Assembly: GCA_946527885.1 (NCBI GenBank)
Contig: CAMMYO010000001.1
Location: 578-64,577 of the forward strand
Reading direction: 5' to 3'
Length of the DNA: 64,000 bases
Origin: an uncultured Candidatus Saccharibacteria bacterium
Lineage (GTDB): Bacteria; Patescibacteriota; Saccharimonadia; Saccharimonadales; Saccharimonadaceae
The notes beneath the pieces were generated by a model. The model made no database searches. It saw only the letters and a list, made by a program, of their open reading frames with translations, and was not told where the DNA came from. Within the stretch, counting starts at the first letter, position 1. Each line of letters opens with the position of its first letter. A program made the position numbers and the translations under genes. This document shows, in pieces, positions 1-64,000 of the stretch.

Positions 1-263
1 CAGTTATTGACGGTCGGATAGTTGTAGCGCACGCTCGAGCCATTGATGCCGAGTTTACCTGCGCTGCCGATTTCGTGCAAAATTTCAGATACGCGCAATA
101 ATGAGCCGACTGGAACATTGGAGCTATTTAGGCTGGAGCCACCCCATTTGTTGGCTTCAATTAAAGCAACGCGGAGTCCTTCTTTTGCTGCGAGCAAAGC
201 TGCTTCGCTGCCGGCATCTCCGCTACCTAGTACTACTAAATCGTAATCATATCTGCGCAACAT
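1..263 (-). CDS. FAD/NAD(P)-binding pyridine nucleotide-disulfide oxidoreductase family protein, N-terminal fragment (gene continues left of window)
   Basis: Not in ORF track because it runs off the edge. Minus-strand translation from ATG (263-261): MLRRYDYDLVVLGSGDAGSEAALLAAKEGLRVALIEANKWGGSSLNSSNVPVGSLL. It has a GxGxxG Rossmann motif. The slot of the usual redox-active CxxxxC reads S-LNSS-N. Confidence 0.6.
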   Translation of the reverse strand, partial: MLRRYDYDLVVLGSGDAGSEAALLAAKEGLRVALIEANKWGGSSLNSSNVPVGSLLRVSEILHEIGSAGKLGINGSSVRYNYPTVNN

Positions 264-274
264 ATCTTTTATCT

Positions 275-529
275 CTATATTATTTTATCATGATTTTTGT
301 AAGCAAAAGCGACATCTGGAGCAATCTCCTTGAGCTCTTCGTAGAGAACTTTTCGCAAATCGGCCTCGGTCACAACGCTCTTGTCGGCAATCCAGCCATC
401 GGTGGCCTGCGCGGCACGTTCGGCGATTTGTTCGGCCCAGCCCTCTTCAATTCTTGCGCTTCGAGCGGCACGCAAGACGCTCTGCTTTATGCCTTCGCGA
501 TCATACTCGTAGGTTTTTCGTTTTCGCAT
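275..529 (-). CDS. small ATP-cone-like protein, function unknown
   Basis: 84-aa ORF. Pattern YEYDREGIKQSVLRAA...VTEADLRKVLYEELKEIAPDVAFAYKNH resembles an ATP-cone domain. Its ATG overlaps the TGA stop of the upstream gene (GTGATATG). Confidence 0.45.
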   Translation of the reverse strand: MRKRKTYEYDREGIKQSVLRAARSARIEEGWAEQIAERAAQATDGWIADKSVVTEADLRKVLYEELKEIAPDVAFAYKNHDKII

Positions 530-530
530 A

Positions 531-1220
531 TCACATTACCCAAAAAGCTAAAATAAACAATCCTAGCACCAAGAAGCCGGCGCCAGACGTCACCTGTGTG
601 AATCCTCTATTCTTTAGGCGCCACCTTTGCGCGGCAACCACGCTACTACCACTCTTGATGCGCAACTTCAAAACAAACATCGGCAAAACACTAAGCAACG
701 CATAGCCGAGCAGGGTAACTATCTGGTAATTCTCTGACATCTGTACGATTGCATTTCCGGCTACGATATAGAGCGCAATACTGATCGGCATTTCGGCGAA
801 CGCACTTAGCATTCCGAGCGAGAACGCACTGATATCGTCGTTAACTTCGCGAGATTTTTTGCGAATATAACGGACGAATGAGCGTGGCAACCATAACTCG
901 GTGCTACCTTGATTGCGATAATAGAGCGCCCACATCACAATGCTAGTTGCCAGTAACGCGCCGATTGTAATCAATAGCCAAGTAGTATTCATTTTGCCGA
1001 CGAAAATATGGCTAATAAAGTAACAGCAGGTGCCGACCGCAAGTAGATTGATTGCTCCGGCGCCCCAGATATAACTCTTGGCGAGATAGCGGGTCTTGCG
1101 GCGGCGGTGTTTGCCGAGGCTAGAATGGTACAACAAAATTAAGCCACCCAAATTAAGTTGCAGGGAAGCCTGAACTAGGCCTACTAGTGCAATTGTCGCG
1201 ATATTTAGTAAATCGCTCAT
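531..1220 (-). CDS. polytopic integral membrane protein, unknown function
   Basis: 229-aa ORF with about 6 hydrophobic helices and positively charged loops. Ends in TGA-T. Confidence 0.65.
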   Translation of the reverse strand: MSDLLNIATIALVGLVQASLQLNLGGLILLYHSSLGKHRRRKTRYLAKSYIWGAGAINLLAVGTCCYFISHIFVGKMNTTWLLITIGALLATSIVMWALYYRNQGSTELWLPRSFVRYIRKKSREVNDDISAFSLGMLSAFAEMPISIALYIVAGNAIVQMSENYQIVTLLGYALLSVLPMFVLKLRIKSGSSVVAAQRWRLKNRGFTQVTSGAGFLVLGLFILAFWVM

Positions 1221-1268
1221 GTCTTAATTTTAGCATATTTTACTTATGCTTGCCGAGACTTTTACGGG

Positions 1269-1277
1269 TGCTAGAAT
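1269..1277 (+). promoter_or_regulatory. extended -10 element (TGcTAGAAT) placed 6 nt before ATG 1284
   Basis: TG-c-TAGAAT at 1269-1277, then tggcgc, then ATG. Same geometry as about a dozen other genes in the window. Confidence 0.45.
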
Positions 1278-1283
1278 TGGCGC

Positions 1284-2765
1284 ATGAACTGTGTGCGAAT
1301 CCTAAAATTTGCTCTTTTGTGACTGTCAATTTTTGCAGCGGTCGCAATATTTCGTCCGAATTTTTGTGCCGCCGCAGAATATCATTTCGAAATTTACGCG
1401 ATTAATGCCGGTTTTAAAAATGCAAACGATTCGCAAAATTATGACTTTATCCAGATTCGGCGCCGCGGCGAAGCAGAGCTGTCGCTCGACGACTTAAGGA
1501 TAGTCTACAAAAATAGCTCAGGCAATCAGGCTGGCGAGTTTACTTTTCCACCTGGCGCAAAACTAAAACATGGTCTTTTGACGCTCGGTTTCTCGAAGAG
1601 TCCGCAATACGCGGACTACGTGGGTTCTGGCCTAACTTACTACTTTTCTTCGTCCGGGCTTGCCTCGACCGCTGGCGCCATCCAGCTTTATGAGAAAGAT
1701 GCTCTAATCGATGAGCTTTGCTGGGGGAAAGATTTTTGTGCGCAAAAATATCCCAAATTTAGCACTAGTGATACCGACAACTATTCTTTGCGCCGTTGTG
1801 ATGGGGAATGCGAGTCTGCCTTCGAGCAGCAAAAGTACTACCCAGAAATCGATCTTGCCGCAATCGAGCTAGCGCCTATAAAAGAAAACACCGTATCTTC
1901 GCCGTGCGAAAACTTGCGTATTACAGAAGTGCTTTCGTACTACCGACAGGCTGTGTCGGAGCAGTTTGTCGAGCTATATAATTCCGGCGCCGAATCGGTC
2001 GATTTATCGGGCTGCCGCATCGGCTATAAGAATAAACAGTATCCTCTCGACGGCGTACTCTTGTCGGGCAGTTACAAGGCTATTCGGTCCGCAGATTTAA
2101 CCCTGGTCAAAAATCCGAGCGTATATGCCGAGCTGAGTATCCTTGACGCGAGCGGAGAAATAGTTTCATCTATGAAATATTTACACGGACAACGCAAGCT
2201 GACCTCTTATGCGCTGTTCGATATTGGAACCGAACAGGAAAATTGAAGCCTCACTTTTGCGCCTACTCCAGGTGCGCCAAATCAATATCAAGAATTTCAA
2301 AGTTGCCCAAGCGGCAAAATTATCAACGAGCTAACCGGCAAATGCGTCAAAATTGTAGACGATGCCGAAACGGTCTGTCCGGAAGGGAAGTATTTGAATC
2401 TTGTGACCGGCCGCTGCAAAAAGATCGAAGAAGGAACGACTTCCGAATGCAAGGAGGGCTATTATCGTAATCCGGAAACCGGCCGCTGCAAGAAAGTTGT
2501 CGCCGCAAAAACCTTAACTCCGTGCGCGGAAGGTTATGAGCGTAACCCTGAGACCAATCGCTGTCGCAAGATTAGCACTAATGACGCCTCGCAATATTCT
2601 ATCGAAGAAGTCGAAAAACTAGATCCGTCTACAACAGAACAAAAGCAAGTGTTTATTGGCGGAATTGTACTACTGGTCATGGCGGGCATTTCGGTTATCT
2701 ATATTGTTTTTCAGTATCGCCAAGAAATCTCGAAGCTTTTTCGTAGATTCAAGAGACGCAGATGA
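1284..2765 (+). CDS. secreted/anchored surface protein: signal peptide, two lamin-tail (LTD) domains, four Cys-repeats and a C-terminal TM anchor. The frame is interrupted by in-frame TGA at 1320-1322 and 2244-2246 (readthrough/recoding or pseudogene).
   Basis: A single frame is open from ATG 1284 to TGA 2763 (followed directly by TAG) apart from the two TGAs. N-terminus is MNCVRILKFALL-X-LSIFAAVAIFRPNFCAAAEY. LTD signature is FVELYNSGAESVDLSGCRIGY. The junction reads DIGTEQEN-X-SLTFAPTPGAPN. Repeats are of the form CxEGYxRNPETGRCKK. The track shows only the fragments 1578-2246 and 2394-2765. Confidence 0.6.
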
Positions 2766-2777
2766 TAGAATAAATTC

Positions 2778-3272
2778 ATGAAGAAGCGCATCTTGGGTAT
2801 CGATCCGGGAACTGGTATCTGCGGTTTTGGGGTGGTAGATTTTATTACTCATAAATCGCCCCGCATGATTACGGCTGGCGTAATTACGACTCCTGCGCAT
2901 ACGCCGGTTGCCGATCGCTTACTGGATATCTATGACTCGCTGCATGAAATCATCGACGAAACTCAGCCGGACGAAGTTTCGATCGAAAAACTATTCTTTA
3001 ATCAAAATATTACTACCGGTATTACGGTTGCGGAGGCGCGCGGCGTTGTGATTTTGGTAGCGCGACAATACGATCTGCCCATTTTCGAATACACGCCTTT
3101 GCAAATCAAGCAAACCATGACTGGCTACGGTCGTGCAAAAAAGAAGGATATGCAGGAGGCGGTGCGCAAATACTTAAATATGGCAGAAGTTATCAAGCCG
3201 GACGATGCGGCCGACGCAGTGGCTGCCGCAATCACGCATGCACTGATGACTCGTGCGCAGTATTCGCTCTAA
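2778..3272 (+). CDS. ruvC: Holliday junction resolvase RuvC
   Basis: 164 aa. MKKRILGIDPGTGICGFGVV N-terminus, and adjacent to ruvA. Confidence 0.9.
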   Translation: MKKRILGIDPGTGICGFGVVDFITHKSPRMITAGVITTPAHTPVADRLLDIYDSLHEIIDETQPDEVSIEKLFFNQNITTGITVAEARGVVILVARQYDLPIFEYTPLQIKQTMTGYGRAKKKDMQEAVRKYLNMAEVIKPDDAADAVAAAITHALMTRAQYSL

Positions 3273-3312
3273 GCTCTAGCGCAAACAGAGAAAATAGCGC
3301 ATAATAACAGAT

Positions 3313-3894
3313 ATGATAGCGCATATAAAAGGCATCGTAGCGGAGAAATTCTCCAATTCGGTCATTATAGATGTAAACGGTGTGGGCTATGAGGTTGGTT
3401 TGACCTCGATTGATTTTGATAACTTAACTCTAAATGATGAAGTGAAAGTCTATACATATCATCATATTCGCGAACAGTCCGAGGAATTGTTTGGTTTTAC
3501 TTCGTTGGCGGGCAAAAAGATTTTTGAGCTTTTGATTTCTGTCCAAGGAATTGGTCCGAAGGCGGCAATGGCAATTTTGTCGCTGGCCCCTTACGAAGAA
3601 GTACGCAACGCGATTGCGAATGCTGATTCTGGCTTCATTTCGAAAGCATCCGGCGTCGGCAAAAAATCCGCCGAACGCGTAATTGTAGACTTAAAAGAGA
3701 AGGTCGGTTTGCCGACGTATTATGGTCGCAAGACTGAAACGGCGACGCCGACCGCGCCAATTAATGACGAGGCGCTCGATGCTCTAATGGCGCTCGGCTT
3801 TAATCTCGCCGAAGCTACGAAGGCTCTCGAGGGTGTCGATGTGGATTTGTCGGTCGAAGAGCGCATTCGCGCCGCCCTCAAGACGCGCGCTTAG
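3313..3894 (+). CDS. ruvA: Holliday junction DNA helicase subunit RuvA
   Basis: 193 aa. MIAHIKGIV...VNGVGYEV OB domain, HhH region GIGPKAAMAILS, C-terminal domain III. Confidence 0.9.
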   Translation: MIAHIKGIVAEKFSNSVIIDVNGVGYEVGLTSIDFDNLTLNDEVKVYTYHHIREQSEELFGFTSLAGKKIFELLISVQGIGPKAAMAILSLAPYEEVRNAIANADSGFISKASGVGKKSAERVIVDLKEKVGLPTYYGRKTETATPTAPINDEALDALMALGFNLAEATKALEGVDVDLSVEERIRAALKTRA

Positions 3895-3919
3895 TGCATG
3901 GACTAGTTATTGTTTGTGC

Positions 3920-3948
3920 TTGCATACGCGGAAATGCTTTGCTATAAT
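3920..3948 (+). promoter_or_regulatory. near-consensus sigma70-type promoter (TTGCAT-17-TATAAT) with no annotated gene downstream
   Basis: TTGCAT 3920-3925, exact 17-nt spacer, TATAAT 3943-3948. Confidence 0.55.
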
Positions 3949-4031
3949 TCAAAACATCGCTCTTACCGTTAATCGGTTTTTGGGGACAAAAGGTCGTTTA
4001 GAGCGTGTCATTAGTAAGCAGGAGAAAAACC

Positions 4032-4103
4032 ATGAAGAAGCGCAGCCGAAAGGGGGCGCTGCGAGTGGAGACATTTCGTTGGAATGATTACCTCGAAATG
4101 TAA
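4032..4103 (+). CDS. candidate 23-codon small ORF (MKKRSRKGALRVETFRWNDYLEM)
   Basis: AGGAG lies 7 nt upstream of the ATG. The ORF sits between the orphan promoter and a strong terminator. Too short for the ORF track, and it may instead be part of a small RNA. Confidence 0.3.
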   Translation: MKKRSRKGALRVETFRWNDYLEM

Positions 4104-4135
4104 AAAATATATCCCATTCCGGGATATATTTTTTA
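4102..4135. terminator. bidirectional intrinsic terminator
   Basis: A-tract, ATATATCCC / GGGATATAT stem (9 bp), then T-tract. Lies between the small ORF and the convergent DsbA-like gene. Confidence 0.7.
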
Positions 4136-4143
4136 GGCTTAAT

Positions 4144-4908
4144 TTATTCTTCGCTCGTTTCGGATTCTTCTTCCTCTAGGAAGTCGTAGTTGCCGCCCGT
4201 TTCAAGACCCGCTTCTTTGAGCTTTTCGTTGATCTTTTCTTCGATCTTTTCGCGCAATTCGTCTTGCGTTTCAGCCGAAGCTACATCGACTGCCTCGCCA
4301 TTGATGAAGAATGAAGGGGTGCCGGTAACTTTGCTGTTCTTGATGCCTAGGTTGTAGTCGAAATTGATTTTCTTCTCGATGCTCTTGTCGGTCAAATCTT
4401 TGCGGAATTTCTCAACATCGCCTTCCGGTGCAATTTCCTGGAATAATTCAGCGAACTTGTCCGTGCGTGTGCTACCGCTCAAAACATTCCAAGACGACTG
4501 ATTGCTATACAGCGTTTCGAGCATTTGCCAGAAATAGCCCTGGAAGCCTGCGCTTTCGACGGCGGAAGAAGCTGCGCGTGCATTTTGGTGGCCGCTAATA
4601 GGGAAGTTACGAAATACGAAAGCTACGCGATCGCCGTAAGCCTTTGTAAGGACGCTGATGCGAGGCATAACTGCGGCGCATCCTGGGCACTGCAAATCTG
4701 CGTATTCAATAAATACAACTTCCGAGTCGGCTTTACCGCGTACATGTTCGTCAATATCGCCAGTATATTCGCCGCCGTGGACGATTTTGTTCGCATCATA
4801 CTGACTATAGTCGATGACATCACCGGATTTTTGCAGGAAAGAACTGACGACTAGACCGCCGAATAAGAGAATTAAAACTGCTACTACTGCTATTGTGAAC
4901 TTATTCAT
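4144..4908 (-). CDS. membrane-anchored DsbA-like thiol:disulfide oxidoreductase (thioredoxin fold)
   Basis: 254 aa. N-terminal TM anchor, CPGC active-site motif (LQCPGCAAV), acidic C-terminal tail. Confidence 0.75.
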   Translation of the reverse strand: MNKFTIAVVAVLILLFGGLVVSSFLQKSGDVIDYSQYDANKIVHGGEYTGDIDEHVRGKADSEVVFIEYADLQCPGCAAVMPRISVLTKAYGDRVAFVFRNFPISGHQNARAASSAVESAGFQGYFWQMLETLYSNQSSWNVLSGSTRTDKFAELFQEIAPEGDVEKFRKDLTDKSIEKKINFDYNLGIKNSKVTGTPSFFINGEAVDVASAETQDELREKIEEKINEKLKEAGLETGGNYDFLEEEESETSEE

Positions 4909-4924
4909 GATAAAATTTTATCAT

Positions 4925-5575
4925 ATGGGACCGCTAATTTTTAGATTGATGACGCGGTTTACTGCGTGGTTGGACCCGAAGCTTGCGAAATACCGTCCGC
5001 CTAAAAAACCAGAGCCGCCATTTACGCCGAAAAACGAGCGGGATTTTCGTGCTGTTCTTAAGCGTACACCGAACAATATCTTGAGCGAGCCGCAAAAGGC
5101 ACAAATTTTGGCTGGTCTTGACGCGTATAATTTGCAAGTATTAGATATCATGTTGCCGCGCCGCAAGATGATGTTTGTGCATACGAAAGACGTGCTAGGC
5201 CCAGTTTTGCTTGACGAGCTGCATCGTTCCGGCGCCAAAATTTTCCCTGTCTTGGATAAAAATTCGCAAATTTGCGGCATGCTCAATCGCGATATTTTCG
5301 ACGTTAGCAAAATTGCCGAAGATAGCTCAGTGCTGAAGCATCTGGATGAGCGGGTTGTTTACGTGCGGACCGACTACTCGATTATGCTTGCGCTCGAAAC
5401 TTTACTGCGCAATTCGACCGACGTTTGTATTGTTATTGACGAAAAAATGCGCGTTCGTGGCTTTCTGACGCTTTCGACGATTCTTGGTCATATTTTGCCA
5501 AAGCTAAACGATGTGGCATCGGACGAGATTGACGACTCCGATGCGACCGCTGTCCTAGCGCGAAATCTCGACTAA
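4925..5575 (+). CDS. CBS-domain pair protein
   Basis: VLDIMLPRRKMMFVHTKD...IFPVLDKNSQICGMLNRD and VCIVIDEKMRVRGFLT are CBS repeats. The track start 4814 would overlap the divergent gene. ATG 4925 is preceded by TGaTAAAAT (4908-4916), so the exact start is uncertain (4907 or 4925). Confidence 0.65.
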   Translation: MGPLIFRLMTRFTAWLDPKLAKYRPPKKPEPPFTPKNERDFRAVLKRTPNNILSEPQKAQILAGLDAYNLQVLDIMLPRRKMMFVHTKDVLGPVLLDELHRSGAKIFPVLDKNSQICGMLNRDIFDVSKIAEDSSVLKHLDERVVYVRTDYSIMLALETLLRNSTDVCIVIDEKMRVRGFLTLSTILGHILPKLNDVASDEIDDSDATAVLARNLD

Positions 5576-5587
5576 TTATGTTATAAT

Positions 5588-6538
5588 ATGCTTATGCTGT
5601 GGGCAATCTTTCCGATTTCTGCGTCGGTGTTTTATTGTATCGGCTCATACATTCAGAATTACCTGACCGATCACGCTCTCCCGAAGAAACGCGCTGGCGC
5701 CTATATCGTTATGCATATTCCGTGCTATGTCGCGGCGATGATTTTGTTGCTCGCGTTATTTGGACGGGCGGTTTTTATGTTGCCGATTCCGAGCATTGTC
5801 GGGCTGTTGTTTGCCGGTGCGATTAATGTGGTCGGCTCGCTCTTTTTCTACAAGGCGCTACAGGCGGGCGATACTATAGATATTACGATTTTCAATCAAA
5901 CCAGTCCGCTCATATCGTTGCTCTTAGGCATGATTGTTCTCGGGAAGGGAATTACGGCTAATCAAGGCATTGGATTGGGGCTCATTATGGCGGCGGCGCT
6001 GATTATCGTGCTGTTTGACAAGAAAAAACGTAACTCGACTCCGAACCTCAAAGTTGCGGCCATTACGATCGTGCATGCTTTTTTCTCGATTCTTTCCGAT
6101 ATTGTTTATAAAAAATATATTGGCGACGGGACAGCAAACTTTACGCTCTTGGCGCAAGGATTTTTCTTCTTTGAATTAGGCTCGCTCATGTTTACGGCTT
6201 TCGTTTTGATTTTTTCGGAAAAAACGCGCAAAGCCATCAAAGTAACATTCTTCGGCGGAAAGAAGCATGGCTACAATTTATTTTTGAGTATGACTGACGC
6301 GCTGATGTATCTTTTAGCGGAAATACTGTACAAGATTGGTCTTATTATGGCGCCAATCGTAGCGATGGTGACTGCGGTTGGCAAGGCTGCTAGCTTGTTC
6401 GCCTCTTTCTTTATGAATATGGTTCTCGGCAAAATTTTCCCAAAGACTATCAGGGCGAAAAAGTTTACGCGTCGCATGCTTGTTCAGTATCTCTTTTCGG
6501 GCATTCTCATCATGATCGGCATCATCGTGATGAATTAG
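5588..6538 (+). CDS. EamA/DMT-superfamily transporter (10 TM)
   Basis: 316 aa with two five-helix halves and a GDTIDITIFNQTSPLISLLLG-type segment. TATAAT at 5582-5587 suggests a leaderless start at the second ATG (5594). Confidence 0.6.
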   Translation: MLMLWAIFPISASVFYCIGSYIQNYLTDHALPKKRAGAYIVMHIPCYVAAMILLLALFGRAVFMLPIPSIVGLLFAGAINVVGSLFFYKALQAGDTIDITIFNQTSPLISLLLGMIVLGKGITANQGIGLGLIMAAALIIVLFDKKKRNSTPNLKVAAITIVHAFFSILSDIVYKKYIGDGTANFTLLAQGFFFFELGSLMFTAFVLIFSEKTRKAIKVTFFGGKKHGYNLFLSMTDALMYLLAEILYKIGLIMAPIVAMVTAVGKAASLFASFFMNMVLGKIFPKTIRAKKFTRRMLVQYLFSGILIMIGIIVMN

Positions 6539-6543
6539 CACTC

Positions 6544-6572
6544 TTGACCCTGCGACTGCTAAATACTATAAT
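6544..6572 (+). promoter_or_regulatory. consensus promoter TTGACC-17-TATAAT, 7 nt upstream of the dnaJ-like ATG (leaderless geometry)
   Basis: TTGACC 6544-6549, 17-nt spacer, TATAAT 6567-6572, ATG 6580, no Shine-Dalgarno. Confidence 0.65.
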
Positions 6573-6579
6573 GTAATGC

Positions 6580-7473
6580 ATGAGTAAACGGGACTATTAT
6601 GAGGTTCTAGGCGTCTCTAAGGGCGCATCCGATGACGAAATAAAAAAGGCTTTTCGCAAGCTTGCTGTTAAATATCACCCAGATAAAAATCCGGGCAACA
6701 AGGAAGCAGAAGCGAAATTTAAAGAAGCAAACGAAGCCTATAGCGTTTTGAGCGACAAAACCAAGCGCGCACGCTACGACCAATTCGGTCATGCTGGTGT
6801 TGGTGGCGCTGGCTCGAGCGATGGCGGCAATCCGTTTGGCGCTTACGGCTTCAATGCCCAGAGCTTCAACTTTGACTTTGGCGGAGGTGGACTCGACGAC
6901 ATCTTGGGCAGCATTTTTGGCTTTGGTGGCGGCTTTCGTGGCGCACGTCGTGGTCGTGATTATCGCACTAGCACCACGATCGATTTCAAGGAAGCTATCT
7001 TTGGTGTTACGAAAAATATTTCCGTTGATGGCGAAGATGTAAAGTTGAAGATTCCTGCCGGTATCCATGACGGCCAGTCGATTCGCTTGACGGGTCGCGG
7101 CGGTCCTGCACCAGAGCAGGGTGGCGAACGTGGCGATTTGTATGTCGAAATTCGCGTTCGTGCCGATAAACACCTCACGCGCGAGGGTGACCTAATCCTG
7201 TCAGAAGTTACAATTACGATGGTCGAAGCGGCTCTTGGTACGGAAGTTGACGTTGAAACAGTCGACGGTACGATCACGATGAAAGTTCCTGCCGGTACGC
7301 AGCCGGGCACCAACTTCAAACTATCTGGTCACGGTGCGCCTCGTCTCGGCTCCGATGAGCGTGGTCCGCATATCGTTACGGTCTTGGTCGAAATTCCAAA
7401 GAATCTTTCGCGCAAGCAAAAAGAACTGCTTCAAGAATTTGATAATGCAAAGAAACGCGGTATCTTCCGTTAA
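6580..7473 (+). CDS. J-domain co-chaperone (DnaJ/CbpA family) lacking the Cys-rich zinc-finger domain
   Basis: J domain DYYEVLGV...KYHPDKN, G/F-rich linker, two C-terminal beta domains. No CxxCxGxG repeats. Confidence 0.85.
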
Positions 7474-7499
7474 AAAATCTCCCCGAGTGGGAGATTTTT
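7472..7499. terminator. bidirectional intrinsic terminator
   Basis: AAAAA-ATCTCCC-cgagt-GGGAGAT-TTTT between the convergent dnaJ-like gene and ruvB. Overlaps the ruvB stop codon. Confidence 0.7.
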
Positions 7500-8499
7500 A
7501 AATTTTGCCGAGATGCTGTCTTGCTCGCAATGTGACGATGCGGCCGCGCGCGGTTCGTTCAATCATGCCTAACTGCATTAGGTATGGCTCATAGAAGTCT
7601 TCGATTGTGCTTTCCTCGTCACCGGTTAACGCGGAAATTGACTTCAGGCCCACCGGTCGGTCGCCGTAATGCTCAATCATTAGCGTGAGCATATTTCTGT
7701 CGGCCGGATCCAAGCCAAGTTCATCAATCTCGAGCATTTTTAGGGCGTCTTCAGCCGTTTTGAGATCGATCTCGCCATTCTTGTGGATGTCTGCATAGTC
7801 GCGCACGCGCTTCAAAATACGGTTTGCAATACGCGGCGTCAGGCGGGAGCGCTCAGAGAGTAACTTCGCGGCATCTTTGCTGATTTTTGTCTCCAAAAGG
7901 CCGGCTGAACGCTCGATGATTTTCTGAATATCGTCATTCGCGTAGTATTCGAGCCGGAATTGCAAACCAAAACGGTCGCGCAATGGCCGCGCTAGAGAGC
8001 CAGCCTGAGTTGTCGCGCCGATGATAGTAAATTTCGGTAAGTCCAGACGCACGCTACGAGCAGCGGGTCCTTTGCCAATAACAATGTCTAGCTTGAAATC
8101 CTCCATCGCGGAATATAAAATTTCTTCCACGACTCGACGTAAGCGGTGAATTTCATCAATAAAAAGTACGTCACCGTCTGTTAGGTTGGTCAAAATGCTC
8201 GCCAGATCGCCTGGTTTTTCGATCGAAGGTCCAGACGTAACGCGAAAATTAGCATTCATTTCGTGCGCAATCACGCCCGCCATCGTGGTTTTACCAAGTC
8301 CTGGTGGCCCATAAAGCAAAACGTGGTCTAGCGGTTCGCCGCGTTTTTTGGCTGCGTCAATCGAAAGCTTCAAATTCTTTTTGAGACGCGTTTGGCCGAT
8401 GTATTCTTCTAGTGTTGTCGGGCGCAACGAAAATTCCACCGCTTTTTCATCGATGTCGTCTTCGTGTAAACTTGTATCGATCACGCGCTCAATACTCAT
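7498..8499 (-). CDS. ruvB: Holliday junction DNA helicase RuvB
   Basis: 333 aa. LRPTTLEEYIGQ, Walker A GPPGLGKTT, FIDEIHRL. Confidence 0.95.
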   Translation of the reverse strand: MSIERVIDTSLHEDDIDEKAVEFSLRPTTLEEYIGQTRLKKNLKLSIDAAKKRGEPLDHVLLYGPPGLGKTTMAGVIAHEMNANFRVTSGPSIEKPGDLASILTNLTDGDVLFIDEIHRLRRVVEEILYSAMEDFKLDIVIGKGPAARSVRLDLPKFTIIGATTQAGSLARPLRDRFGLQFRLEYYANDDIQKIIERSAGLLETKISKDAAKLLSERSRLTPRIANRILKRVRDYADIHKNGEIDLKTAEDALKMLEIDELGLDPADRNMLTLMIEHYGDRPVGLKSISALTGDEESTIEDFYEPYLMQLGMIERTARGRIVTLRARQHLGKI

Positions 8500-8606
8500 A
8501 TAGATATAGTATCACATCTGTTCGCATCGGGGGCGACCCCTATTAATGCTCATGCTTTTTGATTTTTGTGATATGTTGGTAAAATAGTTACAAACAAGGA
8601 GGGAAT

Positions 8607-9149
8607 ATGGCAGAATTGAAAGGTACGAAAACAGAGAAGAATCTAAACGCTGCATTTGCTGGCGAAGCTCAAGCGCGCGTTAAATACGAATACTATGCCA
8701 GCAAAGCTAAAAAAGAGGGCTACGAGCAAGTTGCTGACATTTTTATGGAAACTAGCGGTAATGAAAAAGAGCATGCCAAGATTTGGTTCAAGCTATTGCA
8801 TGACGGCGCGGTTCCGGAAACGGTTGCGAATCTTTCGGACGCGATTAAGGGCGAAGATTACGAATATACCGAGATGTATGCAAAATTTGCCGCCGAGGCA
8901 CGTGAAGAGGGCTTTGAAGAAATCGCAGATCTTTTTGAGAAAGTTGGCAAGATTGAGTCTCATCACGAAGAGCGTTTCCGAAAACTGAAAGAGAAAATTG
9001 AAGCGGGCGTCTACTTCAAGAATGACGGCGTGGCTGTCTGGAAATGCCGTAACTGCGGTTATATTCATATTGGTGATTCGGCGCCAGAAGTGTGTCCAGT
9101 CTGCGCGCATCCGCAAGCATACTTCGAGATAAAGGCTGAGAATTACTAA
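8607..9149 (+). CDS. rubrerythrin
   Basis: 180 aa. Diiron four-helix ExxH motifs and a C-terminal rubredoxin-like CRNCG...CPVC. Confidence 0.9.
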   Translation: MAELKGTKTEKNLNAAFAGEAQARVKYEYYASKAKKEGYEQVADIFMETSGNEKEHAKIWFKLLHDGAVPETVANLSDAIKGEDYEYTEMYAKFAAEAREEGFEEIADLFEKVGKIESHHEERFRKLKEKIEAGVYFKNDGVAVWKCRNCGYIHIGDSAPEVCPVCAHPQAYFEIKAENY

Positions 9150-9150
9150 A

Positions 9151-9903
9151 ATGGCTAGAAGCGTCTCTTATCGGGCGCGCCGCATTATTGGGCTGATAGC
9201 ATTGCTGCTCGGTTTCGCGGTATTTTTGTGGCAAAATCCGGCAGCCTATCAGGATATTGCTGCCGACGGAGTCATTAACTCTCCAAAAGCAGAAGATATT
9301 CCACTCAAGGCAGAGCAGACTGAAACTGACTCATTGCTCGCCGTTGATGTTTTAAACAGTTTGGCGGTCAAAGAAAAAGATAAAAGTCAAAAATACTATC
9401 GCAAGCTTTTCTATGATAGCTGGGGTACGACCGTGTCAGGATGTAATACTCGCGAGGCGATTTTGGCGCGCGACTTAGACGATATCGAATTGCGCGATTG
9501 CAAGGTTCTTTCTGGCGTTCTGGATGATCCCTATACGGGCAAAGTTATCGAATTTGAGCGCGGTCAAGCTACGTCGAATGCGGTTCAAATCGACCATGTT
9601 GTGGCGCTGAGCAACGCTTGGGCTACGGGTGCCTTTGCATTTGACGACGAAAAACGCTACGAAATCAGTCAGGACCCACTAAATCTACTCGCGGTTGACG
9701 GACCAGCGAATCAAGACAAATCTGACCAAGACGCCGCCGACTGGTTGCCGTCAAACGAAGCATTTCAATGCCAATACGTGGCTCGTCAAATCTCTGTAAA
9801 ATATAAGTATGTTTTATGGGTTACTCCATCGGAAAAGGCGAAAATGATGGAAGTTTTGTTGCGATGCCCGGACGAACCTACTCTAGGACTAGAAAATCTT
9901 TAA
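9151..9903 (+). CDS. secreted/anchored His-Me finger (HNH, DUF1524-type) nuclease
   Basis: N-terminal signal anchor. C-terminal QIDHVVALSNAW...NLLAVDGPANQDKSD...DWLP motif typical of DUF1524 extracellular nucleases. Confidence 0.6.
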   Translation: MARSVSYRARRIIGLIALLLGFAVFLWQNPAAYQDIAADGVINSPKAEDIPLKAEQTETDSLLAVDVLNSLAVKEKDKSQKYYRKLFYDSWGTTVSGCNTREAILARDLDDIELRDCKVLSGVLDDPYTGKVIEFERGQATSNAVQIDHVVALSNAWATGAFAFDDEKRYEISQDPLNLLAVDGPANQDKSDQDAADWLPSNEAFQCQYVARQISVKYKYVLWVTPSEKAKMMEVLLRCPDEPTLGLENL

Positions 9904-10786
9904 CAGCATAGTCGTCGCCCGCAATGACGGCGGCAGCCAAACTCGCATCTGCGTCATCAAGATGATTGGATTCGAGATAGAACTCCGCCGCGAAGCGCAT
10001 CTGCTGTAGCTTTTTGGTTGTTATTGCGTCAAGGCCGTCTCCATGGTCGCGATATTTGACCTCGACAAAATAATAGACGTCATTTTTTCGCGCAACAATA
10101 TCGATTTCGCAATACTTATTTTTCCAGTTGTGCGCAATAATTTCGAAACCCTTGTTTTCAAGATATGAAATGGCTGTCAATTCGCCTTTTTGGCCTTTCT
10201 GCGTTGAGCAATTCTCGCAAATCGTCTTGATTGGGCGGAAGCTTTTTCGATGTTCTGGGCAAATCCCAAACTTTTCCAAGGCGGATTTATGGAGCGCGGT
10301 TCCGTATCCGACATGTTTTTCGAAGCCATAATCCGGGTATTTTTCCGCGAGCTTAATCATGTAGTTGTCGCGCGCTACTTTTGCGACGATCGAAGCTGCG
10401 GAGACTTCCGGAATCAAAAAATCGGCCTTTTTGATAACCTGTACATAGTTCGAGAGTTTTGTGTCGCTCAAAAAGTTTACGGTACCATCAATTATTATTT
10501 CGTGAAAAGCCGTGTTGTTGGCTGAAATTTGCGATACCGCTTCTCGGCAAGCTTTGCGAAGTGCGGCGGATAGCCCGATTTTATCCAACTCTTCCGCGGA
10601 AACCCAACCTAGCCCACAACTGGCTTTCTGTTGGATTTCTTGCGCCAAAATCTCGCGCCGTTTCGCGCTCAGTTTTTTGCTGTCAGTTAGACCGTTGATT
10701 TTTGCTTCGCCGAGTACGCACGCGCCGACAACAAGAGGTCCCGCCCAGGGACCTCTTCCAACTTCATCTATTCCTAGAATTGCCAA
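9878..10786 (-). CDS. rnhB: RNase HII fused to a YraN/UPF0102-family endonuclease domain
   Basis: TTG start. N-terminal part GIDEVGRGPWAGPLV...DSKKLS is RNase HII. The C-terminal ~100 aa (GELTAISYLENKGFEIIAHNWKNKYCEIDIVARKNDVYYFVEVKYR) is YraN-like. Confidence 0.8.
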   Translation of the reverse strand: MAILGIDEVGRGPWAGPLVVGACVLGEAKINGLTDSKKLSAKRREILAQEIQQKASCGLGWVSAEELDKIGLSAALRKACREAVSQISANNTAFHEIIIDGTVNFLSDTKLSNYVQVIKKADFLIPEVSAASIVAKVARDNYMIKLAEKYPDYGFEKHVGYGTALHKSALEKFGICPEHRKSFRPIKTICENCSTQKGQKGELTAISYLENKGFEIIAHNWKNKYCEIDIVARKNDVYYFVEVKYRDHGDGLDAITTKKLQQMRFAAEFYLESNHLDDADASLAAAVIAGDDYAVKDFLVLE

Positions 10787-11227
10787 TTAGGCTTCTGCCT
10801 TTTCTTCGGTGGCTGGTTCTTCAGCGACCTCTTCGACAGCTTCTTCCTCTGGAAGAGCGTTGACTGCATGGCGATCGAAATCTTTGCTAGCCAAGCGAGC
10901 AGACTTACCAGAGCGCTCACGCAAGTAGCGGAGATTGTTGCGGCGAACCTTGCCACGGCGGACAATCTCGACCTTTTCAATCAATGGGCTGTGCATCAAG
11001 AAAGATTTCTCGACGCCAACACCGGAAGTTACTTTGCGAACAACGATACGCTCAGTATGAGATGCTTTGCGGTCGACGCGAATAACGACGCCCTCAAAAA
11101 TCTGGATACGGAATTTATCGCCTTCTTTAATTTTCTGAGAAACACGAACAGTATCACCGGAACGAACATCGATAACGGCCTTCTTCTTCTGTGCATCTCC
11201 CACCATTTTGAGTAGTTCAAACGACAT
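10787..11227 (-). CDS. rplS: 50S ribosomal protein L19 with acidic C-terminal extension
   Basis: SGDTVRV...IQIFEGVVI...RRGKVRRNNLRYLR core, plus the tail EEEAVEEVAEEPATEEKAEA. Confidence 0.9.
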   Translation of the reverse strand: MSFELLKMVGDAQKKKAVIDVRSGDTVRVSQKIKEGDKFRIQIFEGVVIRVDRKASHTERIVVRKVTSGVGVEKSFLMHSPLIEKVEIVRRGKVRRNNLRYLRERSGKSARLASKDFDRHAVNALPEEEAVEEVAEEPATEEKAEA

Positions 11228-11303
11228 ATCTTTACCTTTTAATATTAAAAACTTGTCTCATTTTAGCATATTTTTGTCGTTTTGAAAAGGGGTATAACAG
11301 ATA

Positions 11304-12914
11304 CTATACAACGCGTGCGACTTCTTCGATCGTGCTGTCGCCGCGCAGGGCCGCCAAGATGCCTTTTTGCTCGAGTGTTAGCATGCCTTCTTCTTTCGCA
11401 GTTTTCTCGATGGCGTTGGTGTTAATATCCTTTACATCGCCGCGAATATAGCGCTGGATCGGCTCTGTTACGACCATCTGTTCCATAATTGCGATGCGTC
11501 CATTAAAACCGAACGGGCTTTCGGCTGTCGGGCGTGGTCGGTAAAGTGTAATGTCATTGAGGTTGTAATCCGTTTGCACACCCTCCATGGCTTTTTGGAT
11601 ATAGCGCACGGTGGCGTCATCTGGTCTGTAGGCTTCCTTATTCTTGTCGAGTTTGCGCAAAAGGCGCTGCGCAATAATCAGACGAACCGAAGACGAGAAA
11701 ATCGGGTTTACGCCAATCATATCGATCATACGCGAGAAGCAAGCGCTCGTTGAGTTCGCGTGGAACGAAGATAGCACCAAGTGACCAGTAATCGAAGCCT
11801 GAATTGCAGTGCGGGCGGTATCGTTATCGCGAATCTCGCCAACCATCACGACGTCAGGGTCGAGACGTAAGACGCTACGAAGACCATCTGCGAAGGAGCC
11901 GCCATCATTGGTATAGATTGGAATCTGCGAGATGCCAGTCAAACCGTATTCAATCGGATCCTCAAGCGTAATAATCTTGCGCTCAGTCGTGTTTAGGGCA
12001 TTAATAATCGAGTAGAGCGTAGTAGATTTACCGGAACCAGTTGGACCAACCATCAATAGTAGGCCGCGCGGATGCGAAACCACCTCATTGATTTCGCGGC
12101 GTTCTTCGTCGGTAATGCCGAGCAAATCGAGGTTCAAGAGACTTTCGTCGAAGTTAAACAAGCGCAAAACAGCATCGTGACCATACATCGTTGGTACCAT
12201 CTCGACGCGAATGTTGAGCAAGTGAGTGCTGCCATTGTTAGTAATTTCTTTCTGCATGTGACCAGATTGCGGCTTATTACTCGCCGTGGAGACATTGGCG
12301 CGACTGCTGAGCTCGCCCATAAAAATGCGATAACGTTCGCGACTAATCATCGCAACCGGGTGCAAAATGCCGTCGACGCGCATGCGAATACGGATATCAG
12401 AACGTAAATTCTCGATGTGGATATCGGACGCGCCTAGTTTGTCGGCTTGGTCTAGAAGATAATCGAAAACTTTATCGGTTGCAACGCCATCGAGTGTGCG
12501 CGAAACCGCCTCAATTGTTGCGCTGTCGCCGGCGTCCGCAATCGTAATATCGTCATAAGTAATCTGTTTCGGCGGGTCGTAACGCAGCATGAATACGCGA
12601 TAGGCGGAATTCGACACCAAGAAGAATTCAACTCGCAAACCTTCATTGTCGTATTCCTGAATCATGTTATCGATGGTGCTTTTCGGCGTCTGGCTCGTAA
12701 CTAGGAACTGATACGGCTTGCTGCCGCCGCCTTCCTGCAATGGCACGATGTAGTCTTTGTGCATCTGTGCCTTATCCATGACGCCCATGGCTAGAGGAAT
12801 GTCGTTTTCAAACTCGCGAGTATCAAGATATACTAAGCCCAAAATTCCTGCACGCTTCTCAGTGGCGTCCTCTTCATTTTGCCTGCGCTTGCGTTGAATT
12901 TCTTGCTCATCCAT
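11304..12914 (-). CDS. pilB: type IV pilus / T2SS assembly ATPase (GspE/PilB family)
   Basis: 536 aa. N-terminal T2SSE_N-like domain, Walker A GPTGSGKST, Asp box, Walker B VMVGEIRD, His box. Confidence 0.85.
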   Translation of the reverse strand: MDEQEIQRKRRQNEEDATEKRAGILGLVYLDTREFENDIPLAMGVMDKAQMHKDYIVPLQEGGGSKPYQFLVTSQTPKSTIDNMIQEYDNEGLRVEFFLVSNSAYRVFMLRYDPPKQITYDDITIADAGDSATIEAVSRTLDGVATDKVFDYLLDQADKLGASDIHIENLRSDIRIRMRVDGILHPVAMISRERYRIFMGELSSRANVSTASNKPQSGHMQKEITNNGSTHLLNIRVEMVPTMYGHDAVLRLFNFDESLLNLDLLGITDEERREINEVVSHPRGLLLMVGPTGSGKSTTLYSIINALNTTERKIITLEDPIEYGLTGISQIPIYTNDGGSFADGLRSVLRLDPDVVMVGEIRDNDTARTAIQASITGHLVLSSFHANSTSACFSRMIDMIGVNPIFSSSVRLIIAQRLLRKLDKNKEAYRPDDATVRYIQKAMEGVQTDYNLNDITLYRPRPTAESPFGFNGRIAIMEQMVVTEPIQRYIRGDVKDINTNAIEKTAKEEGMLTLEQKGILAALRGDSTIEEVARVV

Positions 12915-12928
12915 AATAAAAGTATAAC

Positions 12929-13453
12929 ATGAAACAACTTACGCTTATCCTATGGAATATCAGATCGACCTACAATGTCGGTGCAATTTTGCGTACCTGT
13001 GATGGCTTCGGCATTAAAAAGATATATTTGTCTGGCTATACGCCGTTTTATGACAAGGGCTTACCGCACGAGCAAGAAAAATTGCGCAAGCAGATCCATA
13101 AGACCGCACTTGGCGCTGAAGAAACTGTCGAGTTCGCTCGTTTTGATAATGTCGAACAGCTAATTTCCGATTTGCGCGCCGATGGCTTTCGGATTTTTGC
13201 GCTAGAGCAGGGCGAAGCCTCGCTAAATCTTGCCGACGATCATGAGTTTGACGGCAAAATTGCTCTCATTCTTGGCGAAGAAGTCAAGGGTATTCCGCAA
13301 GAAATTCTTTCGCAATGCGACGAGTTGCTCGAGATCCCGATGTGTGGTCAAAAAGAATCGTTCAATGTGTCGGTTGCGACTGGCATTGCGGTCTGGGAGC
13401 TTAGTAAATCTTCCCTGCGCGATACAAGAAAGTATCTACGTACGCAAAAATGA
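12929..13453 (+). CDS. SpoU/TrmH-family RNA 2'-O-methyltransferase
   Basis: 174 aa. NVGAILRTCDGFG, LILGEEVKGIP, IPMCGQKESFNVSVATGIAVWEL. Ends in TGA-T. Confidence 0.8.
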   Translation: MKQLTLILWNIRSTYNVGAILRTCDGFGIKKIYLSGYTPFYDKGLPHEQEKLRKQIHKTALGAEETVEFARFDNVEQLISDLRADGFRIFALEQGEASLNLADDHEFDGKIALILGEEVKGIPQEILSQCDELLEIPMCGQKESFNVSVATGIAVWELSKSSLRDTRKYLRTQK

Positions 13454-13865
13454 TCCCACCAATCATCAGATAACTATGCACGCCCTGAATCCAATCCGCT
13501 AATTCGCGCGCAAGTGTATCGAAACTAAAGATAGAAGCCAGCGGCCCGGAGATTTGCATTGTGATCAGTAGTGCAAAAATGCAGGCCTCGACGATTCGCA
13601 ATACGCCAAATAAGCCGCTTTTTCCTGCACGAAAATAAAGAATCAGCGGGAATAGCGCCACGAAAACAATATAGAGAATATGTTGAGCTAGGTCTGCTCC
13701 AATATTTGGAACCCAGTCGCCAATCACGTGCGCAAATTTTTCGCCATACATACTATAGACTGAGATACCAGCAATCATGGCGAGAAATGGCACGCCTACG
13801 TGCCGTCGAAATAGCAAAAAACATAGTAAAAGCGCTGCTAAAACTACGGCTAAAATCATAAGCAT
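13401..13865 (-). CDS. small integral membrane protein (4 TM), unknown function
   Basis: 154-aa hydrophobic ORF. Its 3' end overlaps the convergent methyltransferase gene by 53 nt. Confidence 0.6.
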   Translation of the reverse strand: MLMILAVVLAALLLCFLLFRRHVGVPFLAMIAGISVYSMYGEKFAHVIGDWVPNIGADLAQHILYIVFVALFPLILYFRAGKSGLFGVLRIVEACIFALLITMQISGPLASIFSFDTLARELADWIQGVHSYLMIGGIIFAYVDTFLYRAGKIY

Positions 13866-13924
13866 ATTCTAGCATAAAACCATATCTCGCGCGAAGCAAT
13901 CTTTTGTGCTATACTACTTCAAAC

Positions 13925-14012
13925 GGAAGGGTGACCGAGTGGTTTAAGGTACCGGTCTTGAAAACCGGCGTAGTGAAAGCTACCGTGAGTTCGAATCTCA
14001 CCCCTTCCGCCA
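13925..14012 (+). tRNA. tRNA-Ser (anticodon UGA), CCA encoded
   Basis: Acceptor GGAAGGG/CCCTTCC, anticodon arm CCGGT-CTTGAAA-ACCGG, long variable arm, T arm GTGAG-TTCGAAT-CTCAC, then G-CCA. Confidence 0.9.
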
Positions 14013-14164
14013 TTTTTTGTATGCGAAAAGTGGCAGGGGTGAGATGAGAACGTAGTTCGCCTCCGCAAGGAGGCGAGAGAAGCGCAAATGCTTGCATTTG
14101 CATTTCCGAGGCGACGCTGCGGAGTAAGGTTTTCCGCTATCTCACCCCTTCCGCCATTTTTTGT
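13995..14164 (+). repeat. 26-nt direct repeat of the tRNA-Ser 3' end, with the second copy closing a ~125-nt hairpin
   Basis: ATCTCACCCCTTCCGCCATTTTTTGT occurs at 13995-14020 and 14139-14164. GGCAGGGGTGAGAT (14032-14045) is the inverted complement (13/14) of 14139-14152. Internal hairpins are TCGCCTCC-GCAA-GGAGGCGA and GCAAATG-CTTG-CATTTGC. Confidence 0.8.
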
Positions 14165-14197
14165 GCTTAAAAATTCAAAACAAAAATACCCTTTCAA

Positions 14198-14274
14198 TGG
14201 TAGCACCAACTGGGATCGAACCAGTGACCTTAGGCTTATGAGTCCTACGCTCTAACCAGCTGAGCTATGGTGCC
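14198..14274 (-). tRNA. tRNA with CAU anticodon (elongator Met or lysidine-modified Ile2), CCA encoded
   Basis: Reverse complement is GGCACCATAGCTCAGCTGGTTAGAGCGTAGGACTCATAAGCCTAAGGTCACTGGTTCGATCCCAGTTGGTGCTACCA. Anticodon loop is CTCATAA. It lacks the three G-C pairs of an initiator anticodon stem. Confidence 0.85.
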
Positions 14275-14355
14275 ACTAATGAAAAGGTATTTACTTAAAA
14301 AATAATAACAGATATATTGAATTTTTTCCAGTCCCAATAATGGTATAATGGTCAT

Positions 14356-14754
14356 ATGAAGACGAAAAAAGCTTTTACGATGCTCGAAATTATGCTGTGC
14401 ATTATCATCACTGGCGTTTTCGTAGTTTTGTTTTTCTTTCAAAAACTAGATATGGAGGCAATGGATAGGGACGAACAGCGCAAGACCGCCATCAACGCGA
14501 TGTATTATGCGCTCGAGGAAGGGTATTATGCCGACAATGGCTACTATCCGGAAAGTCTCGATAGCGCCGAAGTTCTGCCCTGGATTGACCCGAATCTGTT
14601 TACCGATCCGCTCGGCGCAAACCCATGGACCGAAGGTGTCGAGTGTGATTATGTGTATGAATCGGCCGATTGCGAAAATGGGCAGTGCAAAGAATATGTT
14701 CTTCGCGCCAAAATGGAAAAAGAGGCCGAATACGTTAAAAACAGTCGCAACTAA
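14356..14754 (+). CDS. type IV pilin (candidate major pilin)
   Basis: 132 aa. Class III signal MKTKKA/FTMLEIM with Glu at +5, a hydrophobic N-terminal helix and C-terminal Cys residues. Preceded by TGgTATAAT and 6 nt. Confidence 0.75.
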   Translation: MKTKKAFTMLEIMLCIIITGVFVVLFFFQKLDMEAMDRDEQRKTAINAMYYALEEGYYADNGYYPESLDSAEVLPWIDPNLFTDPLGANPWTEGVECDYVYESADCENGQCKEYVLRAKMEKEAEYVKNSRN

Positions 14755-14778
14755 AAATCCCCCAAGCGGGGGATTTTT
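14753..14778. terminator. bidirectional intrinsic terminator
   Basis: AAAA-ATCCCCC-aagc-GGGGGAT-TTTT between convergent genes. Confidence 0.7.
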
Positions 14779-14784
14779 GATGGT

Positions 14785-15375
14785 TTATTTTACGTTTTTG
14801 CGCTCTTGAATCAGATGTGAAATTGTCTGGACTTCGTCACTTGGCGTATCTAGATATGGGAAAGTATAAGTAGTTTCTTCGCCAACAGTAGACATACGTA
14901 GCGTGCCGAAGTGAAAAATATGATCAATCATGGATGTTTGCTTATATGACACATCTTCGATGCGTTTCAAATCAATTACGTTGGTCGAATTAGAGAAAAG
15001 AGAAGTGCGGATTTTCTGGATTGCACGCAAATTCGTGACGTACATGCGGTTCGACTTATAGATAAACTGGCCCGCGAGACCGCCCAAAATAAGAAGAATA
15101 AACAACATAATGACACCGACAAATAGACCGTGCTTCATTTGATCCTGTGCGGCCGTGTTGGCAAAAACCGTGTTATTCATAATTCCTTGCGACGAAAAAG
15201 CAATTAGCGCGATACAGAGAATTAGGATAATAAAACCAACGCAACCCCAGATGCCGATTAGGCCAATTTTTGAACGTTCCATGCAAAGTACCACATACTC
15301 GCCCTTTTCGAGCTCGATGTCTGGATAATCTTTGGCGTTTTGCGCCTTGTGAATCTTAGCCAGCTCTTCTTTCAT
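14785..15375 (-). CDS. membrane protein with bacterial PH (bPH_2/DUF304, YdbT-like) domain
   Basis: 196 aa. Two TM helices followed by YVTNLRAIQKI...IDLKRIEDVSYKQT...FGTLRM. Confidence 0.55.
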   Translation of the reverse strand: MKEELAKIHKAQNAKDYPDIELEKGEYVVLCMERSKIGLIGIWGCVGFIILILCIALIAFSSQGIMNNTVFANTAAQDQMKHGLFVGVIMLFILLILGGLAGQFIYKSNRMYVTNLRAIQKIRTSLFSNSTNVIDLKRIEDVSYKQTSMIDHIFHFGTLRMSTVGEETTYTFPYLDTPSDEVQTISHLIQERKNVK

Positions 15376-15456
15376 GCTTATATTTTAACATAAATATCAG
15401 AAAATGCCAAATAGCACCCCAGCTAGAGGTGCTATTCAAAAGTTGATAAATTGTCT

Positions 15457-16158
15457 TTATTCTGCGTTAGTGTGGACAGCAACGACATCGTCGAGATCGT
15501 CGATTGCATCCATCAGCTTTTCAACCTTCGCTGCGTTCTCGTCGTCGACCGGAACGGTATTGTTTGGCACATATTGCAATTCGGCCGAATCGATTTCCAT
15601 ACCGCCTTCAAGCAATGCCGCGCGAACCTTCATCAAATCGCTAGAGTTAGTGTAGATGGTAGTGCCATCTTCTTCGTCTACGACATCTTCGGCGCCAGCA
15701 TCGAGTGCTGCCATCATTACTTCGTCGCCTTTCGCTTTCGTAAAGATTACGCCTTTGCGCGTAAATTGGAACATGACTGAACCCGGATCCGCCATGCGAC
15801 CACCGTTTTTATCTAGCGTGTGGCGTACCTCTGGCATTGTGCGATTCTTGTTGTCGGTTGCGACCTCGATAATTAGGCCAATTCCGCCTGGGCCATAAGC
15901 TTCGTAAGTTTCCTCAATCAAAGCTGCGGCGCTTTTGTCCGCTACACGAGCGATTGCGCGCTCAATGTTGGCTTTTGGCATGTTCGCGAGACGGGCTTTT
16001 TCAAGCACCATGGCGAGCGAAGGGTTCATGGCTGGATCGGTACCGCTGCGTGCAGCGATTGCGATTTGATTTCCGATTTTCGTGAACAGCGCGCCACGCT
16101 TAGCATCAACGACTGCTTTCTGGCGCTTAGTGGTTGCCCATTTGCTGTGTCCGCTCAT
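15457..16158 (-). CDS. YebC/PmpR-family DNA-binding regulator
   Basis: MSGHSKWATTKRQKAVVDAKRG N-terminus. Start placed at the ATG preceded by AAGGGAG, whereas the track ORF starts 10 codons upstream. Confidence 0.9.
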   Translation of the reverse strand: MSGHSKWATTKRQKAVVDAKRGALFTKIGNQIAIAARSGTDPAMNPSLAMVLEKARLANMPKANIERAIARVADKSAAALIEETYEAYGPGGIGLIIEVATDNKNRTMPEVRHTLDKNGGRMADPGSVMFQFTRKGVIFTKAKGDEVMMAALDAGAEDVVDEEDGTTIYTNSSDLMKVRAALLEGGMEIDSAELQYVPNNTVPVDDENAAKVEKLMDAIDDLDDVVAVHTNAE

Positions 16159-16325
16159 GTATACTCCCTTGTTATTTCTAAGATTCATTATATTGTATCA
16201 TATTTGATGGACAAACGGGGTGCATTTGTGTACAAAAAGTCAAAAATATCGAACTTATGCTTTTGTGCGGTTATAAACGGTGGTATTTTTGAACGCATAA
16301 AAATTAAAAGTACTAAAGGAGCAAA

Positions 16326-16733
16326 ATGAACATCGTTAGAAAAATAAAAATCTCACGCGGCGACTTGGAGTGCATAAGAGACGACCTAGATGGCTACATT
16401 TGGATCATCTTTGATGCGCGTCGCGGTGTCATGGCTGCGGGAGATGATTATGTTATTTCGTTGAGGGATTCGTTGCTAACTCAGCAGCGCAGTATGCCCT
16501 GCGATTTGTACGGTATTGGCCTAGATTTGGAGACTGGCTCGTATCGGGATTTGCGCAGAGTTAATTACCTAAATAAAAATACGCAACCGAATGGCGAGAT
16601 TTCAGAAGCAAAACGCCGCCGCATCGACGACCTCGTATGCTACTTCTTCCAGAATTTGCCAGCCTATGATTGCTGCGGCAGCGACAATTACGAAAAGCGC
16701 GACGCCTATATTCGTTCTATGCGCGAGCTCTAG
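16326..16733 (+). CDS. hypothetical protein upstream of recA
   Basis: 135-aa ORF with an AAAGGAG Shine-Dalgarno. I recognise no motif. Confidence 0.5.
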   Translation: MNIVRKIKISRGDLECIRDDLDGYIWIIFDARRGVMAAGDDYVISLRDSLLTQQRSMPCDLYGIGLDLETGSYRDLRRVNYLNKNTQPNGEISEAKRRRIDDLVCYFFQNLPAYDCCGSDNYEKRDAYIRSMREL

Positions 16734-16782
16734 AAAAGCCGTCCCGCATAAGGTAAAATAAGATACAAACAAGGAGGAAAAA

Positions 16783-17835
16783 GTGGCTAAGAAAAATCAG
16801 GATGTGGTGGCTCCAGAAAAAGACAGTAAGAAAGATGCGGCTCAGGATGACGGTAAAAAGCAAGCTCTCAGCCTAGCACTTTCGCAAATTACGAAGCAAT
16901 TTGGCGACGGTTCGATTATGAAGCTTGGCGAGCAGTCCAAGATTGACGTGGAGTTGTTTTCGTCTGGCTCCCTAGCGCTCGATTTGGCGCTTGGTGGTGG
17001 CTATCCAAAAGGACGTATCATCGAAATCTTTGGGCCAGAATCGTCTGGTAAGACTACTTTGGCGCTTCATGCTATTGCTGAAATCCAGAAGCAGGGCGGA
17101 CAGGCTGCGTTCATTGATGCGGAGCATGCTCTCGATCCGGCATATGCGCGTAAAATCGGCGTCGATACCGGCAACTTGCTAATTTCGCAGCCAGATAACG
17201 GCGAGCAGGCACTCGAAATCTGCGAAACGCTTGTTCGTTCTGGTGCGGTCGATTTAATTATTGTCGACTCCGTCGCGGCTTTGGTGCCTCAGGCTGAAAT
17301 TGATGGCGATATGGGCGATGCTCAGATGGGTCTTCAGGCACGTTTGATGTCGCAGGCGATGCGTAAACTTACGGGTATCATCAGCAAGACGAAAGCTACG
17401 GTTATTTTCATTAACCAGATTCGCATGAAAATCGGTGTCATGTTTGGCAATCCGGAGACTACGACCGGCGGTAACGCTTTGAAGTTCTACGCTTCGGTTC
17501 GCATTGATATTCGCCGCATTGGCCAAATTAAAGACGGCGAGAATATTTCCGGTAACCGTACGAAGGTAAAGATTGTTAAGAACAAGATTGCGGCGCCATT
17601 CCGTACTGCTGAGTTTGACATTATGTATAACGAAGGCGTCAGCAAGACTGGCGACGTGCTCGATTTGGGCGTAAACTACGGCATCCTCGAAAAGGCTGGC
17701 GCGTTCATTAAATACAACGGCGAAACGCTAGGGCAGGGCCGCGAGGCGGTAAAGCGCCTATTTAAGGAAAAGCCTGAGCTTATGTCTGAGATTGAAGCAA
17801 AGGTGCGCGAGGCTGCTCAACAGAGCCAAATCTAA
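16783..17835 (+). CDS. recA: recombinase RecA
   Basis: GTG start after [20 protein letters not shown] Walker A. Full-length RecA core. Confidence 0.95.
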
Positions 17836-18578
17836 TGGCACTCGAAATCCATAACATTAACGAAGTTGATGAGTCTGCGCCGAAAACGCGGGCTCATCGT
17901 TTGACCGATATGCGCGAAGCAGTGCGTATTCAGAATCGCGTTAATCTTTACGTTGACAATAAATACTATTGCTCGTTGGATATTTCACAAGTAGTCGACT
18001 TTCATTTGAAAATCGGTCAAGCGCTGGATGATGAGTTGTTGGCGCGTTTAAAGAGCGCGTCAGATTTTGGAAGGCTTTACGCGCTTGCGCTTGAGTACTC
18101 GATACTGCGACCGCGCGCCGAAAAGGAGCTGCGCGATTATCTTCGCTGCAAAACTCTAGACAAAACAGTTCGGGTCAAGAATCGAAAAACCGGTGAATAT
18201 GTCACAAAAATACGTAAGGGCTACGACCAAAGCTTGATTCGGCCTGTTTTTGAGCGGCTAAAATCCCGAGGATATCTGGATGATGAGAAATTTGCTCGCA
18301 TTTGGGTCGAGAATCGCAACGTCAAAAAAGGTTCTAGTCTCAAGAAGATTCGGAACGAGCTGCTGCAAAAAGGCGTCGATTCTCGTACCATTGACAAGGT
18401 ATTGAGTGATGATATCCGCAATGATCGTGACGAATTGCGCAAGGTTATTGCGCGCAAACAAAATAAATATGACGACCGTCAAAAATTCATCCAGTATCTA
18501 TTGCGCCAAGGCTTTAATTACTCAGATGTCTTGGAAGAGCTGTCGGGAATTGAAGATTCATCTTCCTGGCCGGCATAA
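17835..18578 (+). CDS. recX: RecA regulator RecX
   Basis: The start overlaps the recA stop (TAATG). Three-helix repeat pattern and the conserved position after recA. Confidence 0.75.
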   Translation: MALEIHNINEVDESAPKTRAHRLTDMREAVRIQNRVNLYVDNKYYCSLDISQVVDFHLKIGQALDDELLARLKSASDFGRLYALALEYSILRPRAEKELRDYLRCKTLDKTVRVKNRKTGEYVTKIRKGYDQSLIRPVFERLKSRGYLDDEKFARIWVENRNVKKGSSLKKIRNELLQKGVDSRTIDKVLSDDIRNDRDELRKVIARKQNKYDDRQKFIQYLLRQGFNYSDVLEELSGIEDSSSWPA

Positions 18579-19147
18579 TTCGGCTTGCGGAATGGATTCA
18601 CGAAATTCGGAACGAACTCCTTGTCTTCATCGCGCTGATTATCAATCTTGATCTCTTCTTTATCATGGTCGATTGTGACTTTATAGTCGTCAATCTCGGT
18701 AATTTGCGAGCGATTAATCATAAGCTGCGGATCGACAAACGATTGCAAAACCGGTCGCTGCACAACTAGTTGATAGACAGAGAAAGTATTAGAGTCCAAA
18801 GTAAAGTCGACGATTTTGCCGAGCTTCTTTTTTTGCTTTGTTACGACCTTCAGGCCGAGAAGGCTGAAATTCAAATCGAGTGTTTCTTGAAGGCGAATTA
18901 CGTCTCGACTTGCAACGAAGACATCGGAGGAATCGACGATAAAGCCATCTTCGCTATATTCGCGAATATCCTCGACCATCAAAAAGTTGCCTACTTCCGG
19001 ATCGTCGACGATGCCGCCATTCAGCTCGAATGCGATAACGCTCAAATCTTCTGGGTTTACGACAGCGCGAATTGCACGGGTGATTTCTCCACCAACATGA
19101 ATGCTAAAAACAGGGAAATCGACCAGATTTGACGCTAGCACTAGCAT
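18518..19147 (-). CDS. PRC-barrel-like domain protein (two repeats)
   Basis: 209 aa. Repeats VFSIHVGGEITRAIRAVVNPEDLSVIAFEL and LKVVTKQKKKLGKIVDFTLDSNTFSVYQLVV. Its 3' end overlaps recX by 61 nt. Confidence 0.45.
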   Translation of the reverse strand: MLVLASNLVDFPVFSIHVGGEITRAIRAVVNPEDLSVIAFELNGGIVDDPEVGNFLMVEDIREYSEDGFIVDSSDVFVASRDVIRLQETLDLNFSLLGLKVVTKQKKKLGKIVDFTLDSNTFSVYQLVVQRPVLQSFVDPQLMINRSQITEIDDYKVTIDHDKEEIKIDNQRDEDKEFVPNFVNPFRKPNYAGQEDESSIPDSSSKTSE

Positions 19148-19175
19148 TTTTATTTATCCTCCTTCTATGGAATAA

Positions 19176-20015
19176 TTGTACCATATGAAGAAAATCTTGG
19201 CTGTATCTGGCGGCATCGACTCGATGGTCATGCTGCATCTTTTTCGCAACGACAAAGATGCGGTTGTGGCTCATTTCGATCATGGCATTAGGCGAGAATC
19301 GGCTGACGATTGTGCCTTTGTAGCTCGGATCGCGAAAGAATATGGCTGTCCGTTTTTCTCGAAACGAGCCGAGCTTGGTGAAACTTGCTCGGAAGAAAGC
19401 GCGCGCCAATCTCGCTACGCTTTTCTCAGGCAGCTCAGTGATGAGCTCGGCGGCAAAATCTATACCGCCCACCACATGAATGACGTAATTGAGACAATCG
19501 CGATTAACTTCTTGCGCGGTACCGGGTGGCGCGGGCTTGCGCCGTTTAGCGATATTAAGGTCGAGCGACCGCTGCTGGACTGGGAAAAATCTCGTATCTA
19601 TCAGTACGCTACGGAGAACCAGGTTCGCTTTCGCGCCGATTCCACTAATACCGACGACAAATATCTGCGCAATCGAATCCGCCATAAACTGGCCGAGACC
19701 GACGTGCCGAAAACCGAACTATTCAAATTATTTGAGAAGCAGAGAGAGCTTCGTCGAGAAATCGAGTCTCTTGAAACTGATATTATCGACAACCAGCGTC
19801 GTTTGGCGCGAGAATTATTTACTATTTGCGATGACGTTTGCGGAGCCGAACTGCTGCGCGAATTGTTGAATGCTTTTAATGTCAGTTTGACGCGTCCGCA
19901 ACTAGAGCGCGCGCTCGACGCCATCAGGAATTATTTGCCTAACAAACGCTTTAGTTTAGACGCGCGTCATTTTTTGCAAATTGACCGATATTACTTTACC
20001 GTAACAGAGGTATAA
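19176..20015 (+). CDS. tilS: tRNA(Ile)-lysidine synthetase, short form
   Basis: PP-loop SGGIDSMVMLHL. 279 aa, without the usual C-terminal domains. Confidence 0.85.
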   Translation: MYHMKKILAVSGGIDSMVMLHLFRNDKDAVVAHFDHGIRRESADDCAFVARIAKEYGCPFFSKRAELGETCSEESARQSRYAFLRQLSDELGGKIYTAHHMNDVIETIAINFLRGTGWRGLAPFSDIKVERPLLDWEKSRIYQYATENQVRFRADSTNTDDKYLRNRIRHKLAETDVPKTELFKLFEKQRELRREIESLETDIIDNQRRLARELFTICDDVCGAELLRELLNAFNVSLTRPQLERALDAIRNYLPNKRFSLDARHFLQIDRYYFTVTEV

Positions 20016-20052
20016 TTGCGCACCTTTCGCCTATATGCTATGATTAGAAGGC

Positions 20053-21252
20053 ATGAGATTTCGCAATATTCGTAAAAATCTCCCCGTACTAATTCTTGGA
20101 TTTATCATTCTTGGCCTATCTTTTTGTGCGATTTCGCAGAAATCTATTTTTGCCGAGGGTGTCGATTCTGGCGAGCTTTCCGAAGGCGAACATTTTGTCA
20201 CGATTCACAATGACGGCGAAGATGTGACGATTCGCACGAATGCTCAGACGGTAAGCGAAGTGCTCGAGCGCGCCGGCGTTCAATATGAAGCTGAAGATAT
20301 TATTGAGCCGTCGCTCGACGAAGATATTACGGAAACGGATTTCAATATCAATATTTACCATGCGCGCGATGTCATGGTAAAAGACGGCGCAGTTCGAAAA
20401 TATATCAGGACTGCCGCGTCTAATCCAGAAGAAATTATCAAGGCGGCCCAAATCGAAATCTTGCCGGCCGATATTATTGAAATCGTCGAACAGGATTCTT
20501 TTCTTGAAGCTGGCGCAACTAGCGCATATGAGCTAGTGCGTGCCAAAACTATTAACTTTACGCTTTATGGGCAGCAGCTTAGCGTGCGTAGCCAAGCCGA
20601 AACGATTGGTGACTTTCTGAAAGAGCAGAATATCGAGTCAGATCCAGAGGTGAACTGGATTTCGTTGGCGGAAGATACGCGCGTCTATGATGGCATCGAA
20701 TTCAAGGTCTATATGCAGGGCAAGCAGACTTTCTCGCAAGAAGAAGAAATTCCATTCACTGAGAAAACTACGCAGGACTTCGACATGCCTTCTGGCAAGT
20801 CGGAGATTACTAAGGCGGGGCAAAACGGTCGCAAGATGGTCACTTATGAAATTGAGCTCTACAATGGCGAAGAGATTTCGCGCCAGGTTATCTCTGAAAT
20901 CATTACGCAAGAGCCGGTTCAGCAAGAGCGCCGTGTTGGCATAAAGTCAACTTTACCGTCTGGCTCGCACGAAGATTGGATGGCGGCTGCTGGCATTTCG
21001 TCTTCGGACTACGGATACGTGGAGTATATAATATCTAGAGAATCTGGCTGGAGCCCTATGAAGTACAATTATGGTGGTAGTGGCGCTTATGGACTATGTC
21101 AGGCGCTTCCTGGGAGTAAAATGGCAAGTGCTGGATCTGATTGGAAAACAAACCCGATTACTCAGCTTCGATGGTGTAGTAGCTACGCAACTCGCAAGTA
21201 CGGTTCTTGGTCTGGCGCTTATAGGTTCTGGATTAATAATCACTGGTGGTAG
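20053..21252 (+). CDS. secreted cell-wall protein: DUF348 repeats, G5 domain and a lysozyme-like (IsaA/SceD/Rpf-type) C-terminal domain
   Basis: Signal anchor. G5-like GKSEITKAGQNGRKMVTYEIELYNGEE. C-terminal IISRESGWSPMKYNYGGSGAYGLCQALPGSKM. The yabE-ksgA-type synteny is present. Confidence 0.7.
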   Translation: MRFRNIRKNLPVLILGFIILGLSFCAISQKSIFAEGVDSGELSEGEHFVTIHNDGEDVTIRTNAQTVSEVLERAGVQYEAEDIIEPSLDEDITETDFNINIYHARDVMVKDGAVRKYIRTAASNPEEIIKAAQIEILPADIIEIVEQDSFLEAGATSAYELVRAKTINFTLYGQQLSVRSQAETIGDFLKEQNIESDPEVNWISLAEDTRVYDGIEFKVYMQGKQTFSQEEEIPFTEKTTQDFDMPSGKSEITKAGQNGRKMVTYEIELYNGEEISRQVISEIITQEPVQQERRVGIKSTLPSGSHEDWMAAAGISSSDYGYVEYIISRESGWSPMKYNYGGSGAYGLCQALPGSKMASAGSDWKTNPITQLRWCSSYATRKYGSWSGAYRFWINNHWW

Positions 21253-21253
21253 A

Positions 21254-22024
21254 ATGAAAAACCGCAAATCGCTTGGCCAAAACTGGCTCAAAGATCGTGA
21301 TATTTTGCTCGACATCGCCGATTCCGCTAGTGTAGAAGGCGCCGATGTTGTCTTAGAAATTGGCCCTGGTCTCGGCACACTTACATCGGCTCTGTTCAAG
21401 TTTTTTGATAAAGTTATCGCTGTTGAGTTGGATGATCGCCTAGCGGAAAATTTGCCAAAGTCGTTCCCGGGTAAAAATCTTCAGGTCGTGCATCAAAACG
21501 TACTCGACATAGATGTTAATTCTCTTGATCTGCCAGAAAAATATGTTGTAGCTGGAAATATCCCGTACTATATCACCTCGCCGATTATCCAAAAATTTCT
21601 CCATGTCGATCGCAAACCGGCAAAAATCGTGTTACTTATGCAGAAAGAGGTCGCGGACCGATTGGCGGCGGGACCTGGCGACTATTCGATTTTGGGCTTG
21701 TCGGCTCAAATCTATGCGAAAGTTACGGTTGGCAGTATTGTCGGGCGCGAATTCTTTACGCCGCCGCCAAAGGTCGATAGTCGCGTAGTGATTTTGGAGC
21801 CGTACGATACGCCACTCGCAAACGAATCCGTTATGGCACTGATTAAACTCGGCTTTATTTCTCCACGCAAAAAGTTAATCTCGAATTTGGCTGTCGGTCT
21901 AAGAATATCGCGCGAGCAAATTATGACCTACTTCGAAAAAATCGGCTTGTCTGAGAATAGTCGCCCGGCAGATTTGACTATCGCCCAGTGGGTAGAGCTT
22001 GAAAAACTTGTCCATAAGCATTAG
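21254..22024 (+). CDS. rsmA: 16S rRNA (adenine1518/1519-N6)-dimethyltransferase
   Basis: MKNRKSLGQNWLKD, EIGPGLGTLT, GNIPYYITSPI. The track ORF starts upstream inside the previous gene, so the start was moved to ATG 21254. Confidence 0.9.
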   Translation: MKNRKSLGQNWLKDRDILLDIADSASVEGADVVLEIGPGLGTLTSALFKFFDKVIAVELDDRLAENLPKSFPGKNLQVVHQNVLDIDVNSLDLPEKYVVAGNIPYYITSPIIQKFLHVDRKPAKIVLLMQKEVADRLAAGPGDYSILGLSAQIYAKVTVGSIVGREFFTPPPKVDSRVVILEPYDTPLANESVMALIKLGFISPRKKLISNLAVGLRISREQIMTYFEKIGLSENSRPADLTIAQWVELEKLVHKH

Positions 22025-22063
22025 ACTAAGCATAAGGATAATTAACTTTAAGCGGAGTTTTTA

Positions 22064-22909
22064 ATGGACTCAAATCCAAACCAAAACACTAGCCCAGCTG
22101 CGGATAACACTGTAAACTCCGCAAAGAGCTTTGATGATAAGCTTGATATGTCTGCAATTAATGATGTCGTTGCAATGAGTGGCAACGCTGATGACATGCA
22201 GAAGACTTTCGACGTAAATGAAATTAGTCTCGATAATACGCCAACAACCAACGCCGAGCTCGAGCAGCAACTAAGGGACGACCCGTCAATGAAGCTCTCT
22301 GGCGCAACGAAAGAAGAAGAGCCGAAGCAACCGGCAGAGGAATTCGATCCGCTCAAGTACGACCCAGTCAATAATGCAGTCACGCCAAAAATGCCAGAGT
22401 CGCCAAGCGCCGCTAGCTTTGTCGGTGGCGACATTGACGATGTGCAAAAAGAGGAATCCGCTCCGGCCGCAGCAGCTAATAGCGATACGACAGAAGCAGT
22501 TCTTGCGGCAGATCCTGTCATGCAAGAAGAACGCGAAAAAGCAAATGCTGTATCGATTGAAGACAATCCAAATATTCAATCTGATACGTCTGAAACTCCT
22601 TCAATCCAAGCGAAGCCTGCGGAAACTCCAGCCGAGCCGGCAACGCCAGCCCTAGAAGCGAATCCAGAGCTAGCTCAGCCAGTTCAACCAGCTCCGGCTC
22701 CTGCGCCAGAACCGGTTTCTGAACCTGCTCCAGCCCCAGCTCCAGCGCCGGCCCCAGCACCAGCACCAGCTCCAGCGCCGCGCAGCAGCCAGGTCAACAT
22801 GATGGTCGGCAAAAAGAAGAGCAACTTGCCAACAATTCTCCTTTATGTCCTAGCTACAATTGCAGTTTCTGCTGGCGCCATCGCAATCTTCTATTTCTTC
22901 GCCAAATAA
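22064..22909 (+). CDS. acidic, Pro/Ala-rich low-complexity protein with a single C-terminal TM helix
   Basis: 281 aa. (PA)n run, then KKKSNLPTILLYVLATIAVSAGAIAIFYFFAK at the extreme C-terminus. Confidence 0.6.
   Translation: MDSNPNQNTSPAADNTVNSAKSFDDKLDMSAINDVVAMSGNADDMQKTFDVNEISLDNTPTTNAELEQQLRDDPSMKLSGATKEEEPKQPAEEFDPLKYDPVNNAVTPKMPESPSAASFVGGDIDDVQKEESAPAAAANSDTTEAVLAADPVMQEEREKANAVSIEDNPNIQSDTSETPSIQAKPAETPAEPATPALEANPELAQPVQPAPAPAPEPVSEPAPAPAPAPAPAPAPAPAPRSSQVNMMVGKKKSNLPTILLYVLATIAVSAGAIAIFYFFAK
22724..22780 (+). repeat. coding (Pro-Ala)n microsatellite-like run
   Basis: 19 alternating CCN/GCN codons encoding PAPAPAPAPAPAPAPAPAP. Confidence 0.85.
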
Positions 22910-22922
22910 CATCGTTCAAAAC

Positions 22923-22948
22923 AGGGGTCGCATATCGACCTCTTTTTT
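22923..22948 (+). terminator. intrinsic terminator
   Basis: AGGGGTCG-catat-CGACCTCT, then a T-tract. Confidence 0.6.
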
Positions 22949-22962
22949 GTTACAATATCTGT

Positions 22963-24381
22963 ATGGAAAAAACATATATCACAACAGCTATTCCGTATGT
23001 CAATGGTAAACCGCACCTTGGTCATGCGATGGATTATTTGCTTGCGGATGTCCTGCGTCGATATATGATGATGCGAGGCAAAGATGTGCGCCTTCAGGCT
23101 GGCACCGACGAGCATGGTAGCAAGATTTTTAAAAAGGCTGCCGAATCGGGTGTTCCGGTCCAGCAATATGTTGATGAAAATTCGCGGAAATTCCAAGATT
23201 TCATTCACTCGCTCGACGTTGAGTATACGGACTTTGTCCGTACGACTGACGAAGATCATGAGCGCCGCTGTCAAGAAATCTGGAAGAAACTCTCCGATCA
23301 TATCTATAAAGATAGTTACGAGGGCTGGTATTGCGAAGGTTGCGAACGCTTCGTGACCGACAAAGAGCACGAAGAGAACGCTGGTATCTGCCCGGATCAC
23401 CAGAAGCCGTACCAAAAACTCAGCGAAGAGAACTACTACTTGCGTATCGCGGATTTCAAGGATGATATTCGTGAAGCGATTGAGTCGGATCGTCTCAAAA
23501 TCACGCCGACCTTCCGCAAGAAAGAATTTCTGAATCTCTTGGCCGACATGCCTGACGTCTCGATTTCGCGTCCGAAGGCTCAAGTTGAGTGGGGTGTTCC
23601 GGTTCCAGGCGACGAAGATCAGGTCATGTATGTCTGGATCGATGCGCTTTCGAATTACATCACAGTGCTCGGCTATCCAGAAAATGATATCGCTGATTCT
23701 TGGCCGGCCACTACTCAGATTATCGGCAAAGATATTTTGCGCTTCCATGCCGGAATTTGGCCAGCCATCCTGATGGGTCTTGGTCTAGAGTTACCGCGCA
23801 ATCTTCTCGCGCACGGCTTCATTAATGTTGACGGTCAAAAGATGTCCAAGAGTATCGGCAATGTGATTGCTCCAGAAGAAATCATCGAAAAGCACGGCCT
23901 CACGCCATTCCGTTACTACTTCTTGCGTCACGTCTCGACGACCGACGATGGCGACTTTACCTGGGATAAATATGAAGCGGCTTACAATGAGTTAGCTAAT
24001 GATCTCGGCAATCTCGTCCAGCGCCTCGCCACGCTTTGCGGCAAAAATAGTGTTACGGTCCAATATTCAGATAAAGCAGAAAAAGATTGGTCTGCCGATT
24101 TTGTAAAGCGCATGGATGCTTACGAATTCAATACTGCCTTCGATATTCTTTGGGAGCAAATCCAAGCCATCAACAAGGATCTTGAAGAGCAAAAGCCATG
24201 GTCGCTTGCTAAGACTGAGCCGGAAAAAGCTAAGGAAGTTCTCGGTCGCGAAGTTGAATGGCTTCTTGATATCTGTAATGATCTTAAAATCTTCCTTCCG
24301 GAGACTACGGAAAAGATCATCGAAATCTTTACCGCCGACGAAATCAAAGCTCCGGCAACTCCGCTCTTCCCGAAGAACTAA
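22963..24381 (+). CDS. metG: methionyl-tRNA synthetase (short form without C-terminal tRNA-binding domain)
   Basis: HLGHAMDY (HIGH) and KMSKSIGN (KMSKS). Preceded by TGtTACAAT plus 6 nt, with no Shine-Dalgarno. Confidence 0.95.
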   Translation: MEKTYITTAIPYVNGKPHLGHAMDYLLADVLRRYMMMRGKDVRLQAGTDEHGSKIFKKAAESGVPVQQYVDENSRKFQDFIHSLDVEYTDFVRTTDEDHERRCQEIWKKLSDHIYKDSYEGWYCEGCERFVTDKEHEENAGICPDHQKPYQKLSEENYYLRIADFKDDIREAIESDRLKITPTFRKKEFLNLLADMPDVSISRPKAQVEWGVPVPGDEDQVMYVWIDALSNYITVLGYPENDIADSWPATTQIIGKDILRFHAGIWPAILMGLGLELPRNLLAHGFINVDGQKMSKSIGNVIAPEEIIEKHGLTPFRYYFLRHVSTTDDGDFTWDKYEAAYNELANDLGNLVQRLATLCGKNSVTVQYSDKAEKDWSADFVKRMDAYEFNTAFDILWEQIQAINKDLEEQKPWSLAKTEPEKAKEVLGREVEWLLDICNDLKIFLPETTEKIIEIFTADEIKAPATPLFPKN

Positions 24382-24409
24382 AAATACCGCCCGCGAAGGG
24401 CGGTATTTT
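24380..24409. terminator. bidirectional intrinsic terminator
   Basis: AAAA-TACCGCCC-gcgaa-GGGCGGTA-TTTT between convergent metG and the LtaS-family gene. Confidence 0.75.
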
Positions 24410-24415
24410 GATGTT

Positions 24416-26323
24416 TTAATTATCGTGCCAATATTTCTTGCCACCAAGAATATCGTAGGTTAGCAGCTCGTAACTACGCATAAGCTCTGCATTGTCCTCG
24501 AATTCGCGACCGTCAACCCAAGTTTGCGCCAAGATCGGCTCAGCACTACAAACGTCGTCCAATAAGTAATAGCGCGAATTCTTTTGCCAGCCCAACTCAT
24601 TAAGCATCGTATTTATCATGCAGTTTGGCGATGTTGTCGGCAAATCATTATTTTTGAAGCCAGCATCATAGTTCGCGTAGAAGAAATAAGGAGTAATGCG
24701 TGACAAATCGCGTACCTCTTTTTCTTCGTGCTCATTGGTCAAGCTATACACGCCCGGAGAATGGTCGCCGTAGAAAAGTACGACCACCTTCTTTTCGAGC
24801 TGATCGAGCTCACTGATAAACTCTCCGAGATACTCGTCTGAACTATGGATAGTTTGCATATAGGTCTCAATTTCGCGTCGCTTAGACTCGTCGAGCTGAG
24901 TCGTATACTCGTTGTCGAGCAAGTTGAAGTTGTGCGTCTCGTAGTTTTCGTAATTGTATGGCGTGTGGTTCTGCATCGTGATTAGGCCGACAACTTGTTT
25001 GTCGCCGCCTTCGCGTAAAGTTTTCAAAACTTGCTGATAAGCAGAGCGATCGTTAATGTACTCGGAATTGCCGTCATGTTCGTCAAAATCCATTTCTAGC
25101 TCGGTAATAAACTCATCAAAGCCCTCATTCTTGAGCGCGATATTGCGCTTGTACATGCCGCCATTAAACGGATGAATCGCCGTGGTTGTATAACCTTCAT
25201 CTTTCAGCATGCTTGCAATGGAAGGCGTTTTCCCGCTTTTTGGAATTAAAGCTGTATATGGCACGGTATTTACCCAATAATTCGTCAGCCCAGTAAAGGT
25301 TTCAAACTCAATATTTGCGGTGCCACCACCATAGTCCAGCGTATACATCATGCCGCTCGGATATTGACTCTGAATGCGGTGCAAGTTTGGCGCCACTTCG
25401 CCGCCATCATGTGGGTAATAATCAGTAAAACTCTTCCCATTAAAACTAAAATCTGGATCAAAGAACGACTCGTTCAAGATAATTACGACGCTAACGTTTT
25501 GATCGCCAATCGCTGCGCGCTCGGTATTCTTTTCGCTCGCAATCTTGGTATATTTTTTCTCAATTTGCGAAATAATCGCCTCGTCGTATCCGTTCGGCTC
25601 TTCTAGCTGAAGTTTCTGTAGGTTGTACAAGAAGCCCAAAATAAAACCATTTTCATCGTAGTTGCGGTTCTGATTCCAAGCTGTAAAGCGCGTACCTAGA
25701 AAAATATCCTGATATCGCGAGCCGTCATTGTGGCGCGCAAAATCGCTCGCACGATAAAAACCGAGCATACCAATCACTAAAACCGCTAGACGGATACCTA
25801 AACAATATTTTTGCACAAAGTTACTTGCGCGCTTCGGCCGAGTCAAATGTAGGCGCCGCGCAAGCTTTTTATTAAAGAGAATGGTTAGCGTGATAACTAT
25901 CGCAATCGCCAACAGCAGTCGAACGATTGTCCAAATACTTACGAACTTTGATAGAGAATGCGCTTCGCTAGCTAGCTGAAAATCTTCCGGCAATAGCGGA
26001 GTGCCGCGCGAATTGTATTTCGCGATGTGAATGTAGCTCAAGATTGTTAGAAAGACCCAACTTGCGCCGACCGTTGTTCCGGCGGAGCCAACCAAGCCCC
26101 AGATCACGCAGAGTAATAGATACATTAGGAGTGAGTTAAAAAGAAAAGGGCGTGGATTGCTAAAGATAAAGTTCCACGTTCGCCACATGTCGTGGACGAA
26201 ATAGCGATATTCCAAAAACCAAGTCAAGAGAATAGCACCTACCATCAAAAACAGCAACGAGCAAATGCAATACTTTTGCCGATCAGTCAATTTCTGCCGC
26301 CATAAATGCTTAATTTTCTTCAT
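24416..26323 (-). CDS. LtaS-family sulfatase-fold phosphoglycerol/phosphoethanolamine transferase
   Basis: 635 aa. Five N-terminal TM helices and an extracellular sulfatase domain (ILNESFFDP, GGTANIEFETFTGL, MQNHTPY, FYGDHSPG). Confidence 0.75.
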   Translation of the reverse strand: MKKIKHLWRQKLTDRQKYCICSLLFLMVGAILLTWFLEYRYFVHDMWRTWNFIFSNPRPFLFNSLLMYLLLCVIWGLVGSAGTTVGASWVFLTILSYIHIAKYNSRGTPLLPEDFQLASEAHSLSKFVSIWTIVRLLLAIAIVITLTILFNKKLARRLHLTRPKRASNFVQKYCLGIRLAVLVIGMLGFYRASDFARHNDGSRYQDIFLGTRFTAWNQNRNYDENGFILGFLYNLQKLQLEEPNGYDEAIISQIEKKYTKIASEKNTERAAIGDQNVSVVIILNESFFDPDFSFNGKSFTDYYPHDGGEVAPNLHRIQSQYPSGMMYTLDYGGGTANIEFETFTGLTNYWVNTVPYTALIPKSGKTPSIASMLKDEGYTTTAIHPFNGGMYKRNIALKNEGFDEFITELEMDFDEHDGNSEYINDRSAYQQVLKTLREGGDKQVVGLITMQNHTPYNYENYETHNFNLLDNEYTTQLDESKRREIETYMQTIHSSDEYLGEFISELDQLEKKVVVLFYGDHSPGVYSLTNEHEEKEVRDLSRITPYFFYANYDAGFKNNDLPTTSPNCMINTMLNELGWQKNSRYYLLDDVCSAEPILAQTWVDGREFEDNAELMRSYELLTYDILGGKKYWHDN

Positions 26324-26416
26324 TTCTTCATTATATCATCTGTTGTTGGAGGCTGCTAGCGGGGTCAAACGAGCTTATGCTTGTGTAAAAATCGGTTCGA
26401 AAATATGCTCGTAAAT

Positions 26417-27880
26417 ATGAAAAGTAAAGTTCATTTTTCGGTCATCCCGCTAGCAATCGCCGTTGCATATCTTTTTGCTGCCATTGTCGTGCGTTTTGTG
26501 GGGCTCGCCATGGATCTTCCGCAATGACTGTGAATCTTTGTGTTTGTTTTTAGTCTTTTGGCTCTTTTCGCTCGAAATTTGCCAAGAATCCTGCTATCGT
26601 TTCTGGCTGGCTTTCTTGTGGGTTTTATTCAGCACGCGAACTATCTCAAAGGTCTGAATGATATTACTAGTCATATCGGCAAGAGCGTTCAGATTGAGGC
26701 TCAAATCACGCATGCGCCAGAAATAAAAAATGGCTCACAAACCCTGCGAGCGAACATTATATCCTTTAATTATAGCATAAACGATATAAAAAGTCAAATT
26801 TATCTATCGCTACGGTCGCAAACCGAACTGAAGCAGGGCGACGCGGTCATTGTTCGCGGGGAAATAATGCCGGGTTTCGGCAGCTACGTAGTTTCGATGC
26901 GTCAGGCGAATCTAGTCGCAATTCGACCTCGGGCGCCAACATTGATCGATTGAGCTCGGACTACTTTTTCGTCTCGATTAGAGGGCGTGTTTTTGGATGA
27001 AAAATGCTCATCGCTCGCGCTCGCATATCTTGTCGGCGACAAGCAGGGAATCGATGAGAACTTTCTAGATCAACTGCGCGCCGTCGGACTTTCGCACATA
27101 ATCGTAGCTTCTGGCTTTCACCTGGCAACTATCGTAGGCGTCATTCGGCGCCTTCTTGGTAAAGTATCGCGTTTCGCTGCGACAACTGGCTCGATTTTAC
27201 TAATGGTTTGCTATATTGTGCTAGTCGGTTTAAGTGCGAGCATGCTACGAGCGAGCATCGTTACAATGTTGTCGATTTGCTTCGGTTATTTTGGTCGTAG
27301 ACTGCATCCGTGCCGAGCGATAATTTATGCTGCGACCATCTCGTTGTTGTTTAGGCCAGACTTTCTGACTGACGCGGCGTGGCTACTATCTTTCGCATCG
27401 TATATTGGAATCGTGATATTTCGACCGATTATTCAAAAATTCTTCTACGGTCGACAGAAACCGCCCGCTCTTTCGGATATGATTTTGACTACGATTTCAG
27501 CCCAGCTGGCCTGCACCCCGATATCGCTCTTCTTTTTTGGTAGCATATCGTTTTTGGGTGTTTTGGCAAACATACTCATCTCTCCGACTATTCCAATCGT
27601 GATGGGTGCTAGTTTCATGGTAGTCATTTCGCCTTCGGCCGTTGCGGGGTTAGTCGCGGTTCTCGCAAAGGGAATTCTTCGTTTGCAAATGCTAGCCGTG
27701 AGCTTTCTCTCCGAATGGCGCTGGGGTATTCTTGTGGTCGATAAAAATGAGCCGAGAGTACTGCTGCTTTATGTCGGAATTGTGCTACTGATTCTAGCGA
27801 TGACTCATCGCGAACGCTTTCGCTTTCGTCGACGCCGACTAGATAAAACGTCAAAATATGGTAAAATATATTCATGTTAA
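26417..27880 (+). CDS. comEC: DNA internalisation channel ComEC (DUF4131 plus competence domain, no beta-lactamase domain). The frame is interrupted by in-frame TGA at 26525-26527, 26531-26533 and 26951-26953.
   Basis: One frame is open from ATG 26417 to TAA 27880 apart from three TGAs. It reads ...AMDLPQ-X-L-X-IFVFVFSLLALFARN... and ...RAPTLID-X-ARTTFSSRLEGVF...LAYLVGDKQGID...GLSHIIVASGFHL. The track shows only the fragments 26540-26953 and 26987-27880. Confidence 0.65.
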
Positions 27881-28278
27881 TCCGTTCCGAGTCAGAGATG
27901 TTGGCTTTTGGTGAGCGCGTTGCGTCTCAACTCGAGGCGCCTATTTTGATAGAGTTAGTCGGCGATGTCGGTGCTGGCAAAACTACCTTCACGCGCGGTC
28001 TAGCGCACGGTCTTGGCGTAAAAGAAGCAATTACCTCTCCTTCATTTACGATTTCAAAGTCTTATCGCGGCGAAAAAGCGGATTTAGTTCACTATGATTT
28101 CTATCGCCTTGGCGATCCTGGCATTATGCTCGAAGACTTGGCTGAGTCAATTTCCGATCCGAGAGCTGTTACTGTCGTGGAATGGGCGGACAGTATTCGT
28201 AATATTCTGCCAGAGCAACATAAGACTATTATTATAAAATATATCGACGAAAATACAAGGGAGGTAATTGAGCGATGA
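27874..28278 (+). CDS. tsaE: tRNA t6A37 biosynthesis ATPase TsaE
   Basis: GDVGAGKTTFTRGL Walker A, SPSFTI, HYDFYRL. Ends in TGA inside an ATGA overlap with tsaB. Confidence 0.9.
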   Translation: MLIRSESEMLAFGERVASQLEAPILIELVGDVGAGKTTFTRGLAHGLGVKEAITSPSFTISKSYRGEKADLVHYDFYRLGDPGIMLEDLAESISDPRAVTVVEWADSIRNILPEQHKTIIIKYIDENTREVIER

Positions 28279-28607
28279 AGCTATATCTCGACACTTCGAC
28301 CGCGCAAACCGTTTTGCGCTTGGACGATAAAGAATATCTGTGGGATTCTGGCCGAACCTTGGCAAGGGATTTACTAAAATACATCCATGATTGCTTGGCC
28401 GAGCAGGGTGCAGACTGGACCGATTTAATGGAACTCCACTTTTTTGCTGGCCCAGGCAGCTTTACAGGGCTTCGCATTGGTGCCACGGTCATAAATACGC
28501 TTGCCGATCAACTCAAAATCCCGCTCTATAACCAGAGAGGCGAAAAAGTAGAGCTCGTCATGCCTGAGTATGGCCGTCCGGCGAATATTACTCCGCCGCG
28601 CAAATAG
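28275..28607 (+). CDS. tsaB: TsaB-like protein, truncated to the N-terminal half
   Basis: 110 aa. MKLYLDTS...GPGSFTGLRIGATVINTLA. Confidence 0.75.
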   Translation: MKLYLDTSTAQTVLRLDDKEYLWDSGRTLARDLLKYIHDCLAEQGADWTDLMELHFFAGPGSFTGLRIGATVINTLADQLKIPLYNQRGEKVELVMPEYGRPANITPPRK

Positions 28608-28693
28608 TCACTACCGTTGGCATATCTTTTCTTCAGATGATATACTTAAAGGGGGATTTTAAGTTTAATTTTTATTGTTAGAAAAGAGGATAA

Positions 28694-30211
28694 ATGGAAT
28701 TAGTTTACGCGATAGTCGCGCTAATCATTGGCGCTGGCGCTGGCGTAGGTGGTTTTTACGCATACAGTAAAAACAAAGAGAAAACCGGCCAGAACAAAGC
28801 GGACGAAATCATTCGCAAGGCGAAGCATGAGGCTTCGGAGATTGTTTTGAGTGCAAAGAAAGAAGCCTCCTCGGTTTCCGATAAAGCTCAGAAAGAGGAA
28901 AACGAACGTCGCCGCGAGTGGAAAAAGACCGAAGACCGCCTAGTCGAGCGCGAAACTTTGCTCGACAAAAAGCTTGACCAGCTCGACAAAAAATCTGAAA
29001 ATTTACGCGCGCAGGAAGCTGAAATCGAGAGCTTAAAGAGTGAAATTCGCGAGATTCGCACCAAAGCCCAAGAGAAGCTCGAGAAGATTGCTGGTCTGAC
29101 GAAGGCTGATGCGAAAGAGAAGCTTATGCAGATGACCGAAAAAGACATCAAGCACGACTTGGCTGAGTTGGTTATCAAGGAGCAGAAAGCTATCAAAGAA
29201 AACGCAGACGATACCGCAGAAGCGATTTTGCTGACCGCGATGGAGCGTATGTCTTCCGAGGTTACTGCTGACCGCACGGTTACAAGCTTGAAACTTCCGG
29301 ATGACGATATGAAGGGTCGCATTATCGGTAAAGAGGGGCGCAATATTCAGGCCTTGCAACATGCTACTGGCGTCGACGTGCTTGTCGATGATACTCCAGG
29401 CATGGTTGTTTTGAGTAGCTTCGATCCGATTCGTCGTCAGGTTGCACGCTATGCGCTTGAGCGTCTCATGAAGGACGGTCGCATTAATCCGTCTTCGATT
29501 GAAGATGCGGTCGCCAAGGCCGAGCGCGAAATCGAGAAGGAAGTTATGCGCGCCGGCGAAGATGCCGCTCGCGAGGTCGGTATTGTTGGTATTCCGACCG
29601 AAATCTTGCACTTACTGGGCGAGCTAAAGTTCCGCACTAGCTACGGCCAGAACGTGCTTTTGCACTCGATTGAAATGGCCCACATTGCGGGCATGATTGC
29701 TAAGGAAATCGGCGCCGACGTCAACATCGCAAAGACCGCTGCTCTTATGCACGATATGGGCAAGGCCGTCACTCACAAGATTGAAGGCAAGCATGCCGAT
29801 ATTGGCGCAGAGCTCGCTAAGAAATATGGCATGAACGATCGTGTCGTGCACGCAATTGCGGCTCATCATGATGATATTGAGCCAACCACACCAGAGGCTA
29901 TTATTATCAAGATTGTTGATGCAATTTCCGCTGCTCGTCCAGGCGCTCGCAATATCTCTGCTGAAAACTTCGCCGAACGTATGCGCGCGCTCGAAAATAT
30001 CGCCACTGGCTTCCCGGGTGTCGACAAAGCCTATGCGATTTCCGCTGGTCGCGAGATTCGCGTCATTGTTGAGCCGAAGACGGTCGACGACCTATCGTCT
30101 CTGAAGCTGGCGCGCGATATTGCTGACAAAATTGAAGCAACGATGCAGTATCCTGGCGTCATTAAGGTTAATGTGATTCGCGAAACCCGCGCAATCGAAT
30201 ACGCTAAATAA
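28694..30211 (+). CDS. rny: ribonuclease Y
   Basis: N-terminal TM helix, coiled coil, KH domain (GRIIGKEGRNIQAL) and HD domain (HSIEMAHIAG...HDMGK). Confidence 0.95.
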   Translation: MELVYAIVALIIGAGAGVGGFYAYSKNKEKTGQNKADEIIRKAKHEASEIVLSAKKEASSVSDKAQKEENERRREWKKTEDRLVERETLLDKKLDQLDKKSENLRAQEAEIESLKSEIREIRTKAQEKLEKIAGLTKADAKEKLMQMTEKDIKHDLAELVIKEQKAIKENADDTAEAILLTAMERMSSEVTADRTVTSLKLPDDDMKGRIIGKEGRNIQALQHATGVDVLVDDTPGMVVLSSFDPIRRQVARYALERLMKDGRINPSSIEDAVAKAEREIEKEVMRAGEDAAREVGIVGIPTEILHLLGELKFRTSYGQNVLLHSIEMAHIAGMIAKEIGADVNIAKTAALMHDMGKAVTHKIEGKHADIGAELAKKYGMNDRVVHAIAAHHDDIEPTTPEAIIIKIVDAISAARPGARNISAENFAERMRALENIATGFPGVDKAYAISAGREIRVIVEPKTVDDLSSLKLARDIADKIEATMQYPGVIKVNVIRETRAIEYAK

Positions 30212-30220
30212 TCCAAATAT

Positions 30221-30255
30221 AAAAATATGCGCCCGCAAAAGCGCATATTTTTTTA
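30221..30255 (+). terminator. intrinsic terminator after rny
   Basis: ATATGCGC-ccgcaaaa-GCGCATAT, then a T7 tract. Confidence 0.7.
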
Positions 30256-30279
30256 TTGCGCTTGTGCTAAAATAAAAGT

Positions 30280-31128
30280 ATGAGCGAGAAAAGCGCTAAT
30301 CTTCAGGGTGGTCAAAATACTGAGGAAAATCAAGAGAATAAAACAGATTATAATTTTCGCGCCGAAAATATCAATCAGCGTGATGAGTCTGCGCTTTTTG
30401 CGCACGTTCGCGAAGACATGGAAAAGCAGGCGATTGAACAGCGCCAGGCGAAACAAGAACTCCGCAGCCAGTACAAGCAAGAGAAGAGTGAAGCCGCGCA
30501 ACGGGCTCGCAGCGAAAAAGAAGCTGCCGCCAAAATGCGCGCCGCAGAAAAAACTCAGATTCGCGAGGCTCAGAAAGCCGTCCGCTTCACGCGCCGCCGC
30601 GAGCGCAATGCAAAAATCAAGGAATTCATTTTTGGCGGCTGGCACAAGTATGTCTTCTGGACTGTCATCTTTCTGGTTGTCGCAATCTCTGTAAAAGCAA
30701 TCATGTCCATCAACTTCAAAGTCGCCGAAGAAAAACAAGCCGAATATACATCAGAAATCGCAAAAACCAGCAATGAATATCTCGAAATGTATAGAGAGTT
30801 TGAAAAGACTAATGATGCGGGCGCTATGGTGTCAAAATATGAGGAGGTGCTCAAAAATACAACTCCGAATCAAATCGAGTATCGCACGGCTGCGATTCAA
30901 TACGCGAAAGTCTTGCAAATGGGCGGAAACTATAAAGAAGCAGTTGAACTGCTTAAGAGTATAGAAAAATATGCCGAATCGGACAGTGAACGGCGATGGA
31001 TTTATATTGGTATATATGAAGCTAGCAGATTAGACGATGATTTGTCTGCCGAAACTGAAAGCTATGGTAAGAAAATTCAATCACTAAACAAGTCGATAAA
31101 TGATGGAGACCCGTATGAAGAAGAGTAG
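30280..31128 (+). CDS. module A1: bitopic membrane protein with a charged K/E/A/R-rich N-terminal region, one TM helix and a helical TPR-like C-terminal domain
   Basis: 282 aa. TM segment is YVFWTVIFLVVAISVKAIM. Preceded by TGcTAAAAT plus 6 nt. Its 3' end overlaps the next gene by 14 nt. Confidence 0.75.
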   Translation: MSEKSANLQGGQNTEENQENKTDYNFRAENINQRDESALFAHVREDMEKQAIEQRQAKQELRSQYKQEKSEAAQRARSEKEAAAKMRAAEKTQIREAQKAVRFTRRRERNAKIKEFIFGGWHKYVFWTVIFLVVAISVKAIMSINFKVAEEKQAEYTSEIAKTSNEYLEMYREFEKTNDAGAMVSKYEEVLKNTTPNQIEYRTAAIQYAKVLQMGGNYKEAVELLKSIEKYAESDSERRWIYIGIYEASRLDDDLSAETESYGKKIQSLNKSINDGDPYEEE

Positions 31129-34100
31129 TACACGCGCAATATTAACGGCCGCTATTCTCGCGTTGGCATTCGGGGGGCGCACGAGTGCTGAGCAGGTTGT
31201 CGCGAATCCTCATGCCGGCTACTGCAATAAAACCTCCGAAGTGGCATTCAAGTCGTGGACCGATGAGCAGCACGGCTGTTTTTCCAGTGGTCTTGGCTGG
31301 GTTTACTATAAATTTTCTGACGAATTTCAGGCTCTAACGCCAGATAAGAGAAAAGAAATTATAAAACATTTGTTCGTGGGGCCAGGCACCAGTACGGGTA
31401 ATCTTACTGACGAATCGATGGTTGGCGGCGGCAATGGCGGCTGGTGGTCTGTAGCGGGTCTGAGCGATTGTTTTTCTAGCGCGCCTAGTCGCAAGAACCC
31501 TGACGGCTTCTACCGTTTTGGCATGATTCAATATAAAACCTCATCGTCATTCGAGGCGAGCGACTCCAACAGTGATGGCTGGAAGTCGTTTAGCACTCTC
31601 GTGTCCGGCGACGTTGCCGGTGCTATGCTTACTGGTAACCAGCCAAGAACTGCAACTAACGGTAGCTGGAGTACTGATCGTCAAGATGGTAGCGGAAACT
31701 TAGCCACCACTCATCTTAGCCAGGAAATTAGAATTTCGGGAACTGACACGGTAAATAATGCGACATATAATAAGTTCCTAGTGGCCACTGCTGTTAGTTT
31801 TACGGACGCTATAAACGACGAGGCTGCTGGCGGCATCAAGTCCGAGTATGATGAGATGTTAAATGAAACAGGGCTAAGCAATCACTGGGAACAAGATGGT
31901 GACGGCAAAGCGGTTATGTCGTTCTGTGGTTACGGCTCCGGTATAGGCGAACAAGATGCCTATTTCAAAGGCTCGGTCGCAATCAATATTGGCGGAACAT
32001 CCGTAGTCACAAGTAGCGATCCTGATGCAAATCCTATTCCGTCTGGGAGCAAAGAATATCCGACCAATGTTTCGAACCAAACCATCACGCTCACCTATAC
32101 TTCTCAGCCAGCCGGCTCGACAGCAAAGCCAAAATATTCGGTGTCGTACACGGTCGAAAAGCGCAACGCTGATGGCTCCTGGACGCAAGTTGGAACGGAT
32201 TCCAAAAATGACATTACGGCTAGCAATACTACTACATTCTCATCCACTACGAGTGGCAGCCCGCTAAATATTACGCTTAACTATGGCGAAGAGTATAAAA
32301 TTTGCGCCTATAATTCATACCACAGCAAGGCGACCTATCAGAATATCAATTATCCAGTCTACGGCAGTGTCCAAAAAGTTAGTGCCTGTGCTACGATTAC
32401 GCGCCCACTTCTGACTTCCGAGCTCCACAGTATGGCCTTTGCTAAAATCGATGGTACTCAATACAACTCAAGCCAAGACGGAACTGGTTCGATTGACGCA
32501 AACCCGTCCACTGCCACCATTGATCCAATTTTGGTTGAGCCGGGTACTTCGCATACGGTTGAGTTATGGAACAATCTGACCCGTACTAACGCAGTTTTTG
32601 ATACGACTTTTAATACTACCTATAACGGAGCAACATCGTCGGTGACCATGGCCAATCATGTAGGTAGCTACGATTTTACTCACCAGAATGAAACGGTTAC
32701 TTTACAACCGCAAGAGGAACGAGATTATTCGACCGAGCTTACGCATCCGGCTCAAGTTAATAACAGACCAGAATCCATCGGTTCGCGCACTTCAAAGCTA
32801 TCGTTTAAGATTCGTGGTAAAGATTTTGAATGTAACTCGGATTTTGGCAGTTACAAGAAATTTGGCGTCAAGGACGGTTATAACATGTCCATCGTCAAGG
32901 TAACGAACGGTCGCCAGACTGTCGGTACTACGAACTACGCTTACGATGGCGACGACAGCAATACGGTTTCTGTTTGGGCGAGACCTAACGATACTATTCA
33001 ATTTACGCATCTCGTTTGTGCGGGCGCGACTTATACAGCCTACAAAAAGAACGACACTGCGACGGAAGGAAAAACCAAATATATCGCAAGCGCCGCTAGC
33101 GACTTGAATACCGGTAACTTCCTGTATGGTTCTTCGTTTACGGCAGCGAATACTCAAAATCTCGTCACGGATCCGATTGGTAATTTCTTGAACTCCGACA
33201 AGGAAAAATCTCCTCGCTATACCTTGAGTGTAAACTCGCCTTCAAGCTCCTCGACTGCGGTTACTGTTAATGATCTCGGCTCTACGATTAGCCAGAAAAT
33301 GACCTGGTCGAATATTGCCTATGTTGGCGGTAATCTTGAGCGCAATGGCGGTAGCGACAAAGAGGCAACCGCAGAAGTAAAGATTCCATATAACTATGTC
33401 TTGAAACCATCCGTTTCGATTGGCGGCTCAGAAGACGAGCATGTTATGCCAGGCATGAATCTAAATATTTCCGGATCGTTGAATGTCGACGGTCGTCAAA
33501 ACAAAGACATTAAAACGAGCGACGGCATTCTTTTGGGCGCTTACGCCACTAATACGCGCGCTACTGAAACTCGCTTGATTGTATTTTCTTCGGAAAACGG
33601 AATGACATCCAGCGGCGTAAAGTATGTTTCTGGTGATGCCGGCCTAAGCGACGGAACACTCTGTAGCGAGGCGGCTGGATCGGTTAACTGCTCGTCGCAT
33701 TATCGTCTCAGTACTGAGAGCGGCGAGGTCTATGGTGGTGGCGATCATAGTAGTCTAATTAGCGGGACGCACACGGTTGCGCTCGACGGCATGAAGGTTG
33801 GTACGCATATTTGCGCCATTACCGCCAGTTATCCTGCCGATAGTCATGCGGCACCGACTGCTAATTTTCCAGACAACGCACCGGCTCTCGGTAGCAATAT
33901 CCCTAGCGGTTCATACTGGGCGGTATCTGCGCCGGCCTGTGTTACGGTAGCAAAAAAGCCAACTGTAAGTGTCGAAGGTGGCGATCTCTTTGTAAAGGGC
34001 GACATTATTGCGTCACACACGAAGCGCGGTCCAAATCCGGACGAAAATTACTTTGGCTCATGGGCGGAATACGGTGTTATCTCGACCGGCTCTATCTATG

Positions 34101-35029
34101 GCTTTAGCTCTGGTGCTGCTACCGCATACGCTGCGGGTGGCTCGTTAGTTAGCATAAATGAATCTAGAACTGCTGCTGGCATGTCGAACGCAAAGAGTCC
34201 CGCCGAAGAGGGTGAGACGCGCTGTCTCTATAATACGCAAACTTTCGCAAACTTAAACTGTATCGAGACAGGAGATGGTGCGATTGGAAATGTAGATGGC
34301 ACGGCAATTGCTTCGAAAGTATCGGCTTATGCTAGGGATGTAATCGCTCGCTTTACGCCAACCGACAAGACTAATAACGATCCATTTACCGGGAACATCA
34401 GCGGCTGTACCTTAGATGACGGATCTTATGTAAATGGCGACGGGAACAACAACTATAGTTGCCGCACGGACGGTATTGCAACCTTCTATCGTGATGGCGA
34501 TACGACGCTTAATGGCATTAGTAGTTTGTCGATGCCTCGCGCTGATAATAAGACTCTCGTTATCTTTATTGATGGCACGCTTACACTAAACGGAGACATA
34601 AAAATCAGCAATGGTTCATATTCTAGCGTTATGGATGTTCCGAACGTTGTCGTAATCGCTCGCAATATCAAGATTTCGCAAAGCGTAAGTACGATTGATG
34701 CGTGGCTAATATCCGGCTACAATGATGCGGCGGCAGAGGATGGCGAGATCGATACGTGCTACGAATATGCCGCTGACAGCTTAAACTCGGAGCGGTGCGC
34801 GAAGTCGCTTATCGTGAATGGTATGACTTTGGCTAAAAAACTGAGCCTAAAGCGTACCGCCGGTGCCGGCACAGACGAAAATAGCCAATCATTTGGCGCA
34901 AATCACTACATTAAACGAGCGGAAATCTTTAATTTGCCAGCAACAAATTACTATTGGGGCTATGGCAGTGCTTCGAAGAGCAACGCTATGCGCACTAACT
35001 ATATGCGCGAAATTCCATCGCGCTACTAA
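31115..35029 (+). CDS. module B1: giant secreted Cys-containing, Asn/Thr/Ser/Gly-rich protein (1304 aa), paralog of 35843-40264
   Basis: Sec signal MKKSSTRAILTAAILALAFGGRTSA/EQ, with GGAG 6 nt upstream. Long uninterrupted ORF. Conserved blocks shared with B2 include PTVSVEGGDLF, CLYNTQTF, IDAWLIS and RAEIFN...YYWGY...EIPSRY. Confidence 0.85.
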   Translation: MKKSSTRAILTAAILALAFGGRTSAEQVVANPHAGYCNKTSEVAFKSWTDEQHGCFSSGLGWVYYKFSDEFQALTPDKRKEIIKHLFVGPGTSTGNLTDESMVGGGNGGWWSVAGLSDCFSSAPSRKNPDGFYRFGMIQYKTSSSFEASDSNSDGWKSFSTLVSGDVAGAMLTGNQPRTATNGSWSTDRQDGSGNLATTHLSQEIRISGTDTVNNATYNKFLVATAVSFTDAINDEAAGGIKSEYDEMLNETGLSNHWEQDGDGKAVMSFCGYGSGIGEQDAYFKGSVAINIGGTSVVTSSDPDANPIPSGSKEYPTNVSNQTITLTYTSQPAGSTAKPKYSVSYTVEKRNADGSWTQVGTDSKNDITASNTTTFSSTTSGSPLNITLNYGEEYKICAYNSYHSKATYQNINYPVYGSVQKVSACATITRPLLTSELHSMAFAKIDGTQYNSSQDGTGSIDANPSTATIDPILVEPGTSHTVELWNNLTRTNAVFDTTFNTTYNGATSSVTMANHVGSYDFTHQNETVTLQPQEERDYSTELTHPAQVNNRPESIGSRTSKLSFKIRGKDFECNSDFGSYKKFGVKDGYNMSIVKVTNGRQTVGTTNYAYDGDDSNTVSVWARPNDTIQFTHLVCAGATYTAYKKNDTATEGKTKYIASAASDLNTGNFLYGSSFTAANTQNLVTDPIGNFLNSDKEKSPRYTLSVNSPSSSSTAVTVNDLGSTISQKMTWSNIAYVGGNLERNGGSDKEATAEVKIPYNYVLKPSVSIGGSEDEHVMPGMNLNISGSLNVDGRQNKDIKTSDGILLGAYATNTRATETRLIVFSSENGMTSSGVKYVSGDAGLSDGTLCSEAAGSVNCSSHYRLSTESGEVYGGGDHSSLISGTHTVALDGMKVGTHICAITASYPADSHAAPTANFPDNAPALGSNIPSGSYWAVSAPACVTVAKKPTVSVEGGDLFVKGDIIASHTKRGPNPDENYFGSWAEYGVISTGSIYGFSSGAATAYAAGGSLVSINESRTAAGMSNAKSPAEEGETRCLYNTQTFANLNCIETGDGAIGNVDGTAIASKVSAYARDVIARFTPTDKTNNDPFTGNISGCTLDDGSYVNGDGNNNYSCRTDGIATFYRDGDTTLNGISSLSMPRADNKTLVIFIDGTLTLNGDIKISNGSYSSVMDVPNVVVIARNIKISQSVSTIDAWLISGYNDAAAEDGEIDTCYEYAADSLNSERCAKSLIVNGMTLAKKLSLKRTAGAGTDENSQSFGANHYIKRAEIFNLPATNYYWGYGSASKSNAMRTNYMREIPSRY

Positions 35030-35103
35030 AATTGCGCGCCATTCCGCTTATGTGTTAAAATAAATTACAAGAGAACGCATGCATTTTTTGCAACGGAGGT
35101 AAA

Positions 35104-35865
35104 GTGCAAGGTCAAAATAACGAAAGCGGAAACGACTCCGCAGACTTGAATTTCAAGTCGTCCGATATTCAGCAGGGCGACGAAGGTCAGCTTTTTGTTA
35201 ACGTCGAAGGCGCCGAAGAACGCGCCGCTGAAGAAGCTGAAGCAAAAGCAAAAATAGAGGCTGAGGAACGTGCCAAACAGGAGGCCGAGCAACGCACTCG
35301 CGCCGCCGAGGAGCATGCCCGCCAAGTCGCCGAACAAAAAGCCGAAAAAGCCCGCCTTGCCAAAGAAAAGAAACTCGCCAAAAAAGCCGCCGGCTCCAAC
35401 GGCGCCAGCAAAAAGAAAAAAATCGCAATCGCCTCTGTTGCGGCTGTAGTCGTGTTGGCGGGCGTCGCAGCACTCGCTATATTCTCAACGCCAAAAGTTG
35501 ATGGTGACTCCGATGCCGATCCTAGCGAGATGCATGTCGATACAGAACGCGATTTTACTGCAAGAGCCAGGATTTCTGCTAACGAAGAGATAATTAGCAA
35601 ATATGAGAATGACCCGTATTTTGGAAAAGAAGAGGCCTATGCTGAATACGATAAAAATATCGAATCCGTCGGTGACGATAGGGAGGCAAAAACGGTCTGG
35701 AGGAATTTTAAAGTAGACTTTGCTTATAATTTTGTAAAAAACAAAAAAGAAGCGAAGGAGTTTTATGAGGAGATGTGTGCAATAGATAACATGACTGAGA
35801 AAGAGTCGAACTTGTGCATTAATCAAGAAAGGATTTTCTGGGATGACGAAAATGGGTCGAATTAG
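35104..35865 (+). CDS. module A2: bitopic membrane protein with the same architecture as A1
   Basis: GTG start after GGAGG. AEERAAEEAEAKAKIEAEERAKQEAEQR charged region, TM segment IAIASVAAVVVLAGVAALAIF, helical C-terminal domain. Overlaps the next gene by 23 nt. Confidence 0.75.
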   Translation: MQGQNNESGNDSADLNFKSSDIQQGDEGQLFVNVEGAEERAAEEAEAKAKIEAEERAKQEAEQRTRAAEEHARQVAEQKAEKARLAKEKKLAKKAAGSNGASKKKKIAIASVAAVVVLAGVAALAIFSTPKVDGDSDADPSEMHVDTERDFTARARISANEEIISKYENDPYFGKEEAYAEYDKNIESVGDDREAKTVWRNFKVDFAYNFVKNKKEAKEFYEEMCAIDNMTEKESNLCINQERIFWDDENGSN

Positions 35866-38800
35866 AAGATGTATATTCAGCTGCTTCTTAGTAGCGCTAC
35901 TGATTCAGTTGGCGTCAATATATAACGCATATGCGGCGCTGCAATTTGATACGGGCGGCGGCGGTGGCGCTAGTGGCTGTAGTGGCGGTACTGCGTTCTC
36001 GGCAAACTTTCCAAGTACTCAATCGATATGTCATTATCAGAACAGCAATATATTTTCTGTTCCTGTTTGGGTTGAATATAAGTTTTCTAATAATTTCATA
36101 AAAGCGGCTAGAAATGGCGACAGAACAGTCTTTAGCGCCGCTGATTTGCAAAATATATATAACGGCTTTTTCTTGTCGCCTGGCAATAACCGAGATGGCG
36201 GGGTAAAAAAGCTGGGTGGTGTCGAAAGCTGCGTGACTAGCGGCGGAAGCGGTTTTTTCCGACTAGCAAACCTAGAGGCAAAGTATAATTTCTTTTATGA
36301 CACTCAAGAAGGCAATGGGCATGCGCAAGAGGCGAAGTATTCTGATACGGCAAGCCTAAATGATATGGTTATATTCACGGTAGTTGCGCCGAAAGATGTT
36401 AACTACTATAACAACGTAGAATCTAAAAAAACTAATCCAAAGACTGCGGATGATTATTATGGGTCAATCTTGAGGTACGCCCCTATTGGAACAAATACTC
36501 TATACGGCTTTGATGGCGGTGCAGCTGGTCTTAATTCATGGCGTGTAGTTAACTACAATGACTATGTGAGTAGCTTTACGAGTAGCAACTTCACCAACAA
36601 TGACAACTGGGGGCAATACGTATATTACGGCGGAATTGACGGAACGCATCTAATCGCATCTGCTGAAGGTAGAGGCGCCTTTACTTCGCCGACTGTGAGC
36701 TCGGGAGAGCCTTACGCGTATAAAAAATATAAGCAACATGGCGGCTCGTGGGATTTGAATACATTTAACGGTAGACCTGGTGGTACTGTAGATTTGTCAT
36801 CTGGTGTCCGTTCTTTCTGCGCCTACCCAGAAAAAACTGAAAATACATACAGCGGGTCAACGAAAGTCTTCTACAAAAAGGGCGCCGCAGATGAGCAGTC
36901 ATCAGCTAATACGAGTCATGCAGTCGTCAACATTGCCCCAGAAGACGATACGGTTACTGTTGTAAAACAATACACTATTGGACGCGAAGGCAGCGGTACT
37001 ATTAATGCGAAGATTAAACGCGATTTAGACAATGATTGGATATCGTTCGCGCCGGGATCTAAAGACGAGACTGAGACCAAGTCGATTGAACCTGGCGGCA
37101 CGGTCGAGTTTTGCGCCGAAATGAAATACTACAAGAAGGCCGTTAAAGAGACCGGCGATCCTAATTATACGGAAGAAGGCGAAGCAAACAAATCCTGTCT
37201 AACCTTCTATCGCCCATATTACGTAACGGACATCGATGGTGCTATCGAGTCCAAGGTCTATGAAACGTCATCGCAGTCTAGCGCTTATGTCGCGTCGCCA
37301 AACCCTGTCGAACACGTAGACTACAAAAGTCCTAGCCTTTCGAAAGAAGTAATTGTCGACGAGCCATATGCCAAGGTAAACTTTACGCCATACATCTGCC
37401 GCCACAACAGTAAGTACGCCGCACAAGAAATCCCTAGTGGCGCTACCTATTCAAATAACTTTAAGTTGACCTATTACGAGGATGGCGCCTGGACAGTCTC
37501 TGGCGCAACTCCAAGAGCTGTAAATATTTCCATTGGCAAAGTTAGCAGTATAGACGGGACCTGTGAACGTAGCGGTGGGCCAAGCTGGCATACATTCGCG
37601 TCAGACATCACAAGTTCGCATGAAACGGGCGAGTTGCAGCCGGGCGAAGCTAAAACCTACAAGGAGTCGATTACTTACCCAGAGCGAGTCGATAATGCTG
37701 GCAACTCAAAGGCCGGAAATAAATCTGTCGATCTCGAGATCACCGTCCGCCGCCGCGGCTTCAAATGTGTTGGTTTCGAAGGAGGCTACAGCTTCTTCGG
37801 CCCTAGCAAAGGCGCCAACATGGCTAAGATTACTATTGCGGATTCTACTAATACCAACCTTAACGATAATAACCCTAACAGGCGCCAGGCTAGCACGGAT
37901 AATTATCCAGGTGGCGGAACGACGGATAACGCTGTTCTATTTACGAAACCTAATCGCAGAATTCGATTCGAGTATAATGCCTGCGCTGGCGGCGCCTATG
38001 CAGTGGCAAAGTCTAGCGAAGGCGACGGATGGGGCGACACGCAATTTATAATCTCGAATCCTAGTGATCCGAACGGTAATGGTTTGTTTGGTTTTCGTCC
38101 TGAATCTCAGCAGGATCTCGATGAGGGTAACAAGATTGTGCTTGAATATGGTAATACTGGAAATCTAAACAGAAACGGCTATCAGAAAAGAATCACGTCT
38201 AATCATGGTGCTACTCCAGCTGTATCTGCTCTAAATACCGCAATAGCCTCATTCCTGACGGACAAATATAGAGAGAACGAATATCCGATAAATAGCGGAA
38301 GTATGGTTTTGCCGAAATATACTCTCGCCGAAAAGCTTTGGTCTCCGGGTGGCAAATCTGATGGTTTGCCAATCGAATCCGACAATGTAGGTCAATCCAT
38401 CAAGCGTCAGATTGAATGGAAAAACCTCGAAATGAATTATGGCTCGAAAACGACAGGAGAAAATTCAGTGGCGACTGCAGAGCTGCGCGTTCCGTACAAC
38501 TACTATCTAAACCCTACTGTTGATATTAACTTTGGTAACGATTACTATGTGAGGCCGGGCCAGGTCATTGACAAGCTGGATATCGACCTCGGCGTCATGG
38601 ATCGTAAAAACGAGCAAGTTGGTGAAACATACGCCACGAAAATTAAACCGACAACAATCCAGGTGAGCTGGTTTAAGATGACTGGCAGCGTAGATAGTGG
38701 AAGCGTTTCGAGCAGCGGCAAGCTTAAGCGCGGCGAAATCGCGGCGAGATCTATTTGCAACGAGGTTTCATCGCGTGCTAGTGAATGTACCGAGGTGGAA

Positions 38801-40264
38801 ATTTTAAATGATGAAGTTAGAGACAAGACTAATGACAAAATTAATTTGAGCACAGAGACTAATAGGAAGAGTATTCCGTTCAATAATGTTAAACTGGGCG
38901 ACACTGTTTGCTATGTTGCGTCCGTATATCCATACGACAGCCATGCTGTAATTAGAGCTGACGGCAAGCCGTACTTTAACGCCGAAAACGCCACTCAACC
39001 GGATGCAGCTTCGGCAATCGATGACACCGACCAGTCGCATGCTCTTCAAAAAGAAGCGGACAGCAATGACTATACCTATATCTCTGCGCCGATCTGTCGC
39101 AACATTGCAAAGCAACCAACCGTTAGTATCGAAGGTGGCGACTTGCTAGTCGGTAAAGCTATCAAGACCTCGAACTTCCGCTTCTATCCAAATCCAAACG
39201 ATTTGACCAACGGTAGCACAATCGGCTCGTGGTCTGAATATGGTGCCTTGGTTGGCGGAAAAGAAGCAACTTTTGTGCGCAGAACTACAAACTTCGCCAC
39301 GGGTGCTACGACTGCCTATGGAAAAGACACGACGGTAAGCACAATTAATCAAAGAAGTGTCGACGCTGGCTATGTGAAGAGTCTAAATTCTGGCACCGAT
39401 ACGGATGGTACTTTGTGTCTGTATAATACGCAGACAATTACAAATAACGAGTGTGCTAGCGGTAAGACTGGTATTGATCCTAGCACGGAGTCCGAGACGG
39501 TCTATGACAAGGTGGCCAAAAATGTCGCCCGTCTTGTAACTGCTCTCAAGACGAAATATCGTAATGCTTATTCTAAAGTCGCCACGAACGGCACTAATAA
39601 CTATACGTTTAAGGGTTGCGCAATTGCGGAAGGAGAGACTGAGTATAGTGTAGTTGCTGGCGGAACGAACTATAGTTGTCGTCCAAACGACGGTGTTGCA
39701 TATTTGCACTTTGGCAGCAGCGCAGACAGTGAAGCGATCAAGACGATTGACTCGCTTAGTATTACTTGGCCGGACAATAACTCTAATCGTACTTTGATTA
39801 TTGACGCCAATAACAATAATTTGATCATTAAGAGCAACATTGTTTCCTATTACGAAACATATAGCAAGCTATCGAAGGTTCCGAACGTGATCATATTCGC
39901 TAAAAACGTATTTATTGATCCGTCCGTAGAAAGAATTGATGCTTGGATTATTTCCAGCAATGACTCTTCGGAAGGAGACGGATTGATTAATACCTGCTAC
40001 GGAACGAGTGACGCAAATCAGGATAGTGACGACTGCAAATACCAGCTCGTGTTCAATGGTCCGGTTATCGCAAGGAATCTCGAATTGAGGCGCTCTTATG
40101 GCGCCGGCACCGGAGAAGATGAATCATTCGACAGCGATCGCTTCATTCAGCGCGCCGAAATCTTCAACATGAATCCACTGCCGTACTACTGGGGCTATAA
40201 CCAGACGGTTATCGAGAGCACGCTAAAGACTACCTTCTCAAAGGAAATTCCGTCACGTCTGTAG
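35843..40264 (+). CDS. module B2: giant secreted protein (1473 aa), paralog of 31115-35029
   Basis: Sec signal ...LIQLASIYNAYA/ALQ. Uninterrupted 4.4-kb ORF. Collinear similarity to B1 along its whole length, strongest in the last ~390 aa. Confidence 0.85.
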   Translation: MTKMGRIRRCIFSCFLVALLIQLASIYNAYAALQFDTGGGGGASGCSGGTAFSANFPSTQSICHYQNSNIFSVPVWVEYKFSNNFIKAARNGDRTVFSAADLQNIYNGFFLSPGNNRDGGVKKLGGVESCVTSGGSGFFRLANLEAKYNFFYDTQEGNGHAQEAKYSDTASLNDMVIFTVVAPKDVNYYNNVESKKTNPKTADDYYGSILRYAPIGTNTLYGFDGGAAGLNSWRVVNYNDYVSSFTSSNFTNNDNWGQYVYYGGIDGTHLIASAEGRGAFTSPTVSSGEPYAYKKYKQHGGSWDLNTFNGRPGGTVDLSSGVRSFCAYPEKTENTYSGSTKVFYKKGAADEQSSANTSHAVVNIAPEDDTVTVVKQYTIGREGSGTINAKIKRDLDNDWISFAPGSKDETETKSIEPGGTVEFCAEMKYYKKAVKETGDPNYTEEGEANKSCLTFYRPYYVTDIDGAIESKVYETSSQSSAYVASPNPVEHVDYKSPSLSKEVIVDEPYAKVNFTPYICRHNSKYAAQEIPSGATYSNNFKLTYYEDGAWTVSGATPRAVNISIGKVSSIDGTCERSGGPSWHTFASDITSSHETGELQPGEAKTYKESITYPERVDNAGNSKAGNKSVDLEITVRRRGFKCVGFEGGYSFFGPSKGANMAKITIADSTNTNLNDNNPNRRQASTDNYPGGGTTDNAVLFTKPNRRIRFEYNACAGGAYAVAKSSEGDGWGDTQFIISNPSDPNGNGLFGFRPESQQDLDEGNKIVLEYGNTGNLNRNGYQKRITSNHGATPAVSALNTAIASFLTDKYRENEYPINSGSMVLPKYTLAEKLWSPGGKSDGLPIESDNVGQSIKRQIEWKNLEMNYGSKTTGENSVATAELRVPYNYYLNPTVDINFGNDYYVRPGQVIDKLDIDLGVMDRKNEQVGETYATKIKPTTIQVSWFKMTGSVDSGSVSSSGKLKRGEIAARSICNEVSSRASECTEVEILNDEVRDKTNDKINLSTETNRKSIPFNNVKLGDTVCYVASVYPYDSHAVIRADGKPYFNAENATQPDAASAIDDTDQSHALQKEADSNDYTYISAPICRNIAKQPTVSIEGGDLLVGKAIKTSNFRFYPNPNDLTNGSTIGSWSEYGALVGGKEATFVRRTTNFATGATTAYGKDTTVSTINQRSVDAGYVKSLNSGTDTDGTLCLYNTQTITNNECASGKTGIDPSTESETVYDKVAKNVARLVTALKTKYRNAYSKVATNGTNNYTFKGCAIAEGETEYSVVAGGTNYSCRPNDGVAYLHFGSSADSEAIKTIDSLSITWPDNNSNRTLIIDANNNNLIIKSNIVSYYETYSKLSKVPNVIIFAKNVFIDPSVERIDAWIISSNDSSEGDGLINTCYGTSDANQDSDDCKYQLVFNGPVIARNLELRRSYGAGTGEDESFDSDRFIQRAEIFNMNPLPYYWGYNQTVIESTLKTTFSKEIPSRL

Positions 40265-40303
40265 GATTTTGTAATAAATAAAATGCTAATGTATAATAAA
40301 ACT

Positions 40304-41317
40304 ATGAGTAAAAGTGTGGGCAATCCGAAAAAGGGTTTCACGATTATGGAAGCCATGCTGTTCTTGGCGCTAACTGGCCTGGTTTTTGCTGGCGTCGTCG
40401 GCGGCACTAGAGGCAATATGGCACGTGAGCGCTATCGCGATTCTGTTCAGACTATCGCTACGGAGCTTCGTAATATCTATTCCCAGGTAGAAAATGTCGA
40501 AATTCCAGAGCATGACGATAATATCTGTGCGTCTTTCGAAGACGGTTCGACTCATTCAGCTGTTGCCAAACGCGGGCGTTCTGCTTGCGCGGTCTATGGC
40601 AAGCTCGCGCTAATCTATACCGAAGATGGCGTTTCGCATATTCAGTCGGCTACGGTTTTTGGTCGCGACTATTATGATCTGGAAGACAAAATTCGTGCAG
40701 CTCAAACCGATACCGAGATTACCGCTGTGCATAGCTTACTATGTCCTACCGGCTACAAGATAAATTCTATCGACTGTAGCTCAATCAACTGGGATGATAG
40801 TTCGATTGATCTGTCTAGTCTTAGCGATATCGACCAATATAAGGTTCTAAGTGCCGATGTTGGCGTATATGATACGGTCAGCGCAACGGTAAAAATGGGC
40901 TTCGAAATTGACGATTTTACGCCGCAATGGGGTGCAAGGATTATGACTCAGGGTTCCGATACGGAAGCATCGAGAGAAATGCGTGCCATGTTGCTGATTT
41001 TGCGCTCTCCACGCACTGGCGTTATTCATACTTATGTATATGAAAACGAAGCTAGCGATTCCGATATTCGCAATTTGGATTTGATCGGAAATTCGCGCGA
41101 CAATCTTAATACTTACGGCATTCAGGGTAAGCTAACGAAGGCTAAAGAAGCCAGCACTTTCAAGAAAGATGATTTTCGCATTTGTGTTGATGCCAGCGTT
41201 GAAACCGTCTACGACGGAAGTCGCCGCATGATCAAGGTTGCCCGAGACGCTCATAACGAAACCGGTGTTGAACTTGTAAATCTCGATACTGCTTCGGAGG
41301 CTGACACATGCCACTAA
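40304..41317 (+). CDS. large pilin-like protein 1 (337 aa)
   Basis: Class III signal MSKSVGNPKKG/FTIMEAMLFLALTGLVFAG with Glu+5. ATG 40304 lies 6 nt after TATAAT (40292-40297). Confidence 0.75.
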   Translation: MSKSVGNPKKGFTIMEAMLFLALTGLVFAGVVGGTRGNMARERYRDSVQTIATELRNIYSQVENVEIPEHDDNICASFEDGSTHSAVAKRGRSACAVYGKLALIYTEDGVSHIQSATVFGRDYYDLEDKIRAAQTDTEITAVHSLLCPTGYKINSIDCSSINWDDSSIDLSSLSDIDQYKVLSADVGVYDTVSATVKMGFEIDDFTPQWGARIMTQGSDTEASREMRAMLLILRSPRTGVIHTYVYENEASDSDIRNLDLIGNSRDNLNTYGIQGKLTKAKEASTFKKDDFRICVDASVETVYDGSRRMIKVARDAHNETGVELVNLDTASEADTCH

Positions 41318-42147
41318 AGAAAACAAAGATTGCACACGGCGACACTATTATGGAGGTCATGTTTGCTGTTTCTGTTTTTGCTACCGTTGCGTTGATTACT
41401 ATGAATATGATGAATAGCGGCTTAAACTCCGCTCAGCGCACGCTAGAAATCACGATGGCGCGCACCGCGATGAATTCTCAATCAAACGCGATTACGTTCA
41501 TTCATAACAGCTACATCTCTGAACTTGGCGCCGACGATTCGGGAAGTGCAATTACGTCTCGTTACGGAAAAATCTGGAAAGAAATTGTTAAGCATTCCAT
41601 AGATCCGGATAGCTTCAATGATCCGGCTTTTGATATAAATAGCAGCGACAGTTGCGCGGAGGCGATCGACAATCAGCGCGGCATGTCTCTCGTTGAAGAT
41701 ACGGGAAAGAACAGTATTTTTGCTGTTAATTCTCGCGCGCTAATCCCTACGCTTTATGCTGACGGCAATACCGACAATACGATTGAAAAATACCTAGATA
41801 AGGACGATAACGAGATTTTAGCGATGGCCATCGTTGACGGTAACGTGAAGAAAGATGGCGTTGGCGGCGATGGCATTCACATCATTCGCCCGGCGCCGCT
41901 CTATCCGCGCATTACCTATAATGAGATTACGGGAGAAAATATCGAAGAAGACGACATGCTTCGCACTTCGGAAAATTCTATCTTTATTGAGCCGAATACA
42001 GTCGAGGGCATTTTCGACTCGGTCGTGAAAGCTGCTAATAATCATAGCTATGATTTCTACATTCGTACTTGCTGGGATGCGCCTGGCTCGACCACATATT
42101 CAACTATGACGACCGTAGTTCGTCTTTATGATCCGGAGTCAATCTAA
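41308..42147 (+). CDS. pilin-like protein 2 (279 aa), atypical cleavage motif
   Basis: MPLKKTKIAHG/DTIMEVMFAVSVFATVALITM with Glu+5 retained. GGAGG Shine-Dalgarno. Overlaps the upstream gene by 10 nt. Confidence 0.65.
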   Translation: MPLKKTKIAHGDTIMEVMFAVSVFATVALITMNMMNSGLNSAQRTLEITMARTAMNSQSNAITFIHNSYISELGADDSGSAITSRYGKIWKEIVKHSIDPDSFNDPAFDINSSDSCAEAIDNQRGMSLVEDTGKNSIFAVNSRALIPTLYADGNTDNTIEKYLDKDDNEILAMAIVDGNVKKDGVGGDGIHIIRPAPLYPRITYNEITGENIEEDDMLRTSENSIFIEPNTVEGIFDSVVKAANNHSYDFYIRTCWDAPGSTTYSTMTTVVRLYDPESI

Positions 42148-43163
42148 TGAAAAAGCAAAATCGAAAAATTCGAAAAGCCTTCACGATTATCGAGTTTATG
42201 CTCGCTATGTCGTTTTTGGCGGTGCTTCTGATTGCGATATCTACGCTTACTGTTCGCATTTTGCAAATCTATCAAAAGGGCTTGGCTCTTCGCGCTATCA
42301 ATGAATCCGGTAAAGCGATTATTACGGATTTCGAGAGCGCAGTCGGTTCGTCGGTTGTTCGCAGTAACTACGCAAACCCGACCGTAACGGATCCTATGAG
42401 CACTGACGTAAGCAAGTCTGCAGTTAATGAGAAGAAATTCGAATACTTTAAGCCATTCTATCAAGAGCAAACCGTTGGCGATACTACCGTGAAAGAGCAA
42501 CTATCTGGTATTTTCTGTACTTCCAGCTACGCCTACATCTGGAATACCGCCGCTACAATTAAGGCGGCTCGCGAAATGAGATATAGTGTCTCGCAGGAAG
42601 TCTTATATAATAACTACCTGGCAAATCCGGGCGATACGCTAGATGGCGAGACTACTTATCCAAGCAAGGGTATTGCTGTTCTAATTGATAAAGATGACGG
42701 AACTAAGGAAATGGCTTTCCCGAAACTTGCTCGTATTCCAAATAATGGCGACTATTGTACGCATGAGCTGCCAGAGGACTCGGGCTCTACTGATTACGAT
42801 ACGGAATCTCCATATGATAGCGATAATTCGGCGCTAGATAAAGGAAAAAAGATCGAAGTTAGCGAAGATGACTATACCGAGCTCTTGTATCAAGATGGCG
42901 ACGACTCGGACCTTGCGGTATATGACCTTGTCGTTACCTCTGCCTATCAGAGTAATGCCACGAACCATATTCTGTACAATATTAGTCTCATTCTCGGTAC
43001 AGTGAATGGCGGAATCAATATTAATAGTTCTGGCGACTACTGTACTGGCGACAAAGATGAAAGCATTAGTGATGAATTTACTAAGAGCGGCTTCGAATAT
43101 TGTGCGATCAATAAATTCGATTTTACTGTGACGCAGACAGGTGAGAGTAGCATCAATAATTGA
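42147..43163 (+). CDS. pilin-like protein 3 (338 aa)
   Basis: MKKQNRKIRKA/FTIIEFMLAMSFLAVLLIAIS. The start overlaps the previous stop (TAATG). Ends in TGA-T. Confidence 0.7.
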   Translation: MKKQNRKIRKAFTIIEFMLAMSFLAVLLIAISTLTVRILQIYQKGLALRAINESGKAIITDFESAVGSSVVRSNYANPTVTDPMSTDVSKSAVNEKKFEYFKPFYQEQTVGDTTVKEQLSGIFCTSSYAYIWNTAATIKAAREMRYSVSQEVLYNNYLANPGDTLDGETTYPSKGIAVLIDKDDGTKEMAFPKLARIPNNGDYCTHELPEDSGSTDYDTESPYDSDNSALDKGKKIEVSEDDYTELLYQDGDDSDLAVYDLVVTSAYQSNATNHILYNISLILGTVNGGININSSGDYCTGDKDESISDEFTKSGFEYCAINKFDFTVTQTGESSINN

Positions 43164-43188
43164 TATAATAGAGTCAAGTAGGAGGAAT

Positions 43189-44541
43189 ATGAGCAATCAG
43201 CAAAAAACTAAAAAGGGCGCGGCCGCAATCATGGTCGTCATCATCATTACGATGGTGACCGGCGTTATTGCGCTTAGCTTCGTGCGCCTCATGCTCCTAA
43301 ATGCGAGCAATACGAACGATTACAGCTTGTCCGATTCGGCCTACAACTCTGCGTTGGCTGGCGTCGAGGATGCAAAGGTCGCTCTCTTGAAATATCAAAA
43401 GTGCCGCAACAATAACGATTCTTCATCTGACTGTTCGGCTATTATTAACGCAATCGAAACGGACGAAGAAAGTCAGTCTTGCGATATTTTGAATACAATT
43501 CTTTACGGCGACGATGCAAGTAAGGGCACGGAGACTTATATTACCTCTGGCGATTACGGTCAAAACTCCATCATTGATCAGGCCTACACTTGTGTAAAGA
43601 TGAGCATGGATAGTGACTACACTGACACGCTTAGCGAGAGTGACTCTTCGCGCCTTATTCCTGTACGCGTACGTGGCGGTGTCGGCCAGATCAAGAGTTT
43701 CAAAATTAGCTGGTTTAGCGACCAGAATGCCCAAGATGCACAATCGACATCTAGCTATCGGCTTTCGGTAGATCGCAGCAATAACTATTATAGGCCGGCT
43801 GGCGGCTATGGTCAGCAGACGGTTGGCACTGACTCTTATGACGAAGAAATTACCGGTGGCCGTTTTACGCAGGATGTTCGTAAACCGTCTGTCTTGCGTG
43901 TAGACTTCTATCAAAGCTCCGCAAGTTTTGACCTAAACAGTTTTTATGCGGGTAAGGAACTTGCGACCAATCGGTTCTCTATATTATTTAACCCAACCAA
44001 AGAAGGTTCCGGGCCTTATGTAAACCTAGTTCCGGAGGGGAGTGCTGCACATACATCAACAAAGTCGATGAATATTCCGGTTGACATTAAATGTGAAGAT
44101 GTAGACGATACTGACGGCAGCGCTTATAAATGCTACTCGATTGTAAATATACCTAAAAATTTGAACGGCGACTCGAAGAATGATGATACGATGTTCATGC
44201 GCGTAAGCCTACCATATGCTGCTCCTAATACAGACTTCAATATAAAACTCTATAATGGTGATGCAGCCTCTGGCAACGAAGTCCTATTTAGCGGCGTTCA
44301 GGCAGTAATCGACTCGACTGGTCGCGCAGCTGATCAGTTCCGCCGCGTCGAGGCTCGCGTCAATCTAGCGAATCCAGATTTCCCATATCCTGAGTACGCA
44401 CTTGCGCTAGAGGGTAATCTAGAAAAGAGCTTCTGGATTACAAAGAACTGTCTCTCTGCGAATGGTAGGGGTGAGGTAACAGCGTGTGCCAACTATAGCG
44501 ACATTACGGTTACTTCGACACCAACGCCAGAAGGCGACTAA
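43189..44541 (+). CDS. PilX-like pilus protein (450 aa)
   Basis: MSNQQKTKKGAAAIMVVIIITMVTGVIALSF is a PilX_N-type N-terminus (no Glu+5). AGGAGG Shine-Dalgarno. Start moved from the track's GTG 43141. Confidence 0.65.
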   Translation: MSNQQKTKKGAAAIMVVIIITMVTGVIALSFVRLMLLNASNTNDYSLSDSAYNSALAGVEDAKVALLKYQKCRNNNDSSSDCSAIINAIETDEESQSCDILNTILYGDDASKGTETYITSGDYGQNSIIDQAYTCVKMSMDSDYTDTLSESDSSRLIPVRVRGGVGQIKSFKISWFSDQNAQDAQSTSSYRLSVDRSNNYYRPAGGYGQQTVGTDSYDEEITGGRFTQDVRKPSVLRVDFYQSSASFDLNSFYAGKELATNRFSILFNPTKEGSGPYVNLVPEGSAAHTSTKSMNIPVDIKCEDVDDTDGSAYKCYSIVNIPKNLNGDSKNDDTMFMRVSLPYAAPNTDFNIKLYNGDAASGNEVLFSGVQAVIDSTGRAADQFRRVEARVNLANPDFPYPEYALALEGNLEKSFWITKNCLSANGRGEVTACANYSDITVTSTPTPEGD

Positions 44542-44545
44542 TAGC

Positions 44546-44572
44546 AAAATATGCCCTACGGGGCATATTTTT
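44546..44572 (+). terminator. intrinsic terminator ending the 30280-44541 cluster
   Basis: AATATGCCC-tacg-GGGCATATT, then a T-tract. Confidence 0.7.
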
Positions 44573-44609
44573 ATGCACAAAAAAATAGCCTTTCGGCCTC
44601 AGAAAAATG

Positions 44610-44696
44610 TGGTGCCCGCGACTGGAGTTGAACCAGCACGCCCGTAAAGGCACTAGCACCTGAAGCTAGCGCGTCTGCCAATTCCGCCACGCGGGC
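44610..44696 (-). tRNA. tRNA-Leu (anticodon CAG), CCA encoded
   Basis: Reverse complement is GCCCGCGTGGCGGAATTGGCAGACGCGCTAGCTTCAGGTGCTAGTGCCTTTACGGGCGTGCTGGTTCAACTCCAGTCGCGGGCACCA. It has a long variable arm. Confidence 0.9.
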
Positions 44697-44804
44697 ATAT
44701 CATCATTTTACCGCACGCCGGCTAAAAGGTAAAATCTTTACGTTTAGCACAATCGTGGACTATGTTAAAATAACCATAACGACATAGTTGTTCAAAGGAG
44801 GTTT

Positions 44805-44924
44805 ATGAATATTAGTGCGCCGGAAACACTCGATAGTGGCATTCTTCGCCCGATAATCGTATTTGCTGTTTGCGCGGTTCTCTTAATCGCTCTAGCTATC
44901 ATCAACAATCGCAAAAAGAAATAA
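44805..44924 (+). CDS. candidate 39-aa single-TM small protein
   Basis: AAGGAGG Shine-Dalgarno, MNISAPETLDSGILRPIIVFAVCAVLLIALAIINNRKKK, followed by the hairpin AATGGCGA...TCGCCATT and a T-tract (44933-44962). Below the ORF-track size cut-off. Confidence 0.45.
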   Translation: MNISAPETLDSGILRPIIVFAVCAVLLIALAIINNRKKK

Positions 44925-44990
44925 TTTACCACAATGGCGAGCCGTAGTCTTCGCCATTTTTCTTGTTCTCGCGTATGATACAATACTAAT

Positions 44991-45428
44991 ATGAAAAGCT
45001 TCTATACTGACGGCAGCGCAAATCCTAATCCGGGCCCGGGCGGCTTTGCGGTAATTTGTGACGGTGTTCCAGTCGCGCTTGGCAAAGAAGCAAACTCTAC
45101 GAATATCAGAATGGAAGCGCAGGCGCTAATTGCGGCCTACAAGCTCGCCGAAGCAGGCGATGAAATTTTGACCGATAGTGAATTCTGGGTAAATGTAGTA
45201 ACGAAGTGGGCGCCAACCTGGCAGAAGAACGGCTGGACCAAGAAGAATGGCGCCATTAAAAATCTCGAACTCGTCCAAGAACTATATGCTTTGTTTGTCG
45301 AAAAACCAGGCGTAAAGCTTCAGTGGACGCGCGGTCATGTTGGCACTGACGGCAATGAGCTCGCCGATCAATGGGCGAACCGCGCCCGCGCTGGCGAAAC
45401 GCTAGTGAATGCAAAGGGTAATGCATGA
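44991..45428 (+). CDS. rnhA: ribonuclease HI
   Basis: YTDGSANPNPGPGGFAVI, TDSEFWVN, GHVGTDGNELADQWA. Ends in TGA inside an ATGA overlap. Confidence 0.9.
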   Translation: MKSFYTDGSANPNPGPGGFAVICDGVPVALGKEANSTNIRMEAQALIAAYKLAEAGDEILTDSEFWVNVVTKWAPTWQKNGWTKKNGAIKNLELVQELYALFVEKPGVKLQWTRGHVGTDGNELADQWANRARAGETLVNAKGNA

Positions 45429-45985
45429 AAAAGACTATTGTAAAAATGCGTCTCGGGACGCGCGCCGAATTTGTAAACACGCTAGAGCGCATCAATCTGA
45501 GATTTAGTGAGCCGTACTGGCAGCACGATCGCATTTTTGTACCACGCGAGTATTCGCGCGAGTATTCTTTGCCGCGCATTTCGCTGCGCACGGTCGTCTA
45601 TACGCCGGACGAGGACGCTATTTATTCGCTGGTCCTGCGTCGTCACATTAACAATCGCAATCTCGACTACTACAACTCCACGCTCGTGAGTGACTATACC
45701 GAGGCGGCCCATATGCTTTACCAGCTCGGCTATGAACTAAAAGCGGAGTTCAGCCGCCGCCGCCAAGAGCTTGCTATTAGCGAGACCGTCCGCGCCTACA
45801 TCGACCAGATTGATAACGTAAATGGCTACTTTGCAAAATTCGAGTCCGATCTTGGCGACAATGATGATCCAGAAGCGGCGCACGACGATCTGGTCAAGAC
45901 TTTTGCTGTGCTCGGCGTCGAGGGTGAGCCTATCCAAGAAACCTACGGCGAAATCTTCACAAAATCGAAAGCCCGCCAAATTTAA
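45425..45985 (+). CDS. CYTH-domain protein (class IV adenylyl cyclase / triphosphatase fold)
   Basis: 186 aa. Alternating charged beta-strand pattern (KMRL, RISLRTVV, LVLRRHI, YIDQIDNVNGYFAKFE) typical of CYTH. Confidence 0.5.
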   Translation: MKKTIVKMRLGTRAEFVNTLERINLRFSEPYWQHDRIFVPREYSREYSLPRISLRTVVYTPDEDAIYSLVLRRHINNRNLDYYNSTLVSDYTEAAHMLYQLGYELKAEFSRRRQELAISETVRAYIDQIDNVNGYFAKFESDLGDNDDPEAAHDDLVKTFAVLGVEGEPIQETYGEIFTKSKARQI

Positions 45986-45993
45986 TAATCAAC

Positions 45994-46024
45994 AAAAATC
46001 CACCCGATCGGGTGGATTTATTTA
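45994..46024. terminator. bidirectional intrinsic terminator
   Basis: AAAA-ATCCACCC-gatc-GGGTGGAT-TT between the convergent CYTH gene and rpsT. Confidence 0.7.
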
Positions 46025-46028
46025 TAGA

Positions 46029-46436
46029 CTATTTCTCGCTTTTCTTTGCGGTGGTCTTTTTTGCGGCAGTTTTCTTTGCAGCCGGCTTCTTTTCAGCGGC
46101 GGCCTTCTTGGTGGTCGTAGCTTTCTTTGCAGCTGGCTTCTTTTCTGCTGCTGGCTTTTCGGCCTTGGCGGCAGCCTTCTTGCCTTCGATCTTTACGCCA
46201 TGTTCTTTAGCGAACTTAGCCAAGTTTGCCTTGCGGCGGCTAGCGGTATTTTTCTTGATAAGGCCTTTTTTAACAGCTTTGTCGTACTCAGACTGGACAA
46301 TAGCCATTTTTTCGGCACTTGGGTCATTGCGGAAGTCTTTCAAGACGCTGCGGATGACTTTCTTGATGGCTGTATTCTTGCTGCGGCGCTTCTCGGCCTG
46401 GCGAGCAGCCTTCTTTGCGGATTTGATAATCGGCAT
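46029..46436 (-). CDS. rpsT: 30S ribosomal protein S20 with Lys/Ala-rich C-terminal extension
   Basis: MPIIKSAKKAARQAEKRRSKN core, plus a ~50-aa AAKAEKPAAEKKPAAKK tail. Confidence 0.9.
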   Translation of the reverse strand: MPIIKSAKKAARQAEKRRSKNTAIKKVIRSVLKDFRNDPSAEKMAIVQSEYDKAVKKGLIKKNTASRRKANLAKFAKEHGVKIEGKKAAAKAEKPAAEKKPAAKKATTTKKAAAEKKPAAKKTAAKKTTAKKSEK

Positions 46437-46526
46437 TTAAAACTATTTCCTTAACTTTATTAATACAATTATCGTATATTATAGTCTAAAACTCTGAAAA
46501 AGTAAAGGGTAGCTACGCAGTTGTCC

Positions 46527-46555
46527 TTGCATTTTGTAAATTCTTATGCTAAACT
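46527..46555 (+). promoter_or_regulatory. candidate promoter TTGCAT-17-TAAACT
   Basis: Exact 17-nt spacer, about 45 nt upstream of ATG 46601. Confidence 0.4.
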
Positions 46556-46600
46556 AACGGCATATAAGGTCAAAAATAAAAATAAACAAGAAATATTAAT

Positions 46601-48835
46601 ATGCCAAATCCTCCAGCAAAGGCTGGGCAGGGCGGAAAAGCTCCTGCAGCGCCAGCCGCAAAACAAAAACCAAATAATAGCGCAATTGCGCAGGTCGTTG
46701 AACGTATTCGCACCAGCGATAACGTTTTGATCGCGCTTTCGAAGAACCCAAGCGTCGACGAATTGACTGCCGCTCTCGGCCTTACCTATATTCTCGACAA
46801 GATCGGCAAGCACGCGACCGCAATTTTCTCGGGCGAAATCCCGAATATTATCGAGTTTTTGGAGCCGGAAAAAACTTTCGAATCCGATACGAACAGTTTG
46901 CAGGATTTCATTATTGCTATTAATAAAGACAAGGCCGACCATCTTCGCTACAAGATTGACGGCGACTATGTCAAAGTCTTTATTACGCCATACAAAACTA
47001 CCATTACCGAGGCGGATATGGAGTTTAGTCATGGCAACTACAACGTTGACCTTGTGATTGCCTTCAATGTTTCTGGTGAGGATGAACTTGATGGCGCCTT
47101 GACCGAGTATGGCCGCATTATGCACGATGCTAGCTCGATTAATATTTCTGCGCACGAACCGGGCAAATTCGGTGACCTTGAGTGGGGCGATACACATGCA
47201 TCATCTGTTTCGGAGATGGTTGCACGCCTCGCGAACTTGATTAAAGTTCCTGATGTTGAACTTCTCGACAAGACCGTTGCTACCACTTTGCTTGCCGGTA
47301 TTATCGCTTCTACGAACCGCTTCTCGAATGAGCGCACGACTGCTGAGACGATGGCGATTTCCGCCAAGTTGATGGCTGCCGGCGCCGATCAGCAACTAAT
47401 TTCTTCAAACGTTCCGGTGGATATTTTGACTCAAGAGCCAGAACCAGAAGTCGACGAAGAGGCCGAAGCTGCCGCTAAAGCCGAAGCCGAAGCTGCCGCT
47501 AAAGCCGAGCAGGAAGCCAAAAGAGACGCCAAAGCCGCCGCGTTAGCCGTCGCTGACGCTGCTGCCGAAAAAGCCGAAGCGGGCGCCGAAGAAGAGGACG
47601 AAGATGTCGAAGAATCTGAGCCAGAAGAAGAATCGGAGCCAGCCAAGCCTGTCGATCCGACCGCACTAACGATTCACCACGGCGCAATTGATTACAAGCC
47701 AGAAGAAAAGAAAGAAGAGCCGACTCCAGAAGAGAAGATCGCCGCTGCTCGTAAGGCGGAGAAAGACGCCGCAATCAAGGCTGAGGCCGATCGCATTGCC
47801 GCCGAAACCGTAAAGAAGAACGAAGAAAAAGCCGCTGCCCGCAAAGCCGCGGAAGAAAAGGCGAAAGCCGAAGCTGCCGCTCGCAAGGCCGCTGAAGCTG
47901 AAAAGGCTGCCGCCGCCCGCAAGGCTATCGAAGAGAAGGTTGCTGCTGAAGTTGCTGCTCGTAACGCAAAGCCGAAAGCTGTCGAATCAAAACCAGAGCC
48001 GACCCCAGCACCGGCGCCGAAGCCAGAATCAGAACCGACTCCGGCCCCAATGCCAGAAATCGCTACGAGCCCAGCGGCTAGTATCGACGATCTTGACCGG
48101 GCACTTGCTGCCGCTATGGCCGCACAGAATAACGGTGTTTCGCCTGCTTCGGTTGCCCTAGATAAAACTCCGAGCACCGCTCAGGTTGTTCCGACCGACG
48201 CGCTAGCTGAGGCTGCCGCAAATGCTGCCCCACAGATGACTAGTGCTGGCAGCATGAATCACATTATCGCTGCTCCAAGGCCAGAAGAAATTTCCAATCC
48301 ACTCGCAGACGCTGCAAGTAGTGCCGCCTCTGCAAATCCAAGCAAGGTAATCGATCTGCCAGAAGGCGGTATCCGTCCGCCAGAACCGCCAAAGGACTAC
48401 TCGGCCGCTATGTCTGCCGCTCTCGCAACGGAAGAAGCCACGGTTCCGCCAGCCACAATTCAGCCGGCCGCTCCGGCACCTACCGTCGATATCTCGGGTG
48501 CTGAATATGTCGCACCATTGCCAATGCCGGATCCAGATTCTATTTTGCCGCCACCGCCATTGCCGTTTGAGCCAACCGCGGCGCCGGCTATGCCAAATAT
48601 GCCAGACTTACAAACCGCAACACCGACCACGCTTGAAATTCCAGAAGTTCAACCAATCCAGCCGGCTAGCGAAAGTGCTGCCGCGCTTGCAGATAATCTC
48701 CAGGCCGCAAATGCTGCTTTGCCAACTATGCCAGCGGTCCAGCCGGCAACGCTCGAACCTGCGACTGTTGGAGTTCCGGCAATGCAAAACCAGGTCTATC
48801 CAGACCCAGGCGCCTTCAAGATTCCAGGCATGTAA
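46601..48835 (+). CDS. degenerate DHH/DHHA1-like domain protein with a ~480-aa Ala/Glu/Lys/Pro-rich disordered C-terminal region
   Basis: The N-terminal ~260 aa have an NrnA-like layout, but the catalytic motifs are replaced (ALSKNPSVDELTAALGL, DLVIAFNVSG). GIIASTNRF is retained. Confidence 0.6.
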   Translation: MPNPPAKAGQGGKAPAAPAAKQKPNNSAIAQVVERIRTSDNVLIALSKNPSVDELTAALGLTYILDKIGKHATAIFSGEIPNIIEFLEPEKTFESDTNSLQDFIIAINKDKADHLRYKIDGDYVKVFITPYKTTITEADMEFSHGNYNVDLVIAFNVSGEDELDGALTEYGRIMHDASSINISAHEPGKFGDLEWGDTHASSVSEMVARLANLIKVPDVELLDKTVATTLLAGIIASTNRFSNERTTAETMAISAKLMAAGADQQLISSNVPVDILTQEPEPEVDEEAEAAAKAEAEAAAKAEQEAKRDAKAAALAVADAAAEKAEAGAEEEDEDVEESEPEEESEPAKPVDPTALTIHHGAIDYKPEEKKEEPTPEEKIAAARKAEKDAAIKAEADRIAAETVKKNEEKAAARKAAEEKAKAEAAARKAAEAEKAAAARKAIEEKVAAEVAARNAKPKAVESKPEPTPAPAPKPESEPTPAPMPEIATSPAASIDDLDRALAAAMAAQNNGVSPASVALDKTPSTAQVVPTDALAEAAANAAPQMTSAGSMNHIIAAPRPEEISNPLADAASSAASANPSKVIDLPEGGIRPPEPPKDYSAAMSAALATEEATVPPATIQPAAPAPTVDISGAEYVAPLPMPDPDSILPPPPLPFEPTAAPAMPNMPDLQTATPTTLEIPEVQPIQPASESAAALADNLQAANAALPTMPAVQPATLEPATVGVPAMQNQVYPDPGAFKIPGM

Positions 48836-48864
48836 AAAATACCTCCCGCAAGGGAGATATTTTT

Positions 48865-50004
48865 CTATTCGTCGCTACTTGAAACTTTATGAACGATCTT
48901 CGTGCGGCGGCCTTTGATTGTCTTAATCAGCTTTGTTCCGCCACGAATTGCTTTTCCGCCAGCTCTTCTCGCCAGGCGCACGGTTCGCTTTAGGTTATAT
49001 TTTAACGGGTCAAGCACGAGCATAAAACCGCCGATATATTCTTCGACCGTGATGCCGAATCCACTCTTGAATTCGAGCAGACGATTATTATCTGAGAAAT
49101 CGCCCGCTACGCCATAGAAATTGACGCGATTTTGGCCGGCTTTTAGACATTGTTCAATCTGCCAGTCCTGCATAAAAGTCATGCCGTTCAGCTTCTTGTG
49201 TTGCTGAATCGTGCCGGACGAAAATGTTTCCGTCTCGTCGTCGAAATTAAACACCATGCGCGACGATACTAACTGGTCGTCTTCCTTCGTGCGAACTTCC
49301 ATAAAGCTCACCTGATCACCGAAAGCGTCCCAAATGTCCTCGTAATAATCCACGCCGCGTCCCCAACTTTCGACGCCATTCTTATGATTACTGTCATTTA
49401 GCGGCTTAATCCATTCTGCTAGCTCGGATTTTTCTTTCAAAACATGGATTTTGAGCATTGGTGAAACTTTGCGCAGCTTGTTGCGCACGTTCTTTTTGTA
49501 CGACGCTTGCGCCTCGGTTATATTTTTAAAACCGGACAAATCTTTAACCGTCATCCAGCGAATTACTTTTGGATCTACTTCCACCGTACGGCCTTTGTAT
49601 TTAAAGCCAAAATCGCTGAACATGTTCATTGTCTGGTTTTGGTCGAAGCTTTCCAAGGTCTCGCCCTTAATATCGCGGATGGAAAGCAAAAGCGCCGGGT
49701 AAACTTCTAGCGTCGCGCATTTTTTCTCTTTTGCAAAATCGCGCAGTTTCTCGATAAAGAATCGCATCGTTTTGATGTCGTATTTCTTCATGAGCGGACC
49801 CATCTGCAACAACGCGGCACCATCCTTCATCATGACCAAGCCGGCCGCTACGATTTTTGCACTATCGGTAGCTGCCAAGAAGTAAACGTTCCAGCCCATG
49901 CGGCTACGTACCGCGGCACGCTCGGCGCGCTGATAAAAACCGCCGCCTTTGATATTTTTGCGAAACTTTGCGAATTCTTCGCCTGAAATTTCTTTAAAAT
50001 CCAT
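48865..50004 (-). CDS. FemAB-family aminoacyl-tRNA-dependent peptidoglycan peptidyltransferase, paralog 2
   Basis: 379 aa. MDFKEISGEEFAKF...FYQRAERA N-terminus and a two-GNAT-lobe layout. Confidence 0.75.
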   Translation of the reverse strand: MDFKEISGEEFAKFRKNIKGGGFYQRAERAAVRSRMGWNVYFLAATDSAKIVAAGLVMMKDGAALLQMGPLMKKYDIKTMRFFIEKLRDFAKEKKCATLEVYPALLLSIRDIKGETLESFDQNQTMNMFSDFGFKYKGRTVEVDPKVIRWMTVKDLSGFKNITEAQASYKKNVRNKLRKVSPMLKIHVLKEKSELAEWIKPLNDSNHKNGVESWGRGVDYYEDIWDAFGDQVSFMEVRTKEDDQLVSSRMVFNFDDETETFSSGTIQQHKKLNGMTFMQDWQIEQCLKAGQNRVNFYGVAGDFSDNNRLLEFKSGFGITVEEYIGGFMLVLDPLKYNLKRTVRLARRAGGKAIRGGTKLIKTIKGRRTKIVHKVSSSDE

Positions 50005-50005
50005 T

Positions 50006-51067
50006 TTATTTCTTTACAATCCTTTTAATTCTGCGCAAAACTTTACCGGCAAGCATCTTGGCTGGCGCCAAAGTATAGGTAAAGCCACCAATATATTCTT
50101 CGGAAACACCGCGCAAGCCACCCTTGAAACGCAGTAGTGGATTGTCGAGCGAGAAATTACCTTCCATGCCGTAAAGATTCAAACGTTTTTGCTTGTGCTC
50201 GAGACAGTAATTAATCTGCCAGCCCTTAATCGCGGTCGAACCGTTAAAGTGCTTGTTCGCCTCGATGGTGCCGGCCAAAAATGCCACCATTTCGTTCGGA
50301 TGCATAATGTCGACCTCGCTCGAAACTAGCTCGCCGTTATCTTTGCGGCGCGCCTCGCAGAAAATCGCGTCTTTGCCAAAGCAATCCCACAAATCTTCGA
50401 AGTATTTCAGCGGTCGCGTTGGTACGCCGTTGCGGTCGTTACTTTCCTGCAGGGCTTTAATCCACTCGCTAAGCTCCGACTTGTCTTCCAAAACACGCAC
50501 GTCCAACTCGCGCTGAGTCTTGTGCCACTTCTTGCGCGTGCTGCTATTGAAGCTAATTTCGGCCTCGCGCATTGTCTCGAAACCGCTCAAATCTTTTGAG
50601 TACATCCAGCGGTTCGCCTTGTTTTCGATCTCGGTTGTAAAGCCTTGGTGCTTGAAACCAGCTTCTTCAAATGCCTTAAAAATCGCGCCACGGTCAAATT
50701 CATCGATTTTCGAGCCGTCAATTTCTCGCGTCGATAATAGCAATGGCGGGTAAACTTCGACTTGCCAGAAGCCTTTTTCTTTCGCAAAATTCTTTATCTC
50801 GCTAAGGAAAAACTTGACCAATTTTTTGTCGTCCCAATCCAAAATCGGACCCATCTGCACCCAAGCCTCATGGTTGCGTTCGACAATCAAAAATGCGCCA
50901 AGAATACTGCGTTTTTTATCTTTTGTTTGGGTAATACCCATCAAATAAGTTTTGAAACCCATGCGGTCGCGCAGGGCGGCTCGTTGAGCGGACTGAAAAA
51001 AGTTTCCATACGGATTTTTGCGCTCGAATTTCGTGAATTCGGCAGGACTGAGCTCAGTAAATTTCAT
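50006..51067 (-). CDS. FemAB-family peptidyltransferase, paralog 1
   Basis: MKFTELSPAEFTKFERKNPYGNFFQSAQRA. Start set at the ATG that matches the paralog's N-terminus. Confidence 0.75.
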   Translation of the reverse strand: MKFTELSPAEFTKFERKNPYGNFFQSAQRAALRDRMGFKTYLMGITQTKDKKRSILGAFLIVERNHEAWVQMGPILDWDDKKLVKFFLSEIKNFAKEKGFWQVEVYPPLLLSTREIDGSKIDEFDRGAIFKAFEEAGFKHQGFTTEIENKANRWMYSKDLSGFETMREAEISFNSSTRKKWHKTQRELDVRVLEDKSELSEWIKALQESNDRNGVPTRPLKYFEDLWDCFGKDAIFCEARRKDNGELVSSEVDIMHPNEMVAFLAGTIEANKHFNGSTAIKGWQINYCLEHKQKRLNLYGMEGNFSLDNPLLRFKGGLRGVSEEYIGGFTYTLAPAKMLAGKVLRRIKRIVKK

Positions 51068-51088
51068 ATCTTTATAATAGCACAGCAC

Positions 51089-51475
51089 CTAGTGCGCACC
51101 ATAATACACGGTGCCGTCCGCGCAGTACCAACCAAAGCGCGCCATAATCGTGCGCCGCGCGCAATCCTTGAAGTCTAGATTTACGGTTTCGACCGGCTTG
51201 CCATTCTCGCTGACCGACAGTGTAATATGCGGTTTTGTAATCGTCTTGAACGCATCAATCTCTGCAACGCGCAAGCCTTCGTTGTCTTGATCAATCCCGT
51301 AGCCATCAACTACCAATTCGAATTCGCGACCAAGCCAATCTTCGTGCAAATCCGGACCGCCCGGGCGAAACTTTGTCGTCACATGCGGAAACTCAATTCG
51401 CCGCGCCAACTTTGGCGGGAACATTTCGTATAGTTCTTCCGCATCGACAAACAATCCGCAATAAATAATCTTCAT
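51089..51475 (-). CDS. small 2H-phosphoesterase-like protein
   Basis: 128 aa with two HxT motifs (PHVTT and PHITL). Confidence 0.45.
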   Translation of the reverse strand: MKIIYCGLFVDAEELYEMFPPKLARRIEFPHVTTKFRPGGPDLHEDWLGREFELVVDGYGIDQDNEGLRVAEIDAFKTITKPHITLSVSENGKPVETVNLDFKDCARRTIMARFGWYCADGTVYYGAH

Positions 51476-51488
51476 ATTTTTATTCTAA

Positions 51489-51518
51489 CCAAAAAACCGC
51501 CACCAAGGGTGACGGAAT
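51489..51518 (-). terminator. intrinsic terminator after the ATP-grasp gene
   Basis: The minus-strand RNA is CCGUCACC-cuu-GGUGGCGG followed by U6. Confidence 0.6.
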
Positions 51519-51523
51519 TTGTT

Positions 51524-52435
51524 TTAGGCGCCAACGCGATCTTTCTTTTGAGTGCGTTTTGCGTTGTGTTCAACGTATTCAATAATCTTGCCGGCCACGT
51601 TGCGTCCGGTAACCTTTTCGATGCCGAATCCAGGCGAAGCGTTAACCTCCAAGACTAATGGTCCGCGGGCGGAGCGCATAATATCGACGCCAGCTACATT
51701 GAGGCCCATAGCGCGTGCAGCATTGACGGCCAATTTTTCTTCTTGTGGTGTCAATTTGATTGGCGTACCTTCGCCGCCCTTGTGCAGGTTCGAACGAAAA
51801 TCGTCATCAAGGCTCTTGCGCTGCATTGAAGCAACTACCTTGCTGCCGACGACAAATGCGCGGATATCGGTACCGGCCGACTCCTTGATAAACTCTTGCA
51901 AAAGAATACTAACGCCATCATCGTAGGTCAAGAAGAATGCCTGCATGGTAGACTTGGCAGACTTCTTCGTCTCGGCCAAAATCACGCCATTGCCGTGCGT
52001 GCCGTTAGCGAGCTTAATAATCACCGGCATTTCGCCGAGCTGATCGAGCAAATCGTCAATATCGGCCGTGTTGCGCGAAACAACTGTCTTCGGAATATCG
52101 ACGCCGTACTTTGCGAGCACCTGCATCGAGCGGAGCTTATCACGAGCACGCGTAATCGCAATTGACTTCGACAAAACATACTCGCCCTGCATCTCAAGCT
52201 GGCGCACGATTGCAGTACCATACTTAGTCATATTGGCGGAAATACGTGGAATAACTGCATCAAAATTTCCAAGGGCCTTACCCTTGTAGAAAACCTTATT
52301 CGAATGTGGCTCGGTCGAAATGTAGCAGTTCTTATACTTAATGACGCTAACTTCGTGTCCGCGCGCTTTGGCTTCCTCGACTAAACGCTTGGTGGAATAA
52401 TTCGCGTTACCATTCGAGAGGATTGCGATTTTCAT
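51524..52435 (-). CDS. rimK: RimK-family ATP-grasp alpha-L-glutamate ligase
   Basis: 303 aa. MKIAILS..., an ATP-grasp core, and C-terminal VLEVNASPGF. Confidence 0.8.
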   Translation of the reverse strand: MKIAILSNGNANYSTKRLVEEAKARGHEVSVIKYKNCYISTEPHSNKVFYKGKALGNFDAVIPRISANMTKYGTAIVRQLEMQGEYVLSKSIAITRARDKLRSMQVLAKYGVDIPKTVVSRNTADIDDLLDQLGEMPVIIKLANGTHGNGVILAETKKSAKSTMQAFFLTYDDGVSILLQEFIKESAGTDIRAFVVGSKVVASMQRKSLDDDFRSNLHKGGEGTPIKLTPQEEKLAVNAARAMGLNVAGVDIMRSARGPLVLEVNASPGFGIEKVTGRNVAGKIIEYVEHNAKRTQKKDRVGA

Positions 52436-52632
52436 AAATACGCTCCATTATTGTTTCTAATGTTTGCCCGATATTGAGCACTGTATCTTATAATTATACC
52501 ACTATCGCTCCAAAAAGTCAAGTCCAGCCCAGCAATAGAGCAGTGCAATATCATTACAAAGCGTATTATGCTACAAAAATCGCCAAACTAAAAGCATAAC
52601 ATTATGGCCGTCTAAGATGTTACAATGAAAGC

Positions 52633-53388
52633 ATGAGCAAGAAGGCGACCGCATCTAGAATTAAACCCTTATTAATAACCTTATTTTGTGTTGCATTAGT
52701 AGGCTGCGCTACCTTCTGCGGATTTGCGTTCTTCTACAAACCAGAGGTCGAAAAACCGGCGCCGTACGTTTCGCCACTCCCAGAGTTGCCGCTTCCAGAA
52801 GTTACTGGCGGCGTCCGTGGCGAGCTCGGTATCGACAAAAACATCAATGAGTCTACTATTGATCAATATCTTGGCCGCGCCGACTCGGTTTACCGCGATA
52901 TGCGCATGCTCGAAGATCCGGGTAATTACGAAGCGATTGGTGGCGACCGTTTCCTGTCGGGCTACGTTGAAGGTTTTGAGGTGGTGCCGTTGCCATATCT
53001 TGCACCGGTTAGTGGTTTGCCGGAGGCGGTTGGTGATACGTATAAGGGCGATACTTTGTTTAGTATTGATAGTGGGGGGAACTACGTCGCGAATTACGAA
53101 GAGTCGCTCGCTATCTTGCAAGATTTGTTCCCGAAAGATAAGAATATCTTCTTAATGTGTGGTGGTGGTGGCTATGCCGGAATGACCAAGGCTATGCTCG
53201 TGTCTCTGGGCTGGGACGCCAATAAAATTTGGAACGTCGGCGGCTACTGGTATTACGAAGGCGAGCACAATGTCGAGGTCAAGAAAACGAACGAGCAGGG
53301 CGAAACATACTACGATTTCGACCTCGTCAAATACCACGACATCAAATTTGACGATTTGACGCCGTTGACGACGGTCGCACGTCTCTAG
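52633..53388 (+). CDS. lipoprotein with rhodanese-like domain
   Basis: Lipobox LVGC. C-terminal IFLMCGGGGYAGMTKAMLVSLGWDANKIWNVGGYW resembles a rhodanese active-site loop region. Confidence 0.5.
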   Translation: MSKKATASRIKPLLITLFCVALVGCATFCGFAFFYKPEVEKPAPYVSPLPELPLPEVTGGVRGELGIDKNINESTIDQYLGRADSVYRDMRMLEDPGNYEAIGGDRFLSGYVEGFEVVPLPYLAPVSGLPEAVGDTYKGDTLFSIDSGGNYVANYEESLAILQDLFPKDKNIFLMCGGGGYAGMTKAMLVSLGWDANKIWNVGGYWYYEGEHNVEVKKTNEQGETYYDFDLVKYHDIKFDDLTPLTTVARL

Positions 53389-53434
53389 CATCTTTTGCAA
53401 ACTTGCGAAAACTAGGTGTATAATATCATACGAT

Positions 53435-53740
53435 ATGAGTACCATCAGAGAATTACAGGATCGCGCCTGGCAGAACAAAATTAATCACGGCTTTGACCTA
53501 GAGAACGTCAATCATGAATTTTGTTTGTTGTATGGCGAGGTTGCTGAGGCTTTTGATGCGTATAACAAAAAACAAGAGCATCTCGAAGAAGAGCTCGCCG
53601 ACATTGGCATCTATCTTATGGGCTTGTCGCGCATGTTGAACGTCGATTTAGAAGACGCTATTGTGCGCAAAATGGCTAAAAATGAAAAACGCGTTTACAA
53701 GAACGTAAACGGTGTCTTTATCAAAGTAAACGAAGAGTAA
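53435..53740 (+). CDS. MazG-like nucleotide pyrophosphohydrolase
   Basis: 101 aa. EFCLLYGEVAEAFDAY...EELADIGIYLMGL (ExxE...ExxD). Confidence 0.7.
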   Translation: MSTIRELQDRAWQNKINHGFDLENVNHEFCLLYGEVAEAFDAYNKKQEHLEEELADIGIYLMGLSRMLNVDLEDAIVRKMAKNEKRVYKNVNGVFIKVNEE

Positions 53741-53743
53741 AAT

Positions 53744-54316
53744 ATGAAAAAATTGTTGTATCTCACGAGCAACCCGTACAAATTCCGGGAGGCTCAAATT
53801 GTTCTAGCCGACGAATTCGGCTTTGATCTGGAAATTATGGATCCGGATTTTGAATTGTACGAAATCCAGGCAGCGACCTGCGCCGAAGTGGCGGCCTTTA
53901 CGGCGCGCTATGGTGCGGACAAACTCGGCAAGGCTTGTCTCAAGTCTGATACCGGTCTCTACATCGAGGGTTTTGGTAATCTGCCCGGTCCGTACAATGC
54001 TTATTTCGACAAGCAGCTTGGCGCTGAAAACTTCGTGCGTATGTTCGCGAACGAGCCGAACCGCAAGGCGCGCATCGAGCACTGCTTTGCCTACTGTGCG
54101 CCAGGCGAAGAGCCGAAAGTTTTCAAGGGTGGCAGCACCGGCACGATTGCGAAGGAGTGTCGCGGCTCCGACGGGCGCTGGCATGATTTCTTCTTTGTGC
54201 CGGACGGCGAAACGCGCACGCTTGCTGAGATTGGCGACCAGGATGGCCCGGACGTAAAGCTTAGATTTTACGGTAACGCCATTCGTGAATTCACCGAATG
54301 GTTCAAGGCGCAATAA
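53744..54316 (+). CDS. rdgB: non-canonical purine NTP pyrophosphatase (Ham1/RdgB family)
   Basis: LTSNPYKFREAQ, YEIQ, KSDTGLYIEGFGNLPGPYNAYF. Confidence 0.75.
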   Translation: MKKLLYLTSNPYKFREAQIVLADEFGFDLEIMDPDFELYEIQAATCAEVAAFTARYGADKLGKACLKSDTGLYIEGFGNLPGPYNAYFDKQLGAENFVRMFANEPNRKARIEHCFAYCAPGEEPKVFKGGSTGTIAKECRGSDGRWHDFFFVPDGETRTLAEIGDQDGPDVKLRFYGNAIREFTEWFKAQ

Positions 54317-54320
54317 AAGC

Positions 54321-54348
54321 AAAAATCTCCCTTTATGGGAGATTTTTT
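54321..54348 (+). terminator. intrinsic terminator
   Basis: AAAA-ATCTCCC-tttat-GGGAGAT-TTTTT. Confidence 0.7.
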
Positions 54349-54400
54349 GTTGAGCCGGACCATAAAAAACACCCCGAACGGAGTGTTTTGTAATCGAATA

Positions 54401-54476
54401 TGGTCGGGGCGACCCGACTTGAACGGGCGACCTCGCAGTCCCGAACCGCGCGCGCTACCAACTGCGCCACGCCCCG
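54401..54476 (-). tRNA. tRNA-Pro (anticodon CGG), CCA encoded
   Basis: Reverse complement is CGGGGCGTGGCGCAGTTGGTAGCGCGCGCGGTTCGGGACTGCGAGGTCGCCCGTTCAAGTCGGGTCGCCCCGACCA. Confidence 0.9.
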
Positions 54477-54517
54477 ACATAACTGCCTGGCGAGAAAAAC
54501 TCGCTAGACAGATTATA

Positions 54518-56053
54518 TCACAAGTTCTCTCTCTGATATAGCACGACTTGATAGTTTGCGCCGTTATCGTCGAGTTTCATGTCGGAATAAGTCACGACCT
54601 CCCAGCCTTCGCGCGGGAATTCCGCAACTTTGCCATTTTGATCTTTTGCAACAATGAGCATTTTGTTGTGCGATTCGGCGAATTTATCAAAATCGTCAAT
54701 CTTGCCGAAATAAGTCTCTTTCAGCGGCAGATGCGCGCCCCAAGGATATTCCTGAACTTCATCCATAAAATAGACCTTATTAAGCGTGCCAGAGTAGAAC
54801 GATAGGTCGAAATACATTTCCAAGTCGTTTGCAATAACTGGTGCTTCGCTATCGATTACGGCGATATTTTCATAAAATTCGCGTGCGGTCGGCTTGCCGT
54901 GGGTGTAGAAATTTAGATTGCCGTTTTTGTAGACGTTAGCTACGCCGAAAATCGCCACAACAAACATAACGGCGATTGCTCCGCCATAAATCAAAGCATA
55001 CTTTTTGCGCTTTGCAACTTTTTTGAACTTATGCTTGGCGGAAAGTTCGTTAATCAGCGATACTATGCCTACGCTCGGCAGCAAAGTCATGCTTAGCATT
55101 GCGTAGATAATATAGCGCGGCATGAAAACTGGCTGGAGCGGTGGCATAGATAGCAAGAGAAGTATCCCGAGCGGAACAAAAGCTAGTAAACTTAGTAGCT
55201 TTACTTTTTTGTGCGTTTTTATAAAAATTGCAAGCACCGTAATCAAATCAATAATCGATAAAATCAAAAACCAATTTTCTGTCTTGTATGCTTGGAGATA
55301 CAATCTTGCTTCAGTCCAAAAACCAGCTAACGTTTCGATGCTGGTTGCGCCAATCCAAAAGCCGCCTTCGACGGACTTGGTTTGGGCGTACAAGCTTGGC
55401 AGCCATGGCAAGAAAAGGACAACTGCTAAGACATAGGTCAAAATGATTTTTTTCGAAAAGATTTTCTTCTTATAGACAAAGCATAGATAAACAAGATGTG
55501 CGACCCAGGCAAGCGCCGTAAAATATTGCGTCCACATACCTAGCGCAATCAAAAATGCGTATAGTACCCACCACTTCTTCTCGCGATTATCGATGGCGAG
55601 TTGAAGGACATAAGTTGCGCTAAAAACAATGAAGGCGACTAATGTATACATGCGCATCTCCTGGCCGTAACGAATCAGCTCTGGCGAAAGCGCGAGCATG
55701 AGACTGCCAAAGATTGCGGCGCGTGCTCCGTATTTATACTTGAGCCAAAGAAATGCGGCAACGATTGCACAGGCGCCAAAAACCGCCGACATTCCGCGCA
55801 TTGCAAAATCGGTATGCCCGAAAAAATGTGCCCAAATTTTCAGCAAAAAGTAATAGACTGGCGGATGTACGTCCGCGGAGGTAAAATGCCAGATTTTCCC
55901 AAAGTCAAAATGCGTCAAATAGGCGCTGTAGGATTCGTCATACCAAATCGATTGGCGAATATTAGCAAAACAGAGTATTAAATATAGCGCACCGATTAGC
56001 GCTGGCGCCAAGATGCAGATAATTCGACGGCGCTTTTGAAGAAAATCTTTCAT
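54518..56053 (-). CDS. GT39/ArnT-PMT-like membrane glycosyltransferase
   Basis: 511 aa with 10 or more TM helices. N-terminal WYDESYSAYL...HPPVYYFLLKIW motif. Ends in TGA-T 41 nt before the tRNA-Pro gene. Confidence 0.7.
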   Translation of the reverse strand: MKDFLQKRRRIICILAPALIGALYLILCFANIRQSIWYDESYSAYLTHFDFGKIWHFTSADVHPPVYYFLLKIWAHFFGHTDFAMRGMSAVFGACAIVAAFLWLKYKYGARAAIFGSLMLALSPELIRYGQEMRMYTLVAFIVFSATYVLQLAIDNREKKWWVLYAFLIALGMWTQYFTALAWVAHLVYLCFVYKKKIFSKKIILTYVLAVVLFLPWLPSLYAQTKSVEGGFWIGATSIETLAGFWTEARLYLQAYKTENWFLILSIIDLITVLAIFIKTHKKVKLLSLLAFVPLGILLLLSMPPLQPVFMPRYIIYAMLSMTLLPSVGIVSLINELSAKHKFKKVAKRKKYALIYGGAIAVMFVVAIFGVANVYKNGNLNFYTHGKPTAREFYENIAVIDSEAPVIANDLEMYFDLSFYSGTLNKVYFMDEVQEYPWGAHLPLKETYFGKIDDFDKFAESHNKMLIVAKDQNGKVAEFPREGWEVVTYSDMKLDDNGANYQVVLYQRENL

Positions 56054-56093
56054 ATTCCAATTTTACCATAGTTATGGTATAATTAATCTCATC

Positions 56094-56169
56094 CGGGGTT
56101 TGGCGCAGTTGGTAGCGCGCGCGCTTTGGGAGCGCGAGGTCAGCAGTTCGAGCCTGCTAACCCCGACCA
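56094..56169 (+). tRNA. tRNA-Pro (anticodon UGG), CCA encoded
   Basis: CGGGGTTTGGCGCAGTTGGTAGCGCGCGCGCTTTGGGAGCGCGAGGTCAGCAGTTCGAGCCTGCTAACCCCGACCA, followed by a GAGCC/GGCTC hairpin and a T-tract. Confidence 0.9.
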
Positions 56170-56202
56170 CAAAAGAGCCTAAAGGGCTCATTTTTGTTTG
56201 TA

Positions 56203-56231
56203 TTGACTATTTGAAGCAAATATGGTATAAT
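56203..56231 (+). promoter_or_regulatory. consensus promoter TTGACT-17-TATAAT (with TGn) for the RelA/SpoT-domain gene
   Basis: TTGACT 56203-56208, 17-nt spacer ending in TGG, TATAAT 56226-56231. The leader contains a 9-bp hairpin capped by UUCG (56236-56257). Confidence 0.6.
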
Positions 56232-56304
56232 TAGAACGATTGGCTTCGGCTAGTCGTATCTTACCACTTTTACTGTGTTCCATCTTTAAGGAGGGGTCGA
56301 AAGA

Positions 56305-57003
56305 ATGGATGAAAAAGAAGCAATCGTTGCAGAAGCTGCGGGAGAAATCCAGATCACAGAAGAAGAATACCGTTACTTTACCGTACCGTACATTATGGCT
56401 CAGGGAGTAGTCGGCGCACAGCTGCAAAACAGTGCTATCACGCTCAATGAAATAGCAAACAGAGAGCGCGGATGCTCGATCGTCAGCAAAATCATCGGGC
56501 GTCATGGGCCCAAGAAGTACTCATCGGCTATCGGGAAACTTCAGAAAAAGGGACGTCCTTGCACGCTTGAGGGAGCTTCTACGCTCAACGATATAGCCGG
56601 GCTGCGAGTGATCGTAGCCTATGAGGACGACATTCAGACAGTGGTCGATGAGATTCTCGATTTGTACCCGGACGCGGAGGTCAAAAACTTCCTCCCCGAG
56701 GGCAAAAAGCTCTCTGGCTATCGCGGAATTCACGTGATTGTTATGGCGAAAATTGTCGTCGACAACGAAATCTTGTATATCCCTGTAGAAATTCAGGTCA
56801 TGACACCCTTGATGAGCGATTGGTCGCTCAGGCAGCATGATGACTACAAGGGCTTGACGGCTGACAAGGAAATCGGAGCATTTTTCCGCAAACTGTCGAA
56901 ACACTATGTGGAAATTGAAAAAATTCGCATGGCACTCCGCGAGTATGGCGTATTTCTCGTCAATAAAAACGATGAAGACTTCCACGTATACTATTCGGAC
57001 TAA
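56305..57003 (+). CDS. stand-alone RelA/SpoT-domain small alarmone synthetase-like protein
   Basis: DIAGLRVIV, SGYRGIHVIV, VEIQVMTPLMSDWSLRQHDDYKG. AAGGAGG Shine-Dalgarno. Confidence 0.75.
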   Translation: MDEKEAIVAEAAGEIQITEEEYRYFTVPYIMAQGVVGAQLQNSAITLNEIANRERGCSIVSKIIGRHGPKKYSSAIGKLQKKGRPCTLEGASTLNDIAGLRVIVAYEDDIQTVVDEILDLYPDAEVKNFLPEGKKLSGYRGIHVIVMAKIVVDNEILYIPVEIQVMTPLMSDWSLRQHDDYKGLTADKEIGAFFRKLSKHYVEIEKIRMALREYGVFLVNKNDEDFHVYYSD

Positions 57004-57024
57004 TAGCTTCTCGCACATTATCCT

Positions 57025-57053
57025 ATGCCTCGGGGTTTACCCGGGGCATTTTT
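57025..57053 (+). terminator. intrinsic terminator
   Basis: 10-bp stem ATGCCTCGGG / CCCGGGGCAT (one U.G pair), loop gttta, then a T-tract. Confidence 0.65.
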
Positions 57054-57275
57054 ATGCCGCAAAGATTTCGAGCGGAATCCTAGATTTACGCTCGAAATTC
57101 TAGCCCTATGCAAAAAGTCCATTAAAAATTGACGTTTTGCCTTCTTTGGAATATATGGCATAGTCGCTTCACGTCCCCTCGATTACGACATATTTTCTCA
57201 GGAAGACAAATCGTCAATTTTTGTTTGACAATCTCCATAAGAGCGGAATTGCCAGTAGAGATCTCGCCTCGAGAA

Positions 57276-57905
57276 TTAAATCTCTATAGTCTCACCAATC
57301 TTTAGCGCGCGGAAATCCTTACCGCTTTCGGCGCAGATTTTTCCAAGCCAGTTATTTGAGATGTTCTTGCCGAGTTCTGACAATACAGCGTCATGGCAGG
57401 GGATGATAATCTTCGCGTCGCATTTGCTCGCATAATCACATGCTTCAAAAGTTTTCAGCCATGGTGCAGCATTTGCGAGCGCAATCGCCTCGCAGCTGCG
57501 TGGCGGCGTATCTAGGGAGTCTCCCAAATGAGCGAATATTCCGTCAACCAAAACGCCTATATTTTGGCACGGAATCTGGCCAGGAATAATTTCTGCGTGG
57601 CTGATACTAAAGAATTCGAGCTCAAATTCGCCAACGACTTCGCGGTCACCGTACTTGACTGCCTTTGCGTCAGGGAGCGCCTCGATGTTATCAAATGTAG
57701 TAAAAATTACAACACCAGGATTCGCCGCCCGCAAACGTTCGATAACTGCAGGCTGACAATGATCGCTATGTTTATGAGTAATAACGATGGCGTCAAGATT
57801 GCTCACAATCGGTACCTGCGCCTCAAATTCGACTGGGTCAATTGCAATGCTGCGCCCATTCTTTTCGACAAAGAATCCTGAATGCTCTAATTTCGTAATC
57901 TTCAT
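57276..57905 (-). CDS. MBL-fold metallo-hydrolase
   Basis: 209 aa. ITHKHSDHC (HxHxDH) motif. Confidence 0.75.
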   Translation of the reverse strand: MKITKLEHSGFFVEKNGRSIAIDPVEFEAQVPIVSNLDAIVITHKHSDHCQPAVIERLRAANPGVVIFTTFDNIEALPDAKAVKYGDREVVGEFELEFFSISHAEIIPGQIPCQNIGVLVDGIFAHLGDSLDTPPRSCEAIALANAAPWLKTFEACDYASKCDAKIIIPCHDAVLSELGKNISNNWLGKICAESGKDFRALKIGETIEI

Positions 57906-57991
57906 ATCTCTATTCTACAATATGTCTCAGGTGTTATACTAAATAGAGATGCGGGCAAAAGGCCCGCTCAAAAGTTTGATAGGAGTGAAAA

Positions 57992-59875
57992 GTGCCAGAG
58001 TACAAGAAAAGTGCGGGTAAGAAACCGCAGAAGCCGAATAAAGTTGCGAATATCCTACGTCTAGCAGTTTTTTGGTTTATTATTTTTGGAATTGCCGCGA
58101 TTGCGTTCGGCAGTTTCAGCAATAATGTTATCTACGAAGAGAAAAGCTTGAGCGAGGTTCTCGCTTTGGCGAAAGATGAAAAAATTGATTCTATTACGGT
58201 TCGCGGCAACGAACTTATGGTAACCCCGCGCGAAGGAACTGATTTGAAATTGATTCGTTCCCGCAAGGAAAGCGGTAGCAGCTTGCAAGAGCAGGGCTTT
58301 GCAGAGCTCGTCGACAAGGGTGTTATAAAACTTTCCGTCGAGGAAGCGGCCGATATTTGGGGCAACATTCTTGACGCCGCGTTGGTTATTTTGCCGACCA
58401 TTTTGATCATAGGCTTCTTGATTTACATGACTCGCCAGGCACAGAGTATGAACAATCAGTCGATGGGCTTCGGCAAAGCGAAAGCTCGTCTCTATGGCAA
58501 CGAAAAGAAGAAAGTTCTCTTTGAAGATGTAGCGGGTAACGAAGCTGCCAAGCAGGACCTTTCCGAAATTGTCGATTTCTTGAAGAATCCGAAAAAGTAC
58601 GAAAAACTCGGCGCAAAGATTCCGCGCGGCGTTTTGCTTGCTGGCGATCCGGGTACTGGTAAAACTTTGATGGCGCGCGCCGTTGCTGGCGAGGCCGGTG
58701 TTCCTTTCTTCTCGATCTCGGGTTCCGAATTCGCCGAAATGTTCGTCGGCGTCGGTGCTTCTCGCGTACGTGACTTGTTTAGCAAGGCAAAGAAAAATGC
58801 CCCAAGTATCATCTTTATTGATGAGATTGATGCAGTTGCACACAAACGCGATGCTCGTGGTGGCGCCGGCCGCGAAGATGAGCAGACACTCAATCAGATT
58901 TTGGTCGAGATGGATGGTTTCGAAAACGAAACTGGCGTGATTGTGATTGCTGCGACGAACCGCATCGATATGCTCGACAAAGCGCTTTTGCGCCCAGGCC
59001 GTTTCGATCGTCATGTTAATGTGACTTTGCCAGAGCGCAAGGACCGCATCGAAATCCTGAAAGTTCACTTCAAAAATAAGCCGACCGAGGACGACGTTGA
59101 CCTAGATGCGCTCGCTGCCAAGACTGCCGGTAGTAGCGGCGCCGATCTTGCGAATATTGCTAACGAAGCCGCAATTGCCGCTGCTCGCAACAATCGCAAA
59201 GCAATTACGAACAAAGATCTTACTGAGGCATTTGAGCGCATTGCGATTGGTCCGGAGCGCAAGTCGAAAGTCATGAATGATCATGAGCGTAAACTTACCG
59301 CCTACCATGAAGCCGGTCATGCAATTGTTGGCCATGTCTTGCCGGATTCCGATCCAGTGCACAAGGTCACGATTATTCCGCGCGGACGCACTGGTGGCGT
59401 AACTTGGTTCTTGCCGCCAGAGGACCGCAGCTACAAGAACGTCTACGAGCTTAAAGATGTTCTTGCGCGCGCCATGGGCGGTCGCGTAGCTGAACGCTTG
59501 ATGTTTGGCGAAGATGGCATTACGACTGGCGCCAGCTCCGACTTGCAGCATGTCGCTCAGCTCTCTCGCGAAATGGTTACAGAGGAGGGTATGGGCGCTA
59601 AACTCCGCGACCAGGTTTTCAATTCGGACGAAGTAAATTTCTTTGGCGACCGTGCTAAAATTTATTCTGAGAAGACATCCGAAATCATCGATGCCGAGAT
59701 TGAAGCTCTCAATAAAGAAGCTGACGCTCGTGCTGAAGCGGTTCTGAAAGCCAACAAGAAACTTCTCGACAAGCTCGCCGAAGCGCTAATCGAGAAAGAA
59801 ACACTCGAGGCAGAAGAAGTTAAAGACATTTTGAAGGGTTCGACCTTGCCGGACGCTGCAAAACTACACGAATAA
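57992..59875 (+). CDS. ftsH: ATP-dependent zinc metalloprotease FtsH
   Basis: GTG start after [28 protein letters not shown], second region of homology, HEAGHAIVG. Confidence 0.95.
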
Positions 59876-59893
59876 AATAAAAAGAAGAAGGTT

Positions 59894-61543
59894 ATGGCAC
59901 GCAAAAAAATACATTTTCGTTCAGTCGTATCTCTAGCAAGCTCAAAGTTATCGGTTAAGATGGCCGCTATTGTGCTTGCCAGCTCGACTTTGTTGTCGGC
60001 ATTGCTGGGCATTTATCGCGATTCGCGCTTGAATGATATGTATTACACGTCGTATCCAGCCGGCATTGACGCCTATACTGTAGCTTTTACGGTGCCGGAT
60101 TTCCTCTTCTTTATTATTACGTCTGGCGCCTTGGCGGTTACTTTTGTGCCAATTTTTAACCAGCGCTTAGTAAGTGGCAATAAGAAATCTGCCTGGGAGC
60201 TAAGCACGAGCACGCTTAATCTTCTGGCCCTAATTAGCCTCGTGGCCTCGATCTTGATTATGATTTTTGCCGATCCGCTCGTGCACATGATTGCGCCGGG
60301 TTTGAATGAGCAGTCAATGTCATTGGCAATTAATATGATGCGCGTGATTGCGATTAATCCGTTCTTGTTCTCGATTTCGACGGTGATTTCTAGCATGCAA
60401 CAGGCGGTCGGTCGCTTCATCTTCTATTCGTTGGCGCCGGCTCTCTATAATATCGGTATTATCGTTGGTATTCTAGGTTTTACGCACGGTATCAATATCT
60501 TTGGTGTTCAGATTTTCGAAGGCGGCATCATGGGCGTTGCGCTTGGTGTGGTCTTTGGTGCATTGTTGCAGCTGATTGTTGGCATTATCGGTCTGTTCGG
60601 CTTGGGCTTTGATTATGAGTTCAAGATTTACTGGAAGAATCAAGGCTTTCGTACGGTTTTTCGCCTCTTGCCGATTCGCTCCATCGATCAGGGCATCGAT
60701 TATGTCATGAGTATGATTAATACGAACTTGGCTAGCCGTATGGGAGAGCAATCGATTCGCGCTTACCAGCAGGCAAGCTCGCTCCACTCGATGCCGGTAA
60801 ACCTGGTCGGCGTAGCAATCTCGACTGCCTTCTTCCCGCAACTCAGTGAAGATGTGGCGCGCAATGATGAAAAAGCTTTTCGCAACACTTTTTGTACAGC
60901 CCTGCGCACAATTGTTTGTATCTCGTTGCCGATTGCGACGATTGCGTTTTTCGCGCGCGGCTATGTAGTTAGCTTCATCAAGCGCGGCGGCGACCCGAAG
61001 ATTGCGAGTGTGCTCGGTTCGTTTGTTGTGGCGATTTTCTGTCAATCAGTCTTCCATATTGCGTCGCGCGGTTTTTACGCTAAGCACAATACAAAGACGC
61101 CTTTGACAATTTCGGCAATTGCCTTCGTGATTCAGGTAATTTGCGCGGTTGGCTTGAGTATGATTGGCTTCGGTCCTGAAGGGTTGGCCTACGCCACAAG
61201 CATCAGCGCCTTTTCGGAGGTAGCCATGCTCCTAATTGCACAGCATCGTGATATGGAGAACCGCCTGTTTGACAAAAAGTTCTGGAATTCGATGTTTAAG
61301 GTAATGATTGCATCGGCGATCGCTGGCATAATTAGTTGGTGCTTGACCAAGCTTTTGCCGCTTCGTGTTGGTGACAATACCTTCTTTGTGGTCTTCCCGA
61401 AGTTCGTAGTGATCGCCGGCGTGAGTATGCTTTCTTATGTCGGTATTTGCTATGCTTTCGGTATCGAAGAAATTAAGCCGATCATTCAGCGCTTTACGAA
61501 ATTCTTGTTCCGCAATACGGCTACGCCAAGCAATAAGAAATAA
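59894..61543 (+). CDS. murJ: lipid II flippase MurJ
   Basis: 549 aa with 14 TM helices. N-terminal LGIYRDSRLN...AYTVAFTVPDFLF pattern. Confidence 0.8.
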   Translation: MARKKIHFRSVVSLASSKLSVKMAAIVLASSTLLSALLGIYRDSRLNDMYYTSYPAGIDAYTVAFTVPDFLFFIITSGALAVTFVPIFNQRLVSGNKKSAWELSTSTLNLLALISLVASILIMIFADPLVHMIAPGLNEQSMSLAINMMRVIAINPFLFSISTVISSMQQAVGRFIFYSLAPALYNIGIIVGILGFTHGINIFGVQIFEGGIMGVALGVVFGALLQLIVGIIGLFGLGFDYEFKIYWKNQGFRTVFRLLPIRSIDQGIDYVMSMINTNLASRMGEQSIRAYQQASSLHSMPVNLVGVAISTAFFPQLSEDVARNDEKAFRNTFCTALRTIVCISLPIATIAFFARGYVVSFIKRGGDPKIASVLGSFVVAIFCQSVFHIASRGFYAKHNTKTPLTISAIAFVIQVICAVGLSMIGFGPEGLAYATSISAFSEVAMLLIAQHRDMENRLFDKKFWNSMFKVMIASAIAGIISWCLTKLLPLRVGDNTFFVVFPKFVVIAGVSMLSYVGICYAFGIEEIKPIIQRFTKFLFRNTATPSNKK

Positions 61544-61550
61544 AAACATC

Positions 61551-61579
61551 AAAAAAGACCTCCGCATGGAGGCCTTTTT
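61551..61579. terminator. bidirectional intrinsic terminator
   Basis: AAAAAA-GA-CCTCC-gcat-GGAGG-CC-TTTTT between convergent murJ and the YtxH-like gene. Confidence 0.65.
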
Positions 61580-61584
61580 GTTAG

Positions 61585-61920
61585 CTATTTGTCGCCGTCG
61601 ATAGTGTCTTCAATTTTTTCGACAATTTCCTTGGCGGTGCCTTTGTCTTTTTTGAAGAACTTCTTGCCGGATTCTGCTGCCTTATCGGCAACCTCTTTTA
61701 CTTTCTTGCCTGCATCTTCGCTAGCGTCTTTGACTTTTTTAGCGCCTTTTTTGCTAGCTTCCTTGATGTCTTGGCGAGTTTCCTTGCCGGACTTTGGTGC
61801 CATGACGATGCCGGCAATCGCGCCAGCTACCGCGCCAAGCGCAGCGCCGAGAAAGAACTTGCCGCCGTCATTCTTATCGCATTTGCAATCGCCCTTGCAG
61901 TCGCATTTTTTGTCGCTCAT
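61585..61920 (-). CDS. YtxH-domain protein with a Cys-rich N-terminus
   Basis: GAALGAVAGAIAGIVMAPKSGKETRQDIKE, preceded by MSDKKCDCKGDCKCDK. Confidence 0.65.
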   Translation of the reverse strand: MSDKKCDCKGDCKCDKNDGGKFFLGAALGAVAGAIAGIVMAPKSGKETRQDIKEASKKGAKKVKDASEDAGKKVKEVADKAAESGKKFFKKDKGTAKEIVEKIEDTIDGDK

Positions 61921-61922
61921 TT

Positions 61923-62252
61923 TTACTCCTTTTCTTCTTTAGTCTCGTTGCTGTCGGCCGCCGCCTCGGTTTCTACCTTGCGTTTGGTAGTTTTGCGACG
62001 AGTGCTACGGCGCGATTTACTATCCATGTAATTGTCGACGAAGTATCGCACGAGACCGCCCACGGTCGTAAAATCGCGGACGTTCTCGGCAATATCGCCA
62101 GCCGTTTCGGCAATATTCTGACCTTGCACTACAATCTTTTTCGCTTCTTTAGTGACGCGAATCAAGCAAATGAGCAAGATGATTCCGACCACGAGAAAGA
62201 TGAAGAGTGTGATTGATAGAATAAATACTAAAATCCAGGCAGGCGTTTCCAT
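61923..62252 (-). CDS. DUF948-like membrane-anchored protein
   Basis: An N-terminal TM helix, then a helical region (TKEAKKIVVQGQNIAETAGDIAENV) and a basic tail. Confidence 0.5.
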   Translation of the reverse strand: METPAWILVFILSITLFIFLVVGIILLICLIRVTKEAKKIVVQGQNIAETAGDIAENVRDFTTVGGLVRYFVDNYMDSKSRRSTRRKTTKRKVETEAAADSNETKEEKE

Positions 62253-62258
62253 ATATTA

Positions 62259-63104
62259 CTAATCCTGTTGAAGTTTCATGAATTCTTGGTAAGCAGCGTA
62301 GAAGTTGGCTGGATCGCCAGTGGTGAGCCACTTGCCCTTGCTGTTCGTAACGATAACATCGCCGGACTTAGCAAGCTTAGTAATTGCATCGACGGTCCAG
62401 AGCTCGTTGTCGAGACCGGTGTTGGCTGGCTCGAGATGTGCGAATACCTCTGGGGTCAAGAGATAGCGACCATAAGAAGTCAAGTTTGAAGGAGAATCTT
62501 CTGGCTTGGCTGGCTTTTCGACGATATGGCTCAAAGTGCGCTTCTTGTCGTCCTTAAGAGCGATCATGCCATACTTCTTCCAAACTTCTTTTGGCATTTC
62601 CTGTGCGGTAATAACTGCCTTAGCTTCTGGGTTGGCTGCATAGGTTTCGATCAAAGTCTTAACATCGCCTTCGCCAAAGATAAGGTCATCGCTATAAAGA
62701 GCCAAGAAAGCTTCGTCGTCCTTCAAATATGGCTTTGCGCTAGCAATTGGGGAACCGTTACCGTATGGCAATTCTGGATCCTGCTCGATAACCGTGATAT
62801 CGGCAATGTCGAGAACTTCGCGAACGCTCTCAAAGCGATCAAGCTTGTTCTGAGAAGCGAGCTGCTTGTAAATCTTCTCGCATGGATTATTGAAGTAATC
62901 TTCATAGATTGGCTTACCTTCGTGAGTGGCAACGATGATAATTTCTTTGATACCACCGGCAACACATTCCTCGACAACATACTGCATGATTGGCTTAGGA
63001 CCAAGTGGTAACATTGCTTTTGGAATCGTCTTGGTGATTGGCAGGAAGCGGCTCGCAAAACCTGCATCTGTGATTACTGCTTTCGTTGGCATTTTGTAGG
63101 ACAT
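62259..63104 (-). CDS. galU: UTP--glucose-1-phosphate uridylyltransferase
   Basis: KAVITDAGFASRFLPITKTIPKAMLPLGPKPIMQYVVEE. Confidence 0.9.
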   Translation of the reverse strand: MSYKMPTKAVITDAGFASRFLPITKTIPKAMLPLGPKPIMQYVVEECVAGGIKEIIIVATHEGKPIYEDYFNNPCEKIYKQLASQNKLDRFESVREVLDIADITVIEQDPELPYGNGSPIASAKPYLKDDEAFLALYSDDLIFGEGDVKTLIETYAANPEAKAVITAQEMPKEVWKKYGMIALKDDKKRTLSHIVEKPAKPEDSPSNLTSYGRYLLTPEVFAHLEPANTGLDNELWTVDAITKLAKSGDVIVTNSKGKWLTTGDPANFYAAYQEFMKLQQD

Positions 63105-63126
63105 TTTTCTTCTCCTTATCCCTTAT

Positions 63127-64000
63127 TTACGCTAACTTCTTCTTAATTAACTCATTCACTGTAGCTGGGTTGGCTTTACCCTTGGACTTCTTCATGACCT
63201 GTCCAACTAGGAAGCCAATTGCCTTCATCTCGCCGTTTCGGATATCATCTGCGGCTTTCGCGCATTCTGGGGCTGACAATACTTCATCGATAATCGCTTC
63301 AAGCGCACCTTCATCGTTCTCTTGCAAAAGGTTCATTTCCTTTGCGAGTGCGTGCGGCGTCTTCGAAGTATTCTTTGTGTTATAGAGTGCCAAGAAAACT
63401 TCTTTACCGGCCGTCGATGAGAGCTCTTTCTTCTCGACCATTTCGGACAATTCAGTCAATTCTGCGCCAGTCGCTAGCTTAAAGTCTTTGTCGAGATTTT
63501 CTTCGGCGAGCAAAACGCTGGCAAACCAGTTCGCAACACGTGGCGCCAACTTGACGTCCTTGTCGCAAACTTCACTCAAGCGCTCAGCGAGAATCGGGTA
63601 ATTGATGATTGCTTCGCGCGCGCTGTCATCCAAGTTCAAAACGCCGAACTTCGAGCGGTAATCCTGTGGCATCGCGCCCATCGAAGCCGCAATCTTGTCA
63701 ACATATTCTTGCGTTAGAACTACTGGTGGCAAATCTGGATCTGGCATATAGCGATAATCCTGCGCCTCTTCCTTACCGCGTTGCGGGGAAGTCTTGCCAG
63801 TCGCATCGTTCCAGCCCAAAGTTTGCTGCTTAATTTCGCCGCCTTTCTCGAGTACGGAAATTTGGCGCTTGATTTCGTATTCAATTGCGCGTTCGACACT
63901 GCGGAACGAGTTGAGGTTCTTAGTCTCAGTACGAGTGCCGAGCTTATCGGTCTTCGAAACAGAAACGTTTACGTCGAAACGCATGTTGCCTTGATACAAA
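63127..64000 (-). CDS. gatB: Asp/Glu-tRNA amidotransferase subunit B, C-terminal part (gene continues right of window)
   Basis: RFDVNVSV...TETKNLNSFRSVERAIEYEIKRQ and a GatB_Yqey tail (ANWFASVLL..., FLVGQVMKKSKGKANP). The frame is open to the window edge. Confidence 0.9.
   Translation of the reverse strand, partial: LYQGNMRFDVNVSVSKTDKLGTRTETKNLNSFRSVERAIEYEIKRQISVLEKGGEIKQQTLGWNDATGKTSPQRGKEEAQDYRYMPDPDLPPVVLTQEYVDKIAASMGAMPQDYRSKFGVLNLDDSAREAIINYPILAERLSEVCDKDVKLAPRVANWFASVLLAEENLDKDFKLATGAELTELSEMVEKKELSSTAGKEVFLALYNTKNTSKTPHALAKEMNLLQENDEGALEAIIDEVLSAPECAKAADDIRNGEMKAIGFLVGQVMKKSKGKANPATVNELIKKKLA

Follow-up and report, generated by a model that had tools for sequence, protein, structure and literature searches.

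In-frame UGA codons maintained in a lamin-tail surface-protein gene and in comEC of gut Saccharibacteria, with inferred readthrough

Comparison of the LTD surface-protein gene with its orthologs identified both of its in-frame TGA codons as genuine and selectively maintained within one functional gene, so far as sequence comparison can decide this. The gene lies at 1284–2768 of the window (the whole stretch of 64,000 nucleotides that was analysed), and the same kind of interruption is present in comEC. Ribosomes evidently read through the UGAs of both genes, although this is inferred without proteomics, ribosome profiling or a reporter. The source organism is a rumen Saccharibacterium, Nanosyncoccaceae-like and otherwise using the standard code. 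The aligned genes indicate a recurrent, clade-wide pattern that is confined to two families, with TGA still a terminator elsewhere. Altogether the data point to a lineage- and gene-specific recoding that is new to the literature of this phylum. The explanation preferred as a whole, with maintained UGAs, readthrough (tryptophan at codon 321), competition between tRNA-Trp and RF2, and throttled expression, was given a probability of approximately 0.68.

The LTD gene and its start site

The features of the LTD locus are the following:

1269–1277, + strand: extended -10 element (TGcTAGAAT), ending 6 nt 5' of the ATG at 1284
1284–2768, + strand: LTD surface-protein gene, complete and membrane-anchored, with two in-frame TGAs and a tandem TGA-TAG stop
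1284–1376, + strand: signal peptide, with n-region MNCVRILK, h-region broken by UGA, and a cleavage-type site after CAAA and before E
1320–1322, + strand: in-frame TGA no. 1, codon 13, context TTG TGA CTG, in the h-region of the signal peptide
1386–1853, + strand: N-terminal LTD-like beta-sandwich, residues ~35–190, below the Pfam threshold
1896–2243, + strand: lamin tail domain PF00932, residues ~205–320
2244–2246, + strand: in-frame TGA no. 2, codon 321, context AAT TGA AGC, at the C-terminal edge of the LTD fold
2304–2564, + strand: four Cys repeats of ~24 aa (CxxGxxxNxxTGxC), C341–C427, conserved beta-hairpins
2625–2714, + strand: C-terminal TM anchor, residues 448–477, a helix in the model (pLDDT ~88), conserved in homologs
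2763–2768, + strand: tandem terminator TGA-TAG, in which TAG 2766–2768 abuts TGA 2763–2765

The frame is open from the ATG at 1284 to the TGA at 2763–2765 without any frameshift, and the product has 493 aa, or 494 with readthrough of the last TGA as well. The true stops of the three closest orthologs (L001–L003) are TAG or TAA. The sequence agrees with the preliminary description, which had reported two in-frame TGAs, no frameshift and a TGA-TAG end, and also the four Cys repeats, the TM helix and the basic tail after the anchor are all present in this frame. Of the two lamin-tail domains described at that stage, the second passes the Pfam threshold (residues 206–299, E 2.2e-12, 47.7 bits against a gathering cut-off of 34.3). 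The first does not (Pfam LTD E 0.0033, 18 bits), yet it is modelled confidently as a beta-sandwich (pLDDT ~90). Membership in the LTD family is established by a Pfam match above the gathering score together with an Ig-like beta-sandwich, both of which are met. With the whole model, the best PDB matches in Foldseek were the Ig-folds of lamin A/C, B1 and B2 (probability 1.00).

The signal peptide was delimited from an alignment of homolog signal peptides and from a model helix at residues 2–22. The residues around the UGA of codon 321 (x) are ...GTEQEN-x-SLTFAPTPGAPNQYQEFQ..., and the peptide across the UGA reads ...LTSYALFDIGTEQEN-x-SLTFAPTPGAPNQYQEFQSCPSGK. The Cys repeats, for which no Pfam family was found, are situated 3' of TGA no. 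2 and would thus be translated only with readthrough there.

A TAnnnT element ending 6–7 nt before the ATG was present at 19 of the 50 ATG starts of the window as against 3.6% of all ATGs. The same -10 geometry was found in 26 of the 29 LTD orthologs with an early TGA and in 48 of the 54 others. Position 1284, earlier considered only the probable start, is supported as the true start by these occurrences within the window and in orthologs. The geometry implies a leaderless mRNA, predicted to begin at or next to 1284, and it places the start 5' of the early TGAs.

One gene across both UGA codons

Approximately 100 Saccharibacteria homologs are single proteins of ~480 aa spanning both sites; the homologs are full-length (460–520 aa) and cover 92–100% of the LTD gene. 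Separate genes, starting near 1578 and ending at 2246, had been named as the outcome that would refute readthrough, and none were detected. Readthrough instead of gene splitting, as first proposed, is upheld by the full-length homologs, without translation data.

The ortholog alignment suggested as a check recovered the same TGAs in independent assemblies from different samples: three relatives (L001–L003, ~58% aa identity) have TGA at the same two codons. The in-frame segments upstream and downstream, the conservation of which had been in question, are both conserved and under purifying selection. The dN/dS ratio 3' of TGA 2244 was 0.04–0.13 in every computable pair, equal to that of the 5' part. 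The comparison covered the pairs of the window and its relatives together with nine further species pairs (at least ten compared, only the computable ones counted). Synonymous sites were saturated in the compared pairs, with the TGA still retained.

The single-protein homologs, the shared TGAs and the low dN/dS together argue that the gene is neither decayed nor split and that its TGAs are not errors. In-frame stops are admittedly the usual hallmark of a decaying gene, and a cultured Saccharibacterium can grow without ComEC (PMC10633639). However, the interruptions are all TGA, with no TAA, TAG or frameshift among them, and identical TGAs occur in independent assemblies and affect 38 of the 80 GTDB species representatives. 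Selection downstream is also as strong as upstream at saturated synonymous divergence, so that decay and sequencing or assembly error can both be regarded as very improbable.

The tryptophan column at codon 321

Codon 321 was TGG (Trp) in 63, TGA in 19 and TAT (Tyr) in two of the 84 orthologs, within the motif ..E.W.Q(T/S)Y.PTPG..N. The column thus confirms that the second TGA stands where Trp is expected, and it also bears out a statement of the preliminary description, according to which an aromatic residue, often Trp, precedes (T/S)PGxxN in LTD proteins. Within the TGA clade the codon is only TGG or TGA, with at least 11 switches between the two on the tree. Trp was the residue most enriched opposite TGA columns (13.7x in LTD and 5.3x in ComEC), while Gly was at 0.6x. 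The residue inserted at codon 321 is almost certainly tryptophan, which is inferred from the column and not from proteomics or reporter data. The alignments allow Trp identity to be inferred at sites in W columns only; codon 13 and two of the three comEC TGAs are in variable hydrophobic or linker columns.

UGA being the codon of selenocysteine, insertion of this residue was considered as well. The aligned residue is Trp and not Cys, the enrichment of which is only 1.5–1.7x. Furthermore, no SECIS-like hairpin was found, one of the sites belongs to a cleaved signal peptide, and the protein is no redox enzyme, which leaves selenocysteine hardly conceivable.

A UGA followed by C or A has the weakest known termination context. 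At the W321 TGAs the +4 base was C in 13 and A in six cases, while only 10 of the 96 real TGA terminators had +4 C (p = 4e-7). The TGG orthologs show the same bias, and the context is therefore permissive rather than selected; as evidence of selection it was rejected. At the signal-peptide TGA sites the +4 base was mixed (A 13, C 7, G 5, T 4). Another tryptophan codon of the gene, W147 (TGG-G), was TGA in one of 84 orthologs compared with 19 of 82 at W321 (p = 6e-6).

The UGAs could also terminate translation and yield separate products, the early UGA ending a leader peptide with a restart at a near-cognate codon. Under the same explanation, only a secreted two-LTD protein would be made at Trp321, and the Cys-repeat and TM part would be made separately or not at all. 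ATH or CTG, which are possible weak starts, directly follow 16 of the 29 signal-peptide TGAs, an ATG lies a few codons past the codon-3 TGA in some ComEC genes (the L040 group and L095), and termination at W321 would give a product that could plausibly be soluble. However, Ile and Leu are in any case the commonest residues in these hydrophobic segments, and many sites are followed by non-start codons (ACA, GCC, GCT, TCA, TTC, CTC). Neither do the leaderless mRNAs have an SD sequence for internal starts, and a restart past codon 13 would lose the charged n-region of the signal peptide. A separate C-terminal fragment would lack a signal peptide, although the Cys repeats in it form a conserved module of extracytoplasmic type that evolves at dN/dS ~0.1, and the TGA of codon 321 alternates with TGG only. 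Re-initiation or separate products are accordingly unlikely.

ComEC and the gene specificity of the interruptions

The preliminary description had likened the interruptions to those in comEC, and in that gene the TGAs proved to be three:

26417–27880, + strand: comEC, with DUF4131 and Competence domains, 487 aa and three in-frame TGAs
26525–26527, + strand: TGA at codon 37, where Trp is the commonest ortholog residue (18)
26531–26533, + strand: TGA at codon 39, an I/L/V column in a TM segment, with TGA also in L086 and L146
26951–26953, + strand: TGA at codon 179, a variable linker column with K/R/I/S

The product matches PF13567 (DUF4131, OB-fold region; E 6.5e-8) and PF03772 (Competence; E 7.7e-44). 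The metallo-beta-lactamase domain was not found in the product, which is a short form. A start with a -10 element was also part of the evidence for this gene. The ComEC family was redefined by HMM, since the single-linkage cluster had absorbed YebC ORFs. Codon-3 TGAs of ComEC are real in at least ten distinct sequences, in which a -10 element precedes the upstream ATG by 6–7 nt, and ambiguous in the L040 group and L095, in which an ATG is present downstream.

Internal TGAs were found in 46 of the 90 LTD genes and 33 of the 89 ComEC genes, altogether 79 of 179, as opposed to four of the 1186 genes in 51 other families (Fisher p = 3e-72 against LTD and ComEC). In the clade genomes, these other families had 1,277 TGG codons and a single TGA, which was 5' of the start. 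The tallies were based on best-frame selection and family alignments, with the consensus Met as a lower bound. Sampling covered approximately 55 families, all taken from the window or from the surroundings of the LTD gene and comEC, and therefore further TGA-bearing families may exist. Among the merges suggested by scans of the window for merges and stop usage, those of the LTD gene and of comEC alone were credible.

Several other candidates were rejected. The apparent internal TGAs of the 229-aa neighbour family, the 40283–41317 family, RuvB, MetRS and several others were explained by 5' leader positions, by terminators with short extensions, or by a masked N-run (L042). A raw Codetta-style tally of residues opposite TGA (R, C, S, L, G) was contaminated by off-frame and antisense ORFs and consisted of one-nucleotide neighbours. 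A split GatA in a flank outside the window (L084) was caused by a scaffold gap and contained no TGA, and the ORFs of 1,309 and 1,473 aa, considered as RpoB and RpoC, had no Pfam match.

UGA as a terminator

TGA ended 96 of the 970 conserved genes (~10%), interchanging with TAA and TAG in orthologs. There was no depletion in the genomes with TGA at W321 (19 of 255 in comparison to 77 of 715, p = 0.14). The 229-aa neighbour gene, for instance, ends ...AFWVM-TGA here and ...AFWVM-TAA in relatives. As UGA terminates about one gene in ten, a release factor reading UGA (RF2) is inferred to be active.

These results bear directly on whether UGA has been reassigned to Trp throughout the genome (genetic code 4), a change known from Mycoplasmatales and JAKLIH01. 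Such a code would account for TGA at the conserved Trp columns of two genes, and the reassignment is known elsewhere in Patescibacteriota (PMC13092985). However, the standard code already yields long and densely packed ORFs, conserved gene ends have ~10% TGA that is swapped for TAA or TAG in orthologs, and only two of the ~55 families are affected, the others having 1,277 TGG and one TGA. In addition, the leaky +4 C is avoided at the real TGA terminators, which fits recognition by a release factor. A separate examination of genome-wide recoding compared ORF lengths after counting each of TGA, TAG and TAA as a sense codon, and found no TGA-specific effect. The genetic code has not changed in this genome as a whole, and the chances of code 4 are judged to be very slight.

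The Patescibacteriota family JAKLIH01 (class Minisyncoccia) has tRNA(UCA), no RF2 and no UGA terminators (PMC13092985). The present case resembles it in having UGA at conserved Trp positions and in belonging to the same broad phylum-level radiation, but differs from it in that UGA terminators are kept and the Trp codons of other genes are without TGA. UGA codes for Gly in Gracilibacteria and Absconditabacteria, members of the same radiation as JAKLIH01. Saccharimonadia and Nanosyncoccalia, the lineage studied here, have been treated as using code 11 (PMC10746230). Only one Saccharimonadia genome, of a different family, is included in the accessible part of the supplement of PMC13092985.

Distribution within the lineage

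The TGA-bearing genes were restricted to one clade of animal-gut Nanosyncoccaceae-like Saccharibacteria. Internal TGAs of LTD were absent from the basal clade (0/31) and present in 42 of the 54 genes of its sister clade, while for ComEC the corresponding figures, restricted to clade-placeable genomes, were 0/2 and 9/9. In-frame LTD TGAs occurred in 38 of the 80 GTDB species representatives. One hot spot of the TGAs was Trp321, and the other the first ~40 codons of leaderless mRNAs, in the signal peptide or the first TM helix. The signal-peptide region had TGA in ~30 species, with at least seven state changes. From the reconstructed changes it can be concluded that in-frame UGAs have arisen repeatedly within the clade. 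The ratio of TGA to TGG in the signal peptide was 30:8 for the clade, as opposed to 0:10 for the basal clade, which indicates a preference for TGA itself and not the drift of a Trp synonym.

Searches for decoders and RNA elements

No gene for tRNA-Trp, tRNA(UCA) or a release factor was found on the window and 163 loci, which do not cover whole genomes, and extending the source scaffold by ~9 kb still gave no tRNA-Trp, tRNA(UCA) or release factor. Folding energy downstream did not differ between TGA and TGG orthologs (p = 0.98 and 0.79). A search beside the TGAs found no conserved cis RNA element and no SECIS-like or stimulatory structure; stimulatory structures accompany some, though not all, of the known cases of programmed readthrough. 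One hairpin, at 1331–1378, was rejected: it had a z-score of -4.1 against mononucleotide shuffles, but only -1.5 against dinucleotide shuffles, and was missing in the nearest relatives.

A dedicated or regulated suppressor, that is, a conditional decoder acting as a true switch of the UGA genes in a regulon resembling that of bldA and TTA, might also underlie the pattern. The contrast of 0/31 and 42/54 suggests one enabling change at the base of the clade, and both the 30:8 preference for TGA in the signal peptide and the recurrence in just two functionally related families are what would be expected of a regulatory codon. Variants of tRNA-Trp with increased UGA readthrough occur naturally in numerous bacteria (PMC13092985). 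A tRNA of this kind was not detected, although no tRNA-Trp locus was among the sequences searched. A suppressor that is constitutive and efficient is made unlikely by the normal frequency of TGA terminators and by the 1,277 Trp codons without TGA. A conditional suppressor of this kind is possible but rather doubtful.

Proposed mechanism

The most likely mechanism, inferred and not demonstrated, is that tRNA-Trp decodes UGA in competition with RF2. This would occur by near-cognate reading with the CCA anticodon, possibly boosted by a clade-specific change in the tRNA or RF2, and only a fraction of the ribosomes would complete the full protein. Stopping at Trp321 could give a shorter second product, consisting of secreted LTD domains without the anchor. 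The presumed outcome is that two envelope proteins linked to DNA uptake are throttled post-transcriptionally or expressed only under certain conditions. For the LTD protein the link is a guess from its domain and from the feature that it has in common with ComEC. With two or three leaky stops in one gene the losses would multiply, and the yield could exceed a very low level only if readthrough is efficient; with efficient readthrough, also the TGA terminators should suffer, yet they are not depleted in the clade.

A more speculative version, put forward only tentatively, treats UGA as a regulatory codon, with a clade decoder or a weak or variable RF2 making readthrough conditional. Selection would then have repeatedly planted UGAs near the 5' ends of the leaderless mRNAs of comEC and of an LTD surface protein of DNA-binding type, and the DNA-uptake apparatus would be made only when UGA termination is inefficient, or only in a subpopulation. 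The preference for TGA over TGG in the signal peptide and the clustering in the first ~40 codons suggest such a selected valve for expression at the early UGAs.

Comparison with known systems

The A1 protein of phage Q-beta is produced by programmed UGA readthrough. Throttling through tRNA-Trp and RF2 resembles this case and the natural readthrough of E. coli, Salmonella and B. subtilis in the proposed competition at presumably leaky UGA-C and UGA-A, and also in that the functional product needs readthrough while UGA is still a terminator elsewhere. It differs from them in that the UGAs are chromosomal, conserved or recurrent in dozens of species and restricted to two cellular families; a gene often has two or three of them, most of the UGAs fall within the first ~40 codons of leaderless mRNAs, and no stimulatory RNA element accompanies them. 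UGA is read as Trp at a low level in bacteria, increased by tRNA-Trp(CCA) variants (PMC7918605; PMC13092985), and in B. subtilis readthrough of one TGA is ~6%, and higher with prfB mutations (cited in PMC7918605). The known UGA-reading variants of tRNA-Trp(CCA) include Hirsh G24A, A9C and a 4-bp anticodon stem (PMC13092985). Variants of this kind would be a plausible trans-acting basis for clade-specific readthrough with an unchanged anticodon.

In-frame stops of prokaryotes surrounded by coding-type selection were interpreted as readthrough by Belinky et al. 2021 (PMC7918605). That survey was general and compared close genomes (dS ~0.003–0.004) with dN/dS of 0.66–0.82, and mentioned neither Saccharibacteria nor ComEC (PMC7918605). 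The present cases differ in their saturated synonymous divergence, dN/dS of ~0.1, and specificity to gene families and positions.

In prfB autoregulation an early in-frame UGA-C is bypassed by a +1 frameshift with an SD-like stimulator. The resemblance is in a presumably weak in-frame UGA-C early in an ORF, the bypass of which would depend on RF2 activity, but in the genes studied here the frame is unchanged. In Streptomyces, a dedicated tRNA (bldA) decodes the sense codon TTA. The likeness lies in a rare codon in a small functional set of genes, the expression of which depends on one decoder; the difference is that UGA is a stop codon and still terminates other genes here, with no dedicated decoder known. 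If the regulatory-codon reading holds, it would be a stop-codon analogue of bldA and TTA and a living 'ambiguous intermediate' in CPR.

For code evolution, UGA would serve within one and the same cell as a stop signal and as a maintained sense codon, the latter in specific genes only. Such an ambiguous state is postulated by theories of codon reassignment and has rarely been observed. The uptake of DNA through ComEC is characteristic of CPR bacteria, and conditional or very low ComEC expression in gut lineages would alter models of competence and nucleotide scavenging. Saccharibacteria are now genetically tractable (PMC10633639).

Standard gene callers truncate or split these TGA-bearing genes, and in many rumen and gut Saccharibacteria MAGs ComEC and the LTD protein are thus probably recorded as absent, incomplete or pseudogenised. 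The database entries of the closest relatives are fragments of 292–299 aa.

Structure and start of the LTD gene

The lamin-tail-domain (LTD) surface protein gene forms one open frame with two in-frame TGAs, and includes the following features:

1284-2768, plus strand: open frame of the LTD gene, from ATG 1284
N-terminus of the protein: signal peptide
1320-1322, plus strand: first in-frame TGA (codon 13)
2244-2246, plus strand: second in-frame TGA (codon 321)
C-terminal part of the protein: four Cys repeats of ~24 aa, then TM helix and basic tail
2763-2765, plus strand: TGA at the gene end, followed at once by TAG

The Cys repeats, membrane anchor, basic tail and TGA-TAG end listed in the preliminary description were all present in this frame. 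Two lamin-tail domains had also been proposed. Pfam confirmed the second as a lamin tail domain (E 2e-12); the first matched only below the threshold (E 0.003), but its structure model (pLDDT ~90) was a beta-sandwich. The best PDB matches of the whole-protein model were lamin Ig-folds.

ATG 1284 lies 6 nt past the end of an extended -10 element. A -10 hexamer ending 6-7 nt before the ATG, mostly in the extended form TGnTAnAAT, was found at 19 of the 50 ATG starts of the window as compared with 3.6% of all ATGs (examples are the minus-strand genes at 531-1220, 4144-4908 and 24416-26323, and the starts at 2778, 6580, 14356, 27874, 30280, 44991 and 52633). Of the 29 LTD orthologs that have an early TGA, 26 also had the hexamer before the upstream ATG, at a spacing of exactly 6 nt in 25 and 7 nt in one. 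This enrichment suggests that leaderless mRNAs are common here and, as far as can be predicted, seem to be a major expression mode of the organism, and that 1284 is the start, as had been considered probable.

Conservation of the interrupted gene

The window is part of a 78-kb metagenome scaffold. The homologs and related loci all came from Candidatus Saccharibacteria / Nanosyncoccaceae MAGs from the rumen and other animal guts, and one bovine rumen contig was 100% identical to part of the window comEC, the DNA-uptake channel gene.

Separate homologous genes, or lack of conservation in the upstream and downstream in-frame segments, would have refuted the proposed readthrough; neither was observed. 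Each of the approximately 100 LTD homologs was one protein, 460-520 aa long, and 92-100% of the query was covered. In the database, the three nearest proteins (~58% identity) are fragments of 292-299 aa. Their contigs, which derive from three different samples, carry both TGAs at precisely the codons interrupted in the window, and beyond these the frame stays open across conserved Cys repeats, the TM helix and the tail until a TAG or TAA. Downstream of the second TGA, dN/dS was 0.04-0.13 wherever computable (window-relative pairs and nine further species pairs sharing the TGA) and not above the upstream value; the synonymous sites were saturated. Taken together, these findings exclude a pseudogene, a sequencing error and two separate genes. 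As judged from sequence evidence, both stops are real and the gene is functional ("alive"), the segment after the second TGA being under purifying selection.

At codon 321 (Trp321), within the motif E.W.Q(T/S)Y.PTPG..N, the alignment of 85 orthologs had TGG in 63, TGA in 19 and TAT in two, in agreement with the earlier expectation of Trp.

Distribution among gene families and lineages

ORFs bounded by TAA or TAG only were scanned for TGAs in 162 sequences (2.1 Mb): the window, the LTD loci of 80 GTDB species representatives, 79 metagenome comEC loci and three close-relative contigs. The best-supported frame was kept, the ORFs were clustered into families and aligned, and TGAs were counted only from the consensus start Met to the end of the conserved core. 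Internal TGAs were present in 46 of the 90 LTD genes (62 sites) and 33 of the 89 ComEC genes (57 sites; 23 of 89 genes without a partly ambiguous codon-3 group). The 51 other families (1,186 genes, 289,483 residues) included 2,477 TGG and 19 TGAs, 15 of these being terminators with short extensions and four singletons (LTD and ComEC vs. other families, Fisher p = 3e-72).

The neighbour-joining tree of the LTD protein included a basal clade of 31 species, among them Nanosyncoccus spp., with no TGA in LTD genes, and a sister clade of ~54 sequences (TGA clade) with at least one TGA in 42 LTD genes. Within TGA-clade genomes, the other families had 1,277 TGG and one TGA, located upstream of a start. 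Parsimony required at least 11 state changes at Trp321 and at least seven for the presence of the signal-peptide TGA. Only the 11 ComEC genes on LTD-centred loci could be placed in a clade; TGAs were found in 9/9 of the TGA clade and 0/2 of the basal clade. Both the observation and the interpretation of the preliminary description were upheld. The putative UGA recoding turns out to be clade-wide, recurrent and confined to two of the gene families sampled in gut Saccharibacteria, with the window LTD gene as its visible tip.

Positions of the TGAs and the inferred residue

The LTD genes have two TGA hot spots: the signal-peptide h-region, where the position varies among about 30 species (window residues 5-13, 22, 27, 28 and 36), and Trp321. 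The other invariant Trp, W147 (TGG-G), was TGA in 1/84 vs. 19/82 at W321 (TGG-C/A; p = 6e-6). In ComEC, TGAs were located at codon 3 (18 genes), at the end of TM1, in hydrophobic or aromatic TM columns and in several Trp columns: 18 orthologs have Trp opposite codon 37 of the window comEC, and columns with 45, 34 and 31 Trp hold further TGAs. Most members of the codon-3 group have an ATG two codons before the TGA and a -10 hexamer that ends 6-7 nt short of this ATG, which places the TGA inside a leaderless ORF; for the subgroup with a downstream ATG, this placement is ambiguous.

Trp was the residue most enriched opposite TGA columns (13.7x in LTD, 5.3x in ComEC; Gly 0.6x, Cys 1.5-1.7x, Arg 0.7-1.7x), and in the TGA clade codon 321 alternated between TGG and TGA with no other codon. 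Both patterns make Trp the best-supported inferred reading of UGA; the variable hydrophobic columns are compatible with Trp but do not demonstrate it.

The TGA:TGG ratio of the signal-peptide region was 30:8 in the TGA clade, with 10 TGG and no TGA in the basal clade. The combined TGA and TGG density of this region was 2.0% vs. 0.7%, and comparison with the mature region gave p = 1e-5. Given the excess of TGG over TGA in all other genes, which amounts to three orders of magnitude, UGA early in the frame seems to be favoured as such and not as a neutral Trp synonym.

Retention of the standard code

A genome-wide change to code 4 was ruled out, since TGA still terminates genes and the other families sampled keep TGG. 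Under the standard code the window ORFs are long and tightly packed, and the adjoining 229-aa gene, which stops at ...AFWVM-TGA in the window, has ...AFWVM-TAA in two relatives. TGA terminated 96 of the 970 conserved gene ends of the related loci, where it swaps with TAA and TAG inside families, and 19 of 255 in genomes with TGA at Trp321. Only 10 of the 96 TGA terminators had C at +4, in line with reading by a release factor. In the tests applied, the phenomenon lacked the defining features of code 4, of selenoprotein genes and of pseudogenes.

TGA ends only ~10% of genes in the related loci (L004-L163; genomes ~47% GC), and 28 of the 96 TGA terminators at their conserved gene ends have TAA or TAG at most three codons downstream.

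Known systems and proposed mechanism

Saccharibacteria are treated as code 11 in the literature (PMC10746230). The sole reported UGA-to-Trp case in Patescibacteriota, family JAKLIH01 of class Minisyncoccia (PMC13092985), differs in lineage and kind, as its reassignment is complete: tRNA(UCA) is present, and RF2 and UGA terminators are missing. Neither in-frame UGA in comEC nor readthrough in Patescibacteria turned up in full-text searches, and a general survey of conserved in-frame stops does not mention Saccharibacteria, the LTD gene or ComEC (PMC7918605). In its behaviour it resembles stop-codon readthrough, programmed or tolerated, and it is taken as a two-family, clade-wide form of a known kind (readthrough / UGA-as-Trp) in gut Saccharibacteria; "it" here is the in-frame UGA use of the LTD and ComEC genes.

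UGA is the leakiest bacterial stop, and UGA-C and UGA-A are said to be the weakest termination contexts in E. coli (reportedly Poole et al. 1995). In the most economical model UGA would be decoded by tRNA-Trp in competition with RF2, both being inferred. Low-frequency decoding of UGA as Trp is known in bacteria, with ~6% readthrough of one TGA in B. subtilis and 19-54% with prfB mutations (PMC7918605), and natural tRNA-Trp(CCA) variants (G24A, A9C, 4-bp anticodon stem) raise UGA reading (PMC13092985). A change at the base of the TGA clade may have enabled or enhanced it, and only genes for which a small or conditional yield suffices would tolerate or exploit UGA. This fits ComEC, which in a cultured Saccharibacterium is needed for transformation but dispensable for growth (PMC10633639). 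Termination at Trp321 would give a soluble two-LTD protein and readthrough a membrane-anchored form, so that two isoforms are possible by inference. That the LTD protein is functionally tied to DNA uptake is hypothesised from its domain type and from the recoding it shares with ComEC.

No tRNA-Trp, tRNA(UCA) or release-factor gene was found on the window or the related loci searched, and the Rfam search of the window gave only tRNAs. At both hot spots, TGA and TGG orthologs showed no difference in downstream folding energy (p = 0.98 and 0.79). A GC-rich hairpin (1331-1378, plus strand; about -20 kcal/mol) starts 9 nt past the first TGA, but was rejected as a cis element, as the nearest relatives lack it and it did not reach significance with dinucleotide shuffles (z -1.5).

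Other observations

In this lineage ComEC is short, at 420-490 aa, and has the DUF4131 and Competence domains; no C-terminal metallo-beta-lactamase domain was found in the window ComEC or its orthologs, and the basal-clade orthologs have a charged C-terminal extension of ~100 aa in its place. After tRNA-Met, tRNA-Arg(UCG) (34 copies) and tRNA-Arg(CCG) (28) were the commonest tRNAs of all related loci together. They appeared only when the comEC-centred loci (L086-L163) were added, which suggests conserved linkage with comEC.

Seven consecutive same-strand ORFs at 31100-44541 (plus strand; 1309, 253, 1473, 344, 279, 338 and 466 aa) had no Pfam match, on which ground the 1309- and 1473-aa ORFs were rejected as RpoB and RpoC; the seven form a large cluster of unknown genes, probably envelope- or secretion-related. 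The gatA fragments on the source scaffold (L084, ~7300-7640), ~2-3 kb past the window end, were rejected as a recoding site, the frame change lying at an N-run scaffold gap (assembly artefact). A 110-aa ORF at 28275-28607 (plus strand), overlapping the TsaE stop (ATGA), has a match to the TsaD profile limited to positions 27-85 of 264 and looks like a truncated TsaB/TsaD-like gene. The gene at 9151-9903 (plus strand), adjoining rubrerythrin, has a GmrSD-type restriction endonuclease C-terminal domain (E 2e-16) and is a possible defence gene.

Follow-up and report, generated by a model that had tools for sequence, protein, structure and literature searches.

In-frame UGA codons are very probably read as an amino acid in comEC, and as stops elsewhere, in a sheep-rumen Saccharibacterium

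A comEC reading frame that is complete except for three in-frame TGA codons raises the question of whether the gene is broken, divided or decoded in an unusual way. The frame lies in a stretch of 64,000 nucleotides (the window; the genes and sites located here by coordinates are on its forward strand, and coordinates are those of the window) from an uncultured sheep-rumen Saccharibacterium. The literature takes Saccharibacteria to use code 11, with which the window agrees outside comEC and one gene for an LTD-domain surface protein, and a literature search returned no report of in-frame UGA or of read-through in Saccharibacteria. The comparisons presented here indicate that in comEC this organism very probably decodes UGA as an amino acid, while using it as a stop elsewhere.

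The complete comEC frame (26417..27880) comprises 487 codons and a terminal TAA, and its 3' end overlaps the start of tsaE at 27874. As the initial annotation had proposed, translation of this frame encounters no TAA, TAG or frameshift, the only interruptions being TGA at 26525 (codon 37), 26531 (codon 39) and 26951 (codon 179), and full decoding requires all three UGAs to be read. Under table 11 the gene yields fragments only, the same as had been listed for standard termination: an ATG-initiated piece of 36 aa and two that open at GTG codons, one of 137 aa (GTG 26540) and one of 297 aa (GTG 26987). With W placed at all three TGA sites, the translation matches the Competence membrane-channel domain (PF03772; residues 205-463, 27029..27805, E = 4e-43, 148 bits against a cut-off of 23) and the OB-fold segment DUF4131 (PF13567; residues 34-150, 26516..26866, E = 6e-9, 36 bits against a cut-off of 31.6), in agreement with the ComEC-like layout first read from the sequence. 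Membrane helices precede the DUF4131/OB segment, as in ComEC/Rec2, and the N-terminal K-x-H-x-S-V motif and helix also occur in homologues. The product retains all 19 invariant columns of a 27-sequence ComEC alignment, necessarily so as that alignment includes the window sequence. A metallo-beta-lactamase nuclease domain is present in many ComEC proteins and absent from some; a Pfam search of the window ComEC found no C-terminal domain of this kind (no match to PF00753 or PF12706), and Saccharibacteria homologues likewise have none. Where a ComEC/Rec2 gene would be one unbroken open reading frame under the organism's code, this one contains three in-frame TGAs, and TGG also codes for Trp within it, as had been pointed out, at three positions by our count. 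A promoter scan gave no clear promoter for comEC; it placed a promoter-like site directly 5' of tsaE, which is uninformative.

The three sites differ in their histories. Codon 37 (26525..26527; next base C) opens the second hydrophobic helix (LPQ-X-L) and is TGA in 5/5 lineages of the window's clade. The column reads TGA in the related loci L083:419, L084:227, L001:9467, L004:10109 and L089; L090 has TGG there, and 10 more distant homologues have W. These five lineages share 44-55% amino-acid identity, with dS > 1.8 or saturated. Codon 39 (26531..26533; next base A) is TGA in the window lineage only, including contig L101. Codon 179 (26951..26953; next base G) lies in the linker between the DUF4131/OB and Competence domains, two codons 5' of the near-invariant Arg181; it is TGA in 3/5 lineages of the clade, and its column is TGA in L001:9902, L004:10538, L086:414 and L100. 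The nearest relatives, L083 and L084, carry CGG (Arg) there, one step from TGG, and more distant sequences Lys, Arg or Gln; codon 179 is not an ancestral Trp. Further comEC TGAs are found inside the channel domain at columns 290 (L005), 436 (L098) and 447 (L093), and within an OB strand (L016/L017). That of L098 falls where the window's clade has an invariant Trp (Trp436), and L005 carries a TGA at a position that is TGG in L097, at a dS of 0.07; at column 290 Trp is the commonest residue, Gly the second (21 of ~90 sequences), and the nearest relatives have TGG. Several comEC TGAs fall in columns occupied not by Trp but by Lys/Arg/Gln or Ile/Val/Leu, and homologues show W, L/I/V or K/R/Q, and never Cys, across the comEC UGA positions.

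A survey of long frames bore out the earlier observation that only one other gene in the window needs TGA decoding. This gene (1284..2768; Pfam LTD, 2e-12) starts with ATG, ends with TGA-TAA (2763-2768) and adjoins ruvC-ruvA, and its product consists of a signal peptide, the LTD domain, Cys-rich repeats and a C-terminal membrane anchor. Its full decoding needs two UGAs to be read. Codon 13 (1320..1322; next base C) lies within the signal peptide (KFALL-X-LSIF) and its column is TGA in L106:6984 and L107:3081; codon 321 (2244..2246; next base A) lies in EQEN-X-SLTFAPTPG (Trp-read peptide EQENWSLTFAPTPGAPNQYQEFQSCPSGK), and its column is TGA in L106:7893, L107:3990, L017 and L025, TGG in L016, and W in 117/117 other homologues. 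Both codons are TGA in 3/3 lineages, the relatives concerned being 59% identical, and between L106 and L107 omega is 0.079 between the two TGAs and 0.038 3' of the second. The same two families, comEC and the LTD gene, are affected repeatedly in relatives; the functional connection of the LTD protein with DNA uptake that the initial annotation had tentatively suggested would be a hypothesis beyond this.

As to the residue, the initial annotation had considered Trp or Gly plausible at all three comEC sites. Trp is the better supported, by the TGG of close relatives and by the uniform W at the LTD site, and Gly is without support; orthologue alignment favours Trp at codon 37 (TGG/W in some relatives) and shows Arg, Lys or Gln at codon 179. 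Full-length ComEC depends on the insertion of a residue, almost certainly Trp, at the three comEC UGAs, and we infer that Trp is inserted at every site.

In a tree, all but one of the TGA-bearing comEC genes fall within a superclade of 25 tips, composed of Saccharibacteria from gut and rumen. TGA stands against TGG in comEC at 26 vs 70 in the superclade's 17 TGA-prone lineages and at 1 vs 496 in 73 other species, among which the 7 TGA-free species nested in the superclade are counted. The trait is a property of the whole superclade and, within the DNA sampled, is confined to comEC and one LTD gene.

The reading that we consider best, and on balance probable, is a gene-specific read-through of UGA as Trp that would compete with termination and so lower or condition output. 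Of the three options offered at the outset, a read-through throttle acting through tRNA-Trp and gene-specific recoding both fit the comparative data, whereas pseudogenisation does not. Three marks of programmed read-through are found here: an in-frame stop conserved in orthologues, coding constraint downstream of it, and a weak-termination context. With respect to the last, stop contexts with A or C at +4 are leaky, as known from work in E. coli. Of 29 internal TGAs, 17 are followed by A, 6 by C, 3 by G and 3 by T; of 77 genuine TGA stops, 28 are followed by T, 25 by A, 15 by G and 9 by C, so that A or C follows 23/29 internal TGAs vs 34/77 genuine stops (Fisher p = 0.002). Conversely, +4U is a strong termination signal (PMC5289835).

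Since UGA closes about 10% of this genome's genes, a UGA-reading Trp-tRNA would have to compete with release factor 2 at the comEC sites. Candidates for this tRNA are the normal CCA species acting as a near-cognate, a CCA variant that reads UGA better, and a minor UCA tRNA; tRNA-Trp(CCA) variants reading UGA are widespread in standard-code bacteria (PMC13092985). Motif and tRNA searches of the window and of ~1.4 Mb of relatives' loci found no release-factor gene, tRNA-Trp or tRNA(UCA). Only a fraction of ribosomes would pass each UGA, and the expected products are therefore a little full-length ComEC together with short N-terminal peptides, the output of ComEC being set by the balance of tRNA-Trp and RF2. 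In E. coli or B. subtilis the efficiency of UGA read-through is a few percent, at which three successive events would multiply to a yield of ~1e-5 or less; either read-through is therefore unusually efficient here, or almost no ComEC is made. Unusually efficient read-through, if true, should also extend TGA-terminated proteins. Within this scheme the UGAs would be retained as an expression throttle or switch and not merely tolerated.

That last point is where the strongest rival differs, since it accepts the same decoding and denies it a selected role. UGA would simply be leaky in this superclade, and genes needed only in traces, comEC and the LTD gene among them, would pick up TGG-to-TGA and CGA-to-TGA changes through drift, for the most part towards the 5' end, where early termination costs little. 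Several observations are of the kind that drift would produce. The comEC TGA sites are strongly concentrated in the N-terminal 40% of the gene, which could mean that early truncation is cheap; their positions turn over between lineages, TGG and TGA alternating between close relatives and many different columns being affected; L090 has TGG at column 37; the TGA-free subclade is nested inside the superclade; and TGA is a rare terminator across the whole group (2-12% of stops). Against drift, four sites (comEC 37 and 179, LTD 13 and 321) stay TGA across saturated dS, and the other Trp columns of comEC and the LTD gene are almost never TGA, as exemplified by Trp322, which is invariant in the five-lineage clade alignment and at whose column no TGA occurs in any of the 17 lineages. 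Drift alone should also often let TGG replace TGA, because TGG can only raise yield. Given a G-to-A mutation bias, retention of TGA at column 37 in 7/8 lineages is not significant alone, and positive maintenance of the TGAs is no more than suggested; we regard decoding without a selected role as unlikely, though deserving of serious consideration.

Gene fission, in which the UGAs would terminate and a 36-aa helix, a ~137-aa OB part and a ~300-aa channel would be made by reinitiation and assemble non-covalently, seems to us improbable. It would make sense of the table-11 ORFs with start codons that exist after each stop, and of the position of codon 179 in the linker between two Pfam domains. 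Restart would be possible at codon 37 because a GTG or TTG, in the hydrophobic stretch, always lies within 2-15 codons 3' of it (two codons on, as TTG, in L083), and the codon-179 TGA of L004 and L086 has a TTG immediately behind it. The potential restart positions are not conserved, however, lying 2-15 codons beyond codon 37 and 1 to ~33 beyond codon 179. The 12 codons 3' of codon 179 hold no ATG, GTG or TTG in the window or in L001, yet both keep the pattern x-R-x-x-F/L-x-x-R-h across them, with Arg181, F/L184 and Arg187, and this conservation over start-less codons supports read-through over restart. In addition, just 1 nt separates the GAGGG from the GTG 26987 that it precedes, the TGAs within the channel domain (L005, L098, L093) and the OB strand (L016/L017) cannot be domain boundaries, and the C-terminal part of the LTD protein, which would be left with no signal peptide of its own, is nevertheless its most conserved part. 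We infer that full-length ComEC would be made by read-through and not by restart.

A further set of explanations, which we consider very unlikely, comprises a genome-wide reassignment of UGA to Trp (code 4) or Gly (code 25), insertion of selenocysteine, or UGA-to-UGG editing of mRNA. In their favour, TGA aligns with Trp, and other Patescibacteria have given UGA a new meaning, which is Gly for Gracilibacteria and Absconditabacteria and Trp for the family JAKLIH01 (PMC13092985). Reassignment is opposed by the genes that end on TGA. The product of tsaE (27874..28278) matches positions 2-127 of the 128 of the TsaE profile within 134 aa, and its genuine TGA coincides exactly with the end of the Pfam domain and belongs to an ATGA overlap with the gene that follows, an overlap conserved in relatives; UGA therefore still terminates in this genome, and about 7 further window genes end on it. 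The in-frame TGA screen was run on best-scoring, non-overlapping ORFs, avoiding shadow-frame ORFs, and covered the superclade loci; 140 other genes there contain 469 TGG codons and zero real internal TGA, and 2 of ~62 window genes (comEC and the LTD gene) need TGA decoding. Apparent cases were set aside in this screen: a '693-aa gene' in L005 with an internal TGA is tilS ending on TGA and followed in frame by the next gene, the TGAs at codons 20-40 of several ORFs lie in upstream non-coding DNA, often in TGNTATAAT promoter boxes read as X-Y-N, and apparent internal TGAs near C-termini are true stops. Against Gly in particular, Trp is the commonest residue at the well-conserved columns (comEC 290, where Gly is second, and the LTD site). 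For selenocysteine, the regions after the TGA sites gave no Rfam match at E <= 1, no SECIS and no common hairpin (folding z-scores from -2.8 to +1.7, with differing shapes), and Cys is never the aligned residue. The motif of A-to-I editing by TadA is TACG, unlike the context here, where the A of each TGA follows G, and editing was dropped on this ground. Three other candidates were likewise discarded: transcriptional slippage for want of a homopolymer, frameshifting because one frame stays open from end to end, and acquisition from a donor using code 4 or code 25 because the genes keep their synteny and agree with the species tree.

The possibility that comEC and the LTD gene are ordinary pseudogenes, inactivated by nonsense mutations and decaying, was raised in the initial annotation as recent pseudogenisation and is rejected here as very unlikely indeed. 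The frames are broken under the standard code, and comEC may be dispensable where the neighbouring housekeeping genes are not. Nevertheless, lineages at saturated divergence have the codon-37 and codon-179 TGAs in common, all invariant residues are kept, and dN/dS around shared TGAs is 0.03-0.33, purifying on both sides and not near 1. Between L016 and L017 (dS 1.1-1.6 across the comparison) omega is 0.33 upstream of the shared TGA, and 0.057 in the N-terminal and 0.031 in the C-terminal part downstream of it; between L004 and L086 it is ~0.25 overall, 0.16 in the N-terminal part and 0.40 in the C-terminal part, where dS is only 0.06. Nor are the lesions mixed in type, about 90 comEC genes containing no in-frame TAA, TAG or frameshift. 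Because TGA accounts for only 23-27% of the nonsense outcomes computed for single-base mutation of the comEC and LTD genes, the probability that at least 9 independent in-frame comEC stops across relatives should all be TGA is ~5e-6. On these grounds comEC is best described as an intact gene kept by selection.

The in-frame TGAs of comEC are real and not the work of an assembler. Contig L101 of the AUXO assembly is identical (100%) to window 23982..26714, which covers both N-terminal comEC TGAs (26525, 26531), and contig L088 matches 27010..29042; both belong to a separate assembly of the same rumen metagenome, probably from the same reads. TGA 26951 falls between them and is therefore covered by the window's own assembly only. 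That the true bases are TGG has a negligible chance of being correct: the source is a scaffolded metagenome assembly with a run of N in gatA just beyond the window, but the second assembly has identical DNA across both N-terminal TGAs, and the same TGA columns recur in independent samples and species (ERZ12289772, UBA4387, OCVV, ERZ27292107, SRR30827614, ERZ28654209). The gatA gene itself seemed split, the cause being that run of N.

Read-through of UGA as Trp, the reading we prefer, has partial counterparts in known systems. The A1 protein of phage Q-beta is produced by programmed UGA read-through by tRNA-Trp, and E. coli and B. subtilis decode UGA as Trp at a low level. The present case would resemble this type in the contest of a Trp-tRNA with RF2 at an in-frame UGA, in the coding constraint downstream, and, by analogy, in the leakage favoured by an A after the stop and in a set fraction of full-length product. 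It differs in that the UGAs lie inside cellular gene bodies, up to three per gene, without ending a shorter functional product, and in that within a bacterial clade the UGAs are either conserved or arise repeatedly, and in two genes only. In the bldA/TTA regulon of Streptomyces a sense codon is read by a dedicated, developmentally regulated tRNA; common to both is a hard-to-read codon limited to a few non-essential genes (here 2 of ~62 window genes and 0/140 others) whose expression is tied to decoding capacity, whereas the codon here is a stop and its regulation, by analogy, hypothetical. Selenoprotein genes likewise have a gene-specific in-frame UGA in a genome where UGA is otherwise a stop; the sites described here are without a SECIS-like element, lie in membrane helices and a signal peptide, and have Trp, Arg or Lys, not Cys, in homologues. 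UGA is read as Trp (code 4) in Mycoplasmatales, insect endosymbionts such as Zinderia, Eggerthellaceae and Patescibacteriota JAKLIH01, the decoder being either a tRNA-Trp(CCA) that has a 4-bp anticodon stem and acts as a near-cognate, or a UCA tRNA, and a low use of TGA as stop coming before or together with the change; Saccharimonadia are absent from the lineages reported (PMC13092985, PMC13462651). The likeness to code 4 consists in TGA where relatives have TGG and in a low use of TGA as stop, the difference in that the change is not genome-wide, TGA terminates and the 140 neighbouring genes have no in-frame TGA; the pattern resembles the proposed ambiguous-intermediate stage, frozen in a few genes. 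Code 25, in which UGA is Gly in Gracilibacteria and Absconditabacteria (PMC10746230 and references therein), shares the codon and the Patescibacteria/CPR setting, and differs in that the residue aligned here is Trp and not Gly.

In databases these genes are represented by pieces, of 295, 274, 278 and 304 aa for comEC and of 292-299 aa for the LTD gene, and because pipelines call such fragments, ComEC would be scored as broken or absent across a whole Saccharibacteria clade. Saccharibacteria are considered to rely on taking up DNA both as a source of nucleotides and for exchanging genes. The locus would provide a natural case in which UGA is both stop and sense codon in one standard-code bacterium, over the long term and in named genes, and makes the ambiguous-intermediate model and the UGA-reading tRNA-Trp variants (PMC13092985) directly testable. 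A more far-reaching idea, put forward tentatively as one possibility, is that the superclade, at family level, holds UGA in a stable dual state, as a terminator for the most part and as a conditional Trp codon in a small 'UGA regulon', maintained by selection and including ComEC and the LTD protein, for whose expression the tRNA-Trp/RF2 balance, or a specialised UGA-reading tRNA-Trp, would serve as switch or throttle. Such a state, if true, would be a natural, long-lived ambiguous intermediate of code change put to regulatory use, and would amount to a means of regulation in bacteria with very few transcription factors; if the UGAs do act as a throttle or switch, they would constitute a new way of controlling competence.

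The comEC frame of the window (26417..27880, + strand) comprises 487 codons ending in TAA, and its translation is interrupted only by three in-frame TGA codons, at 26525 (codon 37), 26531 (codon 39) and 26951 (codon 179), as the initial annotation had described. A typical short ComEC results whatever residue fills these sites, with Pfam matches to DUF4131 (6e-9, residues 34-150) and Competence (4e-43, residues 205-463), and it retains 19 of 19 invariant columns in a 27-sequence alignment that includes the window sequence. The pieces open under table 11 were likewise given correctly, i.e. 36 aa, 137 aa (from GTG 26540) and 297 aa (from GTG 26987), and a screen of window ORFs confirmed that only one other gene contains in-frame TGAs. 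This LTD-domain surface-protein gene (1284..2768, +; Pfam LTD 2e-12) encodes a protein with a signal peptide, the LTD region, Cys-rich repeats and, at its C-terminus, a membrane anchor; its TGAs (+) are codon 13 (1320), within the signal peptide, and codon 321 (2244). The window comes from a sheep-rumen metagenome (ENA ERZ28612978, SAMN02144230), in which it spans bases 578..64577 of a 78-kb scaffold. Two AUXO contigs from another assembly of the same project are 100% identical to window 23982..26714, which contains both N-terminal comEC TGAs, and 27010..29042; the third TGA (26951) falls between them and is covered by the window's own assembly only. Weightier for the reality of these bases is the presence of TGA in the same comEC alignment columns in other species and other samples.

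The closest relatives in public data (loci designated by L-numbers) have ComEC proteins 44-55% identical to that of the window, in syntenic loci sharing the gene order metG, sulfatase-family gene (opposite strand), comEC, tsaE, short tsaB-like gene and rny. With X the amino acid at the TGA, codon 37 is TGA in the window (LPQ-X-L), L083 (LPD-X-I), L084 (LSA-X-T), L001 (TLS-X-A) and L004 (YS-X-L), and codon 179 in the window (LID-X-AR), L001 (PFS-X-IR) and L004, L086 and L100 (all PFT-X-LR).

Translation beyond these sites by restart, in place of read-through, may occur at codon 37, where the hydrophobic stretch is rich in GTG and TTG codons, or after codon 179 in L004 and L086, where TTG lies directly 3' of the TGA. 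In the window and L001, however, codon 179 is followed (by GCT CGG ACT ... and ATC CGT ACT ..., respectively) by at least 12 codons without ATG, GTG or TTG, while both retain x-R-x-x-F/L-x-x-R-h, the pattern of the family, with its near-invariant Arg181, so this stretch must be translated. Furthermore, restart codons, if any, lie at differing distances across lineages, TGAs are also found within the channel domain and within an OB strand, and the C-terminal part of the LTD protein alone would have no export signal; together with the codon-179 pattern, these sequence features favour read-through over restart. In several sister lineages (L016:5288, L017:9797, L027:9896, L092, L094 and L005) a comEC TGA occurs at codon 2 or 3, right after the ATG (e.g. 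ATG AAA TGA ATT), which may reflect read-through right at the beginning of the gene or, alternatively, a mini-ORF of two codons preceding an unusual start.

Since the TGA-sharing lineages are separated by dN of 0.4-0.5 and dS above 1.8 or saturated, the comEC stops are old, and the recent pseudogenisation that the initial annotation had offered as one option can be set aside. More generally, comEC is free of in-frame TAA and TAG throughout its length in 80 of 80 loci from Saccharibacteria reference genomes and in 18 additional metagenome loci, and no frameshifts were seen in the surveyed loci. In neighbour-joining trees of this one protein, all TGA-bearing comEC genes except L031 fall within a single 25-tip superclade of gut and rumen Saccharibacteria, in which a TGA-free subclade of seven species is nested. 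In-frame TGA and TGG codons number 26 and 70 in 17 superclade lineages, compared with 1 and 496 in 73 other species (the seven nested species counted among the latter). Single-base nonsense changes in these genes are expected to yield TGA in 23-27% of cases, with TAA/TAG arising about three times as often; the probability that at least nine independent stop events, as counted by parsimony, should all be TGA is approximately 5e-6. Between L016 and L017 (dS 1.1-1.6), omega (dN/dS) is 0.33 upstream of the shared TGA, 0.057 in the remaining N-terminal part and 0.031 in the channel domain; for L004 and L086 it is ~0.25 over the whole gene, 0.16 in the N-terminal part and 0.40 in the C-terminal part, where dS is only 0.06, and for L005 and L091 it is 0.27 overall. 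Purifying selection thus acts on both sides of shared TGAs and, with the restriction of stops to TGA and the lack of frameshifts, rules out decay of comEC. In the widespread ComEC protein cluster closest to L005 (P0005, 923 member sequences), the start is called just past the TGA column that closes the first helix, which points to fixation of this TGA in a common, widely sampled population.

The initial annotation had considered Trp or Gly chemically sensible at all three sites; alignment of orthologues supports the former. Close relatives lacking a given TGA carry TGG at that column, as does L090 at column 37; the A-W-Y-F-G-R column is TGA in L005 and TGG in L097, at a dS of 0.07. The Trp436 column, invariant in the window's clade of five lineages, is TGA in L098, and the L093 TGA sits at a Tyr/Phe/Trp column. 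At codon 179, L083 and L084 have CGG (Arg), one transition away from TGG. Some TGAs occupy Ile/Val/Leu or Lys/Arg/Gln columns, which are variable positions at which Trp may be tolerable. Gly receives weak support: at column 290 it ranks second in frequency (21 of ~90 sequences), but the nearest relative has TGG there, and Cys finds none among the aligned homologues.

The LTD gene presents the same phenomenon more cleanly. The clade relatives L106 and L107 (59% identical) have TGAs in exactly the 1320 and 2244 columns, with frames intact from there through to the anchor, and their comparison (dS 1.9) gives an omega of 0.079 from the first TGA to the second and 0.038 beyond it. The 2244 column is Trp in 117 of 117 other homologues, and the only three homologues without a residue there all end exactly before it; it is also TGA in L017 and L025, and TGG in L016, a close relative of L017. 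Gene order is conserved: in the window the LTD gene immediately precedes ruvC (2778..3272, +), and in L106 it precedes ruvC and ruvA (8425..9550).

The window contains many long TGA-free ORFs, among them two of 1309 and 1473 aa (31100..35029 and 35843..40264, +) without Pfam matches; L001 has a comparable unannotated gene block downstream of rny. Stops of 64 long window ORFs are TAA (38), TAG (16) and TGA (10), three of the last being internal to comEC or the LTD gene and one belonging to a spurious ORF that overlies a tRNA. The tsaE product (134 aa) matches the TsaE profile over its full length, and the gene's TGA shares bases with the ATG that follows (ATGA), an arrangement kept in relatives; given such genuine TGA stops, UGA still terminates translation here. 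Across the window and loci L001-L082, TGA accounts for 2-12% of stops, a share that is low for 44-47% G+C and fits weak UGA termination. The literature assigns Saccharibacteria to code 11 (PMC10746230).

In 140 other genes of the superclade loci, containing 469 TGG codons, all 16 flagged TGAs proved to be genuine terminators or to lie in upstream DNA or shadow frames; even with these counted, comEC differs (Fisher p = 4e-12). Strings such as X-Y-N, W-Y-N and C-Y-N, conserved in upstream "translations" of many genes (L025, L030, L033, L041, L053), are TGNTATAAT extended -10 promoter boxes and give false in-frame TGA matches in homology screens. Of 29 internal TGAs, 17 are followed by A, 6 by C, 3 by G and 3 by T, whereas of the genuine TGA stops 28 are followed by T, 25 by A, 15 by G and 9 by C (Fisher p = 0.002; binomial p for A = 0.002, against a first-codon-base background of 31% A and 33% G). 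In E. coli, UGA followed by A or C is reported to be leaky. UGA followed by T is a strong termination context (PMC5289835). An Rfam search around the sites matched no family, SECIS included, and the 69 nt 3' of eight sites gave no common fold (z-scores -2.8 to +1.7, unrelated shapes).

Among neighbouring features, the tsaB-like gene after tsaE (28275..28607, +) encodes 110 aa, with Pfam TsaD matching residues 27-85 from a 264-position profile; because L001, L083, L084 and L086 share this length, it appears to be a TsaB whose strong shortening is conserved. Within the comEC 3' end, just 5' of the tsaE start, lies a sigma-70-like promoter match with a TG extension (27840..27867, +), so the downstream housekeeping genes may be independent of comEC transcription. 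The gatA pieces just right of the window end (~6890..8557 in L087, the source scaffold) reflect an N run (scaffold gap) and a frame change, not a TGA effect, and the frameshift dividing L086 RNase Y (2139..3645) into two ORFs may be an assembly error.

In-frame UGAs are, in summary, conserved and recurrent at Trp-equivalent positions in two genes of one superclade, with constraint across them and a leak-prone context. By their defining tests, pseudogenes, genome-wide reassignment and selenoprotein genes do not describe this case. It would instead work like the programmed UGA read-through of the phage Q-beta A1 protein, may resemble an arrested, ambiguous intermediate of a code-4 change, and in its restriction to few genes recalls the bldA/TTA system. 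Reassignment of UGA to Trp has been reported from Bacillota, Pseudomonadota, Verrucomicrobiota and Actinomycetota (PMC13462651) and the Patescibacteriota family JAKLIH01, class Minisyncoccia (PMC13092985), not from Saccharimonadia; no publication on in-frame UGAs or on read-through, whether in Saccharibacteria or in comEC, came up in our literature search. One candidate decoder would be a tRNA-Trp(CCA) variant in which the anticodon stem is 4 bp long or A9C or G24A is present; tRNAs of this kind are known from 34 bacterial phyla, the 4-bp form increases UGA read-through in E. coli, and one Saccharimonadia genome is among those listed with it (PMC13092985).

We propose that Trp-tRNA decodes these UGAs while competing with RF2, and that only some ribosomes would therefore read on at each site. 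The chief objection is quantitative: if each of three successive UGAs were read at an efficiency of a few percent, almost no protein would result, so this lineage must either decode UGA with unusual efficiency or need very few molecules. Persistence of TGA at four sites in two genes across saturated divergence, with other Trp columns being TGG, suggests, albeit on weak statistics, that the UGAs are maintained rather than tolerated. Early sites would keep abortive products short and cheap, and the net outcome would be a low output of ComEC and LTD protein set by decoding capacity.

Follow-up and report, generated by a model that had tools for sequence, protein, structure and literature searches.

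The locus described here lies in a window of 64,000 nucleotides from an uncultured Candidatus Saccharibacteria bacterium and comprises two consecutive copies of a gene pair, A1-B1 and A2-B2, followed by four pilin-like genes, P1 to P4. All are encoded on the + strand, every open reading frame of the duplicated module described in the original prediction was found in its place, and together the genes form one block bounded by terminators. At the 5′ side, an intrinsic-terminator-like hairpin with a T-run (30221..30259, +) sits 3′ of an RNase Y gene and appears to mark the limit of the A-B-pilin block; the hairpin itself (30221-30252) folds with −13.9 kcal/mol (z −2.85), and 0 of 200 shuffles folded equally well. 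At the 3′ side, the single intrinsic terminator said to close the block (44546..44572, +; ATATGCCC-TACG-GGGCATAT followed by T5) folds strongly at −17.4 kcal/mol (z −4.83), even though it was not picked up by a consensus terminator scan. Folding of the B1-A2 gap revealed no terminator there. With terminators at both flanks, none internally and genes that overlap or abut, the block can be predicted to be a single transcription unit.

In both copies, the start of B lies within the 3′ end of A, the overlaps being 14 nt (A1/B1) and 23 nt (A2/B2) as first described, and both B starts are preceded by a Shine-Dalgarno sequence (GGAG 8 nt upstream of 31115 for B1; AAAGGA upstream of 35843 for B2). That these overlaps fix the A:B stoichiometry is speculation. 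The DsbA-like gene at 4144-4908, which had been taken to fit disulfide-bonded B proteins, is real (Thioredoxin_4, 1e-22) but lies 26 kb off and has no specific link to the block, rendering this argument non-specific.

A1 (30280..31128, +; 282 aa) and A2 (35104..35865, +; 253 aa, with a GTG start and a GGAGG Shine-Dalgarno sequence) are bitopic membrane proteins. In A1, an N-terminal arm of 125 aa (62% K/R/E/D/Q/A) leads to a TM helix at residues 126-144 (nt 30655-30711) and a C-terminal domain of 138 aa; the arm of A2 spans 108 aa (69% K/R/E/D/Q/A), its TM helix residues 109-127 (nt 35428-35484) and its C-terminal ectodomain 126 aa. Each TM helix is flanked by positive residues on the cytoplasmic side. 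The claim of a shared architecture holds for this arm-TM-ectodomain plan, whereas sequence homology is weak outside a 33-aa N-terminal motif, to which the BLASTP match between A1 and A2 is confined (E 8e-5). A cytoplasmic motif, found at aa ~23-46 of A1 (nt 30346-30417) and aa ~14-37 of A2 (nt 35143-35214), is conserved across 13 A proteins. The ectodomain of A1 is helical and homologous to short-form partners of B (hhalign probability 87%, E 3.8e-6). Matches to TPR models recur in independent A members, all below the gathering threshold: TPR_3 at 0.07 in A1, TPR_21 (7.6e-4) and TPR_12 (2e-3) in the second A copy of L016, another of the surveyed loci, TPR_2 and TPR_6 in the first A copy of L016 and the A of L006, and faint precomputed TPR_1/2 matches in the L018 partner. 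On this pattern, the A ectodomain seems weakly TPR-like.

B1 (31115..35029, +) is a giant Sec-exported protein of 1304 aa with a signal peptide at aa 1-25, and B2 (35843..40264, +; 1473 aa) is its Sec-exported paralog of the same architecture. Conservation mapping, AF2 and Foldseek divide B1 into a hypervariable part (aa ~26-560) and a moderately conserved, Ig-like middle (aa ~560-840), followed by a C-terminal module (aa ~880-1304) that is conserved and has its β-solenoid core at aa ~1114-1294 in the AF2 model. As had been noticed at the outset, the two are collinear paralogs: B1 349-1304 aligns with B2 392-1473 at 28% identity (E 2e-92), the motif pairs quoted for them are all visible in the sequences or the alignment, and a further N-terminal block aligns as well (WVYYKFS/WVEYKFS). 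Also borne out were the Sec-type signal peptides and the composition, with N/T/S/G/Y making up 44% of B1 and 41% of B2 and Cys numbering 18 and 22, respectively. The two modules share negligible DNA identity (one 59-nt match at 75%), and B1 and B2 have separate orthologs in another genome (P0022 in the case of B2, alias P0020), in agreement with the proposed old duplication. Paired A-B paralogs recur in L004, L010, L016 and L018.

B1 and B2 belong to a large, unannotated family of 2,623 representative clusters, which range from 590 to 1,750 aa in length and follow a common plan: a Sec-type signal peptide (seen in about 128 of 166 representatives), an N-terminal half that is hypervariable, Ig-like modules in the middle and a conserved β-solenoid at the C-terminus. 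Searches with B gave no match at E ≤ 1 in Pfam or NCBIfam and none in PDB, PHROG or PADLOC; in line with the original prediction, which recognised no catalytic or adhesin domain in B, profile and Foldseek checks did not place it in any characterised family outside the pilus field. AF2 models the conserved core as a β-solenoid plus a helix (pLDDT 81). Its best Foldseek neighbour in the PDB is 5uyt_B, an ice-binding/DUF3494 β-helix (probability 0.98, 125 columns, rmsd 4.3 Å), at a non-significant E of 0.14 and with a TM-score of 0.37 (query) or 0.19 (target). DUF3494 β-solenoids and the B core have no more than a general fold class in common, and given this E value and the lack of a Pfam match, membership of B in the DUF3494/ice-binding-like proteins was rejected. 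An assignment as a phage receptor-binding, tail or anti-phage protein was likewise dismissed, with no match in PHROG or PADLOC and a best Foldseek E of 0.035 in BFVD at TM-scores ≤ 0.16.

The most conserved part of B is its very end. Among 211 members, the last 11 residues follow the near-invariant consensus T-T-Y-x-R-E-L-P-P-R-Y-COOH, with E(-6) and R(-2) each present in 96% and L(-5) in 87%, and in 203 of the 211 nothing comes after the ELPPRY motif. By family conservation, the corresponding peptide is TNYMREIPSRY-COOH in B1 (34994..35026, +) and TTFSKEIPSRL in B2 (nt 40229-40261); in the isolated AF2 monomer model it is a low-confidence, unstructured tail. A C-terminal sorting signal of the LPXTG/sortase or PEP-CTERM/exosortase kind was rejected, as ELPPRY is terminal and neither a TM segment nor a basic tail follows. 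Two paralogs of one genome, L005 and L006, are ~15% identical over the N-terminal ~600 columns and ~100% identical over the last ~270 aa, a gradient that suggests alternative heads with one docking partner in common.

The genes downstream of B2 are pilin-like as first described, P1-P3 having prepilin-type N-termini and P4 a hydrophobic one. P1 (40283..41317, +; 344 aa; KKG/FTIMEA) is a GspH/FimU-like minor pilin with sub-threshold matches to Pfam N_methyl (0.009) and NCBIfam GspH (3.9e-4), and P2 (41308..42147, +; 279 aa; HG/DTIMEV) is GspI/PilV-like (NCBIfam GspI 1.3e-6, under the curated cut-off). P3 (42147..43163, +; 338 aa; KA/FTIIEF), also minor pilin-like, occupies the GspJ/PilW position; its profile matched only the N-terminal helices of pilins in the PDB. 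P4 (43141..44541, +), the largest, stands in the GspK/PilK/PilX position and has 466 aa when read from the GTG at 43141, ATG 43189 (450 aa) being the more likely start; its hydrophobic N-terminus, KKG/AAAIMVV, lacks Glu5. Together, P1-P4 display class III signals (a short basic leader with G/A at -1 ahead of a hydrophobic helix), absence of Glu5 from the K subunit only, a syntenic H-I-J-K order and overlapping or abutting genes. P4 found no match in Pfam or the PDB by sequence or profile, so its assignment to PilK is positional. In the equivalent S. epibionticum tetrad, the product of the fourth gene, SEML1_0116, is a structural match to GspK (3CI0 chain K) (Table S2, PMC10633639). A conserved segment near the C-terminus of P4 might itself provide the final strand in cis, and the S. 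epibionticum counterpart appears to complete the final strand in this way (ECOD mapping 6-125 plus 326-345).

In keeping with the predicted association, A-B pairs usually sit beside pilus genes, adjoining those of a type IV pilus (T4P) in 12 of 15 informative, non-randomly sampled loci and in two different contexts. In seven of them (the window, L004, L005, L007, L008, L010 and the distant L017), B is directly followed by homologs of P1-P4, with orthologs of P1 itself in the six loci other than the window. In L012/13, L014/15, L016, L018 and L019, a shorter B and its small partner form the 5′-most pair of a pilM-N-O-pilB-pilT-pilC-pilin-pilD operon. The pairs of L001, L003 and L006 are without adjoining pilus genes, and the same YchF-pilM neighbourhood in S. 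epibionticum, whose T4P is functional and essential, lacks A-B. As this pilus works without A-B at the locus, piliation in the phylum cannot depend on B in general, and the three pilus-distant pairs add to the view that A-B is accessory rather than a core part of the pilus. These three pairs, and the lack of any B domain homologous to pilus proteins, would also suit a generic surface or S-layer-type adhesin whose synteny with pilins is incidental. Yet chance is hard to credit for a T4P adjacency in 12 of 15 loci that spans two contexts as well as B proteins of divergent lengths and lineages, and the predicted co-transcription of A-B with the pilin genes, internal terminators being absent, argues in the same direction. 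A generic adhesin is already disfavoured and strikes us as very improbable.

The resemblance of P1-P4 to the GspH-I-J-K tetrad, and the ‘T2SS’ genes with which the literature credits Saccharibacteria, invite a different reading, whereby B would be a T2SS-like cargo: a P1-P4 pseudopilus would push folded B through the wall, releasing it free or wall-bound as an adhesin, toxin or enzyme, and A would act as a Lif-like foldase or holdase. Lif is a lipase-specific foldase that is translationally coupled to its client and co-encoded with the T2SS-secreted lipase. A, too, is a small bitopic helical protein translationally coupled to its client, and the abundant Cys and Ig-like modules of B are typical of exoproteins. 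However, a docking strand that inserts stably is not required in T2SS substrates and ought to be absent from them (PMC13533445), yet the conservation of B peaks at a free C-terminal peptide. Moreover, a C-terminal module that is homogenised within one genome while the head diverges fits better with a retained structural interface, and the five lineages that place B before an operon with the retraction ATPase PilT point to a true T4P. We therefore consider a secreted cargo unlikely.

Several observations concern the relationship between A and B. A bitopic, TPR-like A gene precedes B almost everywhere, natural A-B fusions occur (n = 3), and the A ectodomain diverges alongside the N-terminus of B while the cytoplasmic motif of A is conserved. 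The fusions and this co-divergence support the idea that A and B are physical partners. In being small, helical or TPR-like, held at the membrane and, as it would seem for A, encoded beside a single large exported client and translationally coupled to it, A resembles Lif, the T4P pilotins PilF/PilW/Tgl and class II T3SS chaperones; unlike these, it belongs to a monoderm, is bitopic with an N-in/C-out orientation and, in window-type lineages, possesses a ~110-aa charged arm with the conserved motif.

In the fusions, B would be tethered via an N-terminal TM helix unless cleaved, which sits uneasily with a B carried out of the cell at the tip of a pilus. A-B could instead be a stationary part of the envelope, with B held by A and its β-solenoid serving as a collar, conduit or anchor for the fibre through the thick monoderm wall or S-layer in place of secretin and pilotin, and with the cytoplasmic motif of A coupling to the basal body or relaying signals. 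The membrane anchor of the fusions, the conservation of this motif, a TPR-like ectodomain as in the pilotin PilF/PilW, the leading position of B in the pilMNO machinery operon of five lineages and the frequent occurrence of β-solenoids in structural and polymer-forming proteins all speak for such a role. A conduit, however, would not be expected to be hypervariable over half of its length, to range from 590 to 1,750 aa or to carry alternative heads on an identical C-terminus within one genome, nor would A-B be expected to be missing at the equivalent locus of S. epibionticum with its working T4P. Oligomerisation motifs are not apparent either, and we hold a stationary device to be quite unlikely.

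The original prediction regarded B1 and B2 as functional analogues of PilY1-type tip adhesins with A as a dedicated partner. The pilus linkage, the lack of a match to an unrelated family, the fusions and the co-divergence are in its favour, but homology to PilC/PilY1 had to be rejected: B has no PF05567-type match in Pfam or NCBIfam, its core is a β-solenoid, and Foldseek against the PDB returned weak β-helices only and no propeller. Like PilC/PilY1, B is a large (~1000-1500 aa) Sec-dependent non-pilin and an operon-mate of minor pilins H-I-J-K, with a variable N-terminal and a conserved C-terminal part, and it is present as two paralogs, just as Neisseria retains two PilC genes (PMC13533445). 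The function of PilC/PilY1 depends on the extreme C-terminus, whose last ~10-12 residues are needed, and in part suffice, for piliation via β-strand addition to PilK (PMC13533445), and it is the last 11 residues that are the best conserved feature of B. The two differ in that the C-terminal domain is a seven-bladed β-propeller in PilC/PilY1 and a β-solenoid without sequence homology in B, in that B is encoded upstream of the minor pilins and PilY1 downstream, and in that B has natural fusions and a dedicated bitopic TPR-like partner, which PilY1 lacks. The organism that carries B differs as well, being a Patescibacterium of the monoderm type that lacks a secretin.

A precedent for a non-homologous protein in the PilY1 role, as proposed for B, is MshQ of the Vibrio cholerae MSHA pilus, a protein of ~1200 aa encoded beside the pilIJK homologs mshDOP, for which the same C-terminal strand donation has been predicted (PMC13533445). 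No family model of any kind matched B; the role of MshQ is modelling-based too, and MshQ has no known A-type partner, whereas B has one. In TM7x (N. lyticus), the largest pilin-like proteins without a PilD signal, PilX1 and PilX2, have been proposed as tip or adhesin subunits. P4 resembles this class; B, in contrast to these pilin-like proteins with their N-terminal helix, is a separate and far larger Sec protein, which is mentioned in neither the TM7x nor the S. epibionticum paper.

As judged from sequence, the architecture of B, a Sec-exported non-pilin whose N-terminal half is hypervariable and whose C-terminal module is conserved, looks typical of tip adhesins. Our preferred reading, to which we give about an even chance, takes A-B to be an accessory module of the Saccharibacteria T4P system in which B is a tip adhesin and priming protein without homology to PilY1 and A its private membrane chaperone or anchor. 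For this reading we infer docking to the minor pilins and a chaperone role of A, as well as a tip location, adhesion and host attachment for B. B would leave the cytoplasm via Sec and lose its signal peptide, after which the C-terminal β-solenoid, chiefly its last ~11 residues, would dock onto the minor-pilin initiation complex of the GspH/I/J/K-like P1-P4, most likely with the terminal peptide given as a β-strand to P4 in the PilK position, at the interface with P3. Carried at the pilus tip, B might also contribute to licensing assembly, and its hypervariable N-terminal half would face outward as the head that binds host cells or other surfaces. The TPR-like ectodomain of A would act as a chaperone, holdase or anchor that holds the variable N-terminal part of the cognate B once this has been exported, and in gut lineages the cytoplasmic motif of A may contact a cytoplasmic component that is shared. 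With its two paralogous A-B pairs, the cell could then use two alternative heads on a common docking system, comparable to PilC1/PilC2 of Neisseria.

The natural fusions suggest a variation on this theme in which A keeps B attached to the cell. In such a pilus-coupled transmembrane device, which we deem rather improbable, the terminal peptide of B would sit in the initiation complex and its head on the host, while the cytoplasmic motif of A would relay engagement, or the load of extension and retraction, to a cytoplasmic partner. If true, A-B would constitute a host-contact sensor or anchor particular to episymbiotic Patescibacteria, its exchangeable heads setting the host range.

The block consists of two tandem pairs, A1-B1 and A2-B2, in each of which the gene of a bitopic membrane protein (A) precedes that of a giant Sec-exported protein (B), followed by four pilin-like genes (P1-P4). 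As originally predicted, all of them lie on the forward strand: A1 at 30280-31128, B1 at 31115-35029, A2 at 35104-35865, B2 at 35843-40264 and, directly after B2, P1-P4 at 40283-44541. The starts of B1 and B2 overlap the ends of their A genes by the predicted 14 and 23 nt, and each is preceded by a Shine-Dalgarno site. A hairpin with a T-run downstream of RNase Y (30221-30259) brackets the block on its 5′ side and a second one (44546-44572) on its 3′ side, and no terminator-like element was found between B1 and A2. Because a consensus terminator scan had missed the 3′ element, which had been proposed to close the block, it was checked by folding, and this supported it.

The flanks are housekeeping in character, with MetRS, an LtaS-like sulfatase, ComEC, TsaE, TsaB and RNase Y upstream and tRNA-Leu and RNase H downstream; because of these flanks and the absence of phage matches, an origin of the block from prophage tail fibres was rejected. 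The ComEC-like ORF (26987-27880, forward strand) carries only the ‘Competence’ membrane domain and encodes 297 aa from a GTG start; with counterparts of 348-521 aa in related loci, it may be mis-started or truncated. Just 3′ of the block lies a large, uncharacterised ORF of 744 aa without a credible Pfam match (46601-48835, forward strand). Two tandem FemAB-family peptidyltransferase genes (48865-50004 and 50006-51088, reverse strand; 1.6e-57 and 3.3e-59) probably serve peptidoglycan cross-bridge synthesis. Elsewhere in the window, a DUF348 plus G5 protein (20053-21252, forward strand) has the architecture of a resuscitation-promoting factor or cell-wall hydrolase. The DsbA-like gene at 4144-4908 (reverse strand), earlier associated with disulfide bonds in B, is indeed present (Thioredoxin_4 1e-22, DSBA 1e-10), and a thioredoxin-fold protein of this kind is compatible with the export of Cys-rich proteins like B. 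Its specific tie to B did not hold up: it lies 26 kb away, has a general housekeeping function and was rejected as a part of the system.

B1 and B2 are collinear paralogs (28% identity, E 2e-92) whose alignment contains all of the motif pairs listed beforehand, and DNA identity between the two A-B modules, earlier described as low, is negligible. Among database members of the family, P0021 groups with B1 (35% full-length identity) and P0022 with B2, so the duplication predates the splits from these relatives, in line with the earlier view of an old duplication with both copies kept.

Neither protein matches anything in Pfam, NCBIfam, PDB sequences, PHROGs or PADLOC; in the PDB sequences, a core profile was no more successful than B1 and B2 themselves, and an exact-sequence contig look-up with B1 gave no match. 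In a word-indexed search of 5.8 billion proteins, full-length B1 retrieved only itself because low-complexity words swamped the candidate list, and relatives were recovered via C-terminal-only alignments instead. When the conserved two-thirds of B1 and of B2 served as queries in an exhaustive HMMER search, 2,623 clusters had representatives matching at E ≤ 1e-3 and 2,161 at ≤ 1e-10; with clusters drawn at 50% identity, the family counts at least 2,600 of them. No source gives its members a name beyond ‘hypothetical protein’, and looking up the cluster members supplied neither names nor taxonomic placement. All 11 matches in species-representative genomes were to Saccharibacteria MAGs, chiefly from animal guts. 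Family members range from 400 to 1,757 aa, mostly start with a Sec signal peptide and have only their last 160-180 residues in common throughout.

Aligning 103 long members onto B1 delineated a signal peptide (residues 1-25), a hypervariable region (~26-560) with column identity below 10% and low occupancy, a moderately conserved middle module (~560-840) and a conserved C-terminal module (~880-1304). AF2 models of residues 745-1304 (pLDDT 69, pTM 0.68) and of the core only (1100-1304; pLDDT 81, pTM 0.78) predict β-sandwich modules leading into a β-solenoid, after which come a C-terminal helix and a tail of low confidence. Foldseek searches of the PDB and BFVD found no significant neighbour: the 560-aa model retrieved only generic Ig/CARDB sandwiches, these for the middle module, plus non-significant β-helices, and the domain-only model again gave the β-helix class at E ≥ 0.14, the best core neighbour being the ice-binding protein 5uyt_B (E 0.14, TM-score 0.37 on the query). 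Since the models lack a β-propeller, homology of B to PilY1/PilC is ruled out; of the original description of B as PilY1-type, the functional analogy is kept as a proposal.

The most conserved single element of the family is its C-terminal peptide, T-[T/V]-Y-x-R-E-L-P-P-R-[Y/F/L]-COOH, with 96% conservation at both E(-6) and R(-2); B1 ends in TNYMREIPSRY and B2 in TTFSKEIPSRL. The protein ends exactly at [RKH][YFLW], with no residue beyond the motif, in 203 of 211 sequences. Its reading as a sortase or exosortase signal was rejected, since the motif has no TM segment behind it.

The architecture previously ascribed to both A1 and A2 stands, namely a K/R/E/D/Q/A-rich arm of 108-125 aa, a single TM helix flanked N-terminally by positive residues and a C-terminal domain of 126-138 aa, but BLASTP likeness between them is limited to a 33-aa N-terminal motif (E 8e-5). 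Among the relatives' loci, a bitopic ORF (TM at ~120-145) lies directly upstream of B in L001, L002, L003, L005, L006, L007 and L008; in L004, L010 and L011 one is found 5′ of the second B copy. Long-form partners carry a cytoplasmic motif, approximately [IV]xFxSx[DE]Ixx[KR]x5FxN[IV]xGxE, followed by a charged linker; it is encoded at 30346-30417 and 35143-35214 and recurs in L001, L002, L004-L008, L010 and natural A-B fusions. This motif is missing from the short-form partners of distant lineages (164-190 aa), in which a helical ectodomain follows an N-terminal TM anchor and there is no cytoplasmic arm. Profile-profile comparison identifies the long and short ectodomains as homologs (hhalign, 87% probability, E 3.8e-6). 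One distant lineage differs in that B is preceded, with a 17-nt overlap, by a 514-aa bitopic protein (L017:6434-7978) in place of an A of 160-300 aa, perhaps an enlarged form of the partner.

Searches with A in Pfam, NCBIfam, PHROGs and PADLOC yielded only low-complexity or coiled-coil noise, and TPR models matched the ectodomains recurrently, always below threshold. EEVD and PTS1 peptides are known ligands of TPR domains. Binding of the B C-terminal peptide by a TPR-like A ectodomain is disfavoured, however, because the ectodomains are poorly conserved and, within a genome, co-diverge with the B N-terminus while the peptide is invariant. Three family members (P0036, P0069 and P0073; 1,498-1,757 aa) are single-chain fusions that include the full B in the order A motif, TM helix, helical domain, B, which places the A ectodomain beside the B N-terminus. 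These fusions are Rosetta-stone evidence of A and B working together. Such a partnership could also be that of a T2SS-like cargo (B) with its Lif-like foldase (A), which we consider unlikely.

Two B proteins of a single genome, RGIG5773, illustrate which parts vary. The pilin-linked copy (L005, 7943-12427) and the unlinked one (L006, 8114-12262) share ~15% identity over the first ~600 alignment columns, 40-65% in the middle and ~100% over the last ~270 residues, and the final 1.5 kb of their genes are 88% identical as DNA; their A partners resemble each other only around the cytoplasmic motif (58% across 55 aa). That the C-terminus of B and the cytoplasmic motif of A stay constant within one cell points to shared partners, and the joint divergence of B head and A ectodomain to a cognate pair. 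The pattern suggests gene conversion or cassette-like swapping of heads onto a constant docking module.

The expectation that the pair would usually accompany pilus genes in other genomes was borne out, since 12 of 15 informative loci are T4P-adjacent, in two independent contexts; L002, L009 and L011 were left out as uninformative, and the sampling was non-random, yet blind to pilus genes. In the minor-pilin context, homologs of all of P1-P4 directly follow B (the window, L004, L005, L007, L008 and L010), as they do behind the 592-aa B of the distant L017 (E 3e-17 to 5e-53). In the machinery context (L012/13, L014/15, L016, L018 and L019), a small partner and a 620-700-aa B open an operon continuing with pilM, pilN-like, pilO-like, pilB, pilT, pilC, pilin and pilD. 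Tandem A-B duplications recur in L004, L010, L016 and L018. Three A-B pairs (L001, L003 and L006) lie apart from pilus genes; that B is an unrelated surface protein nonetheless seems highly improbable, and A-B is very probably a T4P accessory module. The machinery-operon position, together with the fusions, favours the alternative that B is a stationary collar or anchor which spans the wall and is tethered by A, a reading that we regard as rather improbable.

In one cultivated Saccharibacteria species the module is missing from the equivalent locus. S. epibionticum has the arrangement of L012/L014/L016/L018 (TlyA, minus-strand YchF, pilM) without A-B between YchF and pilM (PMC10633639), and in strain ML1 pilM starts 12 bp after ychF (SEML1_0103-0104; Table S1, PMC10633639). 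A-B is therefore accessory and lineage-variable within Saccharibacteria. The window itself also encodes a PilB/GspE-type ATPase (T2SSE, 7e-89; 11304-12914, reverse strand) a few kb from recA (16783-17835) and recX (17835-18578, both forward strand), resembling ‘T4P locus two’ of N. lyticus TM7x (pilC2B2M2N2O2 + recAX; PMC11623550), which indicates that a second pilus machinery is probably present ~18 kb upstream of the A-B block.

The N-termini of P1-P3 are of the prepilin type and include Glu5. P4 has no Glu5, and neither do K-type subunits. Sub-threshold NCBIfam matches were GspH for P1 and GspI for P2, and PDB and Pfam searches with profiles of P3 and P4 failed to confirm a GspJ or GspK identity, leaving P4 a putative K-type subunit by position. 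The P4 start is ambiguous between GTG 43141 (23-nt overlap with P3) and ATG 43189, near which its orthologs start (MSNQQKTKKG...). S. epibionticum carries an equivalent essential tetrad 3′ of pilD, for whose fourth member Table S2 of PMC10633639 gives a structural match to GspK (3CI0 chain K).

PilC/PilY1 adhesins work via their last ~10-12 residues, inserted as a β-strand into a PilK-family minor pilin at the PilJ/PilK interface; piliation requires this peptide, which is also partly sufficient for it, and its insertion, according to the authors, explains adhesin retention under load (PMC13533445). The same docking is predicted for the non-homologous MshQ (~1200 aa, encoded beside pilIJK homologs), and where no such protein exists the K subunit provides the strand in cis (PMC13533445), as P4 may also do. 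B resembles this class on all features checked: it is a non-pilin with a Sec signal, encoded with H-I-J-K-like genes, with a variable head, a conserved C-terminal module and a free, invariant terminal peptide that is disordered in the isolated model. The paired paralogs, moreover, recall PilC1 and PilC2. B is therefore proposed as a structurally unrelated member of the PilC/PilY1/MshQ functional class, which would act as a tip adhesin docked through its C-terminal strand, with A as its private membrane chaperone or anchor. We give this tip-adhesin model roughly even chances, counting as its weaknesses that P4 is placed in its family by position, that P4 may have a cis strand of its own, that fused A-B forms are membrane-anchored and that A-B is absent at the equivalent locus of the cultivated species. 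What is new relative to PilC/PilY1/MshQ is the fold, the dedicated partner and the phylum, the functional logic being already known; a genuinely new pilus-coupled transmembrane device is a residual possibility.

Cultivated Saccharibacteria cannot lead their epibiotic life without T4P (PMC10633639, PMC11623550), and the only published candidates for host recognition on their pilus are pilin-like PilX proteins. A B-like protein is mentioned neither in these two T4P papers nor in the Tn-seq study, and a literature search on PilY1 in Patescibacteria returned nothing relevant. The B family is very large, wholly unannotated and hard-wired into T4P loci, and it merits a Pfam or NCBIfam entry. With its hypervariable head, homogenised putative docking module, invariant terminal peptide and private partner, B bears the hallmarks of a receptor-binding tip protein. 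If confirmed, the model would add a third, structurally unrelated route to the licensing of type IV filaments by β-strand addition, after PilC/PilY1 and MshQ, and would extend such licensing to a monoderm lineage. The 11-residue motif could then be deleted or grafted for direct tests, Saccharibacteria now being genetically tractable, and the B family would provide candidate host-range determinants for Patescibacteria.
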